A DNA stretch of 64,000 nucleotides from Candidatus Sysuiplasma jiujiangense. Lineage in GTDB: Archaea; Thermoplasmatota; Thermoplasmata; Sysuiplasmatales; Sysuiplasmataceae. The notes under the pieces were generated by a model. It had not been told where the DNA came from. It worked only from the letters and a program-made list of their open reading frames with translations, and did not search any database. A program made the translations under genes and the position numbers. The DNA lies in contig JAHEAD010000014.1 of NCBI GenBank assembly GCA_019721075.1, positions 404 to 64,403 of the forward strand, given 5' to 3'. Of the stretch, positions 1-64,000 are shown piece after piece. Positions within the stretch are counted from its first letter, which is position 1, and each line of letters begins with the position of its first letter.

Positions 1-890
1 CCGCCGCTCTGCATTGTAAATAAACTGACTGCCGGACTGTGGCGCAGGAGCTTCGCTCTCATGCGTATGAAGGGCATAATGGAGGATGCGCCAAGATCCG
101 GAAGGCCGTCGAACCTTCCTCCCGGTAAGAGGAAGAGGATAATGGACATGACGCTCAACAGCAAACCGGATGGCATGACACACTGGTCGACGCGCTTGCT
201 TGCTGAAAAGCTCGGCATAAGCCATATGACCGTCCAGCGTGTCTGGAACGAGAATAATCTGCAGCCGCACAGGACACGTTCATTCAAGTTCAGCCAAGAC
301 GCTCATTTCGGGGAGAAGCTGATGGATGTGGTCGGACTGTACATGCATCAGCCCGAGAAGGCGGTCGTGTTCAGCATCGACGAGAAGCCGCAGACACAGG
401 CACTGGAGAGGACACAGAAGATGCTGCCGATGAGACCGGGACTGCCCGAAGGCACATCCAACGACTGCAAACGGAACGGCACCGTCGACCTGTATGCCGC
501 ACTCAACATACTGGACGGCAAGGTAGTCACAGCATTCACGAACAGGCATACACACACGAAATTCCTATCATTCCTCTGCATGATGGAGGAAAATACGGAG
601 CGGGAACCGAATATCCATGTGGTGCTGGACAACTTGGGCGCACACAAGACACCCGAAGTGAGGAGGTGGCAGAAACGCCACAGCCGTTTCCACATGCACT
701 TCACTCCGACCAGTTCTTCGTGGGTGAATATGGTGGAGGGACGGCTCTCCAAACTGACAAACGGCAGCATAAAGCGCGGCAGCTTCAGAAGTGTGCCCGA
801 ACTCAGAAGTGCAATAGAAGCGTATGTCAGTGTCTACAAAAAACAGGCAAAGCCGTGGGTTTGGACAAAGGATGCCGTTCTTCAGGAGAA
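1..890 (+). mobile_element. IS630-family insertion sequence (partial); right terminus only roughly placed at 865-950
   Basis: Contains the transposase above. Conserved transposase sequence ends near 880, and a truncated dapA-like reading frame on the opposite strand starts to make sense from about 874 rightwards. No terminal repeat could be checked because the left end is off-window. Confidence 0.5.
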
Positions 891-948
891 AGCAACGCAA
901 ATTCGCCGGCGGTTCCAAGCGGAAACAAGCCGTCCATGCCTCGCGTGA
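1..948 (+). CDS. IS630-family DDE transposase; 5' end runs off the window
   Basis: The reading frame is open from nt 1, so the ATG at 61 is probably internal. Motifs: DAPRSGRP linker after an HTH, DDE-like motifs FSIDEKPQ / VVLDNLGAHK / SSWVNMVE, and the C-terminal KPWVWTK typical of IS630/Tc1-like transposases. Confidence 0.85.
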   Translation, partial: PPLCIVNKLTAGLWRRSFALMRMKGIMEDAPRSGRPSNLPPGKRKRIMDMTLNSKPDGMTHWSTRLLAEKLGISHMTVQRVWNENNLQPHRTRSFKFSQDAHFGEKLMDVVGLYMHQPEKAVVFSIDEKPQTQALERTQKMLPMRPGLPEGTSNDCKRNGTVDLYAALNILDGKVVTAFTNRHTHTKFLSFLCMMEENTEREPNIHVVLDNLGAHKTPEVRRWQKRHSRFHMHFTPTSSSWVNMVEGRLSKLTNGSIKRGSFRSVPELRSAIEAYVSVYKKQAKPWVWTKDAVLQEKATQIRRRFQAETSRPCLA

Positions 949-1051
949 TGAGACGATCAACAAGTGCTTCAAGACTTTCAGTTTCAACCTCGCCTCTTGC
1001 ATTGAGCGGAGTGGGCATCAGTGCCCAGATTCCATGCATCTCATCCCTCAT
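874..1051 (-). pseudogene. N-terminal remnant (about 60 codons) of a DapA/DHDPS-family class I aldolase gene, truncated by the IS630 element
   Basis: Part of minus ORF 827..1207 reads MRDEMHGIWALMPTPLNARGEVETESLEALVDRLITRGMDGLFPLGTAGEFALLSPEER. This matches the DapA-family N-terminus, including the GTxGE motif, and similarity is then lost where the IS begins. Confidence 0.55.
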
Positions 1052-1178
1052 GATTAAAGGATGGCAGGCTGAATGATATAGTGCTGCATTTCTGGCTCCG
1101 GAGGCAAAACTACGCCATCCTGCGAACTGTGTTCGAATCCGCCCACATAAGTAAAAGTCAGAAGAGGAGGGCAGGACA

Positions 1179-4100
1179 CTACGGCTTCCCTCTTTTCCTG
1201 ACGGCAATTAACGCAATGACAGCCGCTTCGCCGACAATCAGGGCGGCCAGCAAATCGGCCAGCCACACGGGCAGATATGCTGCCGGGGAAACTGCTTTGG
1301 CAGGCTGAGCCGGGTTGGTCACAACCGCTGTCTGCCCGGGCGACAGACTGAGATTCCGATAGAAATCGCCTTCAGCTGTCACGAATTCTACCGTGTAGTT
1401 TCCGGCAGCGAGTTTGATGTCGACATATCCCTGGTTTGTCGGAACGTATCTGCCGTCAACAAAGACGGTGGCATTTTGCGTGGAAAACAATACCAGGTGG
1501 GCGTACTTAAGGTAGTGGATAGAAAGAAAGCGGTTCCCTTCAATGGAAACGACTCCCGAGCCGATCGTAGCGTAGTATGCCGAAAGATTGCGCGGGGTGT
1601 AAGTATAGTTACCGTAGGGCAGAGAGAAATTCTCGTACGCCTGATCAGTTGAATAAACTGTGCCATTCAACATGAAACTCCAGGTCATTCCCGGAGGAAT
1701 ACCCGATTCAGCAACTGTGAGATTGAAGACAACTTCCGAGAAATTGAGATCAAAAGTATAACCGGGTACCGTCTGAACAAATATGATGAATTCAGAGCTA
1801 AACTCGTCGTCAAGCATTATCGGCTTGTCCAGCGTGTACCGTCCTGAAATATTTTGATAATGGTAATTTGCAGCTGCGGAATATGAGTAGTTGCCTGGAA
1901 ACTGGTATACGGTTATGGATGTTCCATTCGTTCTGTAGGAATCAGAGTAGTTGCCCAAAGCAGGGAAGAATGTCTGGTACAACGGGCTGTGCAAATCAAT
2001 GGACCAGTTTGTGTTCGGAGGCAGGCCCTTCATTAAAAAGGTCACGGCATAAAACAGGGGCTGGATTGCAAGATCTGCATACATCAGGCCAGTCGGACCG
2101 GTCACAGGAAGCCTGTTACCGCCTGGTCCGGTGTAGTAACTGATATTGCCTGAATCATTTTCAGCATACTGAAAACCAAAAAATTGATAATAAAACTTGT
2201 ATCCGCTGGCAGAGAGGGTGTAACTATACGTCCCGTTAACTGCATACAAGTGAGTTGTCCCGACGAAACTTTCTCCCAGGGTGAACTGCAGTGACGGACC
2301 ACCAGTGAGGTTCAGATAGAACACTGTGCCGTTTGGTATCGGTAAACTTCCTAGAGGTGTATAGGGAGGTGTGTAGATATGGATGGTTACGTTGGTAACA
2401 AAGAGTCTGAAAAAAATGTACAGTCTAGAGGGGGCTGCTGTAACGTTGAGCGACCCGGAAACTGACATCCATGTCCTGCTGGGACCCTGTGCAACGAAAC
2501 TCAAATTGCCTCTTGGCTCGGCCAAAACCAGTTTGCTCGAGTTAGAACTGTAACTCTGCCCGTAGGAAGTGTTGATCCACCAGTTTGAACCGGAAGGAAG
2601 ACCAGATTCGAAAAAAGTGACATTGGTAAAGTTTTCCCTGATAAATACGACATCCAGGTATGTGTTGCTGCCGGCAACAGTGAAATTACCGCTGAAAGCA
2701 GATGGAATGTAACCAAATCCCTTGCCCGGATAGATGGTGGAAATCCGGAAATCATATGTACCGTTTGGCAGACCGAATGCGACAGAACTGCCATAGGCGC
2801 TCTCCTTAAGTCCAAAAACACTGATATTCCAGAGAGAACCTTGAGGCAGACCGCTTTCATTGAACTGGACCAAATTCATTTTGTACGGCTTTGACTGAAC
2901 AATGCTTATGGACTGGGAGTTCGTGTTTAAGACATAGAAAAGACCGTTAGAACTGTCGTAGGCTGCTGCTGAGGGATTGCTTCCAACAGCTATTTGTCCT
3001 GTAAGGTTGAGTCCGCTGACCTCCTGCACTACACCATGGGGTTCAAGCGCGTAGATAAGACCGTTTCTTGGATTGAAAGTGAGGTTCAGTGCATAATCTG
3101 AAAGATGGATGAAACTGACAATAACACCGTCGTAAATGACCGCTATCTCGTAAAGCCGTGGCAATGATGCGTATGTCAGGTTATTGAGAGGATCGTAGAG
3201 CAGATCCCAGGCGATGCTCGGCAATGAAACGTTTTCGTATAGCGAATTGTTGCCGAATATTGATAAGGTCCAGTAGTTATCAACTGCGGCATACAGTTTG
3301 TCACTTGCATCGTTGAATGAAATTGAATATGGAAGGCTCTGAGGAGTCCCCGCAGTGATGTTTGTTACGGCCTCAAGGCCGCTGATCATCGTGATCTGCC
3401 CGTCCCCGCTATCAGCAACAAACACCGATCCGTTGCTGGAAAGTGTCATTGCAGTGGGTTCTGCGCCTACCGGTATTACCTTCACAACTCCCATGCCGTT
3501 CAGAACAGTGACCTCCGAAGAGCCTGTATCGCTGACGTAAACATAACCATACGCAGAGTCGTAGAGAACATCGTCCGGGCTCTGGCCAAAAACCGGCAAA
3601 TAGCCTTTGACGGTATTGTTGGAGATGAGAATTACCGTGTTGTTAACTGCGTCGGAGACGTACAGCATATTGTTTTCAGGATTGTAAGCGATTCCTCTTG
3701 CCAGGATCGAGAGAGGCACGTCACGTACGACGCCGTTTGCCCCTATGATGATCAGATAGGACGGACTTGCATCATCTATGGCGTAGACGGAGGCGTCAAG
3801 GCTGTCAAAGATCAGGCGCCCCATGAATCCGCTGCCACTGTAAGCCGCTGTTATGCTCAGCCCTTTTATCCGGAGTACGGTGGAGTTCGCTTCATTGCTC
3901 GCATAGATGTATCCGTTAGCTGAATCGTAAGCCATGCCGAGGGAAAACGTATTACTGTCGTTTGGATTTGCAAGCGGTATATATCCAACAATGCTCAAAC
4001 CATTGATGACAAAAATGTATTGCTCCGAATAGTAGTTGGCCACATACAGATCGCCAGAGGCCGGGTCGTATGCAATTTGACCAGCAATTTCAAAACCGGA

Positions 4101-4949
4101 GATAGAAGAAATAACGCTGTTGTTTGAGATTACGTATACGTGAAGCAATCCGTCAGCGTAAATATATCCATCGGAAGGGTCAAATGTCATGTACAGACCG
4201 ATCGAAATGTTGGTCGGAAAATCCCCGACTATTTGAAGTCCTTTGACTTCATACATGATGTGGTAGTCTGCAACATAGACGATCTGATTTACTGGATCAT
4301 AGGCCATCTCAGATGGGCCGCCGAAAGTGCTGTTGGTTATGTTGAGTATGGCAACGACCTTTGTTCCGTTGATAATTGCTACTCCTCCGGTCTGGCTGTT
4401 GCTTGAAGCATATATCCAGCCGTTGGAATAATCGAAGGTCTCGGATGCAATCCCTTTCAGGCCTGTGTTTATTCCTTCTACGATTGTTCCGTTGCGTATA
4501 ACATAAATGTAGCTTCCGCCGCCGTCCCCGATGTAGATGTTGCCGCTCTGATTATCATAAACAATGGAATAAGGCTGAACAATCAACGGAAGGTTTCCGT
4601 TGTTGCCCTGCAGAAGAGTGCTATTTTCAAGTGACAGAGTCTGATAGGCGCCTGAAATTGCATTATTGCCGGAGTTAGAGAGGGTAGAGTGAGCATGTGA
4701 TGAATTGCCAAATGAAGTGCCGGGAAAATCTTTGATAATCGACTCCTGGGCGGGAGTGGGACGCCTCGGCAGCAATTTATTCAGCTGACCGGTCGATTTA
4801 GCATGCGCATTACCGGACGCCGGTCCTGAGATAGGCAGACCGTTCAGGGCCGCATATGAGGTAGGTGCGAAGAGCAGAACAGCCATCAAAACACAAAGCA
4901 CACGAACCTCTGCGAAATTCCTTTTCGCCGCTACTGACGATGTCAACAT
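1179..4949 (-). CDS. Large surface (glyco)protein: signal peptide, 14 YVTN-type beta-propeller repeats, 4 GLPxGxxW Ig-like modules, C-terminal TM anchor
   Basis: Hydrophobic signal-like segment VLCVLMAVLLFAPTSYA near the N-terminus. 14 copies of the [YF]-[DN]-x3-G-x-hY-h repeat (e.g. MAYDPVNQIVYVAD, IAYDPASGDLYVAN). Four copies of ESGLPxGxxW (FNESGLPQGSLW, FFESGLPSGSNW, MKGLPPNTNW, AESGIPPGMTW). Many NxS/T sequons. C-terminal LLAALIVGEAAVIALIAV followed by RKRGKP. Confidence 0.85.
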   Translation of the reverse strand: MLTSSVAAKRNFAEVRVLCVLMAVLLFAPTSYAALNGLPISGPASGNAHAKSTGQLNKLLPRRPTPAQESIIKDFPGTSFGNSSHAHSTLSNSGNNAISGAYQTLSLENSTLLQGNNGNLPLIVQPYSIVYDNQSGNIYIGDGGGSYIYVIRNGTIVEGINTGLKGIASETFDYSNGWIYASSNSQTGGVAIINGTKVVAILNITNSTFGGPSEMAYDPVNQIVYVADYHIMYEVKGLQIVGDFPTNISIGLYMTFDPSDGYIYADGLLHVYVISNNSVISSISGFEIAGQIAYDPASGDLYVANYYSEQYIFVINGLSIVGYIPLANPNDSNTFSLGMAYDSANGYIYASNEANSTVLRIKGLSITAAYSGSGFMGRLIFDSLDASVYAIDDASPSYLIIIGANGVVRDVPLSILARGIAYNPENNMLYVSDAVNNTVILISNNTVKGYLPVFGQSPDDVLYDSAYGYVYVSDTGSSEVTVLNGMGVVKVIPVGAEPTAMTLSSNGSVFVADSGDGQITMISGLEAVTNITAGTPQSLPYSISFNDASDKLYAAVDNYWTLSIFGNNSLYENVSLPSIAWDLLYDPLNNLTYASLPRLYEIAVIYDGVIVSFIHLSDYALNLTFNPRNGLIYALEPHGVVQEVSGLNLTGQIAVGSNPSAAAYDSSNGLFYVLNTNSQSISIVQSKPYKMNLVQFNESGLPQGSLWNISVFGLKESAYGSSVAFGLPNGTYDFRISTIYPGKGFGYIPSAFSGNFTVAGSNTYLDVVFIRENFTNVTFFESGLPSGSNWWINTSYGQSYSSNSSKLVLAEPRGNLSFVAQGPSRTWMSVSGSLNVTAAPSRLYIFFRLFVTNVTIHIYTPPYTPLGSLPIPNGTVFYLNLTGGPSLQFTLGESFVGTTHLYAVNGTYSYTLSASGYKFYYQFFGFQYAENDSGNISYYTGPGGNRLPVTGPTGLMYADLAIQPLFYAVTFLMKGLPPNTNWSIDLHSPLYQTFFPALGNYSDSYRTNGTSITVYQFPGNYSYSAAANYHYQNISGRYTLDKPIMLDDEFSSEFIIFVQTVPGYTFDLNFSEVVFNLTVAESGIPPGMTWSFMLNGTVYSTDQAYENFSLPYGNYTYTPRNLSAYYATIGSGVVSIEGNRFLSIHYLKYAHLVLFSTQNATVFVDGRYVPTNQGYVDIKLAAGNYTVEFVTAEGDFYRNLSLSPGQTAVVTNPAQPAKAVSPAAYLPVWLADLLAALIVGEAAVIALIAVRKRGKP

Positions 4950-4993
4950 TCCGCCATGTCCTGCATGTTTATGTCATTTTGATATTAATATCT

Positions 4994-5009
4994 GTATTTG
5001 TATAGTTCC
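4994..5009. repeat. Left terminal inverted repeat of the IS66-like element
   Basis: GTATTTGTATAGTTCC; its partner at 6530-6547 differs only by an extra TA. Confidence 0.65.
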
Positions 5010-5042
5010 TTATCAAATATGCCGCGATATTTCTCAATAATC

Positions 5043-6446
5043 TCATCCACGGTCTGTACCTGTTGAGAGACAGAGCCGCTGCCTCATCAGTTTCTCAAGC
5101 TCCTCGAACATGTTCATGTCCTTGAGTTTCCATGTTGCGAGGAGCTATGCTATGTACTGGTAGTTCTGTGATCCGTTCTCTGAACGGAATGTTCCTGTGA
5201 TCTTGCGTATGAGGACATGCTCCCTTATTGCCTGCTCGCCCAGATTGTTCGTCGGCTCCATGCGCGGATAGAGGAGGCATGTGTACCAGTGTCCGAGGCC
5301 GTTGCGTATGTAAGTGACGGGTTTTGACAGTTCCGTGTATTCACTGTATTCCTCGACCAGTTTCTCTATGACGCTGTCGGGCTTCTGCTTCGCATCTTCC
5401 CCGGCATTCATTGGAGGATTGCTCTCCTGCAATTTCTTGAGTTCGGTGAACATGGTGTGCATGCGTTCTGAAAGCGCACTGCCATGCTCAGATGCCTCTT
5501 TGAATGCGCGACCTCCCTCAGCAGATGCGCCCAGCATCTCTGTATTGCAGTCTGATTACCGTATGTGCTCCATTCGTCAACAACTGCAGGACCATGAAAA
5601 CCATCCCACATGTCTTCCCTGACGACTTTCCTTCCCCTCGGATCCGTTATGACGGCGAGCACATCGTTCTCATTCGAACGGAATATCCAGAGACACCATT
5701 TTGTCGCCGCTGACTGCCATGCCGATCCCGTCAATGTGCACTCATTTCGCATTGCGGATGCGCTCCTTTGCCGCATCATATTCGGAGCGGCATGCGTCGC
5801 CGACACGGAGGAGTGCGTTATTGATGCCCATGGTGCTTATGCTGAAGTTGTTGTTGACTGCGAGGAACTCCTGTATCTTCCTTATCGGCCCGCTGAGATG
5901 GTACTTGAGCATCGTTATGCAGGCGAGCATGTGGATGCCAAGCGTACCCTTCTGCGGGCAGTCCGTGTGTCTTGCCGTGAACTCCTTGCCGCAGCAGCTG
6001 CATCTGTACACATCGGGTATGAACTCGGTGATCTTCACCTTCTGCGGCGGCAGAATGTCTATTGTTGTCTTATTCTCTGTTCTCACAGGCTCTCCGAGAT
6101 CGGTGTTGCCGCATTCGTTACACTTCTCTGCAGTGACTGTGACAGTCCCATCGTGTTCGGGCATCTTCCTGGTGGCGCCCATGTGTTCTTAGGGTGCGCC
6201 ACGTTTCTTCTTCGCCTTTTCTTCCTGCTTCTTCTCATTCTTCTGCAGGGATGGAAGGGGTATGTGGTTTTCATGAAGCAGCAGCCTGTGCAGCAGCTGT
6301 TCCATCTCAGATCTCAGTTTTCCATTCTCCGACCTGAGAACATCGGCCCTCTTCAGCGCTTCATCACGCTCTGCAGTGAGATGTATTGTTGTTTTCTCAA
6401 GCTGCGAGACGTGCGGTTTCTGTTCCTTCTTCCCTTCAGCAGCCAT
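5043..6446 (-). pseudogene. IS66-family transposase broken by two in-frame stops and two frame changes
   Basis: The pieces are: a leucine-zipper-like N-terminus (6446-6192); TAA at 6189-6191; a zinc-finger segment CNECGN...CSCCGKEF in the same frame; the catalytic core with CWAHLLREV in a different frame (5806-5411); a return to the first frame (5537-5148); TAG at 5145-5147; and a conserved tail ATWKLKDMNMFEEL running to TGA at 5043-5045. Confidence 0.8.
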
Positions 6447-6529
6447 CGCTGAACGGAATTATCTGCCTAGCTATATAATTTTTGTAACTGCAATTGAATA
6501 TAAACATGATTATAAATGAATTGTACTAC

Positions 6530-6547
6530 GGAACTATATACAAATAC
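6530..6547. repeat. Right terminal inverted repeat of the IS66-like element
   Basis: GGAACTATATACAAATAC is the reverse complement of GTATTTGTATATAGTTCC. Confidence 0.65.
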
Positions 6548-6590
6548 TCTGATCGGGAGTTTATTACCGTATTTGTACCCAAATTGAGTA

Positions 6591-6663
6591 TGCTCCCTAT
6601 GGGATTTGAACCCATGTCGCGGGGTCGAAGGCCCCGCATGATTGGCCTCTACACTAAGGGAGC
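6591..6663 (-). tRNA. tRNA-Glu, anticodon UUC (73 nt, no encoded CCA)
   Basis: Minus-strand sequence GCTCCCTTAGTGTAGAGGCCAATCATGCGGGGCCTTCGACCCCGCGACATGGGTTCAAATCCCATAGGGAGCA. It folds with a 7-bp acceptor stem (GCTCCCT/AGGGAGC), a T arm ATGGG-TTCAAAT-CCCAT, and an anticodon arm CGGGG-CCUUCGA-CCCCG. The overall sequence resembles archaeal tRNA-Glu. Confidence 0.85.
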
Positions 6664-6921
6664 ATTGATTTGCAGTGGCGATGATTGAGTCCAAATGATA
6701 CCTGTTCTTAAAATTTTCCAGTTGAAATTATTTGAATTCAGTGAACCTTGAAGGGAGGGAAAAGTAGATTCAAACAAATGATGCCATGAATCACAGGGCT
6801 GAAACAGATTCAGCATCCTCCGTCTCTTTCAAAACAGATTTCACAAAGTGAAGATGCTCATCAGTTTTTCATTTTCCTGCCGGACAGTCTGATGACACGC
6901 ACGCGCTTTGAATCGGCAGCA

Positions 6922-6936
6922 ATATATAAATATAAT
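6922..6936 (+). promoter_or_regulatory. AT-rich TATA-like element upstream of the MutS-like operon
   Basis: ATATATAAATATAAT lies about 105 nt upstream of the TTG start at 7041 and about 25-30 nt upstream of an ATG at 6961. It is followed by the hairpin CCTTTG-ATTCAA-CAAAGG (6942-6959). Confidence 0.35.
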
Positions 6937-7040
6937 TTCCCCCTTTGATTCAACAAAGGAATGGAGTTTCCTTTCGACTGCCGGATGCTGGCTGATAACT
7001 CCTGCCATTGTGATGTTAATAATCAGAGGAGGTCAGCCGG

Positions 7041-8579
7041 TTGGAATTTCACAGCATACTGTGGTTGCCTGAACATGCGAAAGCTTGGAAGGACGAGGTT
7101 GAAGCACCCGATTCGTTCCCGGATTTGAATCTGGATCGTGTCGTAAGTGATATCACCTCCAATCACAAATACAAAGAGTACGAATTGGAGAAATTTTATT
7201 ATCGCCTGCTGGCTGGAAAAGAGGCTGTAGTCTACCGCCAGCAGATATTTCAGGACCTCCAGGATCAGACCAAACTCGAGCTCATAAGGGATTTTGCCCA
7301 TGCAATGAAGAGAACGGAGAGCAGGATTCGTTCTGCCAGCCGGTATCCGTACGAATATCAGAAGGAAAGGGAGATATTGGACTCTGCAAAAATTTATTGC
7401 GATGCCGTGGCCGCCCTTTCAGCAGCAATAGTCCGCGCCGATTTTAAATCGGCTGGATTCCTGGCATTTGCAGATTTACTGACTGAATATGTAAACTCGG
7501 ATGAATTCAAAATGCTTGCAAAGGAAACCGAATCCCTGGAGAAGGATTTGCTAAACGTGGAGTATTCACTCATCATTAAGAGTGATGGGGTCATTATAAG
7601 GAGGTTTGCACCCGCACAGGATTACACAGCGGAATTAGCCGGGGTTTTTGAAAAATTCAAGAATGATAAATCCGAGATGGTCAAGGTTAGAACACCAAGT
7701 CACCATGATATAAATCATGTTGAGGCAATCCTCGTGGAATTGATAGCAAAATTCTATCCTGCCGTTTTCCAGAAACTGAAAGCATATTTTGAAAAATATT
7801 CTGATTATGTGAATCCTGCAATTCGGAGATTTTACAGGGAAATACAGTTCTATCTGTCCTACATCGACTACATCGTCCCGATGGAGAGCGCAAATCTGAA
7901 ATTCTGCATCCCTTCAATTTCTGAAGTAGACAGGAATATACTTATTCGGGATGGTTTCAATATTGCACTCGCTTCCGTTCTCATCCATAAGAGGGAGAAG
8001 GTGATATGCAATGATTTCCTTCTCGAAGGTGACGAGCGTATTGTTGTTGTGACAGGCCGCAATCAGGGGGGAAAGACTACCTTCGCAAGCTCCCTGGCCC
8101 AGATCGAATATTTGGGATGCCTGGGCCTGCCCGTACCCGCGAGTTATGCTCGGCTGTGTATCGTCGACGAAATTTTCACCCATTTCCAGAAAGAGGAGGC
8201 GGGCGAAAATCTGAGAAGCGGACTCGAAGATGATCTGCTCAGAATCCATGATGTCATTATGCATAGCACAGCTGAAAGCATGATAATCATAAACGAAATG
8301 CTCAGTTCGTGCACTTTGCAGGATGCCTCAGCCATTGGCAAGAAAATTCTGGGAACGATACAAAAAATAGGCTGCATTTGTGTTTACGTGACTTTCATTC
8401 ACGATCTCATCGAATTCGACAAAACAGTGTGTATGACAAATGAGGTTGACCCGCATAATCCTGATATTTCGACTTACAAACTCGTAAGAAAGCGACCGGA
8501 TACAGATTCTTATGCCATCCATATGGCCAGAAAATACGGACTGACTTACGATCAGTTGAGAGGGAGGTTGATGTCATGA
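7041..8579 (+). CDS. MutS-domain-V (ABC-type) ATPase, paralog A; no mismatch-binding or nuclease domain
   Basis: TTG start preceded by AGGAGG (7027-7032). N-terminal FHSILW...PDSFPDLNLDRV. C-terminal ATPase with Walker A TGRNQGGKTT, Walker B IIINE (Asn in place of Asp) and His-loop VTFIHDL. It ends directly after the ATPase domain. Confidence 0.8.
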   Translation: MEFHSILWLPEHAKAWKDEVEAPDSFPDLNLDRVVSDITSNHKYKEYELEKFYYRLLAGKEAVVYRQQIFQDLQDQTKLELIRDFAHAMKRTESRIRSASRYPYEYQKEREILDSAKIYCDAVAALSAAIVRADFKSAGFLAFADLLTEYVNSDEFKMLAKETESLEKDLLNVEYSLIIKSDGVIIRRFAPAQDYTAELAGVFEKFKNDKSEMVKVRTPSHHDINHVEAILVELIAKFYPAVFQKLKAYFEKYSDYVNPAIRRFYREIQFYLSYIDYIVPMESANLKFCIPSISEVDRNILIRDGFNIALASVLIHKREKVICNDFLLEGDERIVVVTGRNQGGKTTFASSLAQIEYLGCLGLPVPASYARLCIVDEIFTHFQKEEAGENLRSGLEDDLLRIHDVIMHSTAESMIIINEMLSSCTLQDASAIGKKILGTIQKIGCICVYVTFIHDLIEFDKTVCMTNEVDPHNPDISTYKLVRKRPDTDSYAIHMARKYGLTYDQLRGRLMS

Positions 8580-10060
8580 ATGTTTTCTTGCTTTTCAGGG
8601 ATCGTAATTTCGACTGGAAAAAGAACCTTCCTTACAATGAGCAGGAACTGCTGCACGATCTCGACCTGGATGTAATATTGAAGGTGATGTCTGCTGGCGA
8701 CTCCTATATCTATTCAGTCGCCAAAGCCGTTATTTTGTGCGGGGAAATGGATACTGCAACAATCAGATACCGTCAGGAAGTGCTAAATGACTGCACATCA
8801 GTGTATCCGCAGGTAAGAGATCTTTATCACATTGTTGTTAAGACGATTGAAACGGTGAAAAAAGACTTCTGGCTGACAGGCAACCGGCCTTTAATTCATC
8901 TCAGCACATCAACAAGCATAATGCGCATTCTGTTCAATGCACTAAGGGATCTGAGGCACATCGCAGATTTTTATTCCAAACAATTCAAATCCGAAGGTTT
9001 CAGGTCGCTTCTGGCGATGCTGAGAACGGAGTTCAGCGACGAATACATCAGGAATGTAGAAAACCATCTTGATGAACTCGAATTCAATAATGGTGTTCTG
9101 GCGACTGCCCGTCTGGGTATGGGGAACATCGGAGCGGATTATAGACTTCACAAGAGAAGAGAAGGAAGACGTGATGTGAAACGGATTCTTTCAGGGAAAA
9201 GGGACCAGTATGTCTTTACCATCGATCCGCGGGATTATAACAGTTCTCAATCTCTTTCAGCCCTCAGGGACAAGGTAATAGGCAATGCCACGTTGATGCT
9301 CTCGGAATCAGTCAGTCATGTGCTTGGTTTCTTCAACGACTTTCGTGGTGAGTTAGGTTTCTATATCGGATGTCTCAATCTGCATGATCAACTGAACCGG
9401 AATGGTTTACAGTTTTGCATGCCATTACCTTACGAACTTAATTCAAATATGTTCTCCTTCACAGGGCTGTATGATATCTCTCTCGCCCTGAGGCTTGGCG
9501 GTAGAATCGTAGCGAATGACCTCGATGCAAGAAACAGGAAACTGATAATAATCAGCGGTGCCAACAGAGGAGGCAAATCAACCTTCCTGAGAAGCATTGG
9601 CTTGGCTCAGTTGATGATGCAATGCGGAATGTTCGTGGCCGCCGGGTCCTATGAATGTGAAGTATCTGACGGCATTTTCACCCATTTCAAAAAGGAGGAA
9701 GATGCTGAAATGAGAATGGGGAAGCTTGACGAGGAATTGAAACGATTCAGTGATATCGTAGATCACCTGAGTCATGGATCGATGCTGCTGCTCAATGAAT
9801 CTTTTGCCTCAACAGACAACAGGAATGGTGCCGAAATCGCCTCTCAGGCCTTAGGTGGACTTATGGAATATGGAATAAAAATCCTGTTTGTGACACACAA
9901 TAATGAGGCGGCAGACAGATTTTACAGGAAGAATCCGGCAGATGCTGAATTCCTCAGGGCTGAAAGAAAGCATGACGGAAGCAGGACGTACAGAATAATA
10001 AGGGGAGAACCGCTGAAAACAAGCTTTGCGGAGGATCTTTATAACAGTATTTTCGGGTGA
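8576..10060 (+). CDS. MutS-domain-V (ABC-type) ATPase, paralog B
   Basis: The start overlaps the upstream stop (ATGA). Walker A SGANRGGKSTFLRSIG, GKLDEEL signature-like motif, Walker B LLLNESFAST, His-loop FVTHNNE. Confidence 0.8.
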   Translation: MNVFLLFRDRNFDWKKNLPYNEQELLHDLDLDVILKVMSAGDSYIYSVAKAVILCGEMDTATIRYRQEVLNDCTSVYPQVRDLYHIVVKTIETVKKDFWLTGNRPLIHLSTSTSIMRILFNALRDLRHIADFYSKQFKSEGFRSLLAMLRTEFSDEYIRNVENHLDELEFNNGVLATARLGMGNIGADYRLHKRREGRRDVKRILSGKRDQYVFTIDPRDYNSSQSLSALRDKVIGNATLMLSESVSHVLGFFNDFRGELGFYIGCLNLHDQLNRNGLQFCMPLPYELNSNMFSFTGLYDISLALRLGGRIVANDLDARNRKLIIISGANRGGKSTFLRSIGLAQLMMQCGMFVAAGSYECEVSDGIFTHFKKEEDAEMRMGKLDEELKRFSDIVDHLSHGSMLLLNESFASTDNRNGAEIASQALGGLMEYGIKILFVTHNNEAADRFYRKNPADAEFLRAERKHDGSRTYRIIRGEPLKTSFAEDLYNSIFG

Positions 10061-10337
10061 TGAGGTTGTGCCGCAGGCGCTTACGGAAGTGGTGCTGCGT
10101 GAATTCATTTGTAGGACAAACCTGATTGACCTGCACTTCCAGTGAAGAATGTTCCTCCTACGACCTATTTCTGAAATGAAGGCCGGTAATGCGGCGCTCA
10201 GGACCGTGTTACGCGGTGACGCAGCCGGAGTGATGTGCGAAGCCAACGAGGGATGTATTTCTTCGACACTTTGTCACATTCCTGAATGGGGCAATCCGCA
10301 GATCCCTGCCTGTGACAGCCTTTACGATCTGTAATGG

Positions 10338-10811
10338 CTATGCAACCCGCAGAGTTGCCTTAATTCTGTCGGGTTTAAGAAGGAGGTCAAGGCCGTCGAT
10401 GATGCTGCACACAATGATGTCTGCATTGCTGAGTGCAGAAATTGCGGCGCCTTCTCCACCAATGACTGCAATTCCCAGCCCTGATGCTTCAAGCATCTTC
10501 ATGTCGTTGCTGCCGTTTCCTAAACTGACGGTGTTCAATGCCCCAAGTTTTTCAACAAAAGCCCTCTTCTGTTCTGCCTGGTCATCACCCGTTACGATCT
10601 GCAGGCTGCATTCAACTCCATTCAGTTCTTCCCTGGCCCGCCCGTATGTATCTGCGGTAATGACATGCACATCGAGCAATTCAGACAGTTTGCGGAGCCG
10701 GCTGGCAACTCCGGGAATCAGTTTTCCATCGACGGCCAGGGTTCCGTTAAAATCAGAAGCAAGGAATTTCAGCCGAAATTCCGAAATCCCCGGAGCCTGT
10801 ATAATCAGCAT
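10338..10811 (-). CDS. HAD-superfamily hydrolase (COG4087-like 'soluble P-type ATPase' type)
   Basis: Motifs DFNGTLAVDG, GNGSNDMKML and LGIAVIGGEG. The ORF extends to 10922, but family length and N-terminus favour the ATG at 10811 (MLIIQAPG...). Confidence 0.7.
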   Translation of the reverse strand: MLIIQAPGISEFRLKFLASDFNGTLAVDGKLIPGVASRLRKLSELLDVHVITADTYGRAREELNGVECSLQIVTGDDQAEQKRAFVEKLGALNTVSLGNGSNDMKMLEASGLGIAVIGGEGAAISALSNADIIVCSIIDGLDLLLKPDRIKATLRVA

Positions 10812-11190
10812 GTCGTGTAACTCCATGAGGTTGATGCATGGCAATGAGCAGGTGAGACTGTTTGTGCCTCCATCCTTTTTCCCCTTCGGCCGATATTCCC
10901 TTTGAGGGTATAAATTCTCCATCGTTCCACGCTGTTCCGGACAAGGCTCACAGGTTTGAGCTGAAATTCGCCGATCGTACTAAACATTTCGCGGCACATG
11001 TTTTCACAGCGAACACAATCCGCCGCCCTTGCCGGATGGCCGCACTATTGTATGCAACGCTGTGCCAGAAACAGAATTGGAAAATAAAATAATCCACTTA
11101 TGTCGATGGTAGTTGATTGGGCATAGAAGATACCCATCTAAATGTGGCCAGTGAAAATATTATTTAGCCATCAAACTACTGGGGGCGTAT

Positions 11191-13215
11191 ATGAAGATCA
11201 AGAATGGTGACAAGGAAGTGGAGGACGGGACAATTCTATGGCAGCCGGATAATACATTTGTTGAAAATTCAAACATTGCCAGATACATGCACTATCTGGA
11301 AAATAACGGGATATGCAGTGCCGATGATTACGAATCGTTATGGCGCTGGTCAACGTCCGACACAGCGGCATTCTGGAAGTCGATTGTCGACTACTTCGGT
11401 GTCAGGTTTGGAAGTGACTATTCCAGGGTGATGTCGTCAACCCGTATGCCTGGCGTCAGATGGTTCGAAGGCGCTACACTGAACTACACCCAATGCCTGT
11501 TAGATAAAAACGAACGGGACGATACCTCAATTATATCGGTTTCCGAAACAAGGCCAAGACGAGAAGTGTCAATGCAGAAGCTCCTTTCAGATGCAGAGAG
11601 GGTTCGAAACTTTTTCAGCACCGCCGGAATAATGCCGGGTGACAGAATTGCCGCATATCTGCCGAATATCAGCGAGGCCGTGGAATCATTTGTTGCCACA
11701 GCTGCGTCAGGTGCAGTATGGTCAAGCTGTTCGCCGGATTTCGGCAGGAAGAGTGTCATCGACAGGTTCAGCCAGATAGAGCCGAAACTGCTCATTGCGG
11801 TGGACGGATACATCTATGGCGGCAGGACCTACGACAGGATTGATACAGTGGAGAGTATTCTGAAAGAGATACCCAGCATCAAGCAGGTTATACTGATTCC
11901 ATACCTCAACAGTGGTGCAAGAGTCAGGAGTGCCGTGCTGTGGGACGATGTTGTTGGAGGAAGAACGCACGGATCCGATTTCGTTTCACCCGTGCCCGTC
12001 GAATTCAACCATCCGCTTTGGATCCTCTATACGTCGGGTACTACCGGACTTCCAAAGCCCATCGTGCACAGTCATGGAGGGATTCTTCTCGAACACCTGA
12101 AGACACACTTTCTTCACTTTGATCTTGGTCCGAAAGACACTTTTTTCTGGCTAACGACAACCGGATGGATGATGTGGAATGTTGTGGTTAGCGCATTGCT
12201 TACCTCCTCGAAAATTGTTCTTTTTGATGGGAATCCGGCATACCCGGATCTTGATACACTCTGGCGTCTGGCGGAGAAGGAAAAAATAACCCATTTCGGC
12301 ACCAGTGCGGCTTACATTTCCTCATGCAGGAAGGAGGGGGTGTCTCCAGGTGAAACGTTCAAACTCGGTCAGTTGCGGGCCCTTTCATCAACGGGCAGCC
12401 CCCTTCTGCCTGAAGGATTCAGCTGGGTTTATGAAAAGGTGAAAGATGACATCTGGCTTTCATCCGTGAGCGGCGGAACAGATGTCTGTTCCGGCTTCGC
12501 CCTGGGATGCCCGCTGCTTCCGGTGAAAGCGGGAAGAATACAATGCAGAGCACTTGGAGCAGCCGTGCATTCGTTCGACGAGCAGGGCAATTCCCTCGTT
12601 GATGAAGTTGGAGAACTTGTGATCACACAACCTATGCCTTCAATGCCGATATATTTCTGGAACGACGAAAAGATGACGAAATACAGGGAGAGTTACTTCG
12701 AGCAATACGACGGGGTATGGAGGCATGGCGACTGGGTGAAAATTTTCAGGGATGGCAGTCTTGAAATTTACGGCAGATCGGATGCGACTCTCAAGAGAAG
12801 AGGCATAAGGATCGGTACCGGTGAACTGTACAGGGCGGTCGAAAACATGGACGAGATTATAGACAGTCTCGTAATCGGCATAGACATTGAGGGGGGTGTC
12901 TATTACATGCCCATGTTTGTGGTCCTGAGGAACGGGATCACCCTGAATTCTGAACTGAGGAAAAGGATAGAAGAGAAAATAAGAAATGAGCTGTCTCCCA
13001 GACATGTACCTGACGATATAATACAGGTCACAGAAATACCCAAAACACTAACAGGAAAGAAACTCGAAATACCTGTCAAAAGGATACTCTCGGGTGTTTC
13101 TCCAGGCAAGGCGGTGAATCCCGGATCAGTAGCTAACATGGATGCGCTGAACGACTTGATAGAACGGGGCAGAAATGCAATCAACGCAAAATTCAAAGAC
13201 ACGCGCCGAATATGA
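11191..13215 (+). CDS. Acetoacetyl-CoA synthetase (acetoacetate-CoA ligase)
   Basis: 674 aa. AMP-binding motif LYTSGTTGLPKPIVHSHGG; N-terminal LWQP...NIARYM and overall length typical of this family. Confidence 0.85.
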   Translation: MKIKNGDKEVEDGTILWQPDNTFVENSNIARYMHYLENNGICSADDYESLWRWSTSDTAAFWKSIVDYFGVRFGSDYSRVMSSTRMPGVRWFEGATLNYTQCLLDKNERDDTSIISVSETRPRREVSMQKLLSDAERVRNFFSTAGIMPGDRIAAYLPNISEAVESFVATAASGAVWSSCSPDFGRKSVIDRFSQIEPKLLIAVDGYIYGGRTYDRIDTVESILKEIPSIKQVILIPYLNSGARVRSAVLWDDVVGGRTHGSDFVSPVPVEFNHPLWILYTSGTTGLPKPIVHSHGGILLEHLKTHFLHFDLGPKDTFFWLTTTGWMMWNVVVSALLTSSKIVLFDGNPAYPDLDTLWRLAEKEKITHFGTSAAYISSCRKEGVSPGETFKLGQLRALSSTGSPLLPEGFSWVYEKVKDDIWLSSVSGGTDVCSGFALGCPLLPVKAGRIQCRALGAAVHSFDEQGNSLVDEVGELVITQPMPSMPIYFWNDEKMTKYRESYFEQYDGVWRHGDWVKIFRDGSLEIYGRSDATLKRRGIRIGTGELYRAVENMDEIIDSLVIGIDIEGGVYYMPMFVVLRNGITLNSELRKRIEEKIRNELSPRHVPDDIIQVTEIPKTLTGKKLEIPVKRILSGVSPGKAVNPGSVANMDALNDLIERGRNAINAKFKDTRRI

Positions 13216-13720
13216 AAATAGCCCGATCAGAGGATGTGATATCGGCATCAAGTTGGACAGGTTAAGCCTGATTCAGCCAATTCATGCGTAACTCCATAAA
13301 AACTGCCTTGATGTCCGTCGAGGAAGCATTTTTTATCATTTTCAGAAGAGTGCCGTTTATCCGGCACTCCATTTGTATAGAACCGGATTGATTCACGAAT
13401 TATGTGTCTTCGGGCGTTCCGGCATTACAGATGAGTTTTGTGGCCGAGAATGGTTTACAACCTTTTGGGTGAACAAGTTAGAGGCAGAAGACAGTTTAGC
13501 TGATACCGGGATAAATGAAAACAGGTTCGCGGATTGCCGGAATTCAACATTCATTATGTCTCTGTCATTTTCGGTGAGGGACCGCCGACTGCCTTCTCCT
13601 GCACGCAACAAATATTCATATGTAAAGGTGCTTTCAAAGAGGACAGCCGGGCGGCGAATTTTCACTGCCCTTGGTGACGGCTGAATGACTGTTGAATCAA
13701 AGACATAGCCGGAAGGAACA

Positions 13721-14572
13721 ATGAGGGAGAAAATACAAACTGGATGCATGGGATGGTCGTACAAAGACTGGATTGGTCCATTCTATCCCAAAGGAGCTTC
13801 CGGAAAGGATTTTCTCAGGCTTTACAGCAGCGTTTTCGGTGCAGTGGAAGTAAACTCCTCTTTTTACAGGATTCCGGAAACGGATACGGCACTGCAGTGG
13901 AAGGAAGTTACACCAGACGGCTTCACATTCACACTCAAATTCCCAAGGGAGATTATCGGTGCGGGAAAATCAGGCATACATGCAGTGAAGGTTGAGCAAT
14001 TTGAAAACTCCGCACTCAGCCTCGGCAGAAAACTGGCTGCAGTTCTTATCCTTCTTCCACCTTCGGCAACATATAGCAAAATGTTTGACTCGACAAGAGA
14101 TTTTACTGCTGCACTGGGGGACGGCATCAGATACGCCATGGAATTCCGGAATTTATCTTGGTTCAGGGAAGAAGTCTACGATCTCCTTCGTAAGAGGGAA
14201 ATTTGTTTTGCATGGTCAAGCAACCAGTACCTGGAAACTCCCCCTGAGATAACAGGTGATATCCTGTATGTGCGCCTGATAGGCGACAGGAGCCTGACAA
14301 AGTTTGATAAAATACAGATTGACAGGACGGCTGTAATGAAAAAGTGGGCGACAGAGGTCACCCTTGCCCTCAGCGACAATAAGGTATCCGGAGCACTCGT
14401 CTTTTCCAACAATCACTTCGCAGGCTTTGCGCCTCAGACAATCAACACATTCAGAAAAATGGCAGGAATGCCGGAACGGAATTGGTGGGAACTTATGTCG
14501 AGGAAGGGGAATATCAGGACGGGCTCCTCGCGCCAGACAAGACTGGACTCGGTGCCGGGCTTCACAGATTAA
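13721..14572 (+). CDS. DUF72 (UPF0759) family protein
   Basis: Family-typical GCMGWSYKDWIGPFYP and NSSFYRIPE motifs. Confidence 0.8.
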   Translation: MREKIQTGCMGWSYKDWIGPFYPKGASGKDFLRLYSSVFGAVEVNSSFYRIPETDTALQWKEVTPDGFTFTLKFPREIIGAGKSGIHAVKVEQFENSALSLGRKLAAVLILLPPSATYSKMFDSTRDFTAALGDGIRYAMEFRNLSWFREEVYDLLRKREICFAWSSNQYLETPPEITGDILYVRLIGDRSLTKFDKIQIDRTAVMKKWATEVTLALSDNKVSGALVFSNNHFAGFAPQTINTFRKMAGMPERNWWELMSRKGNIRTGSSRQTRLDSVPGFTD

Positions 14573-14832
14573 TCTGCTCACTGCTGAAACGTCATTGATC
14601 GGCCATCAAGCTTCCTGATTCAACCGCTGTGAGTTAATCCAGGCTTCATTAAATGCAGATTGCTCAGGCATTCGTCGGCATTCGCTGCATATTCAATTTC
14701 AGGAAACGGAAATAGTGAGTATTCCAACGAACACTGCCAAGCCGCTTATTGCGCAAGAGGGACTGTGATAAGCAGCCGATTACTGAAAGGATGCAGTCAA
14801 ATCTCCAGCGAAGAATTCAGGCACATCAAGTA

Positions 14833-14849
14833 TTTATAAAATATCAATG
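14833..14849 (+). promoter_or_regulatory. TATA box/promoter of the vWA-PP2C operon (implies a leaderless mRNA)
   Basis: TTTATAAAATATCAATG ends 11 nt before the ATG at 14861. The 13-mer TAAAATATCAATG (14837-14849) recurs identically at 18461-18473. Confidence 0.5.
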
Positions 14850-14860
14850 TTCTTTGTGTC

Positions 14861-15700
14861 ATGTCGTACGAAGCTGAAATAAGCAGGTCCAATCCTACAC
14901 TGGTCCTTTTTATGATCGACCAGTCGAAATCGATGAGCTACAAGCTTCCGGGGGGAGAACGATCGAAGGCTATGGAAGCATCGGATGCCGTTAACAGGCA
15001 GATTGGCGAATTCGTGCTCCGCTGCACGAAGAGCGACGGGATAAGAGACTATTTTTATGTCGGAGTAATCGGTTACGGCTTCACCACTGGAAAGGCTGCA
15101 TTTATACTCAAGGGCGACAGGGTAAATCCCATCTCCAGGCTCGCCACAAGCACGCTGAGGGTGGAAAAGAGACAGATGAAGGTTTCAGACGGTGTGGGAG
15201 GCGTGAGCGAAGTGGACTACGACTTTGGAGTCTGGTTTGAAGCGACCGCTAACGGAGACACGCCGATGTGCAAGGCGCTGACTCTTGCAAAGGACACTGT
15301 AAAGGAGTGGATCGAGGCCCATCCGGGCTCGTATCCCCCGATACTGATAAATATAACAGACGGCCAGGCAACGGATGGAGATCCTGTAAAGGTCGCATCG
15401 GAGATAACTTCATTGAACACTTCCGACGGATCGCCGCTGTTGTGGAATTGTCACCTTTCGTCCAATCCGGCAGTACCAATCTCCTTCCCTTCATTCGAGT
15501 CTGACCTACCCGACGACAAATATGCAAAATCGCTCTTCACAATGTCAAGCGAGCTGCCTTCCCAGTACATAGGCTACGCGAGGGAAATGCAGATTGACCT
15601 GAAGGACAACGCACGGGCATATGTCTTCAATGCGCAGCTCGAACAACTCGTTCAGTTCATAGACATAGGAACAAGAGGGCCGCAGGGGCAGATGCAGTAG
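14861..15700 (+). CDS. von Willebrand factor A (vWA) domain protein with complete MIDAS, TerY-like
   Basis: MIDAS residues present: FMIDQSKSMS (DxSxS), NGDTPM (Thr) and INITDGQATDG (Asp). Confidence 0.85.
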   Translation: MSYEAEISRSNPTLVLFMIDQSKSMSYKLPGGERSKAMEASDAVNRQIGEFVLRCTKSDGIRDYFYVGVIGYGFTTGKAAFILKGDRVNPISRLATSTLRVEKRQMKVSDGVGGVSEVDYDFGVWFEATANGDTPMCKALTLAKDTVKEWIEAHPGSYPPILINITDGQATDGDPVKVASEITSLNTSDGSPLLWNCHLSSNPAVPISFPSFESDLPDDKYAKSLFTMSSELPSQYIGYAREMQIDLKDNARAYVFNAQLEQLVQFIDIGTRGPQGQMQ

Positions 15701-16435
15701 TTGCTCGCTGTACATGAGTTTCACAGACCCAAGACGGGAAACAGCGAAGGTGAATACGAGGATGCATTTGCCTGGGATGAGTCTGCGGGCGCATTTGCAG
15801 TTGCCGACGGTGCAACTGAATCGAGTTTTTCCGATCTGTGGGCGGGTGCGCTCGTCTCGACATTCATTGAAAACCCTCCTGATTTCAGCAGGAATGACAG
15901 GGATGTAATGAGGGACATACTCAGGCAGGCAAGGGACAGGTGGTACCGTGCAATCGACTGGGATTCACTTCCATGGTTTCAGAAGAACAAGGCGTATCTG
16001 GGCTCGTATTCCACCCTGCTCGGCCTTCAGATTGGCGCAGAAGGGAACAGCAGAAGATTCAGGTGCATTGTTGTCGGTGACTCGTGCATGTTCAATATCA
16101 GCGGCCAGAAACTGGAATCTTTCCCGTTTGCCGACAGCCAGGACATGAATAACACTCCAAGACTTATGTGGAGCGGACTTGGAACGCCTTCAGGACTGGA
16201 GAAGGATGTTGAAATTCCGGGGATAGAGGTAAAATACGGATGGCTCAGAAAAGGAGATACAGTCATGCTTGCTACGGATGCGCTCTCCAAATGGATCCTC
16301 CAGCACAAGGCAGAAAGGCCATGGGAAACACTCCTTTCCCATGCAGACAGCTTCGACTCCTTCATAGGGAATCTGATCGCCGAGGGAAAGATCAAGAATG
16401 ACGACGTTACGCTGATTTTCATTTCTATATCCTAG
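15701..16435 (+). CDS. PP2C/SpoIIE-like Ser/Thr protein phosphatase
   Basis: TTG start directly abuts the vWA TAG stop. Motifs EDAFAWD, AVADGATES, VVGDSCMF, LATDALSKW. Confidence 0.75.
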   Translation: MLAVHEFHRPKTGNSEGEYEDAFAWDESAGAFAVADGATESSFSDLWAGALVSTFIENPPDFSRNDRDVMRDILRQARDRWYRAIDWDSLPWFQKNKAYLGSYSTLLGLQIGAEGNSRRFRCIVVGDSCMFNISGQKLESFPFADSQDMNNTPRLMWSGLGTPSGLEKDVEIPGIEVKYGWLRKGDTVMLATDALSKWILQHKAERPWETLLSHADSFDSFIGNLIAEGKIKNDDVTLIFISIS

Positions 16436-18086
16436 CAAGCCGCTGGGGATCGCAACCTTCCCACAGCGGATCGCGTCTTACGGCATCGCAGAGCAGTTCC
16501 GTCAGTTGTCCCGCCCTGCCCCTGGTTTTCGTGAGTTCGTTTATCACCCTTGAACGTGAAGGGTCAAGGAAGTCGCTCTTCCGGAATATAAGGCAGTCCT
16601 GGTCTCCTTTGTTGTATTTGGTCCAGAGTGATGGATCCTCCGCCACGGCAATCAGCGAAAGGTATGTGACAAGTATAGAGAAATTGTCAAGGCGCTCCGA
16701 GTAGCTGTTCGAAGTCCTCATTGGATGCTGAAAATTGTCATGCCCAAGCTCCGGTGATTTGGTGCCAGAGAACTCCGGCACATACATGCCGTCGTAGTCG
16801 ACAAGAGTGAATGATCCCGAGGGGCCTATCACTATATTGTCCCCTGAAATATCCCCATGCGCTATTCCGGCACTCCTTATCCGCACCATTTCGTCGATAA
16901 ATGTGGATGCAAGACCATTCAGTGCCGCTCTGTTGCGCAGTTGCTCTGATATGAATGTATTCAGTGTTTTTCCCTCAACCCAGTCCATACGAAGGACAGG
17001 AAAATACATTGCAGGATTCCTGAAAGTCCTGATTGCCCCTGGAAGGTATTGAAAATTTACAAACGCATATCCCTTTGCATGTAACGGCTCCAGCGCTTTT
17101 GAAATTGCCAGGTACCGCTTGTTCAGGTCCTGTTTGCTGCGCGTAAAGCATTTCAAGGCGAGTGCAGATCCGTTGTTTTCCAGTTTGAAAATAATGCCGT
17201 AATTTCCAGAGGAATAGGCGACGTTTCCAGGCAACTTGATAAACGGGTTGGGGACAACCTTCGAATTTTTAAGCGCAGCATAGCCCGGAGAAATGCTGAA
17301 GCCTATATTCTGCATTGCGCGGGTGTAATCACTCTGGCCAGGCCACGGCACGTTCGCAGGGATAACGTCAGTAACCTTTTGTGCAGGAACTGAAGGAGTA
17401 TTCGTGCTTTCGGGAAACGCGCTCCTCTGCCTGCTGGCAGTTTTCGCAGCGCGTCCGGACGGAGATTTGCGCGGAGCTGGAGGATTCGGAGAATGTGCCG
17501 TTACGGCGGCAACAGACGGGCTGCCCGTCGAAATGGTTCCTGCAGGCTGTCCAGACGAGCCTGTATTTAAATCGAGAATCGAAACACTCCTTGTGGCCGG
17601 ACGAACGAAGAAGGAACAGGTAAAAATGACAAATCCCGAAATGGCCACATAATAAGGCGGAAGGAAAAATGCAATTACGACAAGCGGGAGAGTGGTTGAC
17701 AGAAAGGACATTCTTGACAGCCGTTCCCTGACGGCTAATATGACGACAGCATCCACCGACGCTATCAGTGCGACTATCATAATAAGGCTGTAAAGCGGAT
17801 TGAGCGGATTGCCATAGAAAAACGTGGCGGCGATGAGGAGTACGCCGTAGGCTGAATAGAGCGATCTGTAGGAGCCGAGATATCCCCTTGCAAATGAATA
17901 AGCGAGCAGTGCTGAACAGGCAGCAGCCACGATGACGGCGTGATAGAGCTCGAACAGCTTGAAGGCTGAACCGAAATGCAGGTATGAATAAGCGAACGTG
18001 AGGGTCTCTTCCAGCCACATAAGGGGAACAACGAGGAGGAACAGTATCACAAGCAAAGGGACAAGGTACCTCGCGGATGGTTTCAT
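16425..18086 (-). CDS. Polytopic membrane Ser/Thr protein kinase (5-6 N-terminal TM helices, S/P/A-rich linker, C-terminal Hanks-type kinase core)
   Basis: Catalytic-lysine context LALKCF, catalytic loop IAHGDISGDNIVI, LVDYDG in the DFG position. Several long hydrophobic segments in residues about 5-165. The 3' end overlaps the PP2C gene by 11 nt (convergent). Confidence 0.8.
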   Translation of the reverse strand: MKPSARYLVPLLVILFLLVVPLMWLEETLTFAYSYLHFGSAFKLFELYHAVIVAAACSALLAYSFARGYLGSYRSLYSAYGVLLIAATFFYGNPLNPLYSLIMIVALIASVDAVVILAVRERLSRMSFLSTTLPLVVIAFFLPPYYVAISGFVIFTCSFFVRPATRSVSILDLNTGSSGQPAGTISTGSPSVAAVTAHSPNPPAPRKSPSGRAAKTASRQRSAFPESTNTPSVPAQKVTDVIPANVPWPGQSDYTRAMQNIGFSISPGYAALKNSKVVPNPFIKLPGNVAYSSGNYGIIFKLENNGSALALKCFTRSKQDLNKRYLAISKALEPLHAKGYAFVNFQYLPGAIRTFRNPAMYFPVLRMDWVEGKTLNTFISEQLRNRAALNGLASTFIDEMVRIRSAGIAHGDISGDNIVIGPSGSFTLVDYDGMYVPEFSGTKSPELGHDNFQHPMRTSNSYSERLDNFSILVTYLSLIAVAEDPSLWTKYNKGDQDCLIFRKSDFLDPSRSRVINELTKTRGRAGQLTELLCDAVRRDPLWEGCDPQRLARI

Positions 18087-18112
18087 AACTCTGAAAATAA
18101 AACACGGCTGTA

Positions 18113-18121
18113 TCTATAAAG
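18113..18121 (-). promoter_or_regulatory. TATA-like element upstream of the kinase gene
   Basis: The minus strand reads CTTTATAGA about 30 nt upstream of the ATG at 18086. Confidence 0.4.
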
Positions 18122-18459
18122 ATTAGCACACAGTCGCTTGAGGCGGAGATTCTCGACGCACAAATTCAGATGCATTCATGTCATCTGTGCCAGGGCAGAT
18201 TATACGGCAGCTGAAATTGTGTTAAAACGCTGCACCTGCCAGAAATGGCTGTGAAGTTGCGGATCAGCACGTGAATTAGTGATACCCACAGCAGCGCAGG
18301 TGTCGGTCACGGCATTCGCATTACATGTTGACAGCTCCTGACTTGTGTAATCCGGCACATATGGTCTCAATTGCGCCTGTCCAGGCAACGCGCAGCCACC
18401 ATACTGTGAAAGCATCTGCGGCACTCCATGTTATCCTGTTGAATAATCAGCATGATGCG

Positions 18460-18473
18460 TTAAAATATCAATG
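18460..18473 (+). promoter_or_regulatory. TATA box/promoter of the KaiC-like gene
   Basis: TTAAAATATCAATG ends 17 nt before the ATG at 18491 and contains the same 13-mer as the vWA promoter. Confidence 0.5.
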
Positions 18474-18490
18474 CGGCATTTCTGATTCGC

Positions 18491-20356
18491 ATGGAGAAGA
18501 AGGAAATAGCGGCAAAAGCACTTGAATTTGCTGCAAGGCAGGAAAATATTGAGAAGGACACCGTCGCCGCTGGTCAGATCAGGGATTTTCTTGCCAGATA
18601 CCCTTTCAAAGAGAAGCCGGAGCTTCTGAGAACGATAGCTCCAAACGATCTTTATGACAGGAATGCCGACGATCGCTTTTTTGACTGGCTGACAGAAAGA
18701 ACCGGCATGGTAGGCCAGCTGTCCGGGTATGAAAAGGTCATCTTTTCTGAAGCGGTAAGACGATTTGACTTCCTGAAAGTGCTGCTCACGGTTCTTGTTT
18801 CCGACAAGAGGAGTGTTTCATTCAAGATTGATCAGAACTGGGGGGTCATACCGGGCTTTGGAGGCGACAAGCTGATCGCCAAGAAGCTTATCGCCATTTA
18901 CTACCCGGAAGGGGTGATCCCGGTTTTCAGGACTGAAGACCTGGAACAATTCTCGGTCCAGCTGGGTATTCCGTTTAAGAACAGTGCGTTACAGCGGTAC
19001 AGGAAGGATTATTCACTCCTCTCGGTAGGACAGAGATTTGAACTGCTGAATTCGGGATTGATGGAGTTCAAGGCCGCATATCTCGAAAAAATAACAAACA
19101 CACTGCTCGCATCATTCCTATATCATGCATTCCTGCCTTCCTTACCGCAGAAGTCCGCACCTCCGCCTGCAGCAGAGAAGCAGCTGCAGCCGAAAGCTGA
19201 AGAGGAACTTGCAAGGGCAACACAGGACTTCGAGGCAAGACTCAGGGAGGCTGACAGAACAATTAGGGAACTGAGGAACGAGGTGAAGAGCAGGGGAGAG
19301 AGCATAAGCAGACTTGAGGATAAACTGCGCACTCTGGGTGAGGAAATAAGGAAGAAGGAGTCCGACATTCAGCGGAGGGAAGAAATGATGCAGGAGGAGC
19401 TCCGGCAGTCGGATGCCAGGAATAAGCTTTTTAGCGAAGCCGAAAAGTCTGAACTGAGGAAAACGATAACAGAACTTACCAGACAGATAGAGGAGAAGGA
19501 AGAAAGACTCAAATCGCTGGAAAGGAAGCTTTCCGAACAGGAGGGACAGGTGAGGATAGGAGAGAGTGATTTCATCGATGGCGAAATCGGGACTTTTGAG
19601 AGTCCTTCCGCTCCGGATGAAAACCATCCAAAGGCAAAGACCGGCATTCAGAGGCTTGACGATCTCCTGATGGGAGGCATACCGGTTGGCTCACAGGTGA
19701 TAGTATATGGGCCATCATTCATCGGAAAGGAGATAGCAATCGACGCTTTTGCAGCCCAGGGTCTGAGCGAAGGCGTTCCACTTGTCTGGATCACCACAGA
19801 CAGGACAATAGACGAAATAAGGGAGGAAATGTCCCTCCTTCTGAACAACTACACGGAGTATGAGAAGAAAGGCCTTGTTTTCTATATCGACGCCTATTCA
19901 AGGATCGTAGGGGATACCTCCGTTTCTGAAAATACTGCATACCTGGATGACACCAGCAACGTAGAAAGCATAGGCGACATGACAAACAGCCACATTGCAT
20001 CGATCGACGCACTTGCAAAGGACAAAGGATACAGGCTGGTATTCAGATCCGTGTCGAGTCTGAGCGCGAACCACGACATAAAGAATATTTTCGCATTGCT
20101 GAGGCAGTTTGTTGCGCACAGGAGGAAGGACAGGTGTATCGGCGTCTACAGCATAGAAAGGGGCATCATGTCGGAACAGGATTTGCAGATAATAAGCAGC
20201 ATCATGGATGGAGTCATTGAATTTTCCACCGACACGAAGAACAATTTTCTCGCCGTCCGCGGGATATGCGATACACAGACAAGGGACAAAATCCAGTATA
20301 CTGCCGGAAAGAACACACTCAACATCGGTTCATTCTTCCTGGGCCGAATTAAATAG
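18491..20356 (+). CDS. Three-part protein: unassigned N-terminal helical domain, long coiled coil, C-terminal KaiC/RecA-superfamily (COG0467-like) domain with degenerate P-loop
   Basis: The E/K/R-rich heptad-like region spans about residues 225-355 (EELARATQDFEARLREADRTIRELRNEVK...). The C-terminal TGIQRLDDLLMGGIPVGSQVIVYGPSFIGKE resembles KaiC/RadA-like ATPases, but the Walker A ends in GKE rather than GK[ST]. Confidence 0.7.
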   Translation: MEKKEIAAKALEFAARQENIEKDTVAAGQIRDFLARYPFKEKPELLRTIAPNDLYDRNADDRFFDWLTERTGMVGQLSGYEKVIFSEAVRRFDFLKVLLTVLVSDKRSVSFKIDQNWGVIPGFGGDKLIAKKLIAIYYPEGVIPVFRTEDLEQFSVQLGIPFKNSALQRYRKDYSLLSVGQRFELLNSGLMEFKAAYLEKITNTLLASFLYHAFLPSLPQKSAPPPAAEKQLQPKAEEELARATQDFEARLREADRTIRELRNEVKSRGESISRLEDKLRTLGEEIRKKESDIQRREEMMQEELRQSDARNKLFSEAEKSELRKTITELTRQIEEKEERLKSLERKLSEQEGQVRIGESDFIDGEIGTFESPSAPDENHPKAKTGIQRLDDLLMGGIPVGSQVIVYGPSFIGKEIAIDAFAAQGLSEGVPLVWITTDRTIDEIREEMSLLLNNYTEYEKKGLVFYIDAYSRIVGDTSVSENTAYLDDTSNVESIGDMTNSHIASIDALAKDKGYRLVFRSVSSLSANHDIKNIFALLRQFVAHRRKDRCIGVYSIERGIMSEQDLQIISSIMDGVIEFSTDTKNNFLAVRGICDTQTRDKIQYTAGKNTLNIGSFFLGRIK

Positions 20357-20382
20357 CACCGGTGCAGCTTCATACTCACCTA

Positions 20383-21236
20383 TGCTGCCGGTGTCATCCA
20401 TCAACAGTCTCACAGGGAAAAAAGCGAACATTTCCACAGCCTCCACAGAGGCAGGGAGATATTCGTACTTCCAGGTGATTGGATGTTACTGGTGCGGGAG
20501 CGTTCGAGGATTCCTGTTTCAGCGCTGTTGCAACATGAAGCGCAGGTATCATGATTCCACCCCAATACACCGATGATGAGACCATGCCAAAGAAGGAGAT
20601 GGTCGCGTTGGTCTCGAGAATCGCTGAAAATTTTTCCGTCCAGCAGAGTGCCGATATGGTTGGCGGTTTCGGTAAAGCATAGCGCCGCCTTAAACAAAAA
20701 GTCGGATCAATTTCAGAGGCTGGCGAAGTTGGACTGAACCGAAGGGTTTTGTGCAAGGAAAAGGCAGTCTGAATCAGACTGAGACGCAGATTGACCGGTT
20801 ACGTGCCGTCAGGTAAGAAGTGATCTCCATGGGAGCGTCTTTGGTCATCAATGTATGCAACGACGCGCTAAGGTATGCTGAAGACAATGAGAATTAGAAA
20901 ATCGGAGAAGCAGTGAAGAGGGCAAACGCACGCAGTGATACCCGAGCGGATTTTGAATATCCGCTGGAACTCACCGATGCAATGACGATTTTGATTTTTG
21001 TCAGAAAACTGAATCTCACGATAAACCTCATGGTGAGTAAGGGCTTGCCGGCGGCGGACCTCAGGCACCTGTGTATTGCGAGAGTCAGCTTCGGGTCCGG
21101 CATTTCCAATGCCGCCATGCGGCTGCTCCGCAGCTCTTCATCAGAGATGCTCGAAAAGGGAATCTACCACCTGGCGACCGATGATGCCATAACCTTCGAC
21201 GAACCGAATTGTCTTGCCGAAATGAAAGGAGTCTGA
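20383..21236 (+). pseudogene. Decayed PEP mutase / isocitrate lyase superfamily gene (methylisocitrate-lyase-like)
   Basis: Recognisable pieces lie in shifting frames and are interrupted by stops: FHSLHRGREIFVLPGDW; DVTGAGAFEDSCFSAVAT*SAGIMIPPQYTDDETMPKKEMVALVSRIAENFSVQQSADMVGGFGKA*; EAGEVGLN; and the C-terminal PLELTD...GLPAADLRHLCIARVSFGSGISNAAMRLL (ORF 20913-21236). Confidence 0.6.
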
Positions 21237-21314
21237 GGTCTTCCGCCCGTGCGGGAAATACGCAACTCATTATTTCAGACAACATTCTAATAATGTTCAT
21301 AGAATCAGAGTTTC

Positions 21315-22982
21315 ATGAGATTCGACTTCTCGAAAATATTTCTGAGTTACGGGGTGAATTACTGCACGGATGATTTGCCTCTGAATTTAATGCTTGAACA
21401 CCTGGATTTCGGGCCAGACAATGACATGAGGGAAATGGGGCGCTACATTTCAACTGAGCTCATAGAAAGCGCAACCTATATCGATCATTATGCCAGGCCG
21501 ATACTGAAAACGTGGGATCTCCTTGAAGGAAGGATGGACGGCGTCTGGCTCTCAAAGGACCATTACAGAATACTGCAGAAATTGCAGGAATTCGGCACGG
21601 TCCGGAAGATTTTCAGCAGCAGGAACCTGATGTACCACTTTGTTTCAGGCTACCTTATATCAGATTCAGGCATCTTCTGCACCCTTACGCTCACCGCACA
21701 GACCGCCTACGCATTGTGGAAATATGCTGACGACGGAACAAGAGAATCCTTTCTTCCGAAATTCCTTGAGCCTGATAACCCCTGGTATGGTGCCACGTAC
21801 TATTCAGAAATACAGGGAGGCAGCGATCTTGGCAGCAACAGTACCGCGGCCGAGAACAGGAACGGAAAGTGGGAAGTAAACGGCAGTGACAAATATTTCG
21901 CAAGCAATGCAGGCATTGCCGACGGTTCAATCGTTACTGCTCGCATCGCCGGTGCGCCGTCCGGCGCAAAGGGCATTTCCATATTCTTTGTCCCTGCGCT
22001 CAGGAGGGACGGAAAAAGCAACTACAGGATCAGGCGCCTGAAGGACAAACTCGGAACAGTGGCAGTCCCCACCGGAGAGGTGGAGCTGGAGAGTTCAGAG
22101 GCATATCTGCTCGGAGACACAAAGAACGGGATTTACCAGGCGCTGGAATTGCTGACAATATCAAGGATCGATGATGCCCTGGCCGCGGTTGGAATGGCAA
22201 GGAAGGCACTCTGGGAAGCGTATCTTTACGCGGCAAAGCGGAAGGCGTTCGGGAAGGCAATCATCGAGCATCCGCTCCTCAAAAGGGATTTCCTTGAGAT
22301 GGAATCGGATCTTGAAGGAGCGCTCATCCTTTCGCTGCTTGCGGCGCGAAATTTCTCCCTTGCAATAGAATCCAGGCCGCCGTACGATGACACATATCAC
22401 TATGCAAGAATGCTCTCGCACATTGCAAAAAACATGGCATCTGAGACCGGGTCCGAGATAACGAGATACATGCTGGAGGTCATAGGAGGAAAAGGTTTTT
22501 TCGCTGAATTTCCGATGGAAAAGTTCCACAGGGATGCAATCGTCACATCCATCTGGGAGGGAACAAGCAACATACAGGCACTAGATCTGCTGGAAATCCT
22601 GAGCAGGAAACATACCCACGAGCGCCTCTTTTCAGACCTCTTTGCCCTGGCTGACGTTTTTCATGACAGCGAACTGAGGGATCGCATCTTAAACCGGATC
22701 AGGGAAACAAGACGGGATGTGGTGTCATTGCTTCAATCCGACAAACCGGAATTTTATGGAAAGGACATCATTGGAAGGCTTGGCCACATTACTGCCGCAG
22801 TCCACCTCACTGCCGTTGCAGAAAGGTCCGGATCCGCCGAACTCAGAACTGCAGCGGAAATATATTCCATTAGGCATGTGGAAAAGGGCGAAGTCCTCCG
22901 GCCCGAAATACTGGCCAGGGGGGAAACGCTCAACTGGATGCTTCAGAGAGGCGATAATATGAAAAGAGGTAATAAGAAATGA
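21315..22982 (+). CDS. Acyl-CoA dehydrogenase family protein (AidB-like, long form)
   Basis: Motifs YYSEIQGGSDLGSN and SIWEGTSNIQALDLL are typical of the acyl-CoA dehydrogenase fold. Confidence 0.8.
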   Translation: MRFDFSKIFLSYGVNYCTDDLPLNLMLEHLDFGPDNDMREMGRYISTELIESATYIDHYARPILKTWDLLEGRMDGVWLSKDHYRILQKLQEFGTVRKIFSSRNLMYHFVSGYLISDSGIFCTLTLTAQTAYALWKYADDGTRESFLPKFLEPDNPWYGATYYSEIQGGSDLGSNSTAAENRNGKWEVNGSDKYFASNAGIADGSIVTARIAGAPSGAKGISIFFVPALRRDGKSNYRIRRLKDKLGTVAVPTGEVELESSEAYLLGDTKNGIYQALELLTISRIDDALAAVGMARKALWEAYLYAAKRKAFGKAIIEHPLLKRDFLEMESDLEGALILSLLAARNFSLAIESRPPYDDTYHYARMLSHIAKNMASETGSEITRYMLEVIGGKGFFAEFPMEKFHRDAIVTSIWEGTSNIQALDLLEILSRKHTHERLFSDLFALADVFHDSELRDRILNRIRETRRDVVSLLQSDKPEFYGKDIIGRLGHITAAVHLTAVAERSGSAELRTAAEIYSIRHVEKGEVLRPEILARGETLNWMLQRGDNMKRGNKK

Positions 22983-24514
22983 ACAATCTGACGATACCCT
23001 CGGTATGGCACAAGACAGTGACCGATCGGCCTGATGAAAAAATAGTGTTCAGAGGAATGGAGGTGCCCTACGCAGAGGCGTACGCGCTTGCTTGCGGCTT
23101 CAGGAGGCATGCGCTGTTTGAAAAGCTGAATGACGGCGATGTGGTCGCCAGCATAGACTTCAACACGCTTGACAATTTCCTCATGCACACGTGCGTTCCG
23201 GCAAACGGTCTCGTGTTCGCACCGATCAACCCGATGCTGCCATCCAGTACAATACGTTCGGTGCTGAAGGAACTCGATCCGCGGATTGTCTTTGTAAACA
23301 GGGAACTTTCAAAAAATCTGGACCTGGACGAAGCGCCAGCACGTATTTTGGAAACGGATGGGAAATGGATATATGACAATATAAGCGCAGGCACTGACGA
23401 TTCAGGCTTCTCGCATGTATCCGAAAATTCGGGGGCTGTAATTGTTCTGACTTCCGGGACTACCGGTCCACCCAAGAAAATCCTCTATCCGCACAGGAAC
23501 ATAGTTCTTACAATAATGGCGATGTCGCATCTGCTGGCCTCAGTGGAGGGGCCGGCAACGTTGCGATCGGAGGACGTGATTTTTGATCTGATACCTCTCT
23601 ACCACCTGTTCGGATGGGGGAGCGCGTACATCGCGCCTCTGCTCGGAACCAGGATCATACTCGACGGCAGATTCGACCCCGCTTCTGTGCTCAAAAAGAT
23701 TGGAGAGGAGAATGTTACCTGGTTCAACTGCGTCCCCACTATGATTCATTTCCTCCTGGAAAGCGACAGAAACGGAGTACTGAAGGGCAGGAAGATACTG
23801 CTCGGCGGCTCCACAATACCGCAGGGTCTCAGTGACAGAATACTGAAGGCCGGCATGGAGTTTGCATCCATATACGGTTTTTCCGACGGACTCGTCGCGG
23901 GCATTGGCAGGGCGAGCAGCAGAGAGAAGGGCGAATCGCCTGAGGCTATAGAGGATAGGCTGAGGAGATCTGTCACAATAGCACCGTTCGCAAGAGTGGA
24001 TATCAGAAAGCTTGACAACTCGGATTACGGCGAAATATATTTTTCGGCACCCTGGCTTCCGGAAGGGTATATGAACGACCCGGGCAGAACGCAGATGGCT
24101 TACGTGAACGGATACTTCCGAACAGGAGACATAGGTTTCATAGATGCATTCGGGAGACTCGTCATAGTCGACAGGGTGGGGGATATGATAAAAAGCGGCG
24201 GTGAATGGATACCCTCCTCGTCAGTTGAGGCACTTGTTTCCACTCATGGAGCGGTCGCATCGTGCGCCGTTGTCGGCATACCCGATGAAAAATGGGGAGA
24301 GAGGCCTGTCTGCTTTATAATACCGAAGAAGGGTACAGCGCCTTCTGCAGGCGATATTGCGGAGCATCTGAACGCCATGGTTCCTGACAGAATTGTGAAA
24401 TGGTGGATTCCCGACAGGTTCATTTTCACAGACCAGTTTCCTGTGACAGGCACCGGAAAAATCGACAAGAGGGAATTGAAGAATACCGCAATGCGCAACA
24501 AGCCTGCTGAATGA
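22979..24514 (+). CDS. AMP-dependent acyl-CoA synthetase/ligase
   Basis: The start overlaps the upstream stop. Motifs VLTSGTTGPPKKILYPHRN and TGDIGFIDAFGRLVIVDRVGDMIKSGGEWI. Confidence 0.85.
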   Translation: MNNLTIPSVWHKTVTDRPDEKIVFRGMEVPYAEAYALACGFRRHALFEKLNDGDVVASIDFNTLDNFLMHTCVPANGLVFAPINPMLPSSTIRSVLKELDPRIVFVNRELSKNLDLDEAPARILETDGKWIYDNISAGTDDSGFSHVSENSGAVIVLTSGTTGPPKKILYPHRNIVLTIMAMSHLLASVEGPATLRSEDVIFDLIPLYHLFGWGSAYIAPLLGTRIILDGRFDPASVLKKIGEENVTWFNCVPTMIHFLLESDRNGVLKGRKILLGGSTIPQGLSDRILKAGMEFASIYGFSDGLVAGIGRASSREKGESPEAIEDRLRRSVTIAPFARVDIRKLDNSDYGEIYFSAPWLPEGYMNDPGRTQMAYVNGYFRTGDIGFIDAFGRLVIVDRVGDMIKSGGEWIPSSSVEALVSTHGAVASCAVVGIPDEKWGERPVCFIIPKKGTAPSAGDIAEHLNAMVPDRIVKWWIPDRFIFTDQFPVTGTGKIDKRELKNTAMRNKPAE

Positions 24515-24617
24515 GCGGACAGGCGGGTGCAGAAGACCACTGGCGCAGGGCAGGAAGTGCCTGCGAACCCCCGCAGGTTTCCATGAATTCAAATAGACAT
24601 TGGGAACTGTTGCAATT

Positions 24618-25532
24618 ATGCAGAAAGTTGCTGACGGCATATATTATCTTTCGACAGTCGGTGTTCCACCCACCACTTCCATCTATCTGGTGGAAAACGA
24701 CGGTGAGTGGGCTATTTTCGAGCCGGGACCGAATTCCGGGGCTCAGGCAATCACGGAAGCGCTGGGTGCCAACGGCATCAGCCCCAGTGAGGTGAAGTAC
24801 CTCATTGTTTCGCACATACATCTGGATCATGCAGGCGCCTCCGCCTCGCTCCTGGGCGCCTATCCGCAGTCGAAGCTGATCGTATACAGGGGTGCGGCCA
24901 GGCATCTTACGGATCCGTCCAAACTCATAGCTTCATCTTCATCCATTCTCGGTCCGTTGTTTGAGGCGTGGGGCGGGATGCCTTCCGTGCCCGCAGGAAG
25001 GATAATCGAAGCAGCAGACGGTCAGGTATTCAAGATAGGGGACATGCCGCTCAGAATACTGTATACTCCCGGACATTCCCCCTACCATCTTTCCGTATGG
25101 GCGGAAGAAACAGGTGCATTGTTCACCGGCGATGCTGTTGGAATGTACGTGAGGGAAAAAAATTCACTCTGGCCGGCGAGCCCCCTGCCTTCATTCAGGC
25201 TGGACATGGAGATGGATACCCTGAGGAAATTCGAAAGCCTCGGACCCGACGTCCTGCTCATTCCGCATTTCGAACCGGTGCCGGATCCGGAGCATTTCAT
25301 AGGCATGAATGTGGAAACATATTCAGACTGGCATGAACTGCTCGGAAACCTGAAGGAGAGTGACAGTCAGGATACCGCTGCAGAAACAATACTCCGCTCA
25401 GTGAAAAATTATGACTGGGTAAGAGACAACACACTGGACTGGCACATGTTCAATATGCACGTGTCCGGATTCCTCCAGTATGAGAGGACGGCAAAACAGC
25501 CGCCATCCGACGCATCCGGCACTTCCCGCTGA
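24618..25532 (+). CDS. MBL-fold metallo-hydrolase
   Basis: HxHxDH motif VSHIHLDHAGA, later TPGHSPYH. The ORF track starts at a TTG at 24600; I prefer the ATG at 24618. Confidence 0.8.
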   Translation: MQKVADGIYYLSTVGVPPTTSIYLVENDGEWAIFEPGPNSGAQAITEALGANGISPSEVKYLIVSHIHLDHAGASASLLGAYPQSKLIVYRGAARHLTDPSKLIASSSSILGPLFEAWGGMPSVPAGRIIEAADGQVFKIGDMPLRILYTPGHSPYHLSVWAEETGALFTGDAVGMYVREKNSLWPASPLPSFRLDMEMDTLRKFESLGPDVLLIPHFEPVPDPEHFIGMNVETYSDWHELLGNLKESDSQDTAAETILRSVKNYDWVRDNTLDWHMFNMHVSGFLQYERTAKQPPSDASGTSR

Positions 25533-25548
25533 GATGCACCCGGAAAAA

Positions 25549-27039
25549 CTATTCCGGAACAACCAGTCCGTACGCGATATCTTCTATTGCGCCGCTTCCG
25601 CTGTTGACAAAAAGATGCCTGGTCTGTGTGTATTCAAGTATACCCTCATGCCCAAGCTCCCTTCCCACCCCGCTTTCCTTGAATCCGCCCCTGGGCGCAG
25701 CGGCAGAGAGGAGATGATAGTCATTTATCCATACAGTTCCCGCATCTATCTGCTTTCCGACACGCAGAGCCTTACTGATGTCTCTTGTCCAGACGCCGGA
25801 TGCAAGCCCGTAGACTGTATTATTCGCTGTTTCCACGGCATCCCTCTCGCTGTCGAACTCGGTGACGGAAAGCACCGGGCCGAACACCTCCTCGCGCCCT
25901 AGTTCCATCCCGGGTGTGACACCGGACAGGAGCAGAGGCGGATAATAGAAGCCGCCTTCAGGAACAAGTTTTCCAAGCTCTTTCCTGAAAAGCACGTTTG
26001 CGCCGTCCCGCAGCGCTCTTTCAACCATTCCCTCGATCTTGTTCTTCTGTTCCAGAGTGGTTATGGCACTTATGTCTGTCGGCATATCCAAAGGATTTCC
26101 AGGTTTCATATGAGCAAGCATTCCCCTGATCCTCTCAACAAATTCGTTCTTTATTCCCCTCTGCACAAGCAGCCTGCTCCCTGATTCGCAGAGCTGGCCG
26201 GAGTTGAGGTAGATGCCGAAGACAACACCCTTTGCCGCCCTCTCCAGATCCGCATCCTCAAAGACGATGTTCGGTGACTTCCCGCCGAGCTCCAGCGTCG
26301 TCTTTTTAATTGCGGAAGACGCACTTGCTAGAATCTTTTTTCCCGTGGAGGTCGAGCCTGTGAAGCTTAGCATATTGACCTTTCCGTTTCGTGCAAGGGT
26401 ATCTCCAACCACGCTCCCCTCTCCGGTAATGACATTGAGCACTCCGGGCGGCATGCCGGCAGCATTGGCGTCCTTCGCCAGCTCGAAGGCGGTCAGAGGA
26501 GTGTAGTGCGAGGGCTTGAGAACAACCGTGTTGCCGGCAAGAAGGGCCGGTGCTACCTTCCAGACAGCCATCAGCAGCGGCACGTTCCATGGAGCTATTG
26601 CAGCAACGACACCCATCGGCGCATGCTGAACAACGCCCCTGGTGCCGGGATATTCAGGGTGCGCAATCCTCCTTGAAAAATTAAACTTCACACCGGAAAA
26701 ATAGCGCATGTGTTCAATCGCAAGCGGGATATCCATCAGAAGACTCTGCCTGAAAACCTTTCCGGTGTTCAGCGATTCAAGCCTTGCGTACTCATCGGCC
26801 CTCGACTGCATCCGTTCTGCCAGTTTCAGAATCAGCTCTCTCCTTCTTTTCGGCGGTGTTCTGCGCCAGACCCTGTGGAACGATTCGGCGGCAGAGTCGA
26901 CGGCCTCACCGGCCTTCCGCACATCAGCCATGACGGCAGTGGCAAGCGGAGAACCGTCAACCGGGCTGTATATGAGTGACTGCTCTCCGTCGAAATCCCA
27001 TTGTCCCCCGATGAAATTTCCGTACGCAGGCAGGCTCAT
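25549..27039 (-). CDS. NAD(P)+-dependent aldehyde dehydrogenase
   Basis: Motifs ELGGKSPNIVFEDADL, NSGQLCESGSRLLV and EEVFGPVLSV. Confidence 0.9.
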   Translation of the reverse strand: MSLPAYGNFIGGQWDFDGEQSLIYSPVDGSPLATAVMADVRKAGEAVDSAAESFHRVWRRTPPKRRRELILKLAERMQSRADEYARLESLNTGKVFRQSLLMDIPLAIEHMRYFSGVKFNFSRRIAHPEYPGTRGVVQHAPMGVVAAIAPWNVPLLMAVWKVAPALLAGNTVVLKPSHYTPLTAFELAKDANAAGMPPGVLNVITGEGSVVGDTLARNGKVNMLSFTGSTSTGKKILASASSAIKKTTLELGGKSPNIVFEDADLERAAKGVVFGIYLNSGQLCESGSRLLVQRGIKNEFVERIRGMLAHMKPGNPLDMPTDISAITTLEQKNKIEGMVERALRDGANVLFRKELGKLVPEGGFYYPPLLLSGVTPGMELGREEVFGPVLSVTEFDSERDAVETANNTVYGLASGVWTRDISKALRVGKQIDAGTVWINDYHLLSAAAPRGGFKESGVGRELGHEGILEYTQTRHLFVNSGSGAIEDIAYGLVVPE

Positions 27040-28172
27040 GCCTTCCCCTCCAGAGCCTGCCGGAAGAATTCCTTGAGCTGAGCCGAATCCGCGTCCCTCG
27101 GATTTGTTGTAATTCCCGTCGACTCCATGGCCATGTCCGCCATTCCGTCAATTCCGGCAACGTAATCATCAGCATCGATTCCCATCCCGTCCAGGGAGAT
27201 CGGCTGCCCTATTTCGGAAAAGAACGAAATCAGCGATTCGTCCAGCCGCGCTCTCCTGTGGCGGACAGGCATTAGCCGGTTGAGCCAGTCGTACTTCTCC
27301 CTTTGCACCCCATAGTTGAAGTTTACGACATAAGGGAGAAACAGTCCAACAGCCTTGCCGTGCGCGACATGGTATCTGGCGCCAAGTGCGTGCCCCAGCG
27401 CATGTGCAAGCCCTATCTGCGAGTTCGAAAATGCGAGTCCGGCCATGGATGCGGCCACATGGACCATCCCCCTCAAATGCAGATCCGAAGGCTTTTTAAT
27501 AACTTCGGGCAGAAATCCGGTCAGCATCTGGAACGACTTTTCCGCGAGTGCGTCTGAATATGGATTCTGCCATGTGCTCACATGCGCCTCGACAGCATGT
27601 GTAACTGCATCCACTGCCGTATTTCTTGTCTGCTCCGGCGGAAGCGAAACTACCATCTCCGGATCGAGTATTGAGATATCCGGCAGTATCTCGGGCGAGG
27701 CGAGTTCGTTCTTGCGCTTCTCCCCGGACTCAGTGACAACTGCTGCCCAGCTGCAGTCTGAACCTGTACCGCTGGTCGTGGGTATAGCGATCAGCCTGCT
27801 CCTTTTCCTGAGCTCCAGATGAACCAGAGGGGTTATGTCGTAAAAACTGATGTCGGGTCGCTCATAGAGCGCGAAGAGCACCTTCGCGGTGTCAATTGTC
27901 GATCCGCCTCCGAGCGCTATGAACCAGTCCGGAGCGAAGGACCGTATCTTATCCGAATGTCTGTTCATCTGGCTGAAGGTGGGTTCCTCCGGTATGTCCC
28001 CCACGAAAATATGTTTCGACTCAGCCGGAAGCGCGGAGACGACCTTCGCAGGCAGCTGCGTCTGCATCAGATTCCTGTCAACAACGATAACAGCCCTGGC
28101 GATATCGATAGTTGAAAGGTATGTGAGTGCATCTTCGCCGTATGCAATCTGGGGGGAGCGGAAAAACCACAT
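27036..28172 (-). CDS. Iron-containing (group III) alcohol dehydrogenase
   Basis: Motif ALGGGSTIDTAK plus His-rich metal site AHALGHALGARYHVAHG. Overlaps the ALDH start by 4 nt, consistent with an operon. Confidence 0.85.
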   Translation of the reverse strand: MWFFRSPQIAYGEDALTYLSTIDIARAVIVVDRNLMQTQLPAKVVSALPAESKHIFVGDIPEEPTFSQMNRHSDKIRSFAPDWFIALGGGSTIDTAKVLFALYERPDISFYDITPLVHLELRKRSRLIAIPTTSGTGSDCSWAAVVTESGEKRKNELASPEILPDISILDPEMVVSLPPEQTRNTAVDAVTHAVEAHVSTWQNPYSDALAEKSFQMLTGFLPEVIKKPSDLHLRGMVHVAASMAGLAFSNSQIGLAHALGHALGARYHVAHGKAVGLFLPYVVNFNYGVQREKYDWLNRLMPVRHRRARLDESLISFFSEIGQPISLDGMGIDADDYVAGIDGMADMAMESTGITTNPRDADSAQLKEFFRQALEGKA

Positions 28173-28180
28173 TGCAGACC

Positions 28181-28591
28181 TCAGAATTCCGTATCCACCA
28201 TCGTAGCAGTATTGACCATTTCCTTTGCTGCCCTGCTGTACCGCATAACCTTCATCATTGGTCCCTCAAGCTTGAACTTCCCTGTCAGTATGCCCTGGAT
28301 GGGATCAATCTGCCTGTTGATCAGCTTTTTCCAGTTCTCGTACGGACCCCTGTACCTGAATTCTGAACCCGGCAATGAGGCCTCATCCTCGAAATATCCA
28401 TGCTTCCTGCACTCTCCATGATACAGATCAAGATAGATGTATGAATTTCTCGGAAAACTGCCGTCTTTTTCGACGACGAAAATTATGTCGCCTTCCCATG
28501 TCTTTCCGGCATCCCTGTAACTGGCATTTGAATTCAGTTTTTCTGCATATGCATCCACCCATTCCCTGCTCGGAAATTTAGGCATAAGCAT
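28181..28591 (-). CDS. SCP2 sterol-carrier-like domain protein
   Basis: C-terminal IDPIQGILTGKFKLEGPMMKVMRY is typical of the SCP2 fold. Confidence 0.7.
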   Translation of the reverse strand: MLMPKFPSREWVDAYAEKLNSNASYRDAGKTWEGDIIFVVEKDGSFPRNSYIYLDLYHGECRKHGYFEDEASLPGSEFRYRGPYENWKKLINRQIDPIQGILTGKFKLEGPMMKVMRYSRAAKEMVNTATMVDTEF

Positions 28592-28713
28592 GCAATAGGA
28601 TTTACGGTATAAACAGGTTATTCTGAATCACATAGGTCATGCCTGCCGTAGACCGTGCCTGCACCGGTTGCTTCCCGGAAAGAGATTTAAGCCGCCTCCA
28701 GCATTGATGTGGC

Positions 28714-29658
28714 ATGCAGATACTTGCAGTCCTGCCTTCTTTTTTGCCTGTGAATGACATACGGCGCAGCGTCTCTGCACTCCTTCCTGAAATCAGGATC
28801 GAAACGGACTTCGATGCAGTCGAAACTGAAGCATTGGAAACGGTTGAAGTTCTCGTTGTTACAGCCTTCACGCCTGTGGGAAAAGACGTAATCGGGAGAC
28901 TGAAATCTGTCAGATTCATACAGGTTGCAAGCACCGGTTACAACAACATCGATCTCCAGTCCTGCAGGCAGAGAGGTATCGCAGTCTCCAATATTCAGGG
29001 AGCAAATTCGAAGAGCGTTGCAGAACATGTGATAATGTGTGCACTCGTTCTGCTCAGGGATCTGAAAAGGCAGGACATGTTAATCCGGAACGGCGACTGG
29101 CCAGTTATTTCTGGCTCATTCGATCTGGCAGGCAAGATCTTCGGCATAGTAGGAATGGGAAGAATCGGAAGGGAGGTCTCTTCATGCCTTGTTCCCTTCG
29201 AGGTATCGACAGTCTATTACGACATCGTTCCGCTCGACGGACAGGAGGAGAGGAGGCTCGGAGCTGTACGTGTTGAGCTCGGGGAACTGCTGCAGAATGC
29301 CGACATAATAACACTTCACCTCCCTCTCAATGCCGGCACAAGGGGAATAATTTCTGCCGATTCTCTGAATCACATGAAGGACGGTGCCATCATAATCAAC
29401 ACGGCGAGAGCGGAACTCATAGATTACGATGCACTGATCAGGTACCTCAAGGCAGGAAAGATAAGGGCTGCCCTGGACGTATACCCACAGGAACCCCCGG
29501 ACTTCTCATCGGGACTGTTCAGGGAGGAGGAAACAGTTTTCACACCGCACAACGCAGGTGTGACGATGGAGGCGCAGCAGAGAATACTGGCAGAAACAAT
29601 ATCCAACGTGCTGAGATACATTCAGGGGAAGAAGCCGCTCTATGGAGTGGAGCAATGA
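28714..29658 (+). CDS. D-isomer-specific 2-hydroxyacid dehydrogenase (glyoxylate/hydroxypyruvate reductase or PGDH-like)
   Basis: NAD-binding motif GIVGMGRIGREV, plus INTARAELID and TPHNAG. Confidence 0.85.
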   Translation: MQILAVLPSFLPVNDIRRSVSALLPEIRIETDFDAVETEALETVEVLVVTAFTPVGKDVIGRLKSVRFIQVASTGYNNIDLQSCRQRGIAVSNIQGANSKSVAEHVIMCALVLLRDLKRQDMLIRNGDWPVISGSFDLAGKIFGIVGMGRIGREVSSCLVPFEVSTVYYDIVPLDGQEERRLGAVRVELGELLQNADIITLHLPLNAGTRGIISADSLNHMKDGAIIINTARAELIDYDALIRYLKAGKIRAALDVYPQEPPDFSSGLFREEETVFTPHNAGVTMEAQQRILAETISNVLRYIQGKKPLYGVEQ

Positions 29659-31211
29659 GAGCCTCAGAGGCAATATCTGAATTCCTGTCCAGAAACGGCA
29701 TCGGTGAGTCATTCGGAAATCCTGGAACTACCGAACTTTCATTCATCGAAACAATGAAACAGCGCTACATACTAACGCTGTATGATGCGATTGCTGTGGG
29801 AGCGGCGGACTGTCTTTCCCAGGTGGACAGATCACCTGCGCTTGTGAACCTCCATGCAGCCCCCGGACTTGGCCATTCCATAGGCTTCATAGACACTGCG
29901 CGAAGAAACAGAACACCGCTGATCGTGACGGCAGGGCAGCAGGATACAAGGCACATGGAATTCGAACCGCTGCTCTACGGCGACCTTGTATCCATGGTTT
30001 CCACCGTGACCAAATCGGCGATTGAGGTCGGGCGTGCGGATGAAGCTGTGCGCTCATTCCGTGATGCAATCATAACAGCACTGACACCGCCTTCGGGCCC
30101 AGTATTTGTCTCTCTGCCGATGAACATCATGGAGGAAGACTGTGTGGCAGCAGGGGACCTGATCAGTTATGAGATGAAGGCACCGGGAGATCCTGCAATA
30201 GTGGCAGATGAAATCAACAGGTCAGAGAAACCTGCAATTGTCGCCGGATACGAGGTAGATGTTTTTGACGCTTTTGGAGAGCTTGCCATGCTTGCTGAAA
30301 GGCTGGGCGCCCCCATTTACGCCGAACCCCTCTGTTCCAGGTCCCCCGTAAATTCGAACGGACAGTTTGCAGGGAATCTGCTGCCGGCTACCACAGCCAT
30401 AGATGTTGCGCTTTCTGAATATGACACCATAATCCTGGCCGGTGCGGATTTCATACTGTATCCTTATATGTCCTCCCCGCTCCTCGGCGACAAGAACATC
30501 ATCTATCTGGGTTCCGACCCTTCAGTCGCCGGCAGGATTCCGTCAACATATCTGATGGGCAGCATCAGAAGCATACTTTCGGAATTAATCCCGAAAATAG
30601 AGAGGAAGGAGGGCAGGTACGCCCCAAGGAAAGATTATTCAATGGCCAACAGAATTGCGAAGACATCATCTGTGATGGGAGGGGAGTTCGTAATCGACGC
30701 CGTAAGACGGACCTTTCCCGGCCATACACTGGTTGACGAATCCGTCTCCTATTCCCCGCTTGTAAGAGAAATGGGATTCTTCAGGGGAAAGGACAGTTAC
30801 TTTTCCTCGCGGAGCCAGCAGCTGGGATGGGGGATCGCTGCTTCTATTGGCGTGGGTATGCGGAGAAAAGATACCACACTAACCGTCGGCGACGGATCTC
30901 TCATGTATGCGCCGCAGTCATTATGGACGCTGAAAAAATACAGCATACCGGTAAAAATAATAGTCCTGAACAACCACGGCTACGGCATACTGCGCAGTTA
31001 TTCGAAGGCCTATCATGAGTCTCTTACCGGCATAGACTTTCTATCGCCGGACGGCATGGATTTTGAACTCCTTGCTGGGTGTTTCGGCGTAGAGGCCGAC
31101 AGCGTTTCGGGGCCAGAAGAACTGGACAAAAAACTTGCCTGGCTGAGGGACGAGGAAGGGCCATCCCTCCTTAACGTTGAGATGGACAGGGAAGTGCGGA
31201 ATATTTTCTGA
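29655..31211 (+). CDS. Thiamine-diphosphate-dependent enzyme (benzoylformate decarboxylase / acetolactate synthase-like)
   Basis: ThDP-binding motif GDGSLMYAPQSLWTLKKYSIPVKIIVLNNHGYG and N-terminal GNPGTTEL. The start overlaps the upstream stop. Confidence 0.85.
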   Translation: MRASEAISEFLSRNGIGESFGNPGTTELSFIETMKQRYILTLYDAIAVGAADCLSQVDRSPALVNLHAAPGLGHSIGFIDTARRNRTPLIVTAGQQDTRHMEFEPLLYGDLVSMVSTVTKSAIEVGRADEAVRSFRDAIITALTPPSGPVFVSLPMNIMEEDCVAAGDLISYEMKAPGDPAIVADEINRSEKPAIVAGYEVDVFDAFGELAMLAERLGAPIYAEPLCSRSPVNSNGQFAGNLLPATTAIDVALSEYDTIILAGADFILYPYMSSPLLGDKNIIYLGSDPSVAGRIPSTYLMGSIRSILSELIPKIERKEGRYAPRKDYSMANRIAKTSSVMGGEFVIDAVRRTFPGHTLVDESVSYSPLVREMGFFRGKDSYFSSRSQQLGWGIAASIGVGMRRKDTTLTVGDGSLMYAPQSLWTLKKYSIPVKIIVLNNHGYGILRSYSKAYHESLTGIDFLSPDGMDFELLAGCFGVEADSVSGPEELDKKLAWLRDEEGPSLLNVEMDREVRNIF

Positions 31212-31324
31212 ACTGCAGACCGGGTTGTTTTGTGTGACCCAATGAAGTGGGTGTTGACAGCGAAATGGCCTGAACTCCGGATCCAGGACATCACCTGACT
31301 CAATGGAATGTATGGCTTAAAAAA

Positions 31325-31717
31325 TTACATTGAATTGATGATGCCGTCAATTTCCGCAATTACTCCCTTTTCCACATGATCTGTCCAGAGCATTTCGGAA
31401 ATGTCAAGGGGGAGGAATATGCTCGACAGAAAGAGCGTTTCAACAGCCATCACGCCGAGATTTCGCACCCACTTTCCCACACCGACGTTCATTGATGTTC
31501 CTGCAGGAACCTGTTCGAATGTGAAGGTCAGTGCCCTGTCCGCCGCGATCATATCCCTGAGGATGCCGGCCTTCTGAGCCTGTATTACTCCCCTGTTGCC
31601 TTCTACCCGTTGCTGGACTTTCCATTTTTCCTGCTGAAGATGGCTGGCAACAGTCTGTGTAAGCGCATTGACATCCATCTGCTTTCCGTATGTTTTCTGC
31701 TTTTTAAAAATGGGCAT
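31325..31717 (-). CDS. Hypothetical protein (130 aa)
   Basis: Clean ORF in an otherwise empty interval; I recognise no motif. Confidence 0.4.
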   Translation of the reverse strand: MPIFKKQKTYGKQMDVNALTQTVASHLQQEKWKVQQRVEGNRGVIQAQKAGILRDMIAADRALTFTFEQVPAGTSMNVGVGKWVRNLGVMAVETLFLSSIFLPLDISEMLWTDHVEKGVIAEIDGIINSM

Positions 31718-31897
31718 CGTTTCTTCCTCCAGATATTCAAGGACGACTACCTTGCCAAGTTATTAAAAGATTGGCATTTTGCAAGCCCTGGCGAAAAACC
31801 CGCTTTCCGCAAATGCGGTCCACAGCGCTTCAGCAAGTTTTCAGTCAATGCAAATCAGTACGGAGGTATTTCGCCAAGTGACGCGACGACTTACACA

Positions 31898-32347
31898 TCA
31901 CCCTTCAGTGATCTTTATCGCGCTCGTCGGGCAGACAGGCACGCACGCCATGCAGTAGACGCATTCCTTCTCTCTCACGGGATCACATTTGTCGGTCCTG
32001 TATTTTGCATAGTTTTCCTTGTCATCCGAAATCTTCTTGTCGTTATTGACGCCCATCTGTCCCTGATTAAGGAACCATTCGTAGAGGGTTACCGGGCAGA
32101 CATCCATGCATTCTCCGTCCGCTATGCAGGCTTCCCAGTCGACTGCTACATTGGTTCCGTGTATACCGAGCTTGGTCGGATAGGGCTTTCCTTCTGAATC
32201 GGTACGCTGCATTCCTTCCGCACGAACCTCATGATCGGTTCCCGCATAGGTCTTGTGCGTACCCGTGACTGGATAGTGCTCCTGGTCGTTCAGGAAGTTT
32301 TCATCTATTGGCTTAGGTTTGTAATCCAGGCTTTCGAGTTCTACCAT
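31898..32347 (-). CDS. Dicluster ferredoxin with N-terminal extension (zinc-containing Sulfolobus/Thermoplasma type)
   Basis: Cluster motifs CIADGECMDVCP and CVYCMACVPVCP. The His-containing N-terminal extension of about 50 aa is characteristic of the archaeal zinc ferredoxins. Confidence 0.8.
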   Translation of the reverse strand: MVELESLDYKPKPIDENFLNDQEHYPVTGTHKTYAGTDHEVRAEGMQRTDSEGKPYPTKLGIHGTNVAVDWEACIADGECMDVCPVTLYEWFLNQGQMGVNNDKKISDDKENYAKYRTDKCDPVREKECVYCMACVPVCPTSAIKITEG

Positions 32348-32508
32348 TCAGATAACCTCTATTTGCGCGTTTAGTAAAAAGCAATGACATATTAATATTG
32401 CGCTTAAGCGAATATGCGGCAGACAGAGTGTTGGCCTGAAATACTGCACGGAAAATGACTAAGTTGAATTAGCTGCACAGTCCGCCTGCATCTGAAATAT
32501 GAAGTGCG

Positions 32509-33963
32509 TCAATATTGTTCAAAGGCATCGCCACGCGGATCAAATCCGCTTGAAACTGAATCGCCGGCGAATATTCCCTGAGCATGACCCATAAGACCGC
32601 TGCCATACTCAACACTTTCCGACTGTGGAAGTTTGAGGCCCCTCTCCGAGATCAGCCTTGCGCCTCCGTAAATGGAAGCCGGATAGCAGAACCGGGGGGC
32701 CGAGATAGCCTCCTGGATATCCTCATCGAAATCGATCACCCTTGATAGAATCTGCATGTTTGTCTGAGGCTGAATATCTCCGCCCATTGAACTAAGGTAG
32801 ATTCTGCCCGGACCCCTGCACACCGTAGCCATCAGCGTATGGAATGTCTTCCTCCGCGGAGCCACACAATTATGATGCCCTTTGTCAAGACTGAAATAGG
32901 AGCCGCGGTTGCTCAGATTTATTCCGGTGCCATGAACATTAAAACCCGAGCCGAACCCCATGTAATTGCTCTGTATTGCACTGATGCCGGCGCTTCCGTC
33001 ATAAACGGAGAATGCAGTGGTGTCTGAAAGTGAGTCTGGCCCAGCAGACAGGTTTTCAAGAGGCGCATAGTCGAAATCCGGCATGAGCACCCTTGACGGG
33101 AGTTTGACATGCGAAGGGTCGCCGATGAATCTTGCCCTGTAATCGTACGCCTTCTTCATCGTCTCCATCATTGCGGAATAATAGCCCTCTGTTCCGGGAG
33201 GATCCAGTTTGATCCGATTAAGCATATTCATCCAGAAGATCAGCGTCGCACCCTGACTATTGGGAGGTGTGGTGTAAACGGAATAACCACGGTATCGCGT
33301 GCTCAACGGCTCCTTCCACTCAGCTCCGTATTCATCAAGATCCGCGAACCTCATCAGGCCCCCTTTTGCAATCATGTCCTCCTCTATCCTTTTTGCGATC
33401 TCGCCGTGATAAAAGGAATGCCCGGAATCCTTTGATATCGATTCCAGGGTGTCTGCAAGTTCAACCTGTCTCAGAATGGAATTTTCGCGGATACCATGAT
33501 ATATCCGCATCCAGTCATCGTCATTATAGGGTGCTCTCGACACGGAACTCGAAAGACTCTTCTGGACCCTGAAGCCATCTCTCGCGTACTGAACCGCCCT
33601 CCTGAAAAGGATCGGTAGCCTCATCGACGCATGTCGCTCCAGGAGAGCCCAGGCAGAAACCATTCCCGGCACCACAAAAGCTGCGTGCGGTCCGAATTTC
33701 GGTATTTCGCCATAGCCCTTTTCTCTAAAGAACTCGGATGAGGCGAGGTCCGCTGCATATCCACTGCCGTTTACAGTCATCACGCCGGAATCGTCAGTTA
33801 CCGCAAAAAAATCGCCGCCGAGGCCGTTCAAGTGAGGCTGGACAACGGTAAGTGCCGCGCTTACAGCCAGAACGGCATCAAACGCATTACCTCCTTCCTC
33901 AAGGACTTCGATGCCTGCCCTTGTTGCCAGAGGGTGGCAGGATGCCACGGAATATTCGTTCAT
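32509..33963 (-). CDS. ggt: Gamma-glutamyltransferase
   Basis: Motifs GGNAFDA, GLGGDFF, the putative autoprocessing Thr in SDTTAFSV, and PRGDA near the C-terminus. Confidence 0.85.
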   Translation of the reverse strand: MNEYSVASCHPLATRAGIEVLEEGGNAFDAVLAVSAALTVVQPHLNGLGGDFFAVTDDSGVMTVNGSGYAADLASSEFFREKGYGEIPKFGPHAAFVVPGMVSAWALLERHASMRLPILFRRAVQYARDGFRVQKSLSSSVSRAPYNDDDWMRIYHGIRENSILRQVELADTLESISKDSGHSFYHGEIAKRIEEDMIAKGGLMRFADLDEYGAEWKEPLSTRYRGYSVYTTPPNSQGATLIFWMNMLNRIKLDPPGTEGYYSAMMETMKKAYDYRARFIGDPSHVKLPSRVLMPDFDYAPLENLSAGPDSLSDTTAFSVYDGSAGISAIQSNYMGFGSGFNVHGTGINLSNRGSYFSLDKGHHNCVAPRRKTFHTLMATVCRGPGRIYLSSMGGDIQPQTNMQILSRVIDFDEDIQEAISAPRFCYPASIYGGARLISERGLKLPQSESVEYGSGLMGHAQGIFAGDSVSSGFDPRGDAFEQY

Positions 33964-34085
33964 ATCAGACGCCGCATGATTGTTTTCTGCGTAAATAACG
34001 TTTACCTCATGACTTAAAAGTAATACGTTTATGCAGTATTAACAAGCTTAACAACCTCTAAATATGCAATTTATGGTGACGGGCT

Positions 34086-36503
34086 ATGAATGTTTCGCGA
34101 TACAACATTGAGCTCGATATAGATTTCAGCAAGCAAAACTACACCGGATCTGTTGAGATCCATGCAGAGGAAGTTGCAGGAAACATAGCCCTGGACTCCG
34201 AAGGGCTCGAAATATATGAAGTTGCTACGGCGGGAAAAAAGCTGGGATGGAAGCTGGTAGCGTCGAGTCGTAAACTGCTGATCTATTGCGGAAAGCACAA
34301 GAAATTCAGATTTAGCGTCAGGTTCGCCGGAAAGGCGAAAGAAGGATCTCTTCAGGGCTTTTACCGTTCAAGATATAAAGGGGGATATATACTTACGACA
34401 CAATTCGAACCGACAGGTGCGAGATCATTCATCCCGTGCTTTGACAATCCCACCTTCAAATCCGTATTCAGGCTGAAGGTTAAGGTGGATCGCGGGCTTT
34501 CGGTCATTTCAAACATGGCGGTAATCGGAAGGCATGCCAGGGGGAAGAAGACCGAATATCTCTTTTCAGATACCCCCAGAATGTCGACCTACCTGCTTTA
34601 CCTGGGCATCGGCAAATTCGAAGAACAAAGACACAAATCAGATGGAAAAGAAGTGATCGTCGCTTCCGTTCCAGGGCAGAAGGGCAAAGGGAAATTCGCA
34701 ATCGACACGGCTGTCAAATGCCTCCGCGAATATGAAGATTACTACGGCATCGCATACCCTCTGGATAAACTTCACCTGATAGGCATACCCGAATACTCGG
34801 TTGGAGCGATGGAAAACTGGGGAAGCATCACGTTCAGAGAGAATCTGCTGTATGTCGACAGATCGACAAGCGAATCCAACAAGAGACAGGCTGCATCCGT
34901 GATAGCCCACGAGATAGCGCACCAGTGGTTCGGGAACCTGGTTACAATGAAGTGGTGGAATGATCTCTGGCTGAATGAGAGTTTCGCAACCTACATGAGC
35001 TATAAGATTACGGACAAACTGTATCCTGAATGGAATGTCTGGTCCGATTTCCTTCTTTTCGACACAGGCCCTTCTATGCAGGGCGACTCGCTGAGGAGCA
35101 CCCATCCGATAGATGTTAAAGTCAGGGAACCTGAAGAGATCAGCCAGATTTTTGACGAAATAAGTTACGGAAAGGGCGGCAGTGTGCTGAGGATGATAGA
35201 CATGTACGTTGGAGACAGAACGTTCAGGAAGGGTGTTAACAAGTACCTGAGAAAATTCCGGTATTCCAACGCATCCAGCCATGATTTCTGGAATGCGCTG
35301 AGGGATGCATCCGGAATGAGAATTGATACAATAATGAAAGCATGGATTACCAAGCCCGGCTATCCGGTAATCAGCGTGAAATCCGATAAGAAGGGTGTCA
35401 CGCTCGAACAAAGGAGGTTCACATTTAAGGAAAGTGCAAGCAAAGACAGATGGCCCATTCCAATTACCTACAAATCTACAGGTGGTGAAGGGAGAATTCT
35501 GTTTGACAGGAAGAGCATCCATATTGCCGTCGGCGATCCATCGGACTTTCTTATCAATGAGTCCAGATCCGGATACTTCAGGGTGGAATACGATGATGAC
35601 ATCTATTCTTCGATTTACAAGAAAGTTCGGAAGATGAATCCGCATGCCCGATGGGGAATCATTTCTGATCTTTTTGCTTTCCTTGCTGCAGGCAGAATAA
35701 GCGAAAAACTCTATTTCAGCTTTGCAGACCTGCTTTCGGAGGATGACAACTACCTTGTTGTAAATGAGATTAACTCTCAGCTCAAGACACTCTGCACTCT
35801 TCTGCCCGGCCCCAATCCAGTCAGCGCAAGATACAATAAATTCTGTCACCTGCATCTGGAAAGGATTGGTATTGAGGGAAGAGGAAATGAGGACAGGAGT
35901 CTGACGGTGCTCAGGGAAAATCTGTGTGACGGACTGGTAATGACTGACGACAAATTTGCAGCCGATCTCTCTCAGCGATTCAGTGGCTGGAATAATCTGA
36001 AACCGGAACTGAAGCAGGCGGTTGCTGTAGCCTACGCCAGAACTTACGGTGCCTCAGGTTTGAATAAACTGATTCGTGCGCTGAAGGATTCAAAAACAGA
36101 TCAGGATGCCACAAAGATCACCATATCCCTTGCTTCATTCAGGGACGAATCTGCCGTAATGAAGGCACTTGAACTGTCGTTCACTGGCGATCTCAATATC
36201 GGGCACGTTCCATATGTCATAATCAGCTGCAGCCGAAATCCGGACGCAAGGAGGGTACTCTGGAAATGGTTCAGGTCCAATGATGGAAAACTGATACAGG
36301 CTTATTCCGGGACCGGCCTCATCGCTCCGATGATTGAATACATCATAAGCGGCTGCGGCATAGTCGATCCGGAAGACGTGAGGCAGTACTTTGCACAAAA
36401 GAGCATAGCCGAGGCAACCAGAGCTGCGAGAAAGGGACTGGAGCAACTTGACATTAACCTGAGCCTGATAAAGAAGCTTGATGATATAGGGAATGCTGCA
36501 TAA
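34086..36503 (+). CDS. M1-family zinc aminopeptidase (tricorn-interacting factor F2/F3-like)
   Basis: Motifs GAMENWG and HEIAHQWFGNLVTMKWWNDLWLNESFA. The length of 805 aa and domain order resemble Thermoplasma F2/F3. Confidence 0.9.
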   Translation: MNVSRYNIELDIDFSKQNYTGSVEIHAEEVAGNIALDSEGLEIYEVATAGKKLGWKLVASSRKLLIYCGKHKKFRFSVRFAGKAKEGSLQGFYRSRYKGGYILTTQFEPTGARSFIPCFDNPTFKSVFRLKVKVDRGLSVISNMAVIGRHARGKKTEYLFSDTPRMSTYLLYLGIGKFEEQRHKSDGKEVIVASVPGQKGKGKFAIDTAVKCLREYEDYYGIAYPLDKLHLIGIPEYSVGAMENWGSITFRENLLYVDRSTSESNKRQAASVIAHEIAHQWFGNLVTMKWWNDLWLNESFATYMSYKITDKLYPEWNVWSDFLLFDTGPSMQGDSLRSTHPIDVKVREPEEISQIFDEISYGKGGSVLRMIDMYVGDRTFRKGVNKYLRKFRYSNASSHDFWNALRDASGMRIDTIMKAWITKPGYPVISVKSDKKGVTLEQRRFTFKESASKDRWPIPITYKSTGGEGRILFDRKSIHIAVGDPSDFLINESRSGYFRVEYDDDIYSSIYKKVRKMNPHARWGIISDLFAFLAAGRISEKLYFSFADLLSEDDNYLVVNEINSQLKTLCTLLPGPNPVSARYNKFCHLHLERIGIEGRGNEDRSLTVLRENLCDGLVMTDDKFAADLSQRFSGWNNLKPELKQAVAVAYARTYGASGLNKLIRALKDSKTDQDATKITISLASFRDESAVMKALELSFTGDLNIGHVPYVIISCSRNPDARRVLWKWFRSNDGKLIQAYSGTGLIAPMIEYIISGCGIVDPEDVRQYFAQKSIAEATRAARKGLEQLDINLSLIKKLDDIGNAA

Positions 36504-36554
36504 TAGATGTTGTACTGGCCGCCGCAACCGGGCGGCGCATCAGGAGGATGAGAT

Positions 36555-37007
36555 ATGCTGAAAATCGGGGAAACTGCTCCAGACTTCAAACTGGCTGATG
36601 AAGAAGGTAAATTGTTCGCACTTTATGAAGAATTGCGAAAGGGACCGATCGTCCTTTATTTCTATCCCAGGGATTTCACTGCAGGCTGCACGGCCGAAGC
36701 CTGCGGATTCAGAGACAGCTACGATTCATTCGCATCCATGGGCTATCAAGTAGTTGGCGTCAGCTCAGACAATGGGGAGAGACACAGGAGGTTCAAAGGT
36801 TCAAACAAACTGCCGTTCAGGCTGCTCACAGACGCCGACAGATCTGTTGCCCGGAGTTTCGGAATAGGGAAAACATTCGGCATCATTCCGGGGAGGGTTA
36901 CATTTGTCATTTCGGGCGAAGGTAAAATTCAGCATGTGTTTGAATCACTTACAGACATCAGAGGGCACGTCGCCAGCGCGCTGGAAGCGGTAAACGGAAG
37001 CAGATGA
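36555..37007 (+). CDS. bcp: Peroxiredoxin, Bcp type
   Basis: Motifs YFYPRDFTAGCTAEAC and GVSSD. AGGAGG lies 8 nt upstream of the ATG. Confidence 0.85.
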   Translation: MLKIGETAPDFKLADEEGKLFALYEELRKGPIVLYFYPRDFTAGCTAEACGFRDSYDSFASMGYQVVGVSSDNGERHRRFKGSNKLPFRLLTDADRSVARSFGIGKTFGIIPGRVTFVISGEGKIQHVFESLTDIRGHVASALEAVNGSR

Positions 37008-37268
37008 TGTCCATTGTCTCTGAGAAGACATGCGCGTGCATCTCCTGTTTTTGTCATCCAGCTGAGTCCACACAATGTGCCTTTACGCTGAGCGGAGCAG
37101 TGTGCAACGGGGACATGCATCAGGGAAATTGTGTGCGAAATGCCGGACTCAATCAGTTGCGGAAGGCAGAATACTCTATTGCAGGCAACTGCAGGCAACT
37201 TGTCTGACAGAGGTCGAAATGTCCCAGGAATCTGAGGCGGTGAAATTCTGCGGGAGGGGTGGCATTCA

Positions 37269-37484
37269 TTACGAGGTTGACGGCACGGCGGCTGCGCTCT
37301 GCTGATGCATTGCGGGAACAGTATAGATAATTACATGCCTGCATTTAATGCAGGTTATTACACACTTATCCAGGTCAATCTGGTTCTGCGAATATGCGTT
37401 TCTCAGTTCCTTTCTTATCCTTTCCGGATAAAGACAGTCACACTGACACTTTTCGTCGCTGCAGAATTTGCACATTTTCCTCAC
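37269..37484 (-). CDS. Possible small Cys-rich protein (71 aa)
   Basis: Begins MCKFCSDEKCQCDC and later has CIKC. It is the only sizeable ORF in a 670-bp gap, and coding status is uncertain. Confidence 0.25.
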   Translation of the reverse strand: MRKMCKFCSDEKCQCDCLYPERIRKELRNAYSQNQIDLDKCVITCIKCRHVIIYTVPAMHQQSAAAVPSTS

Positions 37485-37679
37485 TTCCGCTTTTTTCCTT
37501 TCAAAGGACTATTTGAAAATAACCAACTTCATTAAATAAACCTATGCAACTCTTCAGACACCAACGCAAGGCTGCAGCCGTCCTTCGAGAATTCTTGCGG
37601 AACCGCCGGGGGGGGGAGAAAGAAGTCCATTCACTATGGCAGTCCACACCCCGTTCGGTTGCGCTTCGGATCTGGTGTT

Positions 37680-39194
37680 TCACGCTTCCTCGGCAGCCGC
37701 TGGCGTTTTGACGCCGGCTGCCCCGGCGATTGCGCTTCCGGCAAGCGATATGATTACATTGATCGTCACAGACAAGAGTCCGATGTAAAGCAGTCCGTAC
37801 GACGATTTGAAGAAGCTCGTGGCCAGAGGACCGAATTTGTTAGCCACTTCGACAAGATATATTCCGACGAACATTCCAACCGCCCAGCCGGCGATAAGAG
37901 AATGTTTGTTCAGCCTCTTAATGAACAGCGCCAGGAAAACAGCCGGAAGGATCTGGAGTATGATGACGCCACCGAGCAATTGCAGCTGGATAGCATAAGT
38001 CGCCGGCACAATGAAGACAAATCCAAGTGCGATAAACTTGAAAACGGCAGACATCCATTTTGCGAGTGATGCCTCAGTTCTTGCGGGCATCTTTGGCCAG
38101 AATTCCTTGACAATATTTCTGACGAAGAGATTCGCCTGTGCAATTGCCATTATTGCCGCAGGGACAAGGCCGCCTATGAATATGCCCAGAAGCGCTATGC
38201 CTGCAAACCAGCTCGGCATTGTGTATACAATCAGCGCAGGGACAACGAGTATACCTCTGGAAGCAGGAGAGATAGTGTCCAGGTAAGACATTGCAGGGCC
38301 CACGGCATATACGAGCACACCGAAAAGCGCCAGTAATGCCAGCCCGATTCCGTAAATCGGAAGCAGTGCAGTGCTCCTCCTCAGCTTCTTCTGATCAGAA
38401 GAGCTTAGGGACCCGTTTATTGCATGAGGGTAAAGGAAAAGCGCGAGCGCACTGCCCAGCCACAGCGTCCAGTATGCGGAACCGTCGACAGCTGGAAGCG
38501 ACTGGAACGACTTCTTGACTGCAAACGCATGCTGAAATCCACCGTAACTCAGAGGAACAACAATTATTATGACAATTACGGTGATAAAAATAAGGACATC
38601 CTTGAAGACTGCGGTAAGTGTTGCTCCCCTGAGCCCCGTCGCGAATGTGAAAACTGCGAGAACAATAAACGAAAGGACAAGCGAAATTTCGATGACAGTG
38701 TTAATGTCCGCCAGTCCGGACAGCATCACAGTGAGGACCGCTCTCATTCCGACAATCTGAAGGGCAATATAGGGAAGTTCCGCAACAATACCCGTTATGG
38801 CAAGCAGTATTGCAAGGGTGGGGCTTTTAAATTTATCTTTCACAAAATCCGAGGAGGTCACATACCCGTGCTTTTTGGCCTCCGCCCAGAGTCTCGGCAT
38901 GGTTAACATGGCGATGGCAAATGTCGTGGCTACGTAGGGGACTGCAAAGAAGAAAAGAGCACCTTTTGCGAACACGCCGGATGGGACAGCCACGAACGTA
39001 TAGGCCGTATAGAGGTCGGCACCTATCAGAAACCACGTAAGGTAAGCCCCAAGTCTTCTCCCCGCAAGTGCCCACTCGCCTATGAGACCGAGATCCCCCT
39101 TTCTCCATCTGCCCGCTGAGAATCCCAGGATGACAAAGATCGCAAAGAGAACGAGAAACGAGATTATTCCCGGCAATCCCAGAAGCATAGACAA
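37680..39194 (-). CDS. Sodium:solute symporter (SSS) family transporter
   Basis: 504 aa, about 13 hydrophobic segments, with composition and layout typical of the SSS family. Paired with an upstream small-subunit gene. Confidence 0.75.
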
Positions 39195-39195
39195 T

Positions 39196-39432
39196 TCAGT
39201 TCACCTTCCCGTTGCTGTCTATGATGAATGCAGCAATAACGAAAAGAATTGCAGAAATCGCAAGCCATAGCGTCTGGAACCAGTAATAGAACGGGACTCC
39301 TGCAACAGTCGGCTGAACAACGTCAAAATACGGCAGGTCAAAGTATACTACGAACGGTATAAGCAGCAGTATGGCCGCAACTACATCCTTTCCCGCGTTT
39401 CGATGGGCACGTTTACCTGTATCGTTCTGCAT
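39196..39432 (-). CDS. Small membrane protein, DUF3311-like partner of SSS transporters
   Basis: Two TM helices ([35 protein letters not shown]). Its stop lies 1 nt from the symporter start. Confidence 0.55.
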
Positions 39433-39833
39433 TTCATTTCACCATAACTTCATGAGTCCAGCCTATGCCGGTTCCCAACCAATAACGAAAACGCCGCAAT
39501 AAAACGATTATTGCCGCTCCCCCATAATGTCCAGGAAGTAATCCGCAACATCATACTTAAATTTTCTCGATGCTCGGCAACTGTGTCCGTAGGAGCAGGA
39601 CAGAGCCACATGTTCATATGATCAAGGATATACCGCCGGATTGGTCGCCGGATTGAAATCCCGGCAGAATTGTGCCTTCCATGGAGAAAAGCGAATCTTC
39701 CAGTTCCCGCAACCGGGGCGGTCAGCATCAAAAATATGCCTTTCCTGCCCCGCATCACCTACAAATCTCATGTTCTGGATGCAATTCCTGATCCGGCTGC
39801 CCGGTTACGCAGAATTGAAGCAGATTGCGAATT

Positions 39834-40967
39834 TCATTCCACCAGAACTTTGCCCTCACCAATGACCATGACAGGCCATGAATCCAGTGAGAAAGGATCC
39901 TTGTTCCATATAACCATTGAAGCCTTGTTGCCTTTCTTCAGGGTGCCGATATCCGGGCATTTAAGTATTTCGGCAGCATTTCCGGTTATCAGTGAAATGG
40001 CCTCCTCTTTTGAAAGACCATACCGGAGGAAAAACCTCAGCTGAAGAAAAAGATTTCTCTGAAGAACAACCGGATGATCCGTCATAAGACAGTATTTTAG
40101 TCCCGACTCCGTCAGGTATTTCACGTTCTGCCATTTTTCATGCTTCAGTTCGACCTTGTAGGAAAAAGCATCCACCGGACCGTAGATTACATTCAGTTTG
40201 GCCTTCCTTACCTTGGTCCACAGTTCACCTGAATGCACGTCTCCCGCATGGTTTATCACGGCGCTGAAACCAAATTCCTTCACAAGACCGATAAGATTGA
40301 CTATGTCATCCTCTTTGTGCACGTGCACCATGAGTGTCTGCCTGCCGTCGAGTATGTCCATCAGTGCTTCGACATGCGGTTCAATTTCATCCTTCGACTT
40401 CTTCTTCCTCCTGAGTAGATTGGAGGCTTTCCTTGCCTTGATCAACTCACCTTTCAATATTGAAATCGCTCCCATCCTGGTCGTCGGACGAGTTCCTTTC
40501 CATTCTGTAGTCGATCTTGGATTATATCCCAGAGCTGCCTTTGTTCCTGGCTGGGAAATGAATGCATCTTCTATGTCTTTGGCAAAATTACGAATCAGAA
40601 CTGTCTTTCCACCAATGATGTTGCCGCTTCCCGGCATTATGTGGGAATAAAGGACCCCATGCTCAATACTCTCCTGAAATGCAGAATCGTCCATATAGAC
40701 TGAATCTATTGCATTGACCAGCGGTAGTACAGAATCCATGTGCTCATTCCCCTCCTCCTCGTTTGAGGGCTCACCGCTTCTGGCAAGACCTATGTGGCTG
40801 TGGCCATCAATGAAACCAGGAGTTACGACTCCCTCGGCAACTACTTCGCAGTCCGGTTTCTCGCTGCCGACGGAAACAAGCCTATCGCCTTCGAACGCGA
40901 TAAAAACATTGGATTTGGCTGACCTGGCTGTCCCGTCATAAAATACCGAGGCTTTTATACAGTTCAT
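39834..40967 (-). CDS. Metal-dependent amidohydrolase (COG1228-like)
   Basis: Motif PGFIDGHSHIGL, later MVHVH and TDHP, typical of amidohydrolase-superfamily metal ligands. Confidence 0.75.
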   Translation of the reverse strand: MNCIKASVFYDGTARSAKSNVFIAFEGDRLVSVGSEKPDCEVVAEGVVTPGFIDGHSHIGLARSGEPSNEEEGNEHMDSVLPLVNAIDSVYMDDSAFQESIEHGVLYSHIMPGSGNIIGGKTVLIRNFAKDIEDAFISQPGTKAALGYNPRSTTEWKGTRPTTRMGAISILKGELIKARKASNLLRRKKKSKDEIEPHVEALMDILDGRQTLMVHVHKEDDIVNLIGLVKEFGFSAVINHAGDVHSGELWTKVRKAKLNVIYGPVDAFSYKVELKHEKWQNVKYLTESGLKYCLMTDHPVVLQRNLFLQLRFFLRYGLSKEEAISLITGNAAEILKCPDIGTLKKGNKASMVIWNKDPFSLDSWPVMVIGEGKVLVE

Positions 40968-41164
40968 GGTCCGTTACATGAATACAAACTAAAAAGCATT
41001 TTCCCAGGCTGCTTGAAACAATAGTGATTTTAACAGCGCATTACACTATCACAATGCATGCACTTTCAAGGGTGAATGCACCTGTGTTCAAGTCTTGTGG
41101 AACCGCTGTGTAAGTCGTCCTGGCAACGGTTAACAATAAATAGAGTGTAAAATTTTGTTGCGGT

Positions 41165-42334
41165 GTGTCACTGCTTTCCATGATATGGCTGATTATCCTC
41201 TCAATTTTCACTGTTTATTCATTCATTTCCCTGGGAATTGTGTACATCCTCGCGATCAATATGGACAACATTGACAGGCATGTTTCTGCAGAATGTTTTC
41301 CACCGGCTTCCGCCGGTGGTCCCAAGGTCAGCATGATAATACCGTGCAGAAACGAACGGGAGGATATAGGGAAATGCATCGAATCGGCTCTTGCTCAGAG
41401 CTACCGAGACAAAGAAATAATAGTCGTTGACGGTAACTCGGAGGATGGAACATGGGATGCAATATGCAAGTACGCAGGCAGGATCAAAGCGCTTAGGGAA
41501 AGCGAAAGGCCAAAAGGCTGGACCGGAAAAAATTGGGGTGCATATCTCGGATACAGGGCGTCAGATGGAGAAATACTGCTGTTTGTCGATGGCGACATGG
41601 TTCTTGAGCCTGATATGGTGACAAAATGTGTCTGTACAATGAAGCAGGAAAAGATAGATCTGCTGTCACTCGGACCAAAAATGGTAATGAACGGATTCTG
41701 GGAAAAGCTGATGCTGCCTCTTTTTGCGCAGTTCATCATGCTCCTGTACATGCCGCCGCTTATGAACCGTGACAGGGGAAAATGGGCGATGGCTAACGGA
41801 CAATTCCTCATGGCCAGAAGAGAGGCATATGAAAAATCTGGCACGCACGAGCGAATTAGAGGAAAGATTGTTGAAGATGTCAATCTGGCAAAAATGTTCA
41901 GAGCGAGTGGCTTCCGGGTGCGTTTTTACTGGGCGAGCCAGTATCTCAGTACTAGAATGTACAGGAATTTTGCTGAACTGTGGGAAGGAATAGTCCGTGA
42001 CATACAGGGTGAGGTCGGCCGCCGTTTCCACCTGTACCTCCTGAACGCGCTTTACATCGTGGCAACCTTTTATCTTCCGGTGGTCCTCGCCCTCTATTTT
42101 GCATTTGCCGGAGAAGCTCTTCTGGCATCAATATCAGCGATTTCACTGATTTTCATTGTCCTGAGAATGTTTGTTTTCCAGGTTGGCACAGGCAGCCCAA
42201 AATGGTTTTCGCTGCTCTTTCCGGTTTCAATGGGAATGTACCTCGCCATGGTGTTGGCTGCTTTTTCAAAGGCCCTGAGGGGTGCAGACGTGGTTTGGAA
42301 AAAGAGGCACTATCCAATCACAATGGAGGAGTAA
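41165..42334 (+). CDS. Membrane-bound family 2 glycosyltransferase
   Basis: Motifs VSMIIPCRNERE, IIVVDGNSEDGT and FVDGDM (DxD), flanked by N- and C-terminal TM segments. Confidence 0.8.
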   Translation: MSLLSMIWLIILSIFTVYSFISLGIVYILAINMDNIDRHVSAECFPPASAGGPKVSMIIPCRNEREDIGKCIESALAQSYRDKEIIVVDGNSEDGTWDAICKYAGRIKALRESERPKGWTGKNWGAYLGYRASDGEILLFVDGDMVLEPDMVTKCVCTMKQEKIDLLSLGPKMVMNGFWEKLMLPLFAQFIMLLYMPPLMNRDRGKWAMANGQFLMARREAYEKSGTHERIRGKIVEDVNLAKMFRASGFRVRFYWASQYLSTRMYRNFAELWEGIVRDIQGEVGRRFHLYLLNALYIVATFYLPVVLALYFAFAGEALLASISAISLIFIVLRMFVFQVGTGSPKWFSLLFPVSMGMYLAMVLAAFSKALRGADVVWKKRHYPITMEE

Positions 42335-42376
42335 GCCGCAGCCGTTGCTGAAAAAACGCTGAAAGAAAACAGCTGC

Positions 42377-43531
42377 TCAGGGTACTGCCGGAAGATGGAG
42401 CAGCGCAAACATGATGCTTCCGAGCAAATAGGTAGCTGATGCCGCGCCAAGCGTCAGACCCACAGTTTCCAGGACCTTCTTCAGTACGGATGTGTCGGAA
42501 GACAGCGCAATGATTGTAGCGGCAGTAGTCTGTGCAGCTGCGACTGCAATAACGGAGAGTACGAGGCCCGTGATTCCGCCGACGAAGGCAAAAGGCAATA
42601 TCGGAAACGCGGATCCTATCAGGTAGAATAAGCCAGTCTGGAGTCCAGCCCTCCTCGGATTTTCGTCTGTATCACGGGATCTCCCGAGCTTGTTCCTTAC
42701 AAAAAACTCGGTGGCGGCGTCCTGATTCTGGGCCATGGAGCGTGCGGCCTGCTCGGTATAATCCCCCTGCAGTCCCATTTCATCGAGCATCGATTTGAGG
42801 CGCCCGACCTTCTCTTCATGGCTGACGAACTCAATTTCCCTGGCGACTCTGTCAGCCTGCCTCCTGCCGATCTCAATGTGCGCCTTTGTGGACATGTAAG
42901 CGCCTATTGCCATCGAGAGTGTCCCGGAAATGCCCACGACCAGACCACCTGCGGCCACTAGAATCGGCGTGTGCACAATGGGCACAAGTCCTGCAACAGC
43001 CGCCAGAACCTCCACCAGGCCGTCGCTCATGCCGTAGAAAACATCCCTGATGGACTCCAGGCGGCTCGAAACGCCGCTGAGCTGTGATGCGAAATATTCC
43101 TCATGCAGAACTTCATCGGTGATAATTGAATGGAGCTTCTCCCTGTCTTCAGCATCCAGGGATTCCACGTTCAGGAAATTTGTATATTCCACGATTACAG
43201 ATTCTTCCCCTCTCTCGAAGAGCCTGATAACGAGGGGGAGTCCGATGAGCCTTCGCAGTACAAGTATAAAGGCAGACTTGTAGCGTGGATAACGGTAATC
43301 TGCACGGGACTCGCCGTGCTTGCGAAGGAAATAATTCCAGAAATCGGCATGCGATTTTTCCATAGCGCCCAATTTGGAAAGAAGTATTCCCTTCTCCCTG
43401 TCCCTCTCACTGTTCCCAAGACGTGAATAGACCTCCGCATCCTTCAACTCCCCTTTGTAGAACCATCTGGCTTTTTTGACCACTTTACTGGAGACGGAAG
43501 TCATTCGCTCACTTTTGCTTCCTTCTATCAT
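42377..43531 (-). CDS. Ferritin-like (erythrin) domain fused to a VIT1/CCC1 iron transporter
   Basis: N-terminal four-helix-bundle-like region (EKSHADFW, DEVLHEEYF). C-terminal GMSDGLVEVLAAVAGL followed by multiple TM helices. Confidence 0.75.
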   Translation of the reverse strand: MIEGSKSERMTSVSSKVVKKARWFYKGELKDAEVYSRLGNSERDREKGILLSKLGAMEKSHADFWNYFLRKHGESRADYRYPRYKSAFILVLRRLIGLPLVIRLFERGEESVIVEYTNFLNVESLDAEDREKLHSIITDEVLHEEYFASQLSGVSSRLESIRDVFYGMSDGLVEVLAAVAGLVPIVHTPILVAAGGLVVGISGTLSMAIGAYMSTKAHIEIGRRQADRVAREIEFVSHEEKVGRLKSMLDEMGLQGDYTEQAARSMAQNQDAATEFFVRNKLGRSRDTDENPRRAGLQTGLFYLIGSAFPILPFAFVGGITGLVLSVIAVAAAQTTAATIIALSSDTSVLKKVLETVGLTLGAASATYLLGSIMFALLHLPAVP

Positions 43532-43582
43532 TCTAATTATAAAGTTTTTTGTGGCAGGCCGCCACCAGATCTCAAAAGTGTT

Positions 43583-45685
43583 ATGAGCCGAAAGCCCCTA
43601 TATCATGGGCGGAACGGCGGAAGTATTATTTTGAATTACATCTCTCAACGCGGCCTTCTGGCAATTCTTGTCTGCTTTCTGGTTGTGGCTTCATATCAGG
43701 CATACCATGTTGAAAGCTCAAACAGGCATTCAGTCAGCAGTGTTCTCAATCAACCCCCTGAAATTTTTTACAAACCTATGCGCCATTTGACGGGCGGATG
43801 GGACACCGGCCTCCTCCACAGGCATCGCACGCTTACTGTTGCTCCGTCCGGTTCCAAACCACGTTTTATATCGTCCGATATTTCATACAGCAACGGCTCG
43901 TTCTCCATTTCAAATGAGACATTATATTTCAATTCCACTTACAGCAGACCCATAACCGTCTTTGTGAATGACTCCAGACTTCTGATTAAAAATTCCATAC
44001 TCAGGATTAATGAGCGGATTGGCAATTACTCCTATTTCCTCCTCACAGGTCATGGATCTGTGATATCGATCGTCAACAGCGAGGTTATTGAAGGGGCCGC
44101 CGTTGTTTCATTCATTCCGGTAATCAGTCTAAACGACACTTTTTTATCTGTCAACAGTTCGGCATTTCTTTCAAACGGAGAATTGCTGAATACGTTGTCC
44201 TCACCTTATACGGAGATCAGCGGTTCCTGGTTTTCGGGTAACGGTACACTCGTGCAGGCAAAAGACATCGGAACAATGACAGTGGAGGGGACGACCTTTT
44301 CAGTCAATGGGACAACTCTGGATTCCACCTCCGATTTCGGCGGCATAATTTCCGTTTACACGGCATTCCGGTTCACATTCCTCGGCAATTCCATAAGTTC
44401 CTTTGACGAGAACGCTGCCTACGGGATGATTGCCGGCAATGTAAAGAGTTTTCAATTTTTCAATTCGACTTTTACATTCAGCGGCCAGAATTCCTCTGAA
44501 CCGGGATTCGACAGGTATGGCATGTATATCTTCAACTCAAGCTCCCTGTCCATAGAAAACGACATTGTAAGCGGAAACGAGATAGCAGTATCGATAACAG
44601 GCTCAGCATATCTCAACTTTTCGAACTTGAAAACCAATCAGAGCGAGGAGGGTCTGTCTCTCGCTCTTGACAACAGCATCAAGGTGGCCTATTCAGAATT
44701 TTACGGGGGGACATACGGTCTGCTGATAACTGATAGCAGTCATATCAGCACACAGGACAATTATTTCCACCGGACACTGTTCGGAATGAGACTTATCGGT
44801 ATTTACGGCGCCTACATTGAAGCGACCTATGAACAATACGTGATTTCATCGTTACAGATCGTGGATAGTCACAATGTCTCGGTTGTTGGGATTTATGACA
44901 TACTCATCCCGTACGAATTCAATTTCCTTGAGTTTTATGGAATCACAGTAGCAGGCTCGAAGTCGGTTACACTTGACTCAGTGTTGATGCAGACAGGTCC
45001 CGATTCCTCCGGTGGGTTCATTGACGGCCTTTCTGTTGTCTACAGCAATTTCACCAGTGTCCGCGACCTTCATGCCGTTTTCTCTGGACAGTTTGTTTCC
45101 ACTGCTGTCACTTTTTACAACTCCGCAAACGACAGCTTCACCAACTCCTCAGTCCTGTCAGAAGGGACTTCAGGAGATACAGGACTCTGGATTGTCAATT
45201 CGGAAAACAATACGATACAGGCTATCACACTGTACATCGTCGGGCAGCAGGCAGTGCTAATGCAGAATTCTACAGGAAACCTGTTGGCATCCACCTACAT
45301 GAGCGTCGATGGAGCCTCCACAAGCGGATTGTATGCATACAATTCGTGGCACAACCGTTTTGAGAATCTGACTATCGATTCCGAAGGGTACAATGCCGAA
45401 ACAGGAATAGTATTTCAGAATTCGAGCTTCAATTCATTTTCCAACACATATGTGGGCCTTACAGGATCGTTTTCAGCGGAATTGCTTGCAAAGAGCATCG
45501 ACTCGTCACACAACAGTTTCCGCGGATTTGATTATTATTCGTCCTACGTTTATCTGGAATGGGTGGCCACATCGCTGACACTTGCACTTCTTTCTGCAAC
45601 CGGACTCTTCATTGCTGTCACAAGGAAGACAGAGATCAAAATAGCAAGGGATGATAAAATCAGGTTCAAAAGGGTAAAACTCTGA
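43583..45685 (+). CDS. Surface protein with parallel beta-helix repeats, N-terminal signal anchor and C-terminal TM segment
   Basis: N-terminal LLAILVCFLVVASY. Repetitive Ser/Asn/Gly-rich units of about 22-25 aa (NS...I.N..) with many NxS/T sequons. C-terminal LTLALLSATGLFIAV followed by basic residues. Confidence 0.65.
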   Translation: MSRKPLYHGRNGGSIILNYISQRGLLAILVCFLVVASYQAYHVESSNRHSVSSVLNQPPEIFYKPMRHLTGGWDTGLLHRHRTLTVAPSGSKPRFISSDISYSNGSFSISNETLYFNSTYSRPITVFVNDSRLLIKNSILRINERIGNYSYFLLTGHGSVISIVNSEVIEGAAVVSFIPVISLNDTFLSVNSSAFLSNGELLNTLSSPYTEISGSWFSGNGTLVQAKDIGTMTVEGTTFSVNGTTLDSTSDFGGIISVYTAFRFTFLGNSISSFDENAAYGMIAGNVKSFQFFNSTFTFSGQNSSEPGFDRYGMYIFNSSSLSIENDIVSGNEIAVSITGSAYLNFSNLKTNQSEEGLSLALDNSIKVAYSEFYGGTYGLLITDSSHISTQDNYFHRTLFGMRLIGIYGAYIEATYEQYVISSLQIVDSHNVSVVGIYDILIPYEFNFLEFYGITVAGSKSVTLDSVLMQTGPDSSGGFIDGLSVVYSNFTSVRDLHAVFSGQFVSTAVTFYNSANDSFTNSSVLSEGTSGDTGLWIVNSENNTIQAITLYIVGQQAVLMQNSTGNLLASTYMSVDGASTSGLYAYNSWHNRFENLTIDSEGYNAETGIVFQNSSFNSFSNTYVGLTGSFSAELLAKSIDSSHNSFRGFDYYSSYVYLEWVATSLTLALLSATGLFIAVTRKTEIKIARDDKIRFKRVKL

Positions 45686-45904
45686 CTCTGTCTTAGAACG
45701 CCTGATGAAAATGACCGGACGGATCGGGGATGAACGTACATCGGAAGCAGTCGGAAAACGCCGGAGCCGGAGAAGAACATCGGTGCGTTTCTCCCGGAGC
45801 AGCATATGTATGTTTGGCTTCACCATCACGATGCGGTTAAGGCAGCAGGCAGCGAATTTTTCTGCGAGAGCTTTAAAAACCTGAACAATTTATTCAATGC
45901 CGTC

Positions 45905-47560
45905 ATGGCTCAAAGAATAATAAGGGCACCCCGTGGTTCCGCCCTGAATTGCAGGGGATGGGGTCAGGAAGCAGCTCTCCGGCTGCTGATGAACAACCTT
46001 GATCCGGATGTTGCTAAAGACCCCGACAACCTGATTGTATACGGGGGAAGGGGAAAAGCGGCAAGAAACTGGGAGAGTTTTGACAGGATTGTCGAATCGC
46101 TGAAGACAATGGATAATGATGAAACGCTTCTCATACAATCCGGCAAGCCGGCTGGCATTTTCAGAACAGGGCCGGATTTGCCCAGAGTGCTTATCTCCAA
46201 CGCGATGATCGTTCCAAGATTTGCAACGGATGAAATCTTCTGGGATCTCGAATCGAAGGGGCTGACGATGTACGGGCAGATGACAGCCGGTTCCTGGATA
46301 TACATAGGTACACAGGGGGTATTGCAGGGCACTTACGAAACGCTGCATGCACTCGGCAGAAAGGAATTCAATTCTAATTCTCTGAAGGGGAAATGGATCC
46401 TGTCCTCGGGTCTGGGCGAAATGGGCGGCGCCCAGGCTCTCGCAATCACGATGAATGAGGGCGTCGGAATCATTGTTGAAATAGACAAGTCAAAAATTTA
46501 CAGGCGGCTCAATGACAGATATCTAGACTGCTGGACAGACGATCTGGATGAGGCACTCAGACTCAAGAACCTTGCTCTGACCGACGGAAGACCTCTTTCA
46601 ATCGGATTACTGGGAAATGCATCGGAAGTTTATTCTGATCTCATGAAAAGGAAAATCGTTCCTGATATCGTGACAGATCAGACAGCTGCCCATGACTTGG
46701 AGCAGGGATACATTCCTTCCGGCATGTCCATAGGCGATGCAGATATTCTCAGGAAAGAGAATTATGAGGAATACAAGCGTGCCGTGTACACAAGCATAGT
46801 TGTTGAGACCGACGCCATGCTCTGGTTCAAGAAGAACGGCGCAATTGTATTCGATTACGGCAACAACATAAGGACGAGGGCAATGGAAGGCGGACTCCAG
46901 AATGCGTTTGAGATTGCGGGATATGTGCCTGCATACATAAGGGATCTCTTCGCAGTAGGTTCCGGGCCGTTTAGGTGGGTTGCGCTTTCCGGGGACGAAA
47001 AGGACATAAAGGCCATTGACAGCGCGATATTGAGTGAATTCGAGGATGAGCATCTTGCAACATGGATCAGACTCGCCGGCGAGAGAATCCATTTCCAGGG
47101 TCTGCCTGCAAGGATATGTTACATGAAATACGGAGACAGGGAGAAGATGGGACTGCTGATAAACAGCCTTGTGCGTGACGGAACTGTTTCAGCCCCTGTT
47201 GCGATAGGGAGAGATCATCACGACACCGGATCGGTTGCTTCGCCATTCAGGGAGACTGAAAAGATGATGGACGGAAGCGATGCAATTGCCGACTGGCCGA
47301 TACTGAACGCCCTGCTTAATGCCATTTCGGGGGCAACTTGGGTATCAGTGCACCATGGCGGCGGGACGGGAATCGGCAACTCCATACATGCGGGCCTTGT
47401 CGTCGTTGCCGACGGGACCGAGGAACAGGGGAGAAGGATATCCAGGGTCCTCAATGCAGATCCCGGCCTCGGGCTTATCAGGCATGCAGATGCAGGATAC
47501 CAGAATTCGAAGGACATCATAAACCGTGGGGTGAAGTTCAGATATACCGGAGGGCAGTGA
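45905..47560 (+). CDS. hutU: Urocanate hydratase
   Basis: Begins [40 protein letters not shown], followed by GEMGGAQ and other family-typical blocks. The upstream ORF extension (45806-45904) is judged non-coding. Confidence 0.9.
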
Positions 47561-48318
47561 TGCCAGCTCATACAGAGGTAAGGGAGGCGGTTCCAGCCGA
47601 CACGCATTCCATCAGGAAAATGCTCGAGGCCGACGATCCGGAGGACTATGTACCCGATGTCATAGAAAAGTGGATTGAAAACAGAGAGGTCTTTGTTGCC
47701 GTCAGATCGGGATCGGTGGCCGGCATGGCACATTATGAAAGAATGCCCGACGGAACAATCTGGCTCAGCGGCCTGAGGGTTGCAGGCAGTCTGAGAAGAA
47801 CAGGAGTGGGAAGAGCGCTTTCAAGGAAGATGACATCCATTCCCGGTTCGGAGGTTTTCAGGCTGATGATCAGCAGTACCAATAAACCGTCGGTGCAGCT
47901 CTCCGTACAGGAAGGGTTCAAATGCAGATGCACCGTTTCAGTGTGGCGGCAGGAGAGTGAGGCGGCTGAACCCGGGTTGAAGGAAGCCGCTGTTCAAACT
48001 GCAGAAATGGATTACCTGAAAAATTTCGACGGGCTGCTGCCCACCGCATGGTTCGCCTTTGTTCCGGACGGCACCATATCCTCCACGCTGAAAAAATTCG
48101 GTCTGCGCTATGTCAGAGACAGGCATGGCAACACGTTTCTGATGAACACGCATGAAAAGTCGCTGACGCCGCTGCACGCAGACAAAGATGCGTTCAATTC
48201 GATTCCGCGGGGATACGTGCTGCTTGCTGCCCGGGACGAATCGCTGGAAAATTTCGGGCTAAGGAAAACACTCTGGACAGAAAGCGTGGGCATTTTCGAG
48301 TACCACCGGGAGCGGTGA
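47560..48318 (+). CDS. GNAT-family N-acetyltransferase
   Basis: The ATG overlaps the hutU TGA by 1 nt (TGATG). Acetyl-CoA-binding motif LRVAGSLRRTGVGRAL. Confidence 0.7.
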   Translation: MPAHTEVREAVPADTHSIRKMLEADDPEDYVPDVIEKWIENREVFVAVRSGSVAGMAHYERMPDGTIWLSGLRVAGSLRRTGVGRALSRKMTSIPGSEVFRLMISSTNKPSVQLSVQEGFKCRCTVSVWRQESEAAEPGLKEAAVQTAEMDYLKNFDGLLPTAWFAFVPDGTISSTLKKFGLRYVRDRHGNTFLMNTHEKSLTPLHADKDAFNSIPRGYVLLAARDESLENFGLRKTLWTESVGIFEYHRER

Positions 48319-48359
48319 GTGTTCAGTATTCACCTGTCCTGCCCGGCACGGTGAGCCGG

Positions 48360-49397
48360 CTATGCAGCCGGCATTCTGTATCTGAGGATGGCGGCAACAC
48401 CGCCCAGCGCGTCAAGCTGCTTTCCTGCATCCCAACCGGAGGTTAAAACTGTAACCTCGCCTGCCTTCTCTTCAGCAAGTTTCAAAAGCGGTTCCGCAGT
48501 CCCCTCCCTTATCATCCTGTCAGTCACTGCAATTCTTTTCACCGCGCCTGCTTCCAGCGCTCTCCTGACCTCCTCAATTCCGTATGTGACCGGGCCGTTC
48601 GATGATATGAGCTCCTTTATCTCCTCCATCGTTTTTGTTTCAGCAGACATCCTTGCTTCCTGAAGGAGTTTTGAATTCTGCGGCTTCGAAAGTGCCTCCC
48701 TTATGCCTGCCATTCCGCCCTGCCCTGTCTGTATCGTCTGCCCTTCCGAAAATATCGATGGTTCCTTCTCCCTTGCCTCGCGCAAAAAATCCTCCTTTAT
48801 GAATCCAGGGCCGACGATCAGCACCGGAAGCCTCGGCATGGCTTTCACCTGCGATATGATTTCGGCATAGAAATCATCCTTTTCCTTTTTTGCTGACTCC
48901 TCCTTCGATTTTCGTCCCTGAATTGTTGCAATTTCCTCAACTCCAAAACTCTTTACGAGCGCTACCACAGCTTCCCCATGCTCTATCGCAACGCATATGA
49001 AACGCGAACTTCCCCTGTTCTCCACAGCCTCTCTCAGGCGTTCGAGATCATGCTTTTTCCAGGTATCCTTTTCGATTATCACATCGCTGCCTTCACCGAT
49101 GTTGAATGTGTGATATGAGCCGGTCCCGAACTCCGCCTCGACTATCTTTCCCGTGATTCGTAGGATGTTCTGAAAATCCATGAATTCCGTCCTTTCCACC
49201 ACGATTGTCAGAAACACCCTTATCCTGGTTTCCTTCTGCGCCCTGACAGCATCATCCCTCGCCTCTTCCCTCCTGAAGGTCTTCCCCTTTACCCTGTCCC
49301 CGGGTCTGACAATGTTGTAGAGATGCCACAGATCATCGCCGTTCGTGACAAGAACCTTGATTTCCCCTGTCTGCGGATTCTGGTTCAGGATTCGCAT
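48360..49397 (-). CDS. pelA: Pelota (mRNA surveillance / ribosome rescue factor)
   Basis: N-terminal MRILNQNPQTGEIKVLVTNGDDLWHLYNIV and an eRF1-like three-domain length of 345 aa. Confidence 0.9.
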   Translation of the reverse strand: MRILNQNPQTGEIKVLVTNGDDLWHLYNIVRPGDRVKGKTFRREEARDDAVRAQKETRIRVFLTIVVERTEFMDFQNILRITGKIVEAEFGTGSYHTFNIGEGSDVIIEKDTWKKHDLERLREAVENRGSSRFICVAIEHGEAVVALVKSFGVEEIATIQGRKSKEESAKKEKDDFYAEIISQVKAMPRLPVLIVGPGFIKEDFLREAREKEPSIFSEGQTIQTGQGGMAGIREALSKPQNSKLLQEARMSAETKTMEEIKELISSNGPVTYGIEEVRRALEAGAVKRIAVTDRMIREGTAEPLLKLAEEKAGEVTVLTSGWDAGKQLDALGGVAAILRYRMPAA

Positions 49398-49413
49398 CTT
49401 AATACCTGCCGAT

Positions 49414-50076
49414 TCAAATGTGTTTTCCCTTCCTGCCCAGATATTCGCGGAATATCTTCAGCTGCGTTTTGAAAGAGCCTGGCACGGATTGGCCATGCCC
49501 CCGGGCGGTGCATCGTCCTGCCGACAGCGCCTGAAGAATATCGGCAACCGGCAGTACGCCGCCATCGATCTCAGTATATGCTCTGCCCACCTCGTCCGGC
49601 GTATGGGCATCGCTGCCTCCCGTCCCGCCCATTCCATGTTCTTCAGCAAAGTTAGCAGCCGCCGCATTTATTGATTTGTGGTTTCTGCCGTTTACTGTTT
49701 CTATGCACGGGGGGTGAAGCCTCTCGAGAACGGATGTTCCGACGCCTGTCCCGAGCCTGAAGGGGTGGGAAGGTATTGTTACGCCGCCGAGTGCGGTCAC
49801 CCTTTCGATAGCCACCGCAATGGGCGTCCCCCGGGGGATATCCTCTTTGATGCCCAGGCAGAGGAGATGCCCTTCCTGAGTCGAAAGTTCATAACCCGGA
49901 ATAACGGCCATCCTTTGGTCCGCCAGTTTCATAGCGGAAATGGCGCCCTTTGCAGTATTGTGATCCGTGACGGCAATTGCGTCCATGCCTGAACGGATGG
50001 CAGCCGAAACAATGTGTCCCACATCCGAAGTGGAGTCGGGGCTGTACATTGAATGAATATGACAATCTATTTTCAT
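49414..50076 (-). CDS. PHP-domain metal-dependent phosphoesterase
   Basis: Motifs MKIDCHIHSMYSPDS, AVTDHN and GGSDAH. Confidence 0.8.
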   Translation of the reverse strand: MKIDCHIHSMYSPDSTSDVGHIVSAAIRSGMDAIAVTDHNTAKGAISAMKLADQRMAVIPGYELSTQEGHLLCLGIKEDIPRGTPIAVAIERVTALGGVTIPSHPFRLGTGVGTSVLERLHPPCIETVNGRNHKSINAAAANFAEEHGMGGTGGSDAHTPDEVGRAYTEIDGGVLPVADILQALSAGRCTARGHGQSVPGSFKTQLKIFREYLGRKGKHI

Positions 50077-52262
50077 TTTATTCTTGAACCCACGCCTATT
50101 TTATCGCCGTCAACGGTAATAAGCCTGCTTCCGCCACCGAGCGGGATGACTCTGCCGGACATTATCATCGCGGCAACCTCAATCGCGTCTTCGGAGCAGC
50201 CGGGCCCGATGGAAAATTCGTCGCCATGCTTGCAGGCTATCCTCAGATCCAGCGACCTGAACTCATCAATCGAGATTGTGCGCTCCGCGGCCGCGTCGTC
50301 TGAAACGCGGCCCAATGGAAGGTCTGCATACGGTTTGAGCAGTCTGACAGCATTTCCGTTCTCCGCTGCAAGCACCATTCCCTGCGATTCATAGCCACGC
50401 AGCCTGGCCGTTGCGAGATTTGCGAGTACAATGACCTTTCTGCCGATCAGTTCATTCTCGCTGTAATGTTCCCTGAGACCCGCTATGATCTGCCTCTTCT
50501 CTCCAATATCAACTTCGAGCAGATACAGTTTGTCTGCGGAAGGATGCTTCCTTACGGATGTTATCAAACCTATGCGAATGTCAAGCGGGACGGCAACCTT
50601 TGAGCTTCCGTCTTCCTGCTGCCCTTCATCCGCCAACTCCCTTATGTCTATCTTCCTGAATACGGGCGCTGGATCGTAAAGACTGAATGACACGGGTGTC
50701 GAATCAATTCTGTTCCATTTGATTTCCTCGGCGGGGGACAGGCCTAGGTATCCGAGTATCTTGCCGGACGAAAATGGAAGAAAGGGGTATGATATTATTG
50801 CTATCCGCCTGACAAGTTCAAGGTTGCTGAAAAGATCAGATTCGCATTTAGCCCTGTCGGCCTTCACGGAGAACCATGGAGCGCAATGATCAAAAAACTG
50901 ATTCCCCTTCTGGGCGAGATCCATGATTGATTTGAGAGCCTTCTTGAAATCGCAGCTGCCTATAAGCGATGAAACATCAGATGCTGTTTTCTCAGCTTCT
51001 TCCATCAGGGTTGCATCCGGGGTCGAGACGCCGGTCCTGTTCACACGCCGGAAATTTTTATACGAAAAGGACAGGACACGGTGATAGTAGTTGCCGAGAG
51101 TGGCAACGAGCTCGTTGTTTACCTTCGCAACAAGATCATCCAAACTGAATGCACTGTCCCTTGTCTCCGGCATAACAGTTGTCAGATAATACCGGAGATG
51201 TTCAGGAGACAATTTCCTTGCCAGCTCCCTTATTTCCGGGGCTCCGCCCCTGCTTTTTGAAAACTTGAGCCCGGAATCCCCCGGGGTGAGATATTCGTTT
51301 GCCACCACAAACGATGGCAGGACCAGGTTGCCCTTTGCAAGCAGCATTGCAGGCCATATGATCGTGTGGAAAGGTATGTTGTCCTTGCCCATGAAATAGT
51401 AGTGGACAGTGTCCGGATCCTCCCAGAAGAGCCTCCAGTCCATCTTCCCTCCTGAGAGCCTGGACAGTTCTATCGAAGCAGAAAGGTAACCGATTACCGC
51501 TTCCATCCATACATAAATGACTTTTCCCTCAAATCCCGGAAGGGGCACGGGTATTCCCCAGTCCAGATCTCTCGTTGCAGATCTGTCCTCCAGTCCCGAA
51601 TTAATCCAGTTAAGAGAGAAGTCCAGGACATTCTGCCTCCATCCCTTCTTGCCTGAAAGGTAAGAACGGAGCTGGTCGGAGAATTTAGAAAGCGCGAAAA
51701 AAAGCTGTGCTGACTCCCTCATTATGGTCGGATTCATGCAGATGGTGCATCGCGGTGAAATGAGGTCGCCTGGTTCGAATATTGTCTTGCATACTTCACA
51801 CTGATTCCCCTTCGCCTCCAGGTTGCCGCACTTCGGGCAGGTGCCGACAACAAATGTGTCCGCCAGGAATCGCCTGTCGGTTGAGCAGTAGTACTGCTCG
51901 GTTGTTCTTGGATAGAGATAGCCTTTGTTGTAGAGATCGAGGAAGAACGACTGTGCTACTTCAAAATGGTTTTCTGAGTGTGTCTTCGTGAAAATGTCGA
52001 ACTGAATTCCAAGCCACTCTATGGAATCCTTGTTTACTCTGTGATACTTCTCAGCGAGTGAGTCGGGCTTCACGCCCTCCTTGTCCGCACTGATGGAAAC
52101 GGCTGTACCATGCTGATCGCTTCCCGATACCATGATAACATCATGCCCGTTCATCCTCTGGAATCTTGAGAAAATGTCAGGGCCCAGCAGAGAGCCTGCC
52201 ACATGACCCACATGCAGAGCACCATTTGCGTATGGCCATGCAACGTTGACCTGTATTCTCAC
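50073..52262 (-). CDS. metG: Methionyl-tRNA synthetase with C-terminal tRNA-binding (Trbp111/EMAP-like) domain
   Basis: Motifs AWPYANGALHVGHVAG (HIGH), CPKCG...CEVC zinc knuckle, KFSKSRG (KMSKS), and C-terminal HPSADKLYLLEVDIG. The likely start is the GTG at 52262; the ORF track extends to a TTG at 52364. Confidence 0.9.
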   Translation of the reverse strand: MRIQVNVAWPYANGALHVGHVAGSLLGPDIFSRFQRMNGHDVIMVSGSDQHGTAVSISADKEGVKPDSLAEKYHRVNKDSIEWLGIQFDIFTKTHSENHFEVAQSFFLDLYNKGYLYPRTTEQYYCSTDRRFLADTFVVGTCPKCGNLEAKGNQCEVCKTIFEPGDLISPRCTICMNPTIMRESAQLFFALSKFSDQLRSYLSGKKGWRQNVLDFSLNWINSGLEDRSATRDLDWGIPVPLPGFEGKVIYVWMEAVIGYLSASIELSRLSGGKMDWRLFWEDPDTVHYYFMGKDNIPFHTIIWPAMLLAKGNLVLPSFVVANEYLTPGDSGLKFSKSRGGAPEIRELARKLSPEHLRYYLTTVMPETRDSAFSLDDLVAKVNNELVATLGNYYHRVLSFSYKNFRRVNRTGVSTPDATLMEEAEKTASDVSSLIGSCDFKKALKSIMDLAQKGNQFFDHCAPWFSVKADRAKCESDLFSNLELVRRIAIISYPFLPFSSGKILGYLGLSPAEEIKWNRIDSTPVSFSLYDPAPVFRKIDIRELADEGQQEDGSSKVAVPLDIRIGLITSVRKHPSADKLYLLEVDIGEKRQIIAGLREHYSENELIGRKVIVLANLATARLRGYESQGMVLAAENGNAVRLLKPYADLPLGRVSDDAAAERTISIDEFRSLDLRIACKHGDEFSIGPGCSEDAIEVAAMIMSGRVIPLGGGSRLITVDGDKIGVGSRIK

Positions 52263-52470
52263 TGTGACCGACCACCATGCCTGAATCCTGCCAATCGTGC
52301 AATATTCGCCTTCAGACGGCAGACTTAAAAGGGTTAGATCGAACCACTTATTAACTCTATCCAAGACACCGGCAGGTGCAACCGGTAAAACTGTGGTGCG
52401 GCAGGAGACGGGGAATAAGGTGCAATTGAATTAAATGTGTGCTAACATTCATATACATCTACTAACATAA

Positions 52471-52485
52471 TTAGGTATATACTAA
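52471..52485 (+). promoter_or_regulatory. Candidate DtxR/MntR-type operator overlapping the promoter of its own operon
   Basis: TTAGGTATATACTAA is a near-palindrome (TTA-G-GTATATAC-TAA) ending 15 nt before the regulator ATG. It resembles the TTAGG...CCTAA half-sites of DtxR boxes. Confidence 0.35.
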
Positions 52486-52500
52486 TAAAGGAGAGGCATA

Positions 52501-52926
52501 ATGGCAAAGAGAGAAATCAGAGGCAATGTGACCAAAAAGGAGAGAGACTGCCTGATCAAGGTAATGGAAATTTCGGATAATTCGTTTCCGGTTAGACTGT
52601 GCGAGATCGCGAAGGCGATGAACATCAAGCCTCCGTCTGCTCTTGAAATAGTCAACAGGCTTTCCGTGAAAGGAATGGTCAAGACGAAGGCAGGTATGAT
52701 ATTTCTGACTAAAAATGGCCTGGATGAATATGAACGAATCAAACTCAGTCACAGGGCGCTTGAAACGCTTTTGGTTCAGGGCGGAATATCAGCCGACAAA
52801 GCCTGCAGGGATATAGAGTTCTTTGATTACTTCCTTGACAGGAAAACAACGCTCGCAATTCTGAAGACCATCGGAAATCCGCCTTCCTGCCCGCATGGCT
52901 ATCCGATTAAGTCAGGAGTGCAGTGA
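52501..52926 (+). CDS. DtxR/MntR-family metal-dependent transcriptional regulator
   Basis: wHTH region VRLCEIAKAMNIKPPSALEIVNRLSVKGMV, then the helical metal-site/dimerisation region HRALETLL. Confidence 0.8.
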   Translation: MAKREIRGNVTKKERDCLIKVMEISDNSFPVRLCEIAKAMNIKPPSALEIVNRLSVKGMVKTKAGMIFLTKNGLDEYERIKLSHRALETLLVQGGISADKACRDIEFFDYFLDRKTTLAILKTIGNPPSCPHGYPIKSGVQ

Positions 52927-53915
52927 GGCTTTTTGACATGGTCGTGATAAATTTATGGAACCCGAGCAATGTAGATCTGGCATCGGCTCTCATCATTTCA
53001 TTCTTGCTCGGCCTAGTTCATGGAATTACGCCTGACGAACATACCTGGCCGATCACATTCTCGTATTCCGTTAACCAGCGCGGGTCGAAGGAGGGGGCAA
53101 GGGCCGGCATGATATTTGCATCCGGCTTCACCATTCAGAGGGCAGTAATGTCGGAGGTGGCCTACTTTGCGCTTGCGGGAATTTTCCTTACAGCGGTGTC
53201 TTTCGGCATTACATATATTTTTGTCGGAATCGCAATGGCTGCGGCAGGCGTCTATTTTGCCCGCAGGAAGGGGTATTTCCATGTACACATAATAGAAAGG
53301 AAACTGGAATCGCTGCTGAGGATACATGAAAGCGGAAGCGCAGACCAGAAAGGTGAGATGGAGCACACCTCGAATCCGCTCAGCAGCAGGGACGGCATAC
53401 TCAACAGCGAGCCGATACCTGCCAAGCTGGCATTTATCCATGGGCTGATTGCCGGTTTCGGTTTCGGCGCCTTTGCTCTTATTCTTTACCTCGTCATAGC
53501 ACCTTCCATGCCAAGCCCATGGTTCGGATTTTTGCCCGGACTTCTGTTTGGCCTTGGAACAATGGCGATGCAGCTGATGTTCGGCGCATTTTTTGTCTCA
53601 CTCACAAGAAGGGTGGGCAGACTGACAGAGATTGGAATTTCGTTTGTAACCAGCAGAATATCTATGAACGTATTGCTGTACGGAGGCATAGCATTCATAC
53701 TTTCCGGTTTCGCAATACTCTTCTATCCCTCGCTCATGGACATCGGATTCACCACGGGTATAAAGGTCCACAACCTGCACAATCTTGGCATCGGCTTCTT
53801 CCTCGTCCTCTTCAGCGTCGGAATAATAGGCATAATCTCATTCATTCTATCTGTCAGAAAGGCAAGAGAACTCGGTTTGGTTGTAAAGCGCGAGGGGATC
53901 GCGGAGACAACTTAA
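52923..53915 (+). CDS. Polytopic membrane protein, putative metal-ion transporter (NicO/DsbD_2-like), co-transcribed with the DtxR regulator
   Basis: The start overlaps the regulator stop. Contains an HGITPDEHTWPI motif and a His/Glu-rich central loop, with 6-8 TM segments in two halves. The family assignment is tentative. Confidence 0.5.
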   Translation: MRLFDMVVINLWNPSNVDLASALIISFLLGLVHGITPDEHTWPITFSYSVNQRGSKEGARAGMIFASGFTIQRAVMSEVAYFALAGIFLTAVSFGITYIFVGIAMAAAGVYFARRKGYFHVHIIERKLESLLRIHESGSADQKGEMEHTSNPLSSRDGILNSEPIPAKLAFIHGLIAGFGFGAFALILYLVIAPSMPSPWFGFLPGLLFGLGTMAMQLMFGAFFVSLTRRVGRLTEIGISFVTSRISMNVLLYGGIAFILSGFAILFYPSLMDIGFTTGIKVHNLHNLGIGFFLVLFSVGIIGIISFILSVRKARELGLVVKREGIAETT

Positions 53916-53949
53916 TGTGCAGGTGCATGTTAGCCGTTTCCGGTAACCA

Positions 53950-55719
53950 ATGAGAGTGGCGGTACTCCTTGAGGATCGATGCCAGTCGAAAAGATGCAAC
54001 CAGGAATGCATCTACTTCTGCCCGGTTGTCAGGGCAGGCACGAACTGCATCGAGATGGGGGAGAATGCGAAACCTGTCATTTACGAAGATCTCTGCATAG
54101 GCTGCGGCATATGCGTAAACAAGTGCCCGTTCGATGCGCTGAGAATAGAGGGTCTCCCGGACGAACTTGGCAACCGCCTTGTTCACCAGTACGGAATGAA
54201 TTCATTCAGGCTGTACGGACTGCCGCTGCCACAGGCCGGAAAGGTCATAGGCATTCTTGGCTCAAACGGCATCGGAAAGACAACCTCACTTTCCATACTT
54301 TCCGGAACAATTGTGCCGAATCTCGGGAAATACGGATCCGAGGCAGCGAAATCAGAGGTGACAGACTTTTACAGAGGAACCGGGCTGAAGGAGTATTTCG
54401 AGCATCTGTACAGCGGCAGGCTGAGGGTTGCCACCAAGCCACAGTATGTCGACAGCATACCCAGAGCATTCAATGGAGTCGTCAGGGATCTGCTGAAGAG
54501 GGTTGATGAAAGAGGAATGATGAGGGAGATGGTTTCCGAACTTCAGATTCAAAATGCGCTGGAAAGGAAACTGTCGGATCTTTCTGGCGGAGAGCTCCAG
54601 AAGGTGGCCGTTGCTGCTACGTTTCTGAAGGATGCGGAAGTGTACCTTTTCGATGAGCCCTCTTCCTATCTTGACGTAAGGGAAAGGCTGAGGCTTGCAG
54701 CACTGATCAGAAGGGAGAGCAAAGGCAGAAGGATCGTGGTAGTGGAACATGACCTTGCAATTTTCGATTTCATTTCGGACAATGTTTACATTTATTACGG
54801 AACATACGGTGCCTACGGTATCGTTTCGCATGAGCTCGGTGCGAGAAATGCCATCAACTCATACCTGGACGGAAAGATAAAGGAGGACAATATGAGGTTC
54901 AGGAATTATGCCCTCGATTTCCAGAAGAGGCAGCCGGAGAGAGGGAGCAGCCCTGTGGAAATACTTTCGTTCACAAATCTCTCCAGGCGATACGATTCCT
55001 TCAGCCTGGAGGTGGAAAGCGGCGATGTGAGGAAAGGAGAGGTTGTGGGAATTCTAGGACCGAACGGAACAGGCAAGACGACCTTCGTGAAGATGCTTGC
55101 CGGCGTTGAAAAGCCTGATGCAGGTTCAGTGGCAAGGAATGTTTCTGTCAGCTACAAGCCGCAGTACATAAGCGGGGACTCGGACGCCACTGTGGCTGAA
55201 CTGATCCATTCGCAGGCTGAGGAGAGATCGGGGCAGCAGTTCTACGTTGCAGAGGTTATAGAGCCGATGGAGCTTCGCTATCTTATGGACAAAACGGTAA
55301 GCAGTCTTTCGGGCGGGGAATTGCAGCGTGTGGCAATATCGCTGACCTTGCTGCGGGAAGCCGAGCTCTACCTTATAGACGAACCGTCCGCATATCTCGA
55401 TTCCGCCCAGAGGATGAATGCCTCCAAGGTGATCAGGAGGGTAATAGAGAACAGCAAGAAGTCAGCATTCGTTGTCGAACACGATGTTTACTTCATGGAT
55501 CTCGTCGCCGACAGGCTGATGGTATTTGAGGGGGAGTCGGGGGAGCGTGGTGTTGGCCATTCCCCTACTGACATGAGAAACGGGATGAACACCTTCCTTA
55601 GAACGGTGGGAATTACGTTCAGGAGGGATGGAAACACGGGCAGACCGAGGATCAACAAACTGGATTCCAGGCTGGACAGGGAGCAGAAGAACTCGAACAA
55701 TTATTACTATGAAGCATGA
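53950..55719 (+). CDS. ABCE1: ABCE1 / RNase L inhibitor homolog (ribosome recycling ATPase)
   Basis: N-terminal Fe-S domain (DRCQSKRCNQECIYFCP, CIGCGICVNKCP). Two ABC cassettes with Walker A GSNGIGKTT and GPNGTGKTT, and signatures LSGGELQ in each cassette. Confidence 0.95.
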   Translation: MRVAVLLEDRCQSKRCNQECIYFCPVVRAGTNCIEMGENAKPVIYEDLCIGCGICVNKCPFDALRIEGLPDELGNRLVHQYGMNSFRLYGLPLPQAGKVIGILGSNGIGKTTSLSILSGTIVPNLGKYGSEAAKSEVTDFYRGTGLKEYFEHLYSGRLRVATKPQYVDSIPRAFNGVVRDLLKRVDERGMMREMVSELQIQNALERKLSDLSGGELQKVAVAATFLKDAEVYLFDEPSSYLDVRERLRLAALIRRESKGRRIVVVEHDLAIFDFISDNVYIYYGTYGAYGIVSHELGARNAINSYLDGKIKEDNMRFRNYALDFQKRQPERGSSPVEILSFTNLSRRYDSFSLEVESGDVRKGEVVGILGPNGTGKTTFVKMLAGVEKPDAGSVARNVSVSYKPQYISGDSDATVAELIHSQAEERSGQQFYVAEVIEPMELRYLMDKTVSSLSGGELQRVAISLTLLREAELYLIDEPSAYLDSAQRMNASKVIRRVIENSKKSAFVVEHDVYFMDLVADRLMVFEGESGERGVGHSPTDMRNGMNTFLRTVGITFRRDGNTGRPRINKLDSRLDREQKNSNNYYYEA

Positions 55720-55722
55720 TCG

Positions 55723-56238
55723 TCAGTGCCTGAACGAGGGCAGCCTGAACCTGCCGTCCTCGGAGTATGCTGCATAACCGCTTGCAAAGTAGATGAGAGG
55801 AGGTTTTTCATTCAAATTCTCTATTTCCAGTACGTTGCCGAGTACCAGCCTGTGATCTGACGCCTCAACGATCCGTTCAACTGCAATTTCGATTGCTCCG
55901 AGACAGCCGTCTACAAGAGGCTGGCCGAAACGCCCGCTGTGTGTCCTGACAGAAGAGAATTTGAGTTCCTGGCTGTTTCTCCTTGAAAATATCTCTGAAA
56001 CGTGCTTCTGGTCATGTGCAAGAAATGAGATTCCTGCCCTCCCCACCTTCTCAACGAGTCTTGTTGTCTCGGCCTCGTTTTGAAGGGAGATAACGACGGA
56101 TGGAGGCTTGAGCGAGAGAGACAGGAGCGCATTCGCGGTCATCCCCGCTCTGGATTCACCGTCGCTTGCGGCGATGACAGCAACACCGGTGGGAAAGCTT
56201 GAGATCATTCGCCGGAAGGCCCGTTCATCTGCTGGCAT
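55723..56238 (-). CDS. Flavin reductase-like FMN-binding domain protein
   Basis: FRRMISSFPTGVAVIAA is typical of the flavin reductase domain family. Confidence 0.75.
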   Translation of the reverse strand: MPADERAFRRMISSFPTGVAVIAASDGESRAGMTANALLSLSLKPPSVVISLQNEAETTRLVEKVGRAGISFLAHDQKHVSEIFSRRNSQELKFSSVRTHSGRFGQPLVDGCLGAIEIAVERIVEASDHRLVLGNVLEIENLNEKPPLIYFASGYAAYSEDGRFRLPSFRH

Positions 56239-56245
56239 TCAAAAT

Positions 56246-56262
56246 GTCAAATTCAATTTGAC
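56246..56262. promoter_or_regulatory. Perfect 7-bp inverted repeat between the TATA box and the start codon of the flavin reductase gene
   Basis: GTCAAAT-TCA-ATTTGAC. On the minus strand TTTATAA (56263-56269) sits immediately upstream and the ATG is at 56238. Confidence 0.4.
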
Positions 56263-56297
56263 TTATAAACCTGCGCAGGAGGTGGTCGCCTGCCAAT

Positions 56298-56963
56298 TCA
56301 GTCCCCGGATTTGAACCTGGCGCGCCGCACTGCCCTGAGCAGGTACAAGACAAGAAGGACGCCGGCTGCAAGCACGACTGCTGCTGCAGTATCATTGAGA
56401 TAACCGAGTATAGTATAGACTGTTCCGAGATTTCTGCCTATTTCGTATCCGGCTGCGGCAAGGGCTGTAACAAAAATTACGGTTCCGGCAAATGTGAAGA
56501 GTAAGAAGCGCCTGTATTCCATGAGGGCTATCCCCGCAGGCAGCGAAATATAGGTACGCACGAGCGGAATAATCCTTCCAGCGAACACAGCAAGATCGCC
56601 GTGCCGTCTGAAGAATGCATCACCCCTCTCGATGTCTTCCCGTCTTATCAGAAGGTAATGGCCGTACTTCTCCACCGCCTTTCTTCCCCCGTATTTTCCA
56701 ATCAGCCAGCTTACGGTGGAGCCGACGAGCGATGCGACCGTCGCCACCACTATAACGGTCAGGAGGTTGAACCTGTCCATATAGCTCAGGACGCCGGCAA
56801 GAATCAGTACTGCTTCGCTAGCGGCCGGGATCATCATGCTGTCGAGCGTCATAAGATAGAAAATGCCCGCGTAACCTAGGGAAAGCAGCACGTCGAGGCT
56901 TACATTGAAAAGGAACGAAAGAACCGCCATTTTACACCCACCTACAATACGCCAGGTACTCAT
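56298..56963 (-). CDS. DedA-family membrane protein
   Basis: Motifs MIPAASEAVLILAG, GKYGGRKAVEKYG and RIIPLVRTYISLPAG are typical of DedA/SNARE-associated proteins. Confidence 0.8.
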   Translation of the reverse strand: MSTWRIVGGCKMAVLSFLFNVSLDVLLSLGYAGIFYLMTLDSMMIPAASEAVLILAGVLSYMDRFNLLTVIVVATVASLVGSTVSWLIGKYGGRKAVEKYGHYLLIRREDIERGDAFFRRHGDLAVFAGRIIPLVRTYISLPAGIALMEYRRFLLFTFAGTVIFVTALAAAGYEIGRNLGTVYTILGYLNDTAAAVVLAAGVLLVLYLLRAVRRARFKSGD

Positions 56964-56989
56964 GGTTCATTTCATCATACCGGAACAGC

Positions 56990-57976
56990 CTATCCTATCA
57001 GCTTCGAAACCGTTCCGCGGCCCGCTATCCTGAGAGAACCGGGTGGTTTCGCATTGAAGATCACTGCGTTCTCGTTCTCGAAGGCCAGCTCCTGGTCTGT
57101 CTCCACCTCGAGTCTTTCGCCAGCCTCTATTATCCTTGCCTGATTGCACTGCAGACCTGTATTTACATGAATGATCTTCCCGGGTGCGAGTTCCTCACGG
57201 TAGTACGGTTCCCTGGCGAACGATATACTCAGCGACCTGGCGGATTCAAAACGCATGTTGTCCGTCAGCACCGTGCCCCGCGGGAGCTGTGAAGGCGACA
57301 GTCCCTTGATAGCAATTCCCACCCTGCTTCCAGCGGCAGCCTCCTTGTGGTCTACGTCAAATATCTGGATAGATCTCACCGAGCCCTCCCTGCCGCCAGG
57401 CATGGCAATGAGCTTGTCATGAATCCTGACTGTGCCGTATTTCACCAGGCCTAGCGCAACCGTCCCGACTCCTTTGACTTCAAATGAATGGTCAACGTCG
57501 ATCCTCCAGTGTTCCGCGTCCGCTTTGCGCTGCGTCTCGAGATTGAGCAGAAATTCCCAAATTCTTTTTCCGGCATCCCCGCCGCTCACAACAGACCATC
57601 CCTGCACCCTGGAACCCATCAGTAACCTGACACGCTCGCCTGTCTGCTCATCGGCCACTATCAGCCCACTTAACCCGAAATTGCCGAGCGCAACGATTTC
57701 CTCGCCCAGCCTGGCGTCTACCGTGTCCGCAAAAATCACGGAAGCATCGGACATGTACAGCGACTGCAGCAGAGGTTGAATCTTTTCGGGATAAGTCTGC
57801 GGTATCACTATGCTTACAGCCAGATCCCCTTCCCTCTTGTCGTAGATAAGGAGGTCGCTCTCAGTTCCCTTCCTGGCTATCCCTGATGCAACCGAGGACA
57901 TCAATTCCACCGACGAACCGATAAACGAAACATTTGCAAACTTCATGACAGCATCGACCTCATTCAGGTTAGGCAC
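56990..57976 (-). CDS. EF-Tu/EF1A-like protein with a degenerate (P-loop-less) G domain and intact beta-barrel domains
   Basis: Domain II-like FEVKGVGTVALGLVKYGTVRIHDKL...GSRVGIAIKG. The N-terminal region has a G-domain-like layout but no GxxxxGK[ST] motif. Confidence 0.6.
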   Translation of the reverse strand: MPNLNEVDAVMKFANVSFIGSSVELMSSVASGIARKGTESDLLIYDKREGDLAVSIVIPQTYPEKIQPLLQSLYMSDASVIFADTVDARLGEEIVALGNFGLSGLIVADEQTGERVRLLMGSRVQGWSVVSGGDAGKRIWEFLLNLETQRKADAEHWRIDVDHSFEVKGVGTVALGLVKYGTVRIHDKLIAMPGGREGSVRSIQIFDVDHKEAAAGSRVGIAIKGLSPSQLPRGTVLTDNMRFESARSLSISFAREPYYREELAPGKIIHVNTGLQCNQARIIEAGERLEVETDQELAFENENAVIFNAKPPGSLRIAGRGTVSKLIG

Positions 57977-58098
57977 AGGGTCATATTCTCAATGCTTTAA
58001 AATTTCATCCCCCACCCTTGGTGCGAAATCGCCACAACTACCCGATACATATGGGTGCCCGTTCCGGAACAGTTTCCGGCACATCCGTCTGTACATTC

Positions 58099-58812
58099 TC
58101 AACTCTTCGGCTCGTTGCAGTTCGGACAGGAGTGCATGAATGCAGGGAAGGAGGCACCGCACTTCTTGCATTTGACCATGTCGGCATGGTGTTTCGGAGC
58201 CGCGGTTGCAGGCGGAATTGCATAAGGCTGCGATCCGGACTGCGGCTCCTGTGCCCTTGTCTTCTGCACGGCCGGGCGTTCAGAAGCACGGCCGGGCTGC
58301 TTCGTCTCCTGTGGCGCGGTCTCCGCCGTCTCCATTGCACTCTGGGGCATCTGGACACCGGTTGATCTCAGCTTGATTGCAGAAGCAATCAGGAAAACGC
58401 CCGGAAGGACCCCGAATAGTATGGAAAGTATCCCCCAGATTATGGCGCGCTCCTCTGCGGAGGAAAAGTGACCAGTGTCTATGTAGGCTGTGACATGCAG
58501 CTTTATAAATGCAACTTCGAGGATGCACACGAACACCACTGCTATCAGGTATACCGCAGACCATAGATAGGTCGTAGAATAGGAAGCCGCGCCAGGATTG
58601 ACTATTACATATCCGGGGGCGGAAAATTTGAAATAATAATAGAACGAGACGATCGAAAGCACGACAGCTGCGGGTATTTCAATCAGTGCCACTATCTGTG
58701 CCCAGAAGGCATGATTTCTTGCATCACGGGCAGCAGGCGGCAGCCACGGGGGCGTTTCCTCCGACGTGAAAAAGTTGATCTGGGTCAAACCGGTTCCTTC
58801 CGTCAGCCGCAA
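58099..58812 (-). CDS. Membrane protein with C-terminal zinc ribbon
   Basis: Four hydrophobic helices, a low-complexity linker, and C-terminal CKKCGASFPAFMHSCPNC. The start codon is uncertain (TTG at 58812). Confidence 0.5.
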   Translation of the reverse strand: MRLTEGTGLTQINFFTSEETPPWLPPAARDARNHAFWAQIVALIEIPAAVVLSIVSFYYYFKFSAPGYVIVNPGAASYSTTYLWSAVYLIAVVFVCILEVAFIKLHVTAYIDTGHFSSAEERAIIWGILSILFGVLPGVFLIASAIKLRSTGVQMPQSAMETAETAPQETKQPGRASERPAVQKTRAQEPQSGSQPYAIPPATAAPKHHADMVKCKKCGASFPAFMHSCPNCNEPKS

Positions 58813-58916
58813 AAGAACTGACTGTTGACCGATTAGAGAATCGATATTTATTACTATCTAGTTGTGCTGTATGGGGAAGACGGACAGGGCAGCGACTGAT
58901 TTATGAAGGTGCACAA

Positions 58917-59705
58917 GTGAAGAGAGATTTGTACTCGGAAATTTACTATTCCCTGAGAAGACCTGAGGACATAAGTTTGGCGGCAGAGAAATTTCGTCTG
59001 CCGGAAGAGCTGATGCTCGTGATCTACACTCAGAAGACTGTCAGGTATGCTACGAAAGACTATTACCAGATTGTCGAAATGGCCCCGACGCTACTGAAAC
59101 GGTGGAAAACCGGGGAACCGATGGTAAGAATTGCAAGGCGGCTGAATTTTCCTCCAATCCTTCTGGGTCTCATCCTGATGTCGCAGAACGGTGTCGGCAG
59201 GAAGAAATTCTGGAAAATGGTCAGGAACCCTGAAACGGTCGAAGACAAGCGACTCCGGGCCGAGATGCACGCCATAAGGAAGGCGGACATACTCTATTCG
59301 CCTGAGGGTGCTGAAGTTCAGAAGCAGCGGGGAATAAAAGGCGAGGAGAAACTGGAAAAATGGCTTGCTGAACACAGCATAACCTTCAGGACAGAAAAGG
59401 ATCTGAGGGGGAAGTTTCCCAAGACCCCTGACTTTTTGCTGGATGAACCCATAAACTGCGACGGATACCAGATCAAGTGGATAGATTCCAAGGCTTCCTT
59501 CGGGGACGACATTGAGGTGAGGAAAAACAACAGGAGACAGTTTCACCAGTATGTTTCCCTGTTCGGGAAGGGATTCGTTCTTTACTGGTTCGGCTTCCTT
59601 GACGATATAAAGTCCGATGGGGAAATACTTGTGGGAGATACAAAGATGCTCGACAGGCTGGAGAAATGCCTGGATGAAAAGCAAATGACAGCCGGTGAGA
59701 GCTAA
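58917..59705 (+). CDS. TPD-motif protein, homolog of CDAN1-interacting nuclease 1 (CDIN1/C15orf41): HTH region plus PD-(D/E)XK nuclease
   Basis: C-terminal KFPKTPDFLLDEPINCDGYQIKWIDSKASFGD...GFVLYWFGF closely matches my recollection of the hallmark CDIN1 blocks KTPDF(I/L)L, WIESKASFGD and VIYWYGF. GTG start. Confidence 0.75.
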   Translation: MKRDLYSEIYYSLRRPEDISLAAEKFRLPEELMLVIYTQKTVRYATKDYYQIVEMAPTLLKRWKTGEPMVRIARRLNFPPILLGLILMSQNGVGRKKFWKMVRNPETVEDKRLRAEMHAIRKADILYSPEGAEVQKQRGIKGEEKLEKWLAEHSITFRTEKDLRGKFPKTPDFLLDEPINCDGYQIKWIDSKASFGDDIEVRKNNRRQFHQYVSLFGKGFVLYWFGFLDDIKSDGEILVGDTKMLDRLEKCLDEKQMTAGES

Positions 59706-59746
59706 GTGCAATAATTTTTATCCTCGGCAGCGGGACTGCATGCTAC

Positions 59747-60730
59747 ATGGCGGGTATTACCTTTTCGGCCGGCGATATAGAGAAATTCAGCTACTGTCCG
59801 CTGAGCTGGTGGCTGAGCCGGGATGAGAAAAGTGAATCTGCCCAGACTGCATCGGGGAGCAGGGCACATAAATTGCTGAACGACAGGCTGACGGATATAT
59901 CGTCGAATCAGAAGGAAAGCACAGTATACAGCCGGATGATCATGTATTATGCAGTAATTTCCACTGTTCTGGCTATCGCGGGGCTGTCGGTGGTGCGGTT
60001 CGATCTGAAGTACGAACTTTCCCGCGTTCTGCTCCTTCTTTCCATCATCTGGATCATCATGGCGGTAACAATACTTTACATTAGCAGAAACGACACGCAT
60101 GACAGGAAGAGACAGACAGAGAGAATCGTTTTGTTTCTGGCAGCCCTTTCGATGGTTCTGTCCATACTCTCAGTAACAATCCTGCAGGTGAACACGTTCC
60201 TAGCAATGGTTCTGGAAAGCGCGTCCCTGTTGTGGCTCATAGGGGCATCAAGCTTCCTCTATCTCGATCTCTGGGCCGAAAGGAAGGCGGAGAACATCGA
60301 GAAAAAAATCAACGTAAGCGGAAGGATAATTTACATAGGGGATGACAGACATCCTGTCCTGGTATCAGGGGACGGTACGATTTCCGGGCGCCCCGATTTC
60401 ATCATAGAGAGCGAAGGTGAAATAATGCCTGTGGAATTCAAATCCGGCAGAAGGCCCGCAGGACCGCTTTTCTCCCACATAATGCAGGTATCCGCTTACT
60501 GCAGGCTCGTTGAAGACAACTTCGTAAGGAGACCGGATTACGGTCTAATCTACTACGGGACCAAAAGCTTCGCAGTCGACTTCGACGACGAGGTCGAAAA
60601 GCTGCTGATGAAGAAGGTTGGGGAGATGAGAATTGCTGTGGAAAAAGGGGAGGCTCACAGAAATCACAACAGACCCGGAAAGTGCCTCAGCTGTTCGAGA
60701 AGGGCGGTATGCGACGAACGGCTGGCCTGA
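59747..60730 (+). CDS. Cas4/RecB-like PD-(D/E)XK Fe-S nuclease interrupted by four transmembrane helices
   Basis: Motifs in order: FSYCPLSWW (first Cys), GSRAHKLL, then four hydrophobic helices (residues about 62-166), then GRPDFII, VEFKSG, QVSAYCRL and C-terminal CLSCSRRAVC. Confidence 0.7.
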   Translation: MAGITFSAGDIEKFSYCPLSWWLSRDEKSESAQTASGSRAHKLLNDRLTDISSNQKESTVYSRMIMYYAVISTVLAIAGLSVVRFDLKYELSRVLLLLSIIWIIMAVTILYISRNDTHDRKRQTERIVLFLAALSMVLSILSVTILQVNTFLAMVLESASLLWLIGASSFLYLDLWAERKAENIEKKINVSGRIIYIGDDRHPVLVSGDGTISGRPDFIIESEGEIMPVEFKSGRRPAGPLFSHIMQVSAYCRLVEDNFVRRPDYGLIYYGTKSFAVDFDDEVEKLLMKKVGEMRIAVEKGEAHRNHNRPGKCLSCSRRAVCDERLA

Positions 60731-60733
60731 ATT

Positions 60734-61063
60734 TCACTTTTTTGACATTTCCTCCAGCGACTTCTGTATTTCGGCTATCTGCTCCTTCATCGACAGCATC
60801 TCAATCTCGAAAGGTGTAAACTTGCCGGGACTGAGGAGCCTGTGGGCTATCGTTATGCCGATGAAAATTGCACCGATGACGGCAAGTATGGCTATGGTCA
60901 CCAGAGAAAAAACGAAAAGGTAGAAATTGGCAGCAATGGAGGACACCCTGATGAGTCCCGTGAACTGAAGCATCTCGAATATTACAAGCAGGGATATGAC
61001 CGCAAGCCAGACAACTGTTGTGAACGACAGCTTAGGCAATTTTCCTTCCCTCCATTGAAGCAA
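60734..61063 (-). CDS. Small membrane protein with C-terminal amphipathic/coiled tail
   Basis: Two or three TM helices, then FEIEMLSMKEQIAEIQKSLEEMSKK. The start is uncertain. Confidence 0.4.
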   Translation of the reverse strand: MLQWREGKLPKLSFTTVVWLAVISLLVIFEMLQFTGLIRVSSIAANFYLFVFSLVTIAILAVIGAIFIGITIAHRLLSPGKFTPFEIEMLSMKEQIAEIQKSLEEMSKK

Positions 61064-61523
61064 CGTAAGGCGTCTGGCCCAGTATTATGACATGAACGCC
61101 TCCCTTCGGTACAACGCCGACCAGGGAACTGCCGGAAGCGGACGCATTGACGGTGACAGTTGCATTGAAAAAATACTCCCTGTTCTGAGAAGAGTCCAGC
61201 GCAGCGGAGTTCAGGCTCATATTGACAGTATGCAGCTGCATGCCAAGATAGTATGTATTGCCTTCAATTTCAGAAAAGGTCATGGCTGTTCCGTTCGCCC
61301 CGATATATCTGGCAGAGACCTGGATGGTTCTGTAGAGATACGGGCCGAGGGCTCCATGTATCAGAATCGTGATGTTGCCTTCGTAGTAGGCAAGCAGAAT
61401 CGACGGATATCCAGGGTATGGACTGCCGGTCTTGCCGGTGGTGGAGACTGCCGTATAAACGTTGAGCGAAACGAGTGCCACAACTGCGAGTATAATGAGT
61501 GCATTCCTGATGTTTTTGTTCAT
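61032..61523 (-). CDS. Membrane-anchored extracytoplasmic protein (163 aa)
   Basis: N-terminal anchor ALIILAVVALVSLNV followed by a beta-rich domain with NxS/T sequons. Overlaps the downstream ORF by 32 nt. Confidence 0.45.
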   Translation of the reverse strand: MNKNIRNALIILAVVALVSLNVYTAVSTTGKTGSPYPGYPSILLAYYEGNITILIHGALGPYLYRTIQVSARYIGANGTAMTFSEIEGNTYYLGMQLHTVNMSLNSAALDSSQNREYFFNATVTVNASASGSSLVGVVPKGGVHVIILGQTPYVASMEGRKIA

Positions 61524-61649
61524 GCCTCCACTTTTCCCCCGGCTTCTTCAAATACACCTATCCTCGCGACGGGCTGCGACTTTATGCGGCGCTGAAAGTG
61601 TAGCATCCAGTTATGTAAAAACAAACGTCCTATTCAATCTATTGAACCT

Positions 61650-61871
61650 TCAGAAGTCGAATTCGTCTCCCGAGTTTTCTTCGTATGCGCCGTAAATCCT
61701 GCTGTTCATGAGGGCCGTGGCTTCCGGCGTTCTGGGCTGGAATAAATCGCACTCGTAATGAGGCCCTACATTCTTCTTTTTTGCTATACAATAACCCATA
61801 AGTTCCCCCGGGTTTCCCTCAGGTCTGTGATCCCAGTTTATGCATTTGCGGCACAGGTTGGTTTTTTCCAT
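61650..61871 (-). CDS. Small Cys-containing protein with an acidic tail (73 aa)
   Basis: Contains CRKC...C...C and a C-terminal EENSGDEFDF. No family recognised. Confidence 0.4.
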   Translation of the reverse strand: MEKTNLCRKCINWDHRPEGNPGELMGYCIAKKKNVGPHYECDLFQPRTPEATALMNSRIYGAYEENSGDEFDF

Positions 61872-61941
61872 GCGACATCACCAAATCCCATTCTGTATAA
61901 AACCGTTGCCAGAAAAAAATCACTTCGGCCTCCGCGGCCGA

Positions 61942-62029
61942 TAGCGGGGGATCGATTTGAACGATCGTTCTTCGGGTATCCCATAGGAATTATGAGCCCG
62001 ACGGGATGTCCTGGCTACCCCACCCCGCT
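61942..62029 (-). tRNA. Initiator-type tRNA-Met (CAU) with a 13-nt intron at the canonical 37/38 position
   Basis: Minus strand: AGCGGGG-TG-GGGTAGCCAGGACATCCC-G-TCGGG-CTCATA[ATTCCTATGGGAT]A-CCCGA-AGAAC-GATCG-TTCAAAT-CGATC-CCCCGCT-A. It has an A1:U72 pair, GGG/CCC in the anticodon stem, a perfect T arm and a 7-bp acceptor stem. The intron is at 61978-61990. Confidence 0.85.
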
Positions 62030-62055
62030 TTGCAGTATGACTGAATGGCGGCATC

Positions 62056-62063
62056 ATAATAAA
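62056..62063 (-). promoter_or_regulatory. TATA box for the initiator tRNA gene
   Basis: The minus strand reads TTTATTAT, centred about 30 nt upstream of tRNA position 1. Confidence 0.45.
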
Positions 62064-62124
62064 CCTTGCTTCTGCAATTCTGCGATCCAAGCCCTCCTCA
62101 GAAAACGGAATTTACGGAACGAAA

Positions 62125-62457
62125 TCAGAAGAATTTCCTGATCCTCATGAGATCTTCAAGCGACGCCTTGAACTGAACTTTCTTTGTAGCCCATGCCTTC
62201 ATCGGCCTTATCGTTCCGCTAAGGAGACCCGAGAGTGTTCCCTCATCAGACACAATCTTGATGTCAGGGTTGTCCAGTCTCCCCTCGTGGAAGTCACCCA
62301 TTCTGTTGTTCCTGAGACTGAAACAGAAACTTCTCCCGTCCTTAAGCTCTACCTGTACCGTTCTTGTCATGCCATCGAGCTCTTTCTGGAGTGTGTCATC
62401 CTTCGCCACCCTCGCATTGAATTTATCGATGGCCCCGTTGATCAGCTCTTCAATCAT
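62125..62457 (-). CDS. SCP2 sterol-carrier-like domain protein
   Basis: LSGLLSGTIRPMKAWATKKVQFKASLEDLMRI matches the C-terminal SCP2 pattern. Confidence 0.65.
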   Translation of the reverse strand: MIEELINGAIDKFNARVAKDDTLQKELDGMTRTVQVELKDGRSFCFSLRNNRMGDFHEGRLDNPDIKIVSDEGTLSGLLSGTIRPMKAWATKKVQFKASLEDLMRIRKFF

Positions 62458-62461
62458 TTCC

Positions 62462-63106
62462 TCACCTGAATTCGTCGAGTCTTTTAATTCTGATGCCTGA
62501 TATTATCCTTTTGGATGTTGCCCAGCTCTTCCTGCAGTACGGCGGGAGGTCGCCATTGGCATTCGTGTATGCCCGGATGAAATCGATGGTACGGCTGTCA
62601 GAAGCGTAACCGCTTCCTATGTCACACCCCAATTCCGAACTTATCTCCTGAATCAGCCTGTCACGCGTCACCTTCGCCATTATGGACGCTGCCGAAACGC
62701 TCGGATATTTCTGGTCTGCTCTGTGCTCGGCCATTATCTTCTTGCCGCATAGCCGTGATATCTGCAATGCGAAACGTCCTGCATCGACATCCGGCGCATC
62801 CACATAAAACTGATCGGCACTGAACTGGCTGAGCAGTGACGCAAACTGCACAAGCTCCAGTTCGTTCAGAGATGATTTGCAGACCGCTTCGTCTATCTGA
62901 TCTGGCCAGACGACTGATATCTTCCATTCTGCAAATTTCCTCAGCTCTTCGAACAGGAAAGAACGTCTTTCGGCCGAGAGTTGCTTTGAGTCCTTCACAC
63001 CGAGCGAAGTGAGTGCTGAAACATCCGCCGCAAGAGCGCACAGCACCATGGGTCCCATGACGGGCCCTCTCCCTGCTTCATCGGCACCGACCTGCAGAAC
63101 CGTCAA
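62462..63106 (-). CDS. rnhB: Ribonuclease HII
   Basis: Motifs GADEAGRGPVMGPMV, VDAPDV, and MAEHRADQKYPSVSAASIMAKVTRD. Confidence 0.9.
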   Translation of the reverse strand: MTVLQVGADEAGRGPVMGPMVLCALAADVSALTSLGVKDSKQLSAERRSFLFEELRKFAEWKISVVWPDQIDEAVCKSSLNELELVQFASLLSQFSADQFYVDAPDVDAGRFALQISRLCGKKIMAEHRADQKYPSVSAASIMAKVTRDRLIQEISSELGCDIGSGYASDSRTIDFIRAYTNANGDLPPYCRKSWATSKRIISGIRIKRLDEFR

Positions 63107-63351
63107 GACGCCTCCTGATTAACAAGATGGACTGGCCGGCCTTCAATGAGCACCATCCTTATAAGACTGTTCCGTCGCCAGCAGTATTGGGAGAGGGTCT
63201 TGCTTACCGATTGGTTCTGGTCCGTCTTCGGGGCTGAGTCCCGAATAGGCACTTCAACCTCAACAGGCACCGCACAAGGGCAAAATACGAGACAGAATTT
63301 CTGATAAAGAAGGGGCTCGGCGATTAATAAAATCGAACTCTGAAAGTAGTG

Positions 63352-63831
63352 CTAATAGTTATGATATGTTATGGCAAAAGGTTGCAGAAATTTCAGTGTT
63401 GTGCTCACTGGTGAATAGAAGACAAATGAAATTATCTCAAAATGTTCCTGAGAATACGTGAAAACAGTGTAGTTTATGACACCTGCGTATTTCCATATCC
63501 ATGGATATCCGGTTACATTGTAAAAGGAAGGTGCGGGCAGGTGTGAAGGAGGAGCCTCCCATTCCATGGCGAGACCGTCAGGGGTGGTGAATTCAGCTGC
63601 CCTGTTGGTGACAATCCAGCTTCCATTGCCGATCACAGTGAAATTGCCGTACGGCGCGTTGAAACTGAAACTTTTGTAGCCCATAAAGGTGAACTCTGCA
63701 CCCTTTTTGACAAGAGTCAGGGAGGCTGGTTGGGCATGCGATGAATTCGGTGCACCCGCAGAATAGAAATATCCCCAAGCGACATCGGCCACAACCGCCG
63801 CAACAATAATCAAAGTCAGTAAGATCTTCAT
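63352..63831 (-). CDS. Secreted/membrane-anchored hypothetical protein (159 aa)
   Basis: N-terminal MKILLTLIIVAAVVADVAWG signal/anchor, aromatic-rich beta-type sequence, NxS/T sequons. Confidence 0.45.
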   Translation of the reverse strand: MKILLTLIIVAAVVADVAWGYFYSAGAPNSSHAQPASLTLVKKGAEFTFMGYKSFSFNAPYGNFTVIGNGSWIVTNRAAEFTTPDGLAMEWEAPPSHLPAPSFYNVTGYPWIWKYAGVINYTVFTYSQEHFEIISFVFYSPVSTTLKFLQPFAITYHNY

Positions 63832-64000
63832 ATCACACCACTAACCCGTATACTGATTGTATGCCAGATTGAAGCCATCGCCACTCGCGACATATGAAGG
63901 GATAAGTTGCTATACTATGCATAGCACCACTTTCCAAGGATCATATACCCTGTTCGTACTATTTTGAGATTGGTATGAACAGCGCTTTGGGACAAAATTA

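Follow-up and report, generated by a model that had tools for sequence, protein, structure and literature searches.

The window analysed here is a stretch of 64,000 nucleotides from Candidatus Sysuiplasma jiujiangense, in which three adjacent genes occupy positions 14861-18086. A TerY-like vWA gene (14861-15700, plus strand) encodes a protein of 279 aa with a complete MIDAS, and is followed on the same strand by a PP2C/PPM-type Ser/Thr phosphatase gene (15701-16435; 244 aa, TTG start). The TAG stop of the vWA gene runs into the TTG start of the phosphatase gene without a gap. An earlier note on this DNA had described the junction, which proved to be real and is kept as a stop|TTG junction in 12 related genomes. 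A kinase gene encoding 553 aa lies on the minus strand (16425-18086), convergent to the phosphatase gene, with the 3' ends of the two overlapping by 11 nt. The coordinates of all three ORFs were reproduced, as were the motifs quoted for the vWA protein (DQSKS, GDTPM, ITDGQ), the phosphatase (AVADGATES, VVGDSCMF, LATDAL) and the kinase (LALKCF, HGDISGDNIVI, VDYDG). The description of the 553-aa convergent protein as membrane helices, an S/P/A-rich linker and an intact kinase core also held. The locus is thus predicted to combine a putative metal-binding adaptor, the vWA protein, with a phosphatase and a membrane-anchored kinase in an acid-loving archaeon.

The vWA-PP2C operon is preceded by a TATA box, TATTTATAAA (14831..14840, plus strand), about 25 nt upstream of the ATG, and 12 related loci have TATTTATAA(A) conserved equally far upstream of their vWA genes. 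The kinase is probably transcribed from its own, predicted promoter, convergent to vWA-PP2C: a TATA-like element, CTTTATAG (18114..18121, minus strand), lies about 30 nt upstream of its ATG, and has a counterpart at the same place in two relatives (identical in locus L005, TATATAG in L006). A KaiC-like gene transcribed divergently from the kinase gene had been credited with a matching promoter. The 13-mer TAAAATATCAATG does precede both the vWA gene (14837..14849, plus strand) and the KaiC-like gene (18461..18473, plus strand, 17 nt upstream of the ATG), and these are its only two exact copies in the window. The first copy overlaps the operon's TATA box, however; the match is mostly TATA box, and the matched pair is not kept in relatives.

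The vWA protein matched the PADLOC TerY model at 3.2e-91 over model positions 1-275 of 277. Its MIDAS is complete, as had been claimed, with DQSKS at aa 20-24, GDTPM at aa 132-136 and ITDGQ at aa 165-169. The five residues D20, S22, S24, T134 and D167 are at least 99% conserved among 123 archaeal and bacterial vWA homologs, as are T171-D-G, S200, S229/S230 and the C-terminal DIGT271R. A search for TM segments in this protein found none. The phosphatase matched the PADLOC PP2C model at 4.7e-30, and D21, D36, G37, D127, D193 and D234/D235 were invariant in an alignment of four Thermoplasmata sequences. Against Pfam the three assignments fared unequally: the phosphatase exceeded the gathering score of PP2C_2 (33.4 bits against 24), whilst VWA_2 and Pkinase matched the vWA protein and the kinase below theirs (Pkinase alone at 20.7 bits against 31.7).

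The kinase catalytic domain (16428..17351, minus strand; aa 246-553) belongs to the TerY-P kinase family. It matched the PADLOC STK_OB model at 3.2e-60, although the match covers only model positions 35-272 of 562. Conserved residues include K312, H410-G-D412, N417 and D430-Y-D-G, together with a family-specific W248-P motif. The beta3 residue is Lys in the window kinase and Arg in 5 of the 6 non-Thermoplasmata homologs aligned. AlphaFold2 modelled the domain mostly at pLDDT above 85, and Foldseek matched the model with probability 1.00 to the kinase domains of Myt1, Wee1, PAK and PknB. The C-terminal OB fold or zinc ribbon is absent, the model ending in C-lobe helices. The kinase assignment is thus backed by the PADLOC match, by aligned and conserved catalytic residues and by the predicted fold. 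With the MIDAS, PP2C and kinase catalytic or metal-binding residues all retained, the triad is predicted to be catalytically competent.

Between the catalytic domain and the membrane lies a disordered, S/P/A/T-rich juxtamembrane linker (17352..17576, minus strand; aa 171-245), delimited by composition and low pLDDT. Ser, Pro and Ala make up 14%, 14% and 12% of residues over aa 171-285, pLDDT falls below 50 over aa 177-239, and both length and sequence differ from ortholog to ortholog. The N-terminus forms a six-helix membrane module (17607..18086, minus strand; aa 1-160). The "5-6 TM helices" of the earlier note became six plus one short helix in the AlphaFold2 model (mean pLDDT 80.8), with TM helices at 3-19, 39-66, 72-90, 97-118, 122-141 and 144-160 and hydropathy peaks consistent with them. 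The Arg/Lys clusters of the module all fall on one side; by the positive-inside rule this suggests an N-in/C-in topology, in which the loops facing outward would be about 4-15 residues long. A profile search of 1.84 billion representative proteins returned nine matches to the module, all within this archaeal kinase clade and none outside it. Thermoplasma orthologs carry a 2-TM anchor in place of the 6-TM module. The module is weakly conserved, with P21 its sole invariant residue, so a plain anchor fits as well as a sensor. The models thus predict that a clade-specific six-helix module, which has hardly any extracellular loops, holds the kinase at the membrane.

Since the PADLOC TerY-P models match all three proteins, the triad is a member of a known system, and the TerY-P identity proposed earlier is upheld. 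On sequence grounds, the three proteins are orthologs of the bacterial TerY-P components, and the triad a true but rearranged relative of bacterial TerY-P, a variant rather than a new system. The earlier note had set the locus apart partly by the lack of Ter or archaellum genes nearby. A Pfam search of the 40 largest ORFs across the window found no genes of the Ter family, TerD, TerZ and TerC included, and no archaellum genes, but this is not distinctive, as TerY-P occurs elsewhere as a stand-alone or CoCoNuT-associated module (PMC11090510). The polytopic kinase had been offered as a second difference. Membrane association turned out to be common in the family: in many bacterial kinases the catalytic domain leads into one TM helix and then into WD40 or TPR repeats. 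What does set the archaeal kinase apart is the reversed domain order and the clade-only 6-TM module, along with the missing OB or zinc-ribbon tail.

The KaiC-like neighbour (18491..20356, plus strand; 621 aa) is real, with PF06745 matching at 3.4e-18 over aa 383-587. A novel helical N-domain (aa 1-215), the AlphaFold2 model of which found no PDB match, is followed by a coiled coil at about aa 230-360; aa 380-621 form one KaiC/RecA-like domain, which has PDB matches to RecA, PH0186 and KaiC. A canonical Walker A GK[S/T] is absent; in its place is the P-loop GPSFIGKE, with a non-canonical GKE, which aligns to RecA GPESSGKT and is nearly invariant in orthologs. The protein scored far below the cutoffs of NCBIfam ArlH (29.9 bits, E = 4.3e-7, against 215) and of circ_KaiC (18.5 against 546). 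Each organism-named sequence among its 28 homologs comes from a Thermoplasmata or Thermoplasmatota archaeon. Six loci, of which the window is one, have the gene next to the kinase; they come from five or six genomes, and their flanks differ. The remaining triad neighbourhoods lack the gene, and in one Sysuiplasmataceae assembly the ortholog is unlinked, on a different contig. Adjacency does persist at 48% protein identity with other genes on both flanks. The KaiC-like protein is thus a candidate clade-specific partner and not a core component of the triad.

The synteny of the triad proved solid. In all 19 sufficiently long loci, the window included, the order is vWA, then PP2C, then a convergent kinase. 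Together with the adjacency of the genes in bacteria, this excludes chance adjacency of three genes. The three proteins diverge in the same rank order across loci, with identities ranging from 90% to 60% for vWA, 81% to 38% for PP2C, 75% to 42% for the kinase domain and 55% to undetectable for the TM module. The vWA protein thus appears to be the slowest-evolving part of the triad. Homologs were found in T. volcanium, T. acidophilum, Thermogymnomonas, Caldiplasma, Cuniculiplasma and Sysuiplasma, the Thermoplasmata genome scan having used two narrow peptide patterns. Conservation across cultured and uncultured Thermoplasmata indicates a lineage-wide feature and no peculiarity of this genome, where lineage-wide means every sampled Thermoplasmata locus, cultured and uncultured (sampled matches, no census). 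In a neighbour-joining tree without support values, the named archaeal vWAs formed one clade apart from both bacterial references, a statement that covers the organism-named sequences, which are a minority.

The flanks of the triad are housekeeping genes, with V-ATPase, PCNA and eRF1 in relatives and CoA metabolism in the window. They are stable in one seven-species clade. In Sysuiplasma-like genomes the flanks differ, and an IS110 transposase adjoins the triad in L001, indicating that some relocation of the triad has occurred. PADLOC at E <= 1e-5 gave no matches among ten ORFs flanking the locus, and the triad had 0 matches in phage genomes and IMG/VR. A tblastn search of 72,556 plasmids, a collection assumed to include ter-operon plasmids, returned two matches, both on cyanobacterial megaplasmids. 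Taken together, this distribution is more in keeping with vertical inheritance of a membrane-tethered phospho-switch than with a mobile defence island.

We therefore consider the Thermoplasmata TerY-P most likely (probability roughly 0.6) to be a reversible Ser/Thr phospho-switch that is fixed in the chromosome and works at the membrane's cytoplasmic face. The kinase would sense a signal in the membrane or at its inner face, or the module may merely localise it; candidate inputs are a partner membrane protein and membrane, proton or metal stress. The inputs put forward in the earlier note, envelope stress or virus sensing, are speculative. Once active, it would phosphorylate the soluble TerY-like vWA protein, assumed here to be a substrate, its own Ser/Thr-rich linker, or both; the co-translated PP2C would then reset the phosphorylation state. 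Phosphorylation may alter the partner choice of the vWA MIDAS, where a divalent cation would form the bridge to the partner. The best candidate for that partner or output in Sysuiplasma-like genomes would be the KaiC-like coiled-coil protein, whose gene is transcribed divergently. As to the role, signalling in stress or homeostasis throughout the lineage is more probable than a mobile antiviral system. TerY-P is listed as anti-phage, yet its conservation here, across a whole archaeal lineage, resembles that of an ordinary signalling device.

Antiviral defence is the strongest competitor, although we judge it rather unlikely. Virus attachment or entry at the membrane would activate the kinase, and phosphorylation of the vWA protein or another target would block infection or trigger dormancy or abortive infection. 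The earlier note had TerY-P among the anti-phage systems of Gao et al. 2020, which was confirmed (PMC7699616, PMC11090510), and TerY-P with OB-fused kinases protects E. coli from T7-like phages (PMC7699616; PMC11090510). Defence is also the only TerY-P role reported as experimentally shown (Gao et al. 2020, as relayed in PMC11090510 and PMC7699616). PADLOC defence models match all three proteins strongly, a membrane-embedded kinase would be well placed to sense entry, and the flanks vary in Sysuiplasma-like genomes, with IS110 adjacent in L001. The kinase, however, lacks the tail (OB or zinc ribbon) to which nucleic-acid binding is attributed, and the neighbourhood in the window is no defence island. 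The triad has one apparent origin across Thermoplasmata orders, and vWA identities of 60-90%, with stable flanks in the seven-species clade, are a degree of conservation that fast-turnover defence genes rarely show. That phage genomes and the viral contigs of IMG/VR yielded no relatives likewise speaks against it.

A metal-stress sensor is a less probable reading again. The vWA MIDAS would report the cytoplasmic load of divalent or toxic metal, and the kinase and phosphatase would turn that load into a phospho-signal. Such a role is in keeping with the perfectly conserved MIDAS and with the named hosts, all of which belong to Thermoplasmatales or Sysuiplasmatales lineages. These lineages are acidophiles, and in mine drainage rich in metals such organisms would benefit from a sensor of this kind. 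The MIDAS metal of vWA and integrin I domains, however, usually binds a protein ligand and is not a sensor of metal concentration. A gene for a VIT-family iron/manganese transporter lies in the window (42377-43531) but is unlinked to the triad, no metal-resistance or Ter genes are adjacent, and the data do not separate a metal input from membrane or pH stress. The idea goes back to the proposal for TerY-P by Anantharaman, Iyer and Aravind, as it is relayed in PMC11090510.

Regulation of the archaellum or of motility in the manner of Sulfolobus ArnA/ArnB is very improbable, as are three unrelated neighbouring genes: ArnB is a vWA protein under Ser/Thr kinase and phosphatase control (PMC5007285) and the KaiC-like neighbour is weakly similar to ArlH, but that similarity falls far under the cutoff, Pfam found neither an FHA/zinc-finger ArnA-like gene nor archaellum genes among the 40 largest ORFs of the window, and the Sulfolobus phosphatases are PP2A and PTP, not PP2C (PMC5007285), so that archaellum regulation is effectively refuted by gene content.

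The favoured phospho-switch has its closest counterparts in bacterial TerY-P. The systems described by Gao and modelled in PADLOC share with the window the three protein families, adjacent genes and intact MIDAS, PP2C and kinase residues, and their kinases share the WP...DY...QN N-terminal motif and the HGD, DYDG and QHP motifs. Those kinases carry a C-terminal OB fold, which the window kinase lacks; it has instead an N-terminal 6-TM module and linker before the kinase domain. Its gene is convergent with a 3' overlap, whereas bacterial TerY-P genes are co-directional, and the window triad differs further in its archaeal host, its lineage-wide conservation and its housekeeping contexts. The co-directional Verrucomicrobia triad L022 (identity 42% for vWA, 36% for PP2C and about 36% for the kinase) also has a 279-aa vWA protein and a PP2C, with an orthologous kinase domain in a membrane-associated kinase. 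Bacterial receptor-type kinases reverse the domain order of the window kinase, placing large WD40 or TPR domains after a single TM helix, whilst the archaeal module would present only its short outward-facing loops.

The same vWA, PP2C and kinase triad is found in CoCoNuT (McrBC-related) systems of Types II and III-A, and in Ter-associated TerY-P. There, the kinases have a C-terminal zinc ribbon and the operons include CnuH/CnuE, McrBC-type or Ter genes (PMC11090510); none of these, nor a zinc-ribbon kinase, is found in the window. A metal-sensing phosphorylation switch has been hypothesised for these systems (Anantharaman et al. 2012, as outlined in PMC11090510).

The threonine-phosphorylation pathway of the Pseudomonas aeruginosa T6SS, with PpkA, PppA and Fha1, also has a membrane Ser/Thr kinase, a PP2C phosphatase and a vWA domain working as a single switch. 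PpkA is a kinase with a C-terminal vWA (PMC1262709). In that pathway kinase and vWA form one protein, the substrate is an FHA protein and T6SS genes lie alongside, none of which applies in the window. The likeness to ArnA/ArnB drawn in the earlier note stands as a functional analogy only. In Sulfolobus acidocaldarius, Hanks-type kinases together with a phosphatase regulate the interactions of the vWA protein ArnB (PMC5007285), an archaeal precedent for a phospho-regulated vWA adaptor; the Arn network includes the FHA/zinc-finger ArnA and archaellum genes, and the window has neither. For the phosphatase, the nearest comparison is Tvo-PPM of Thermoplasma volcanium (Dahche et al. 2009). It too is a small PP2C, its host belongs to the same archaeal class, and its reported length is 218 aa, against the 232 aa called for the T. 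volcanium triad PP2C. The account given in PMC5007285 presents Tvo-PPM as the only biochemically characterised archaeal PPM/PP2C phosphatase, Mn2+-dependent and acting on pSer, pThr and pTyr.

The three ORFs of the triad lie exactly at the coordinates proposed in the earlier note, and every vWA, PP2C and kinase motif quoted there was found in the proteins. A 279-aa vWA protein (14861-15700, +) ends in a TAG stop that is joined directly, with zero spacer, to the TTG start of a 244-aa PP2C-like protein (15701-16435, +). This stop-TTG junction, already described in that note, is shared by 12 relatives and suggests that vWA and PP2C are translationally coupled. The gene for the 553-aa kinase protein (16425-18086, -) is convergent, overlaps the PP2C gene by 11 nt at the 3' end and has a TATA-like promoter of its own upstream.

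The proposed identity as a TerY-phosphorylation (TerY-P) triad was upheld, as PADLOC TerY-P models matched all three proteins. The TerY model matched vWA (3.2e-91) and the PP2C model the phosphatase (4.7e-30), both over their full length, and STK_OB, the model of the OB-fused TerY-P kinase, matched the kinase (3.2e-60) over positions 35-272 of 562 only. In Pfam, PP2C_2 was above its gathering score, and VWA_2 and Pkinase matched below theirs. General-purpose models alone leave the PP2C and kinase assignments ambiguous; the system-specific models and structure settle them. The kinase model matched the kinase domains of Myt1, Wee1, PAK and PknB with a probability of 1.00 (Foldseek). A PHROGs search with the three proteins gave no match, an NCBIfam search nothing close to any curated cutoff, and a PDB sequence search no relative of vWA and one spurious match only for PP2C.

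Alignment showed the catalytic and metal-binding residues to be intact. Across 123 homologs from archaea and bacteria, conservation of the MIDAS residues D20, S22, S24, T134 and D167 is 99% or higher, and PP2C residues D21, D36, G37, D127, D193 and D234/D235 do not vary among the four Thermoplasmata sequences aligned. Kinase residues K312, H410-G-D412, N417 and D430-Y-D-G are conserved. Kinase, PP2C and MIDAS adaptor are thus all encoded in intact form, and by every sequence criterion the triad belongs to the TerY-P family, a solid identification. In the kinase alignment (A3), the beta3 Lys (K312) is replaced by Arg in five of six non-Thermoplasmata kinases (A[VLI]RCF versus ALKCF), and all Thermoplasmata kinases aligned retain this ATP-anchoring residue. 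Neither vWA nor PP2C has hydrophobic segments and both should therefore be cytoplasmic.

The kinase itself is predicted to be membrane-tethered. The earlier note had described 5-6 TM helices, an S/P/A-rich linker and a kinase core, and this architecture was borne out by hydropathy, composition and an AlphaFold2 model built from 27 orthologs (mean pLDDT 80.8). Hydropathy peaks span aa 1-160, where the model places six long helices (3-19, 39-66, 72-90, 97-118, 122-141 and 144-160) and a short helix at 23-33. Residues 177-239 are disordered, the linker is 14% Ser, 14% Pro and 12% Ala, and a well-folded domain runs from about 245 to 553. The Arg/Lys clusters of the N-terminal module (K2/R6, R67/R74, R120-R125 and R162/R166) all fall on alternate loops, which under the positive-inside rule suggests an N-in/C-in topology that would place the kinase domain in the cytoplasm. 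In this topology the outward-facing loops would be just ~4-15 residues long, giving a predicted negligible external surface.

The N-terminal module varies by clade, with six TM helices in the window's clade, two in Thermoplasma and a soluble form in Cuniculiplasma and Thermogymnomonas. A profile of the 6-TM module matched only nine of 1.84 billion representative proteins, namely six kinases of the window's clade and three short proteins (133-255 aa) that are possibly fragments, indicating a lineage-specific invention. One ortholog (P0026) is labelled 'Ca2+/Na+ antiporter' by JGI, which was treated as an annotation artefact given that relatives of the module are confined to this kinase clade.

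The vWA, PP2C and convergent kinase genes are co-localised in related genomes, with the same order in 19 of 19 loci on a long-enough contig, window included. In one of these, on a contig of Thermoplasmatales archaeon UBA582 (L017), the kinase is divided between two ORFs (3865-4461 and 4604-5134, -), possibly through a frameshift, pseudogene formation or assembly error. A contig scan of genomes with two narrow peptide patterns returned 17 loci, all from one sub-clade; homologs are also present in the cultured Thermoplasma volcanium GSS1, T. acidophilum, Thermogymnomonas acidicola, Caldiplasma sukawensis and Cuniculiplasma divulgatum. From the closest to the most distant relative, identity to the window falls from 90% (the Ca. 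S. superficiale vWA) to 60% for vWA, from 81% to 38% for PP2C, from 75% to 42% for the kinase domain and from 55% to undetectable for the TM module. The rank order of divergence is identical for the three proteins across all genomes compared, indicating that the triad evolves as a unit with vWA most strongly constrained. A midpoint-rooted NJ tree was built from 123 vWA sequences, without support values and with most leaves lacking an organism name. Every named Thermoplasmata sequence fell in one clade of 71; the other clade, of 52, held both bacterial references, Verrucomicrobia and Calothrix.

The surroundings of the triad are those of an ordinary chromosome, with genes for MetRS, ABCE1, a Pelota-like protein, urocanase, an M1 peptidase and CoA-metabolism enzymes. 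The earlier note had reported no Ter or archaellum genes nearby, and none was found among the 40 largest ORFs scanned across the window; tandem repeats and CRISPR-like arrays are likewise absent from it, and PADLOC gave no match on ten neighbouring ORFs. In relatives the triad is flanked by V-ATPase, PCNA or eRF1 genes, and in one seven-species clade the flanks are identical. IS110-family transposase fragments (DEDD_Tnp_IS110, Transposase_20) adjoin the vWA gene at locus L001 of a Ca. Sysuiplasma superficiale-like organism (11398-12541, -), and may account for the differing flanks among close relatives. Another clade has a vWA with 76-79% identity to that of the window; in it, a formamidase gene lies beside the triad kinase and an APH-family (PF01636) kinase-like gene lies immediately upstream of vWA (11228-12112, -, in locus L003; same position in L011-L019). 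Either the synteny is conserved locally, or this is an additional partner specific to the clade.

Several other features of the window were recorded. A fluoride riboswitch (6948-7011, +; Rfam RF01734, 37.7 bits, above gathering score) lies 30 nt upstream of two overlapping ORFs (7041-8579 and 8576-10060, +) of ~500 aa each, whose sole Pfam match is MutS domain V. The arrangement suggests a fluoride-responsive archaeal operon that encodes MutS-like ATPases and not a crcB or eriC transporter. An 88-nt 'tRNA-???' with the four-base anticodon 'cata' (61942-62029, -; ARAGORN), for which the Rfam tRNA match is below gathering score, may be an archaeal tRNA(CAT) with an intron, or else a false positive. 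The window also encodes a DDE_3/HTH_32 transposase at its start (61-948, +), a 1256-aa NHL-repeat protein (1179-4949, -) and a stand-alone Cas4-like PD-(D/E)XK nuclease (59747-60730, +).

We also analysed the KaiC-like neighbour (621 aa; 18491-20356, +). Its N-domain of ~215 aa is all-helical (pLDDT 76), with no significant match in the PDB (Foldseek; best E = 1.7). Matches to coiled-coil families suggest a coiled coil at ~aa 230-360, followed by a single KaiC/RecA-like domain (PF06745, 3.4e-18). The P-loop (aa 398-405) reads GPSFIGKE, compared with GPESSGKT in RecA, and hardly varies among orthologs; the Ser/Thr that coordinates Mg is replaced by Glu, so that the ATPase chemistry is likely non-canonical. 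The family has 28 matches, and all those with an organism name are from Thermoplasmata or Thermoplasmatota archaea. Sysuiplasma also carries shorter paralogs of ~545 aa without the 215-aa N-domain.

The KaiC-like gene is divergent from the adjoining kinase gene in the window and in loci L001/L005, L006, L008 and L024, where L001 and L005 have identical values throughout and may stem from a single organism. L024 stands out as informative, since kinase and KaiC-like protein there share only 48% identity with those of the window and the genes on either side are different. One Sysuiplasmataceae assembly has the KaiC-like ortholog and the triad on separate contigs, and no KaiC-like gene was found within the sequence examined around more distant Thermoplasmata triads. 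The KaiC-like protein is thus a clade-specific, probably functionally linked partner outside the triad core. The earlier note had further claimed a matching promoter for this neighbour. The 13-mer TAAAATATCAATG is indeed exact and occurs in the window only at the vWA and KaiC-like promoters, where it overlaps the TATA box, but the pair is not kept: its 10-mer core is missing from the promoters of all relatives, whose upstream regions share a TATA box and an occasional TCAATG, nothing more. Co-regulation of the triad and the KaiC-like gene via a specific operator is unsupported.

The phyletic pattern favours a housekeeping role in stress or homeostasis, to which we assign a probability of roughly 0.6. 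No description of the mechanism or input signal of TerY-P was found in the literature, yet TerY-P figures on standard anti-phage lists. A mobile antiviral defence role is less favoured and in our view unlikely; vWA relatives were absent from phage genomes and IMG/VR contigs and numbered only two among 72,556 plasmids. A specifically metal-sensing role, a sub-hypothesis inseparable from other inputs, is quite improbable. Chance co-location of the three genes is ruled out by their conserved arrangement in relatives.

The triad most likely operates as follows. The kinase domain would lie on the inner side of the membrane, where a signal from within the membrane or at its cytoplasmic face would activate it; alternatively, the module would simply localise it there. 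It would phosphorylate vWA and/or its own linker, PP2C would reverse this, and the phosphorylation state would gate MIDAS-mediated partner binding. Candidate acceptor sites in vWA are T171, S200, S229/S230 and T271 (in the C-terminal DIGTR motif), the universally conserved Ser/Thr outside the MIDAS. In Sysuiplasma-like genomes the KaiC-like protein is a candidate partner of the MIDAS. A combined reading, tentative and doubtful as a whole, would make the Thermoplasmata triad an ancestral, vertically inherited housekeeping signalling device and no defence system, which in Sysuiplasma-like genomes forms a module of four components: a KaiC-like coiled-coil pseudo-ATPase with a previously unseen helical N-domain, and the membrane kinase, PP2C and vWA adaptor that control it. 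If true, this would provide the first identifiable output for TerY-P, and would suggest that bacterial anti-phage TerY-P was recruited from, or runs parallel to, a general membrane- or metal-stress switch.

Our literature search found no paper on the Thermoplasmata triad. Thermoplasmatales genomes reportedly lack two-component systems (PMC5007285), so the triad may be among their few dedicated signalling modules. If it is a housekeeping switch, automatic defence annotation of such loci in archaeal genomes would be misleading. The architecture and its lineage-wide conservation across the sampled loci are of moderate interest; in practice the triad is a testable lead of moderate value, for a stripped-down triad is fixed in the culturable T. 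acidophilum, T. volcanium and C. divulgatum, and one sub-clade pairs it with a candidate output protein.

Both the PpkA/PppA T6SS switch (PMC1262709) and the Sulfolobus ArnA/ArnB network (PMC5007285) are analogous to the triad, with a non-homologous organisation. The closer comparison is with bacterial TerY-P. A Verrucomicrobia triad is 42% (vWA), 36% (PP2C) and ~36% (kinase) identical to the window's, and its genes are co-directional, as on a Calothrix megaplasmid, whereas the kinase gene is convergent in Thermoplasmata. The bacterial homologs found here place the kinase domain first, very often with one TM helix behind it at ~residue 360-440 and WD40 or TPR repeats beyond; in Thermoplasmata this order is reversed, as the N-terminal module precedes the kinase domain and the protein ends there. 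A W-P...D-Y...A-x-Q-N motif just N-terminal to the kinase core, characteristic of the family, lies at the extreme N-terminus in bacterial kinases and at residue 248 in the window. According to PMC11090510, TerY-P kinases carry a C-terminal OB fold (the stand-alone defence form of Gao) or a zinc ribbon (CoCoNuT-associated). This OB or zinc-ribbon tail, carried by the CoCoNuT and the experimentally tested variants, is the one family feature that the triad lacks; nor does its kinase have a WD40 tail, only a membrane tether.

Follow-up and report, generated by a model that had tools for sequence, protein, structure and literature searches.

A 64,000-nucleotide stretch of a contig from the archaeon Candidatus Sysuiplasma jiujiangense (we will call this stretch the window) encodes a protein with a KaiC-like domain whose Walker A motif ends in glutamate, and this gene lies next to genes for a kinase, a phosphatase, and a vWA protein. 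Is the protein an enzyme, and does it work with its neighbors? The gene is at 18491..20356 on the plus strand and encodes 621 amino acids; the list of open reading frames and the translation of the window contain no rival reading frame. Its orthologs show 52-99% identity along their whole length. Besides the kinase, phosphatase, and vWA genes, which form a TerY-P triad, the neighbors at the locus are a PEP-mutase fragment and an acyl-CoA dehydrogenase. An earlier interpretation, made from the letters of the window without database searches (the sequence-only reading), had divided the protein into three parts, and the open reading frame, the profile matches, and the AlphaFold2 model all agree with that division into an N-domain, a coiled coil, and a KaiC-like domain. 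The best explanation is a cytoplasmic protein made of these three modules.

The C-terminal module (residues 380-615; 19628..20335, plus strand) is a KaiC/ArlH-type domain with a RecA fold. Residues 383-587 match PF06745 with 66.3 bits (E = 3.4e-18; the cutoff is 26.6 bits), and residues 380-615 are modelled by AlphaFold2 with a pLDDT of ~88. With a score above the profile threshold and a RecA-type alpha/beta fold, the domain belongs to the KaiC/RecA-like superfamily (PF06745, COG0467). The best matches from Foldseek and from a PDB profile search were to PH0284 (2dr3) and PH0186 (2zts), with E = 4.6e-20 and TM scores of 0.80-0.85 (0.80-0.85 for PH0284 in the Foldseek search with the C-terminal domain). 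In that same search, KaiC was found with E = 2.4e-13 and FlaH (4yds) with a TM score of 0.77. Thus Pfam, the PDB profiles, and the predicted fold bear out the proposal that the C-terminal domain is KaiC/RecA-like.

The protein is not an equivalog of ArlH/FlaH: the similarity in NCBIfam is weak (E ~4e-7), and the models NF052589 and PRK06067 give 29.9 and 29.6 bits, against cutoffs of 215 and 194. It is not encoded in an arl operon with arlI and arlJ, and T2SSE and T2SSF genes are found near its parent paralog family only. Nor is it a circadian KaiC, as it has one KaiC-like domain instead of tandem CI and CII domains, and TIGR02655 gives 18.5 bits against 546. It has GPSFIGKE where a canonical Walker A would read GxxxxGK[S/T], and it has R519 and D437-R438 where the Walker B motif (hhhhD) and the catalytic Glu would be. 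These features are shared with a family of coiled-coil KaiC-like proteins from the Thermoplasmata that we define here and will call the GKE family. Its members have a GPxFxGKE motif, a basic residue at Walker B, and a C-terminal IGSFxLxxI[KR], and a coiled coil precedes their KaiC-like domain; the 621-aa protein has all of these (alignments A1, A3, and A5, and the tree).

GKE proteins were found in 123 of the 151 genomes that we sampled from the class. In the parent family, a Zn-ribbon or HhH head precedes the coiled coil and the KaiC-like domain (for instance, HHH_5 matches P0024 with E = 6.7e-16). At 53 of 61 loci, the parent gene is adjacent to "cl1", a 147-aa protein without a family assignment. 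At 31 of 45 loci, T2SSE, T2SSF, and pilin-like genes are no more than 10 kb from the parent gene. These pilus genes are those of a recently described machinery of the Thermoplasmatales type, called CdiP in Cuniculiplasma. The genome of Ca. S. jiujiangense also contains a CdiP-like locus with two ATPases (C23:77632-84038; PMC12448462), whose genes are at C23:78540-80327 and C23:82314-84038.

The orthologs of the 621-aa protein form a clade with full support (100/100) and a long stem, nested among Zn-ribbon paralogs from the Sysuiplasmataceae. The two paralogs co-reside in the same genomes, and the one studied here evolves faster than the retained, pilus-linked copy. Its loci have "cl1" in 0 of 5 cases and pilus genes nearby in 0 of 4, and no homolog of cl1 is found near any of the orthologs. 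(We considered a 120-aa open reading frame at 20394-20756 on the minus strand, 3' of the gene, as a cl1 partner and rejected it, as it has no homology to cl1.) At the level of sequence, the tree and the gene neighborhoods show that the protein is a Sysuiplasmataceae-specific paralog that arose by duplication of a class-wide gene linked to type IV pili. By the same comparisons, the duplicate exchanged its Zn-ribbon head for a new N-domain and shed its pilus and "cl1" neighbors.

The coiled-coil stalk (residues 236-351; 19196..19543, plus strand) is about 115 residues long. AlphaFold2 models it as two long helices (236-312 and 316-351), and 47% of its residues are E, K, or R. The hydrophobic occupancy of heptad positions a and d is 0.66, versus 0.46 +/- 0.04 in shuffled sequences. 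The E/K/R-rich coiled coil that had been proposed is therefore well founded. The stalk has weak matches in Pfam, NCBIfam, and PADLOC, to coiled coils only (SMC, LmuB, and JetC). We dismissed LmuB or JetC as the identity of the protein because these PADLOC matches span the coiled coil alone.

The N-domain (residues 1-217; 18491..19141, plus strand) is all-helical and contains invariant KIDQNWGxIPGFGG and FELLN motifs (alignment A2 and the AlphaFold2 model). It has no match in Pfam, NCBIfam, or PHROGs. A PDB sequence-profile search found no matches at E <= 10, and a comparison of the model with PDB and viral structures found no fold match (the best had E > 1). The domain modelled alone has a pLDDT of 65.6, which is moderate confidence. 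But a profile search identified 145 representative relatives, 111 of them at E <= 1e-10. The full-length profile match makes the N-domain a member of a family of domains that are associated with McrB, STAND, and nucleases. Members are often joined to McrB-type GTPases, EVE domains, STAND NTPases, or nucleases: the fusions among 51 long homologs include AAA_5 (11), EVE (6), NOV_C (6), and STAND (4). All five of the genomic contexts that we inspected are McrBC, BREX, or Type I R-M islands. Also, residues 128-221 of the 621-aa protein match part of PADLOC's PD-T4-1. So the domain is helical, as the sequence-only reading had it, and absent from Pfam and NCBIfam, but it is no orphan, being one member of a domain family that is widespread, uncatalogued, and found in restriction and defense proteins. 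By analogy to these proteins, the head probably binds nucleic acid or another ligand. Because the model is of moderate confidence and has no fold match, to call it a DNA-binding head is guilt by association. Given that the domain is linked to restriction and defense and that the gene is a recent paralog, the likely biology of the protein moves toward a conflict or sensing module that is linked to TerY-P.

Alternatively, the protein might chiefly regulate a CdiP-type type IV pilus in the manner of ArlH or CirA. Its ring would dock on the ATPase hexamer in trans, it would have no role in defense, and the TerY-P genes would be an Arn-like network of kinase, phosphatase, and vWA proteins that acts on surface filaments. 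The pilus genes near the parent family, the CdiP-like locus in the same genome, and the resemblance to ArlH and FlaH are consistent with this. As the parent family adjoins the ATPase and platform genes of type IV pili, the analogy to ArlH that the sequence-only reading drew also gains indirect support. There are precedents as well: the archaellum of Sulfolobus is under the control of ArnB (a vWA protein), kinases, and phosphatases, type IV pili have KaiC-like proteins associated with them (PMC4858521), and motility is regulated by the KaiC-like protein CirA (PMC10983859). However, the paralog has lost both "cl1" and its proximity to pilus genes, it evolves faster than the pilus-linked copy in the same genomes, and its new head stems from restriction and defense proteins, not from pilus systems. 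Furthermore, genomes of another family (f18, of the Thermoplasmatales type) carry TerY-P without this protein. We consider control of a pilus to be unlikely.

We then ask whether the KaiC-like domain could be catalytic. The Walker A variant GPSFIGKE (G407-E414; 19709..19732, plus strand) is where the sequence-only reading placed it, and it pairs with GGPGTGKT of PH0284 in the profile alignment. The Gly and Lys are kept, and Glu414 replaces the Thr or Ser. Across an alignment of 75 relatives, GPxFxGKE is nearly invariant (G407, P408, G412, and K413 in 75/75, F410 in 69/75, and E414 in 74/75). In the family columns and the alignment, D437-R438 (19799..19804, plus strand) occupies the position of the catalytic Glu-Glu of KaiC-like ATPases, and it pairs with "LEE" of both PH0284 and a canonical KaiC-like protein from the same genome. 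Among the relatives, the first position of this pair is D (43) or E (32), and the second is K (68), H (4), or R (3). The Walker B equivalent is RLVFRSVS (20033..20056, plus strand), with R519 (20045-20047) in place of the Asp; the profile alignment sets "yyRlafRSisTL" over "kRVVVDSVTTL" of PH0284. Position 519 is R in 68 relatives, K in 4, and another residue in 3. E556, D573, Q596, and R598 are invariant, and position 570, which presumably corresponds to the phospho-sites S431/T432 of KaiC, is Ser or Thr in 72 of the 75.

The sequence-only reading had described a degenerate P-loop. Glu414 is indeed present, but the degeneracy is not limited to the P-loop, as it takes in Walker B (R519) and the catalytic pair (D437-R438). 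Because the charge swap is conserved in 72 of 75 relatives, the unusual P-loop is not a sign of decay. By alignment, then, the Mg-ATP site of the KaiC-like domain is remodelled by a conserved charge swap, with the glycines and the lysine of the P-loop retained. A swap of charge at the Mg site would fit nucleotide binding without normal hydrolysis, or a role as a scaffold, as had been suggested. We found no description of this swap (GKE, hhhhR, and D/E-K) in the literature that we consulted.

It is conceivable that the domain is an active ATPase or autokinase, in which Glu414 would bind Mg directly and so replace both the Thr and the Walker B Asp; the protein might then be a phospho-timer or a motor instead of a pseudo-enzyme. 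The invariant Gly and Lys of the P-loop, the four invariant residues further on, and the Ser or Thr at position 570 speak for this, and the site as a whole is conserved so strongly that it seems still to bind a ligand. Also, because the first catalytic position is always acidic and the lysine is retained, some residual catalysis may persist. But the R or K at the Walker B Asp (72/75) and the basic residue beside the catalytic acid (75/75) would both repel Mg2+. We know of no characterized RecA-fold ATPase with GKE plus hhhhR, and a literature search found none. An active enzyme thus seems distinctly unlikely to us.

The neighbors of the protein may indicate its role. The vWA protein (14861..15700, plus strand) is of the TerY type: PADLOC's TerY model matches its full length with E = 3.2e-91, and it is 80-90% identical within the family. 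It is followed by a PP2C phosphatase (15701..16435, plus strand; Pfam PP2C_2, E = 4.3e-8), whose position is conserved in the orthologous loci. The third gene (16425..18086, minus strand) encodes a membrane-embedded Ser/Thr kinase. Residues 283-527 match PADLOC's STK_OB with E = 3.2e-60, and residues 1-157 include several hydrophobic stretches. The kinase is transcribed divergently from the KaiC-like gene, as had been noted, across a spacer of 404 bp. The three core genes of TerY-P (TerY, PP2C, and STK_OB) are all present and adjacent. The 621-aa protein does not match any TerY-P model, so we view it as an accessory protein rather than as a member of TerY-P.

The triad is adjacent to the ortholog in 5 of the 8 genomes that contain one, and it co-occurs with the ortholog in all 8. 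These five contexts otherwise differ, and they share no synteny beyond the four-gene block. Among ten genomes of the family (a small sample that is not phylogenetically independent), the protein and TerY are both present in 8 and both absent from the same 2. These absences include a joint loss in G004, which belongs to a genus whose other members keep both. The predicted linkage to kinase, phosphatase, and vWA genes is thus seen in five genomes of the family, and co-occurrence in all eight that have the ortholog. Within the class, two families have conserved the triad. We did not find this protein without TerY-P in any of the sampled genomes, and the TerY-P genes of f18 have no KaiC-like or coiled-coil neighbor; their neighbors vary, and several are ordinary metabolic genes. 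TerY-P triads elsewhere are coupled to a variety of partner modules, CoCoNuT systems among them (PMC11090510), and we found no report in the literature of a KaiC-like partner. Judged by gene order and co-occurrence, the paralog joined the TerY-P triad to make up a block of four genes. Because it travels with TerY-P, it is a concrete candidate for a partner of the TerY-P switch.

The promoter region (18440..18473, plus strand) contains an upstream element, TGAATAATCAG (18440-18450), and a TATA-like element, TTAAAATAT, within the 13-mer TAAAATATCAATG (18461-18473). The spacing of these elements implies a leaderless or nearly leaderless mRNA. The 13-mer is also found at 14837-14849, and there is no other copy in the 2.29-Mb genome. 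The promoter motif that was said to be shared with the vWA operon is therefore unique to these two promoters, but it is mostly TATA box. TGAATAATCAGnnTGA and GTTAAAATAT are kept upstream of 6 of 7 orthologs (L006 is degenerate at both), and the CAATG tail of the 13-mer is not conserved in the orthologous promoters. We rejected the 13-mer as the mark of a regulon, and do not take it as a sign of co-regulation, because the orthologs conserve its TATA portion only.

Could the adjacency to TerY-P lack functional meaning? The protein might act alone, for instance as a DNA-associated structural or repair factor, which would suit its RecA fold and the heads (Zn-ribbon or HhH) that its relatives carry. 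The gene is a separate and divergently transcribed unit, the shared 13-mer is mostly TATA box, and the protein and the triad are encoded on different contigs in 3 of 8 genomes, with at least one of these truly unlinked (G005/L002, with 10 kb of flank). That the adjacency is meaningless is very doubtful, given that the four-gene block is the only synteny that is conserved and that the ten genomes show perfect co-presence and co-absence, including the joint loss.

We put at about even chances that the protein is a scaffold that oligomerizes, hydrolyzes little or nothing, and serves an archaeal TerY-P switch as its sensor or output partner. By analogy to KaiC and ArlH, the KaiC-like domain would oligomerize. 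It may bind nucleotide or phosphate while hydrolyzing barely or not at all, and E414 and R519 would fill the Mg site. The protein would be a lineage-specific sensor or phospho-controlled output of TerY-P: it might conceivably be a substrate of the kinase, the membrane kinase and the PP2C would set its phosphorylation and its assembly state, and the MIDAS domain of TerY could read that state. A long shot is that the four genes together form an archaeal antiviral module and that TerY-P acts in it through a protein of pilus origin. The McrB-type head would sense foreign nucleic acid or some other cue from a virus, the kinase and phosphatase would switch assembly, and the ring, which came from the pilus-linked paralog, would engage the pilus ATPase and so turn off a filament that serves archaeal viruses as a receptor; if so, this would be the first defined effector of TerY-P and would tie defense to pilus control.

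TerY-P is a catalogued anti-phage and signaling triad, and a conserved and co-inherited partner is a candidate for its substrate, sensor, or effector. The charge-swapped site is found in most of the sampled genomes of the class, beside pilus machinery of the Thermoplasmatales type, which points to an unstudied accessory component of these pili. It is also a natural experiment in the evolution of pseudo-enzymes with the RecA fold. Finally, the N-domain is a widespread but uncatalogued module of McrBC-type and other defense proteins and merits a family definition.

Among known systems, ArlH/FlaH (4yds, 4wia), an accessory of the archaellum motor, also has a single RecA/KaiC-fold domain, and the parent family lies beside the ATPase and platform genes of a type IV filament much as arlH lies beside arlI and arlJ. 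But ArlH lacks the N-terminal head and the coiled coil, and its Walker A is canonical and binds Mg-ATP (4yds is titled as containing ATP and a Mg ion), whereas the protein described here has the GKE Walker A and an Arg at Walker B. Also, unlike arlH, its gene is outside an arl operon and away from pilus genes.

KaiC-RS of Rhodobacter sphaeroides (8dba, 8fwi) resembles it in combining a KaiC fold with a coiled coil that organizes higher-order assembly (PMC10076222). However, KaiC-RS is a two-domain and catalytically active clock protein (the entries are titled as dodecameric KaiC), in contrast to the single remodelled domain here. In KaiC-RS, the coiled coil is reportedly a C-terminal extension, while here it is N-terminal to the KaiC-like domain. 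The iKaiC domains, which are inactivated KaiC domains of archaeal signaling proteins, are similar in having degenerate catalytic motifs in a conserved fold (Makarova et al. 2017, as cited in PMC5847659). The literature that we consulted describes neither the specific charge swap nor the fusion to a coiled coil and a McrB-type head.

The N-domain resembles the N-terminal specificity or sensor domains of McrB-family GTPases (EVE, MrcB_N, and others) in that members of its family are found between EVE and AAA_5. The McrB-like proteins that bear it are followed by McrC-like genes, and the family also occurs as a stand-alone gene directly 5' of split McrB and McrC genes. The N-domain differs from these sensor domains in that Pfam has no model for it, neither solved nor predicted structures offer a fold neighbor, and it is fused to a KaiC-like domain instead of to a GTPase or a nuclease.

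The TerY-P triad is said to have been described by Anantharaman, Iyer, and Aravind in 2012, and was reportedly identified as an anti-phage system by Gao et al. in 2020. The neighbors at this locus are a bona fide TerY vWA protein, a PP2C, and an STK_OB-type kinase, but the kinase here is membrane-embedded, and the coiled-coil KaiC-like protein is not among the defined components of TerY-P. Both KaiC-like and vWA proteins of archaea are predicted regulators (PMC4858521).

ORF analysis confirms a 621-aa ORF at 18491-20356 (+), with the opposite strand closed. In Pfam, residues 383-587 match the KaiC domain PF06745 (66.3 bits; the cutoff is 26.6), and residues 1-225 match nothing. Against NCBIfam, the protein shows similarity to KaiC, ArlH, and FlaH only, all of it sub-threshold. 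In an AlphaFold2 model of the full-length protein, built from 66 sequences (mean pLDDT 76), residues 1-215 fold into a helical N-domain, and 236-312 and 316-351 are the two long helices of a stalk; 218-235 and 351-376 are disordered linkers, and 380-615 form a RecA-type alpha/beta domain that is modelled with confidence. By Foldseek, this last domain resembles KaiC, PH0284 (TM 0.80-0.85), and FlaH (4yds, TM 0.77). E, K, and R make up 47% of the stalk, and hydrophobic residues occupy 0.66 of its heptad a/d positions, versus 0.46 +/- 0.04 in shuffles. The sequence-only reading had proposed a helical head, an E/K/R-rich coiled coil, and a KaiC-like domain; all three are in the model, and both PF06745 and Foldseek identify the C-terminal domain as KaiC/RecA. 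The KaiC-like domain and the coiled coil would drive oligomerisation.

Word-indexed and pattern-based searches found relatives of this protein in Thermoplasmata only. A scan of species-representative genomes gave 294 loci, and the C-terminal domain with GKE in its P-loop is present in 123/151 sampled genomes of the class (55/66 genera), often in two copies. Head domains vary: some members have a Zn ribbon, some a Zn ribbon with a helix-hairpin-helix (HHH_5, E=6.7e-16), and some long coiled coils. Several other families of the class encode a second, more divergent copy of ~900-1000 aa (for example, G150:C1:1571140-1571868 and G046:C1:1961588-1962319), which implies that the GKE-type family has duplicated repeatedly. 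Neighbourhood clustering showed that a 147-aa protein of unknown family, which we call cl1, adjoins a gene of the broad family in 53/61 loci. It has no Pfam or PHROG match, and it is convergent with the class-wide coiled-coil KaiC-like gene (at C23:93741-94223 (+) in the same genome and at L048:11120-11563 (-) in another); cl1 is probably an obligate partner of that gene. In 31/45 loci of the broad family, genes for a pilin-like DUF7289 protein and a T2SSE ATPase, along with two T2SSF platform genes, are no more than 10 kb from the KaiC-like gene.

These pilus genes are split-platform machinery of the CdiP kind. CdiP, a two-ATPase, split-platform pilus system, was recently described in Cuniculiplasma (PMC12448462, which does not mention a KaiC-like component). 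Its composition is matched at C23:77632-84038 in the genome under study, a type IV pilus locus with pilin-like DUF7289, T2SSE, two T2SSF half-platform genes, and a second T2SSE. The genome's Zn-ribbon paralog and cl1 (C23:93741-95890) are ~10 kb away. In a maximum-likelihood tree, the seven proteins that bear the N-domain form one clade (support 100/100), which has a long stem and is nested among the Zn-ribbon paralogs of Sysuiplasmataceae. This makes the window gene a duplicate specific to Sysuiplasmataceae, derived from the pilus-linked, class-wide gene family. It swapped its head domain and lost both cl1, which was not found beside it, and the pilus neighbours. The same genome also has three KaiC-like genes in a row at C54:84486-87216 (260, 240, and 451 aa), two with GxxGTMK[T/S] P-loops and the third with an N-terminal Zn ribbon, apparently a KaiC-type signalling cluster of its own.

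The likeliest rival to the reading that we develop below is that the protein is a pilus regulator like ArlH or CirA, with the neighbouring TerY-P triad (vWA, phosphatase, and kinase) acting as an Arn-like network (PMC4858521, PMC10983859). The pilus linkage of the parent family fits this; the window gene's loss of pilus neighbours does not.

The Walker A motif GPSFIGKE is indeed encoded at nt 19709-19732 (G407-E414). We aligned 75 relatives with the genome's own canonical KaiC-like protein and anchored the motifs by profile alignment to solved structures (PH0284). The family's GPpfiGKEv, witDKt, and yyRlafRSisTL fall on GGPGTGKTI, vaLEEh, and kRVVVDSVTTL of PH0284, respectively. Instead of the canonical GxxxxGK[S/T], the family has GPxFxGKE, with Glu in 74/75 sequences. 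At the Walker B Asp position (R519), there are 68 Arg, 4 Lys, and 3 other residues. The canonical Glu-Glu catalytic pair becomes Asp (43) or Glu (32) followed by Lys (68), His (4), or Arg (3). Walker A acid and Walker B base occur together in 72/75. The reported Glu for Ser/Thr thus holds across the family, but decay does not: the conserved charge swap argues that the site is remodelled. The Mg ion of RecA-fold ATPases is held jointly by the Thr/Ser of Walker A and the Asp of Walker B, so a Glu/Arg pair there would plausibly form a salt bridge in place of Mg. With the P-loop Lys and an acid at the catalytic pair still present, the domain likely still binds a ligand. Those residues would also suit a second rival, a still-active enzyme with unusual metal coordination; given the charge swap, we infer that hydrolysis is lost or strongly reduced, with residual chemistry still possible.

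The TerY-P triad lies just upstream: a vWA protein (14861-15700 (+); full-length PADLOC TerY, E=3.2e-91), a PP2C (15701-16435 (+)), and a membrane kinase (16425-18086 (-); PADLOC STK_OB, E=3.2e-60). The kinase is divergent from the KaiC-like gene, as had been claimed, and the order vWA(+), PP2C(+), kinase(-), KaiC-like(+) recurs in five genomes whose other flanks are unrelated, bar two minor shared genes. Phylogenetic profiling, which the sequence-only reading had proposed, bears out the association: the N-domain gene and TerY are both present in 8/10 Sysuiplasmataceae genomes and both missing from the other two. One of these two, G004, retains the Zn-ribbon paralog, and other members of its genus have both genes. 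The two genes are on different contigs in three genomes and truly unlinked in at least one of these, but synteny and co-occurrence speak against the rival that the adjacency is meaningless. Elsewhere in the class, TerY is found only in family f18, where we found no KaiC-like neighbour. Together with the joint presence and absence, this makes the dependence look one-way: the KaiC-like protein accompanies TerY-P, which can be alone. We propose that the protein would be a sensor or phospho-controlled output of TerY-P. In one f18 genus (two genomes, L094 and L099), a 529-aa ORF is directly upstream of TerY (L094:7044-8630); in L094, this ORF has matches to B12-binding and radical-SAM domains.

A promoter motif shared with the vWA gene had also been claimed. 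The 13-mer TAAAATATCAATG does occur in these two promoters and nowhere else in the genome, but in orthologs the TATA portion alone is conserved, and we do not take the 13-mer as a sign of co-regulation with the vWA operon. A candidate site for a transcription factor, TGAATAATCAGnnTGA (18440-18450), immediately precedes the TATA box: it is kept in 6/7 orthologous promoters (L001-L005 among them; degenerate in L006), even where the gene and TerY-P are unlinked. A looser (A/T)TCAG is at a similar distance in some vWA promoters. TATA-to-ATG spacing suggests leaderless transcripts for both genes. Downstream of the KaiC-like gene, the match of a 107-aa ORF (20913-21236) to the PEP-mutase family is confined to the C-terminus (positions 161-239 of 240), which would fit a decayed gene. 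Two adjacent proteins encoded at 7041-10060, a few kb before the TerY-P block, have MutS domain V alone (PF00488, both at E about 1e-17); they may form a further pair of conflict-type ATPases.

Searches of Pfam, NCBIfam, PHROGs, and PDB sequences gave no match to the N-domain, and fold searches gave no neighbour. With a profile from its seven orthologs, we searched 1.84 billion representative proteins and found 145 representative relatives (111 with E<=1e-10). These occur as stand-alone proteins of ~215-270 aa, as proteins of ~330-400 aa, or as domains inside large proteins. The fusion partners in 51 long homologs were AAA_5/McrB-like (11), EVE (6), NOV_C nuclease (6), and, more rarely, STAND/AAA_22 (4), Schlafen AlbA_2 (2), and NucS_C (1). 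The C-terminal half of the N-domain matches a portion of PADLOC's PD-T4-1 model (E=2.9e-11 for homolog P0030; E=0.007 for the window protein). All five genomic contexts that we inspected are restriction or defence islands. The N-domain gene adjoins BREX pglZ and brxL in one; immediately precedes split McrB and McrC genes in another; encodes EVE-N-domain-AAA_5 ahead of a McrC-like gene, with an adjacent DNA methylase, in a third; and adjoins a Type I R-M system and a BrxC/BrxD-like ATPase in a fourth. The fifth (P0040) is less telling, with a protein that is McrB-like itself among mostly unannotated genes. From these fusions and islands, the N-domain sits where the variable sensor heads of McrB-type proteins do. 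The head has a defence-type ancestry, and nucleic-acid binding is plausible. The N-domain loci L085:8001-10628, L101:7001-9295, L102:7001-9823, and L103:7001-8029 are McrBC-like, BREX-adjacent, or Type I R-M-adjacent; for two of them, precomputed matches give PF28530 (DUF8426), which probably covers the region next to the N-domain rather than the N-domain. This uncatalogued family of 145 representative clusters would merit a Pfam entry.

The rivals do not all exclude one another or our proposal of a TerY-P sensor or output. The boldest reading that combines them is a TerY-P-controlled defence module that would act on the pilus machine. In a limited literature search, we found no description of the N-domain, coiled-coil, and KaiC architecture or of the class-wide conserved GKE/Arg site, and no report of a KaiC-like partner for TerY-P. 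Archaeal signalling proteins with inactivated KaiC-like domains are of an already known kind (PMC5847659, citing Makarova 2017). KaiC-like and vWA proteins are predicted regulators of type IV pili (PMC4858521), and TerY-P triads couple to diverse partners (PMC11090510).

What the first reader, a model, noticed from the sequence alone, without database searches (positions are those of the whole stretch)
59747..60730. Cas4-like Fe-S nuclease split by a four-helix membrane insertion, in tandem with the TPD nuclease
All Cas4/DUF83 landmarks are present in order: N-terminal Cys (FSYCPLSWW), GSRAHKLL, GRPDFII, VEFKSG, QVSAYCRL and the C-terminal CLSCSRRAVC triad. Between the first two motifs and the catalytic core, about 105 residues (nt about 59930-60244) form four strongly hydrophobic helices. 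An even number of helices would leave both halves on the same side of the membrane. The N-terminal Cys could then still join the three C-terminal Cys in a 4Fe-4S cluster. This implies a nuclease tethered flat against the membrane. No cas genes or CRISPR array are in the window. The gene starts 41 nt after the TPD nuclease gene on the same strand, so the pair may be a two-nuclease module acting on DNA at the membrane (entry or exit of viral or plasmid DNA, or DNA uptake). I am not aware of a described membrane-inserted Cas4 architecture.
Basis: partly seen in the sequence, partly recalled or inferred. Interest (0 to 1): 0.7.

Follow-up and report, generated by a model that had tools for sequence, protein, structure and literature searches.

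The report
Membrane-embedded Cas4-type nuclease, not CRISPR-linked
This archaeal gene encodes a Cas4-type iron-sulfur nuclease whose two halves are separated by four membrane-spanning helices; it belongs to a large, conserved family that I could not find described, has nothing to do with CRISPR, and usually sits beside the archaeal relative of the human anaemia gene CDIN1.

Summary
ORF 59747-60730 (+, 327 aa) has every Cas4/RecB landmark: C17, G37/H41, D217, E230/K232, Q247/Y251 and C313-x2-C316-x5-C322. A ~122-residue insert (aa 59-180) of four hydrophobic helices interrupts them. Profile and fold searches place both flanks in the Cas4 family.

It is not a one-off. Hundreds of full-length homologues exist across Thermoplasmatota. 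The insert is a tandem duplication of a 2-TM hairpin; relatives carry 1, 2 or 4 hairpins, so the TM count is always even. The positive-inside rule puts both halves in the cytoplasm. In some Methanofollis the gene is split in the hairpin's outer loop into two overlapping ORFs, so the halves must reassemble.

No cas gene, CRISPR array or viral copy was found. The context is conserved housekeeping chromosome, and the gene has its own BRE/TATA-like promoter.

The TPD (CDIN1/C15orf41-family) nuclease gene lies directly upstream in 53/71 species loci. Reciprocally, 69/74 TPD loci have this gene downstream.

Best reading: a housekeeping, cytoplasm-facing, membrane-anchored nuclease that works with TPD. 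Its substrate is unknown; a defence or DNA-entry role is not supported. I found no published description. I rate it a new variant of a known kind.

The parts
59747..60730 (+). Gene for the membrane-integral Cas4-family nuclease (327 aa plus stop)
   Evidence: ORF list. Pfam PDDEXK_1 6e-13 and Cas_Cas4 9.2e-6, both above gathering score. PADLOC Cas4 models down to 5.5e-19. Foldseek top PDB hits are Cas4 8d3q/8d3l.
59747..59917 (+). N-terminal Cas4 piece (aa 1-57). It holds Fe-S ligand C17 (nt 59795-59797) and the metal-site motif G37...H41 (H41 at nt 59867-59869).
   Evidence: C17, G37 and H41 are invariant in 33 sequences. phrog_69 exonuclease matches aa 5-55 alone, E=2.7e-8. It aligns collinearly with the N-termini of 8d3l, 7mi4 and 4r5q. 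pLDDT 78-88.
59921..60094 (+). TM hairpin unit 1 (aa 59-116): TM1 about aa 64-84 and TM2 about aa 93-112, with invariant W102
   Evidence: Hydropathy. Hairpin HMM domain aa 59-116, E=1.1e-22. Outer loop 1 is poor in K+R (0.6).
60110..60286 (+). TM hairpin unit 2 (aa 122-180): TM3 about aa 127-146 and TM4 about aa 150/156-175, with invariant W163 and L164. It is a duplicate of unit 1.
   Evidence: hhalign of unit 1 against unit 2 gives probability 98%, E=2e-14. Hairpin HMM domain aa 122-180, E=3.3e-22. The K/R-rich loop 2 (aa 113-126, K+R 3.7) between the units is cytoplasmic by the positive-inside rule.
60311..60727 (+). C-terminal nuclease core (aa 189-327). It holds D217 (nt 60395-60397), E230 (60434-60436), K232 (60440-60442), Q247/Y251, the family-specific motifs GRxPxGPLFSH and HRNHxRxGKC, and Fe-S ligands C313, C316 and C322 (nt 60683-60712).
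   Evidence: The alignment to SSO0001 (4ic1) covers its GRAD...IEIK catalytic block opposite D217/E230/K232; the SSO0001 residue numbers D99/E113/K115 come from my own knowledge. Invariance. pLDDT 86-96. TIGR00372 cas4 scores 63.4 bits over aa 207-322.
59710..59721 (+). A/T-rich BRE/TATA-like element (AATAATTTTTAT), about 26-37 nt upstream of the ATG; putative own promoter for a leaderless mRNA
   Evidence: Sequence. In 73 homologous loci, positions -37 to -24 are 62-93% A+T, mostly 70% or more, against about 30-55% further upstream. This holds in loci without TPD and in loci where TPD ends 7 nt upstream. Its function as a promoter is inferred and not shown.
58917..59705 (+). TPD / CDIN1 (C15orf41)-family PD-(D/E)XK nuclease gene (262 aa), the conserved upstream partner
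   Evidence: Pfam TPD 2.4e-41. E160, D172 (in TPD), D190 and K192 form the E...D...(D/E)xK signature; E160, D172 and K192 are invariant. NCBI names homologues 'C15orf41 family protein'. It is adjacent in 53/71 species loci, and 69/74 TPD loci have this gene downstream.
58099..58812 (-). Membrane protein with a C-terminal zinc ribbon, divergent from TPD; a possible but unproven associate
   Evidence: Weak Zn-ribbon Pfam hits. A homologue lies upstream on the opposite strand in 50 of 80 species loci, but other genes are sometimes inserted between it and TPD.

Best explanation
The gene encodes an integral-membrane member of the Cas4/RecB-type PD-(D/E)XK nuclease family.

Shown:
- The catalytic and Fe-S-ligand residues are all intact.
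- The fold is interrupted by two tandem copies of a conserved 2-TM helical hairpin, in the connection between the helix carrying the metal-site His and the first core beta-strand.
- The family is large, chromosomal and not CRISPR-associated.
- The gene is tightly linked to the TPD/CDIN1-family nuclease gene.

Inferred, strongly:
- Both nuclease pieces lie in the cytoplasm.
- They reassemble into one domain, with C17 joining C313/C316/C322 as an 'iron staple' across the insert.
- The active site is held a few nanometres from the inner face of the membrane on a two-helix stalk.

Inferred, moderately:
- The enzyme is active.
- It has a housekeeping role and is not a defence gene.
- It cooperates functionally with the TPD nuclease.

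Inferred, weakly (my committed guess at the mechanism): the pair processes nucleic-acid ends at the membrane. TPD removes the RNA strand of RNA:DNA hybrids, as human CDIN1 does in vitro. The Cas4-like enzyme trims the resulting free single-stranded or flap DNA end, as Cas4, Dna2 and MGME1 do.
For: Cas4 identity, C-half:
- Pfam, NCBIfam, PADLOC and PDB profile hits.
- Foldseek top hits are Cas4, MGME1, AdnAB, ACE1 and Dna2.

Cas4 identity, N-half:
- phrog_69 matches aa 5-55, E=2.7e-8. phrog_1706 spans aa 14-324 in one alignment.
- The N-half aligns collinearly with solved Cas4 N-termini.

All catalytic and Cys residues are invariant.

Membrane insertion and topology:
- Hydropathy and four predicted helices.
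- K+R counts are 3.0, 3.7 and 3.9 on the N-flank, loop 2 and C-flank, against 0.6 and 0.5 on loops 1 and 3.
- The insert is a duplicated hairpin. Relatives have 1, 2 or 4 hairpins, an even TM count throughout.

Reassembly of the halves:
- In Methanofollis lineages a 78-aa ORF (N-Cys, GxxxH, TM1) overlaps by 4 nt a 186-aa ORF (TM2 plus core).
- The split recurs in several species and assemblies.

Housekeeping and non-CRISPR:
- Neighbours are MetRS, ABCE1, RNase HII, glmS and NAC.
- Divergence is similar to that of neighbouring RNase HII.
- No cas genes appear in the 14 Pfam-annotated loci.
- No CRISPR-like array lies within +-8 kb in 83 loci.
- No viral copies were found.

TPD link:
- 53/71 and 69/74 adjacency, always on the same strand. 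Gaps are 7-63 nt where measured, and nothing is ever inserted between the two genes.

RNA:DNA-hybrid idea:
- Human CDIN1 cuts only the RNA strand of RNA:DNA hybrids and dsRNA (PMC13463051).
- In Methanofollis the gene directly upstream is RNase HI.
Against: - No experiment exists and no dedicated TM predictor was available. TM4 is only borderline by Kyte-Doolittle.
- pLDDT in the insert is low (45-64).
- The four-Cys geometry could not be measured.
- The gene has its own promoter-like element.
- 18/71 species loci lack TPD next to it and have unrelated upstream genes instead, so the nuclease does not strictly need an adjacent partner.
- The RNase HI pairing is confined to one genus. Other 2-TM relatives have unrelated neighbours.
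- CDIN1 biochemistry comes from the human protein only.
- Nothing explains why such processing should happen at the membrane.
- TIGR00372 scores 63.4 bits, just under its 65-bit equivalog cutoff.
Confidence: 0.55

Rival explanations
1. It is a membrane-located defence or gatekeeper nuclease. Held at the inner face of the membrane, it degrades or processes viral, plasmid or transforming DNA as the DNA enters or leaves the cell, with TPD as a second nuclease.
For: Cas4-family enzymes are typical of defence and mobile elements, and PADLOC Cas4 models match. A membrane position is where foreign DNA first appears. A conserved membrane protein with a Zn ribbon lies nearby.
Against: - The distribution and synteny look like a vertically inherited core gene, not a defence island.
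- There are no viral copies.
- TPD and the other neighbours match no PADLOC model.
- No DNA-translocation ATPase, pilin or channel gene is linked in any annotated locus.
- Human CDIN1 does not cut DNA.
Confidence: 0.15
2. It is a membrane-anchored RNA-processing or RNA-decay enzyme. Together with the TPD RNase it would form an archaeal counterpart of the membrane-tethered bacterial RNases (RNase Y, RNase E), acting on RNA and not on DNA.
For: The partner family's only characterised member is an RNA nuclease. In Methanofollis the gene lies between RNase HI and the tRNA methyltransferase TrmO. Some PD-(D/E)XK enzymes act on RNA (PMC3424549).
Against: All characterised Cas4, Dna2, AddB and MGME1 relatives are DNases, and the best structural matches are DNA enzymes. 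The archaeal solo-Cas4 that has been tested cleaves DNA (PMC12501428). There is no linkage to exosome, aCPSF or RNase J genes in the annotated loci.
Confidence: 0.12
3. It is a true CRISPR adaptation Cas4, as many database records name it, encoded away from its cas operon.
For: Automatic annotations read 'CRISPR-associated exonuclease Cas4'. It scores close to TIGR00372 (63.4 bits against a cutoff of 65).
Against: - No cas gene or array is in the window, in 83 loci at +-8 kb or in the 14 Pfam-annotated contexts.
- The score is below the equivalog cutoff.
- A polytopic membrane anchor is hard to reconcile with docking onto Cas1-Cas2 as seen in 8d3l/7mi4.
- The family carries its own motifs (GRxPxGPLFSH, HRNHxRxGKC).
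Confidence: 0.03
4. The hydrophobic insert is not membrane-spanning. It is a buried soluble four-helix bundle or oligomerisation module, so the protein is a soluble Cas4 with an insertion domain.
For: pLDDT is low in the insert. TM4 is only moderately hydrophobic. No dedicated TM predictor was run. Weak Foldseek similarity of the insert to soluble designed four-helix bundles.
Against: - Four ~20-residue segments are nearly free of charge, and three exceed the classical 1.6 hydropathy threshold.
- The charge distribution obeys the positive-inside rule.
- Hairpins are added or lost only as pairs of helices.
- Split and single-helix relatives each keep one hydrophobic helix as their only extra element.
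Confidence: 0.05

Closest known systems
Cas4 (PF01930/DUF83; e.g. SSO0001 4ic1, Pcal_0546 4r5q, type I-C Cas4 8d3l)
   Same: Same fold and catalytic signature: His helix, D...ExK, QxxxY. Same C-Xn-C-X2-C-X5-C arrangement of four Cys for a 4Fe-4S cluster. These are the best sequence and structure matches.
   Different: The domain is interrupted by a 122-residue, 4-TM insert. It is not encoded with cas1/cas2 or CRISPR arrays. It scores below the TIGR00372 equivalog cutoff. It has family-specific motifs after ExK and before the CxxC. Its conserved partner is TPD and not Cas1.
Solo-Cas4 (Hudaiberdiev et al. 2017, PMC5704561; M. mazei Solo-Cas4, PMC12501428)
   Same: A Cas4-family gene outside CRISPR-cas loci, on an archaeal chromosome. 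The biological role of solo-Cas4 is likewise unknown. The characterised example binds 4Fe-4S and cuts DNA.
   Different: Described solo-Cas4 proteins are treated as soluble. The phylogenomic survey does not mention membrane or transmembrane forms. The M. mazei enzyme is a soluble high-order oligomer.
Dna2 / MGME1 / AddB-AdnAB nuclease domains (iron-staple or arch-type 5'-end-processing nucleases)
   Same: Same superfamily, with significant structural matches (5zyv, 7sjr, 5eaw). In AddB and Dna2 the Fe-S cluster staples an N-terminal Cys to a C-terminal Cys triad across an intervening segment, which is what is proposed here (established knowledge).
   Different: Those are soluble domains fused to helicases or acting in mitochondria. 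None has a transmembrane segment in the stapled loop.
CDIN1 / C15orf41 (Pfam TPD, PF14811): the neighbour, not the finding itself
   Same: The upstream gene is a clear family member with the catalytic E...D...(D/E)xK signature. Archaeal orthologues of the human gene have been noted before (PMC7092493).
   Different: In animals CDIN1 partners with Codanin-1. In archaea its conserved neighbour is this membrane Cas4-like nuclease, a link I did not find reported.
Membrane-tethered nucleases of bacteria (EndA/NucA competence nucleases, RNase Y, mycoplasma MnuA)
   Same: A nuclease restricted to the membrane surface.
   Different: They have unrelated folds. They are anchored by a single N-terminal helix or a lipid, and most face outward. 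None has a catalytic domain split by its anchor.

Membership tests
Cas4 / PD-(D/E)XK Cas4-type nuclease family (PF01930, PF12705) | Scores above the curated Pfam gathering thresholds | tested here: met
   PF12705 scores 49.7 bits (cutoff 22) and PF01930 scores 26.3 bits (cutoff 22.7).
Cas4 / PD-(D/E)XK Cas4-type nuclease family (PF01930, PF12705) | RecB-type catalytic motifs: metal-site His, D, ExK, QxxxY | tested here: met
   H41, D217, K232 and Y251 are invariant. E230 is E or D and Q247 is 32/33. The alignment to 4ic1 covers its catalytic GRAD...IEIK block.
Cas4 / PD-(D/E)XK Cas4-type nuclease family (PF01930, PF12705) | Four Cys (one N-terminal plus C-X2-C-X5-C) able to bind a 4Fe-4S cluster | tested here: inconclusive
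   The four Cys are present with canonical spacing and are invariant. Their 3D convergence and actual cluster binding could not be tested here (no coordinates, no experiment).
Cas4 / PD-(D/E)XK Cas4-type nuclease family (PF01930, PF12705) | Cas4/RecB nuclease fold | tested here: met
   Foldseek top hits are 8d3q and 8d3l Cas4 (E about 7e-6, probability 1.0), then MGME1, AdnAB, ACE1, Dna2 and 4r5q. Model pLDDT is 86-96 in the core.
Cas4 / PD-(D/E)XK Cas4-type nuclease family (PF01930, PF12705) | Metal-dependent DNA exo/endonuclease activity | not testable with these tools
   Requires purified protein.
CRISPR-associated Cas4 (NCBIfam TIGR00372 equivalog; adaptation module) | Reaches the equivalog score cutoff | tested here: not met
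   63.4 bits against a cutoff of 65, and only aa 207-322 match.
CRISPR-associated Cas4 (NCBIfam TIGR00372 equivalog; adaptation module) | Encoded with cas1/cas2 or next to a CRISPR array | tested here: not met
   None in the window. None in the 14 Pfam-annotated loci. No CRISPR-like repeats in 83 loci at +-8 kb.
Solo-Cas4 (operational class of Hudaiberdiev et al. 2017) | Cas4-family protein encoded outside CRISPR-cas loci and outside mobile elements | tested here: met
   Housekeeping chromosomal context. No viral copies.
Integral (polytopic) membrane protein | Hydrophobic segments of TM length with a charge distribution that obeys the positive-inside rule | tested here: met
   Three segments exceed 1.6 on Kyte-Doolittle and a fourth is borderline. 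K+R counts of 3.0/3.7/3.9 against 0.6/0.5 alternate as expected for N-in/C-in.
Integral (polytopic) membrane protein | Prediction by a dedicated topology predictor (TMHMM/DeepTMHMM), or experimental membrane localisation | not testable with these tools
TPD / CDIN1 (C15orf41) family, for the upstream partner | Pfam PF14811 above threshold, with an intact E...D...(D/E)xK active site | tested here: met
   141.3 bits (cutoff 27). E160, D172 and K192 are invariant, and position 190 is D or E.
TPD / CDIN1 (C15orf41) family, for the upstream partner | PD-(D/E)XK fold confirmed by structure comparison | tested here: inconclusive
   Model pLDDT is 94.7, but no PDB match has E<0.08. The weak top hits are all PD-(D/E)XK proteins.
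Known anti-phage defence systems (PADLOC-DB) | The partner or neighbouring genes match a defence-system model | tested here: not met
   Only generic Cas4 and DruK nuclease models hit the Cas4-like protein. TPD and three other neighbours have no hits.

The most novel reading that the evidence does not exclude
The membrane-split Cas4-like nuclease and the archaeal CDIN1 orthologue form an ancient two-enzyme module, conserved across Thermoplasmatota, that clears RNA:DNA hybrid or flap structures from DNA held at the cell membrane. If so, the archaeal pair would give the first native functional context for the CDIN1 family, whose human member causes congenital dyserythropoietic anaemia type I. It would also define a new class of nuclease: a catalytic domain assembled across a transmembrane hairpin by an Fe-S 'staple', able to function even as two separate polypeptides.
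Probability: 0.15. Interest if true: 0.8.

Novelty: new variant of a known kind. Interest (0 to 1): 0.6.

Why it matters
Cas4-family nucleases are regarded as soluble enzymes of CRISPR adaptation, DNA repair and viruses. A large, conserved lineage with the catalytic domain threaded through the membrane is unexpected. It shows that the loop closed by the Fe-S 'staple' can hold 2-8 transmembrane helices, or even a break in the polypeptide.

Hundreds of database entries called 'CRISPR-associated Cas4' in Thermoplasmatota are therefore mis-named.

The near-obligate pairing with the archaeal orthologue of CDIN1 offers a simple prokaryotic system for asking what that nuclease family does. The human gene is a disease gene whose cellular role is still unclear.

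The naturally split Methanofollis version is a ready-made test of reassembly.

Tried and rejected
- CRISPR link: rejected. Rfam and tandem-repeat scans of the window and TRF plus a periodic k-mer scan of 83 loci found no arrays.
- Viral origin: the IMG/VR scan found no relative.
- Literature: five full-text searches and reading the Cas4 phylogenomics paper, the JCVI-syn3.0 Cas4-like paper and the 2012 PD-(D/E)XK survey turned up no description of a transmembrane Cas4. The '+' marks in the survey's Cas4 row are taxonomy columns and not TM flags. Its supplementary architecture figure was not available to me.
- RNase HI as a general alternative partner: tested on further 2-TM relatives and not found outside Methanofollis, so I keep it only as a weak hint.
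- dn109/dn163 as module members: they are adjacent in only 17 of 78 loci. I treat this as lineage-specific synteny.
- Small N-fragment ORF next to the ~175-aa single-TM 'half' forms: none in L088.
- Crude TM counting by hydropathy runs over-counted. I replaced it with a hairpin HMM.
- A single-linkage ORF clustering of neighbourhoods was noisy in high-GC loci and was used only qualitatively.
I redid it with A3.
- The sigma-70 promoter and intrinsic-terminator scan is uninformative for an archaeon.
- The TPD model has no significant PDB neighbour, and a sequence search of the PDB with the TPD profile found nothing.
Full report
**1. Observation**

The ORF at 59747..60730 (+) is real. It starts with ATG and encodes 327 aa. 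The upstream ORF 58917..59705 (+) ends 41 nt before it and is a strong Pfam TPD (PF14811) hit, E=2.4e-41.

Kyte-Doolittle 19-residue windows exceed 1.6 over aa 64-87, 87-115 and 123-156. By my own hand calculation the fourth segment (aa ~150-175) reaches only about 1.2-1.6.

**2. Is it a Cas4-type nuclease on both sides of the insert?**

The C-terminal half:
- It matches Pfam PDDEXK_1 (6e-13) and Cas_Cas4 (9.2e-6), both above their gathering scores.
- It matches several PADLOC Cas4 models, down to 5.5e-19.
- It matches NCBIfam TIGR00372 cas4 at 63.4 bits, just under the 65-bit equivalog cutoff.
- A profile of 33 homologues hits solved Cas4 structures: 8d3l at 2e-7, 4ic1 at 1e-4, plus 7mi4 and 4r5q. 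The alignment to 4ic1 (SSO0001) covers its GRAD...IEIK catalytic block opposite D217/E230/K232. The SSO0001 residue numbers D99/E113/K115 are from my own knowledge.

The short N-terminal piece is supported independently:
- phrog_69 (exonuclease) matches aa 5-55 alone at E=2.7e-8.
- phrog_1706 aligns aa 14-324 in a single stretch that bridges the insert.
- The YC...G...H segment aligns collinearly with the N-termini of 8d3l, 7mi4 and 4r5q.

The AlphaFold2 model built from the 33-sequence alignment has pTM 0.71. pLDDT is 78-88 in the N-piece, 86-96 in the core and 45-64 in the insert. Foldseek's best PDB matches are type I-C Cas4 (8d3q/8d3l, E about 7e-6), MGME1, AdnAB, ACE1, Dna2 and Pcal_0546.

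In the alignment, C17, G37, H41, D217, K232, Y251, C313, C316 and C322 are invariant. E230 is E or D. So the landmarks are real and under selection.

Model coordinates are not exposed by the tools, so I could not measure whether the four Cys converge.

**3. The insert**

The model predicts four long helices: 32-82, 89-115, 118-145 and 150-188. The helix carrying H41 runs straight on into TM1. TM4 continues as a helix that leads into the first core strand. The insertion therefore sits in the connection between the His helix and beta-1. The core hangs on a two-helix stalk and does not lie flat on the bilayer (my reading of the secondary-structure output).

Profile-profile comparison of TM1-TM2 with TM3-TM4 gives 98% probability, E=2e-14, and aligns shared motifs (ER...A...A...; W..GA..LY). 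The caveat is that TM segments inflate such scores. A hairpin HMM finds two units in this protein, aa 59-116 and 122-180, each at E about 1e-22.

Across the family, K+R counts are 3.0 (N-flank), 0.6 (loop 1), 3.7 (loop 2), 0.5 (loop 3) and 3.9 (C-flank). That pattern is what an N-in/C-in topology predicts, with both nuclease pieces in the cytoplasm. This is also where Fe-S clusters are assembled (established knowledge).

The insert is conserved nearly as well as the N-piece: column identity 0.50, against 0.54 for the N-piece and 0.64 for the core. It has its own invariant residues, W102, W163 and L164.

**4. The family**

- The word-indexed search found 707 homologues. All but one (a 187-aa fragment) of the best 120 are ~320-345 aa at 97-100% coverage.
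- The exhaustive profile search over 1.84 billion representatives found 2302 hits: 185 at E<=1e-30 and 935 at E<=1e-10.
- In one-genome-per-species GTDB contigs, 356 stretches encode a relative. Because two peptide patterns were used, this may count some genes twice.
- The 80 best loci are all Thermoplasmatota. They include Ca. Sysuiplasma (closest, 69%), Methanomassiliicoccales, DHVE2/Aciduliprofundum and Ca. Halarchaeoplasma. One record is labelled Aenigmatarchaeota.

Architectural variants exist:
- One hairpin, ~265-285 aa, including Methanofollis formosanus WP_220682637.
- Two hairpins, like the window protein.
- Four hairpins, 516-596 aa.
- A very common ~175-aa form with a single N-terminal helix plus only the C-terminal half.

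Complete proteins always have an even number of helices. This is what is expected if the two pieces must meet on one side of the membrane.

**5. A natural split**

In M. formosanus the 2-TM gene is one ORF. In other Methanofollis lineages it is two ORFs that overlap by 4 nt:
- The 78-aa product is ...FAYCALSW...GMQKH... followed by one hydrophobic helix.
- The 186-aa product begins with the second helix and carries GRPD, EVK, QLAAYC and CRGCSHREVC.

The short C-part recurs in several species and many assemblies (P0287-P0291), so the split is not a sequencing error. The catalytic His and the fourth Cys are then on a different polypeptide from the rest of the site. The two parts must therefore reassemble in the membrane.

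**6. Genomic context**

The window's neighbourhood is housekeeping: MetRS, ABCE1, flavin reductase, a DedA-type protein, RNase HII and NAC. No cas gene appears in any of the 14 Pfam-annotated loci. No CRISPR-like array lies within +-8 kb in 83 loci or in the window. The IMG/VR scan found no copy.

TPD lies directly upstream on the same strand in 53 of 71 species loci that have enough upstream sequence. Seven of these I recovered after correcting over-extended ORF starts.

Starting from TPD instead, 69 of 74 metagenomic TPD loci have this gene directly downstream. In the two exceptions that have full flanks, the gene is simply absent. These were the 80 loci most similar to the query, so the sample leans towards Methanomassiliicoccales-like lineages.

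Genes have been inserted on both outer sides of the pair, but never between the two genes. On one side an extra gene separates the pair from the Zn-ribbon protein. On the other side, glmS and a nucleotidyltransferase intervene.

The 18 loci without TPD (DHVE2 and others) have unrelated upstream genes: DUF2070, an Mrp subunit, POR, a metallophosphoesterase and HAD.

**7. Transcription**

In 73 loci, positions -37 to -24 from the start codon are 62-93% A+T, mostly 70% or more. The sequences look like BRE/TATA elements, for example cAAAgTTTATTGA and TTTTTATCC. The element is present in TPD-less loci and where TPD ends only 7 nt upstream. The window has AATAATTTTTAT at 59710-59721.

With the archaeal TATA box centred about 26 nt upstream of the transcription start (established knowledge), this implies an own promoter and a leaderless or near-leaderless mRNA. 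The adjacency to TPD is thus conserved without an obligate operon. This is inference; no transcript data were available.

**8. The partner**

NCBI names the archaeal proteins 'C15orf41 family protein'. Archaeal orthologues of human C15orf41/CDIN1 have been noted before (PMC7092493). The signature E160...D172 (in TPD)...D/E190-x-K192 is conserved.

The model is very confident (pLDDT 94.7) but has no significant PDB neighbour. The weak top hits are all PD-(D/E)XK proteins.

Human CDIN1 is reported to cut the RNA strand of RNA:DNA hybrids and dsRNA, and not DNA (PMC13463051). In Methanofollis the gene immediately upstream of the Cas4-like gene is RNase HI, another RNA:DNA-hybrid nuclease. That pairing was not seen in three other 2-TM contexts, so it is only a hint.

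**9. Mechanism**

Shown:
- An intact Cas4-type active site and Cys set.
- A conserved, duplicated TM hairpin insert.
- A family that is not linked to CRISPR and has no viral copies.
- Tight linkage to TPD.

Strongly inferred:
- Both halves are cytoplasmic.
- They reassemble into one Fe-S-stapled domain on a short stalk.

Moderately inferred:
- The enzyme is active.
- Its role is housekeeping. The distribution looks vertical, the synteny is conserved, and divergence is comparable with that of neighbouring RNase HII.
- It cooperates with TPD.

Weakly inferred: the substrate is an RNA:DNA hybrid or flap-type end at the membrane. TPD would remove the RNA, and the Cas4-like enzyme would trim the exposed DNA end, by analogy with Dna2/MGME1 plus RNase H. 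Nothing yet explains why this should happen at the membrane.

**10. Comparison and novelty**

The protein is a member of the Cas4/PD-(D/E)XK family by sequence, motifs and fold. It is a solo-Cas4 by context. It fails the tests for a CRISPR adaptation Cas4, namely the equivalog cutoff and the cas/CRISPR neighbourhood.

I found no description of a transmembrane Cas4 in five full-text searches or in the key papers. I cannot exclude a mention in supplementary catalogues or in subscription journals.

I rate it a new variant of a known kind. It is real and widespread, and its architecture is surprising. Its function remains open.

Noticed in passing
L173:2768-3561 and L174:2616-3409 (Methanofollis metagenome contigs): The 2-TM relative of this gene is naturally split into a 78-aa ORF (N-Cys, GxxxH, TM1) and a 186-aa ORF (TM2 plus nuclease core) that overlap by 4 nt. 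The pair is flanked by RNase HI upstream and TrmO downstream. In M. formosanus (L084) the same gene is unsplit.
   Followed up: partly
P0210, P0224 and about 45 other representatives; L088:5001-5528: A very common ~170-180-aa family has one N-terminal hydrophobic helix plus only the C-terminal half of Cas4 (D, ExK, QxxxY, CxxCx5C). It lacks the N-terminal Cys and His, and no partner ORF lies nearby in L088. Some members are bacterial (e.g. Anaerolineae, P0383). How they complete the Fe-S site and the active site is unexplained.
   Followed up: partly
window 58099-58812 (-): A 237-aa membrane protein with a C-terminal zinc ribbon (CKKC...CPNC) lies divergent from the TPD gene. A homologue lies upstream on the opposite strand in 50 of 80 species loci. 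It has no Pfam family above threshold.
   Followed up: partly
window 60734-61063 (-) and 61032-61523 (-): Two small genes are convergent with the Cas4-like gene and overlap each other by 32 nt. One encodes a 109-aa TM plus coiled-coil protein and the other a 163-aa protein with an N-terminal hydrophobic helix. The pair directly follows the Cas4-like gene in 17 of 78 loci, including clades that lack TPD. Neither matches any family.
   Followed up: partly
window 61650-61871 (-): A 73-aa Cys-rich protein (CRKC...C...C) is conserved downstream in 46 loci at variable distance. Its function is unknown.
   Followed up: no
window 6948-7011 (+) and 6591-6663 (-): Rfam finds a fluoride riboswitch (crcB motif, 37.7 bits, gathering score 34) and a nearby tRNA gene in this archaeal window.
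   Followed up: no
window 58917-59705 (+) (TPD protein model mb42e2e2981f9): The archaeal CDIN1-family protein models at pLDDT 94.7 but has no significant structural neighbour in the PDB (best E=0.087). No solved structure of the family was found by sequence search either.
   Followed up: yes
window 56990-57976 (-): A 328-aa protein is annotated only with the EF-Tu domain 2 Pfam family (PF03144) in the matching public contig. It looks like a translation-GTPase-like protein, conserved in the Sysuiplasma-like loci.
   Followed up: no
L086:5386-7791 and L089:5001-7126: The four-hairpin (8-TM) relatives sit next to the ribosomal protein L15e gene in two divergent lineages, in different orientations. 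No nuclease partner is present.
   Followed up: no
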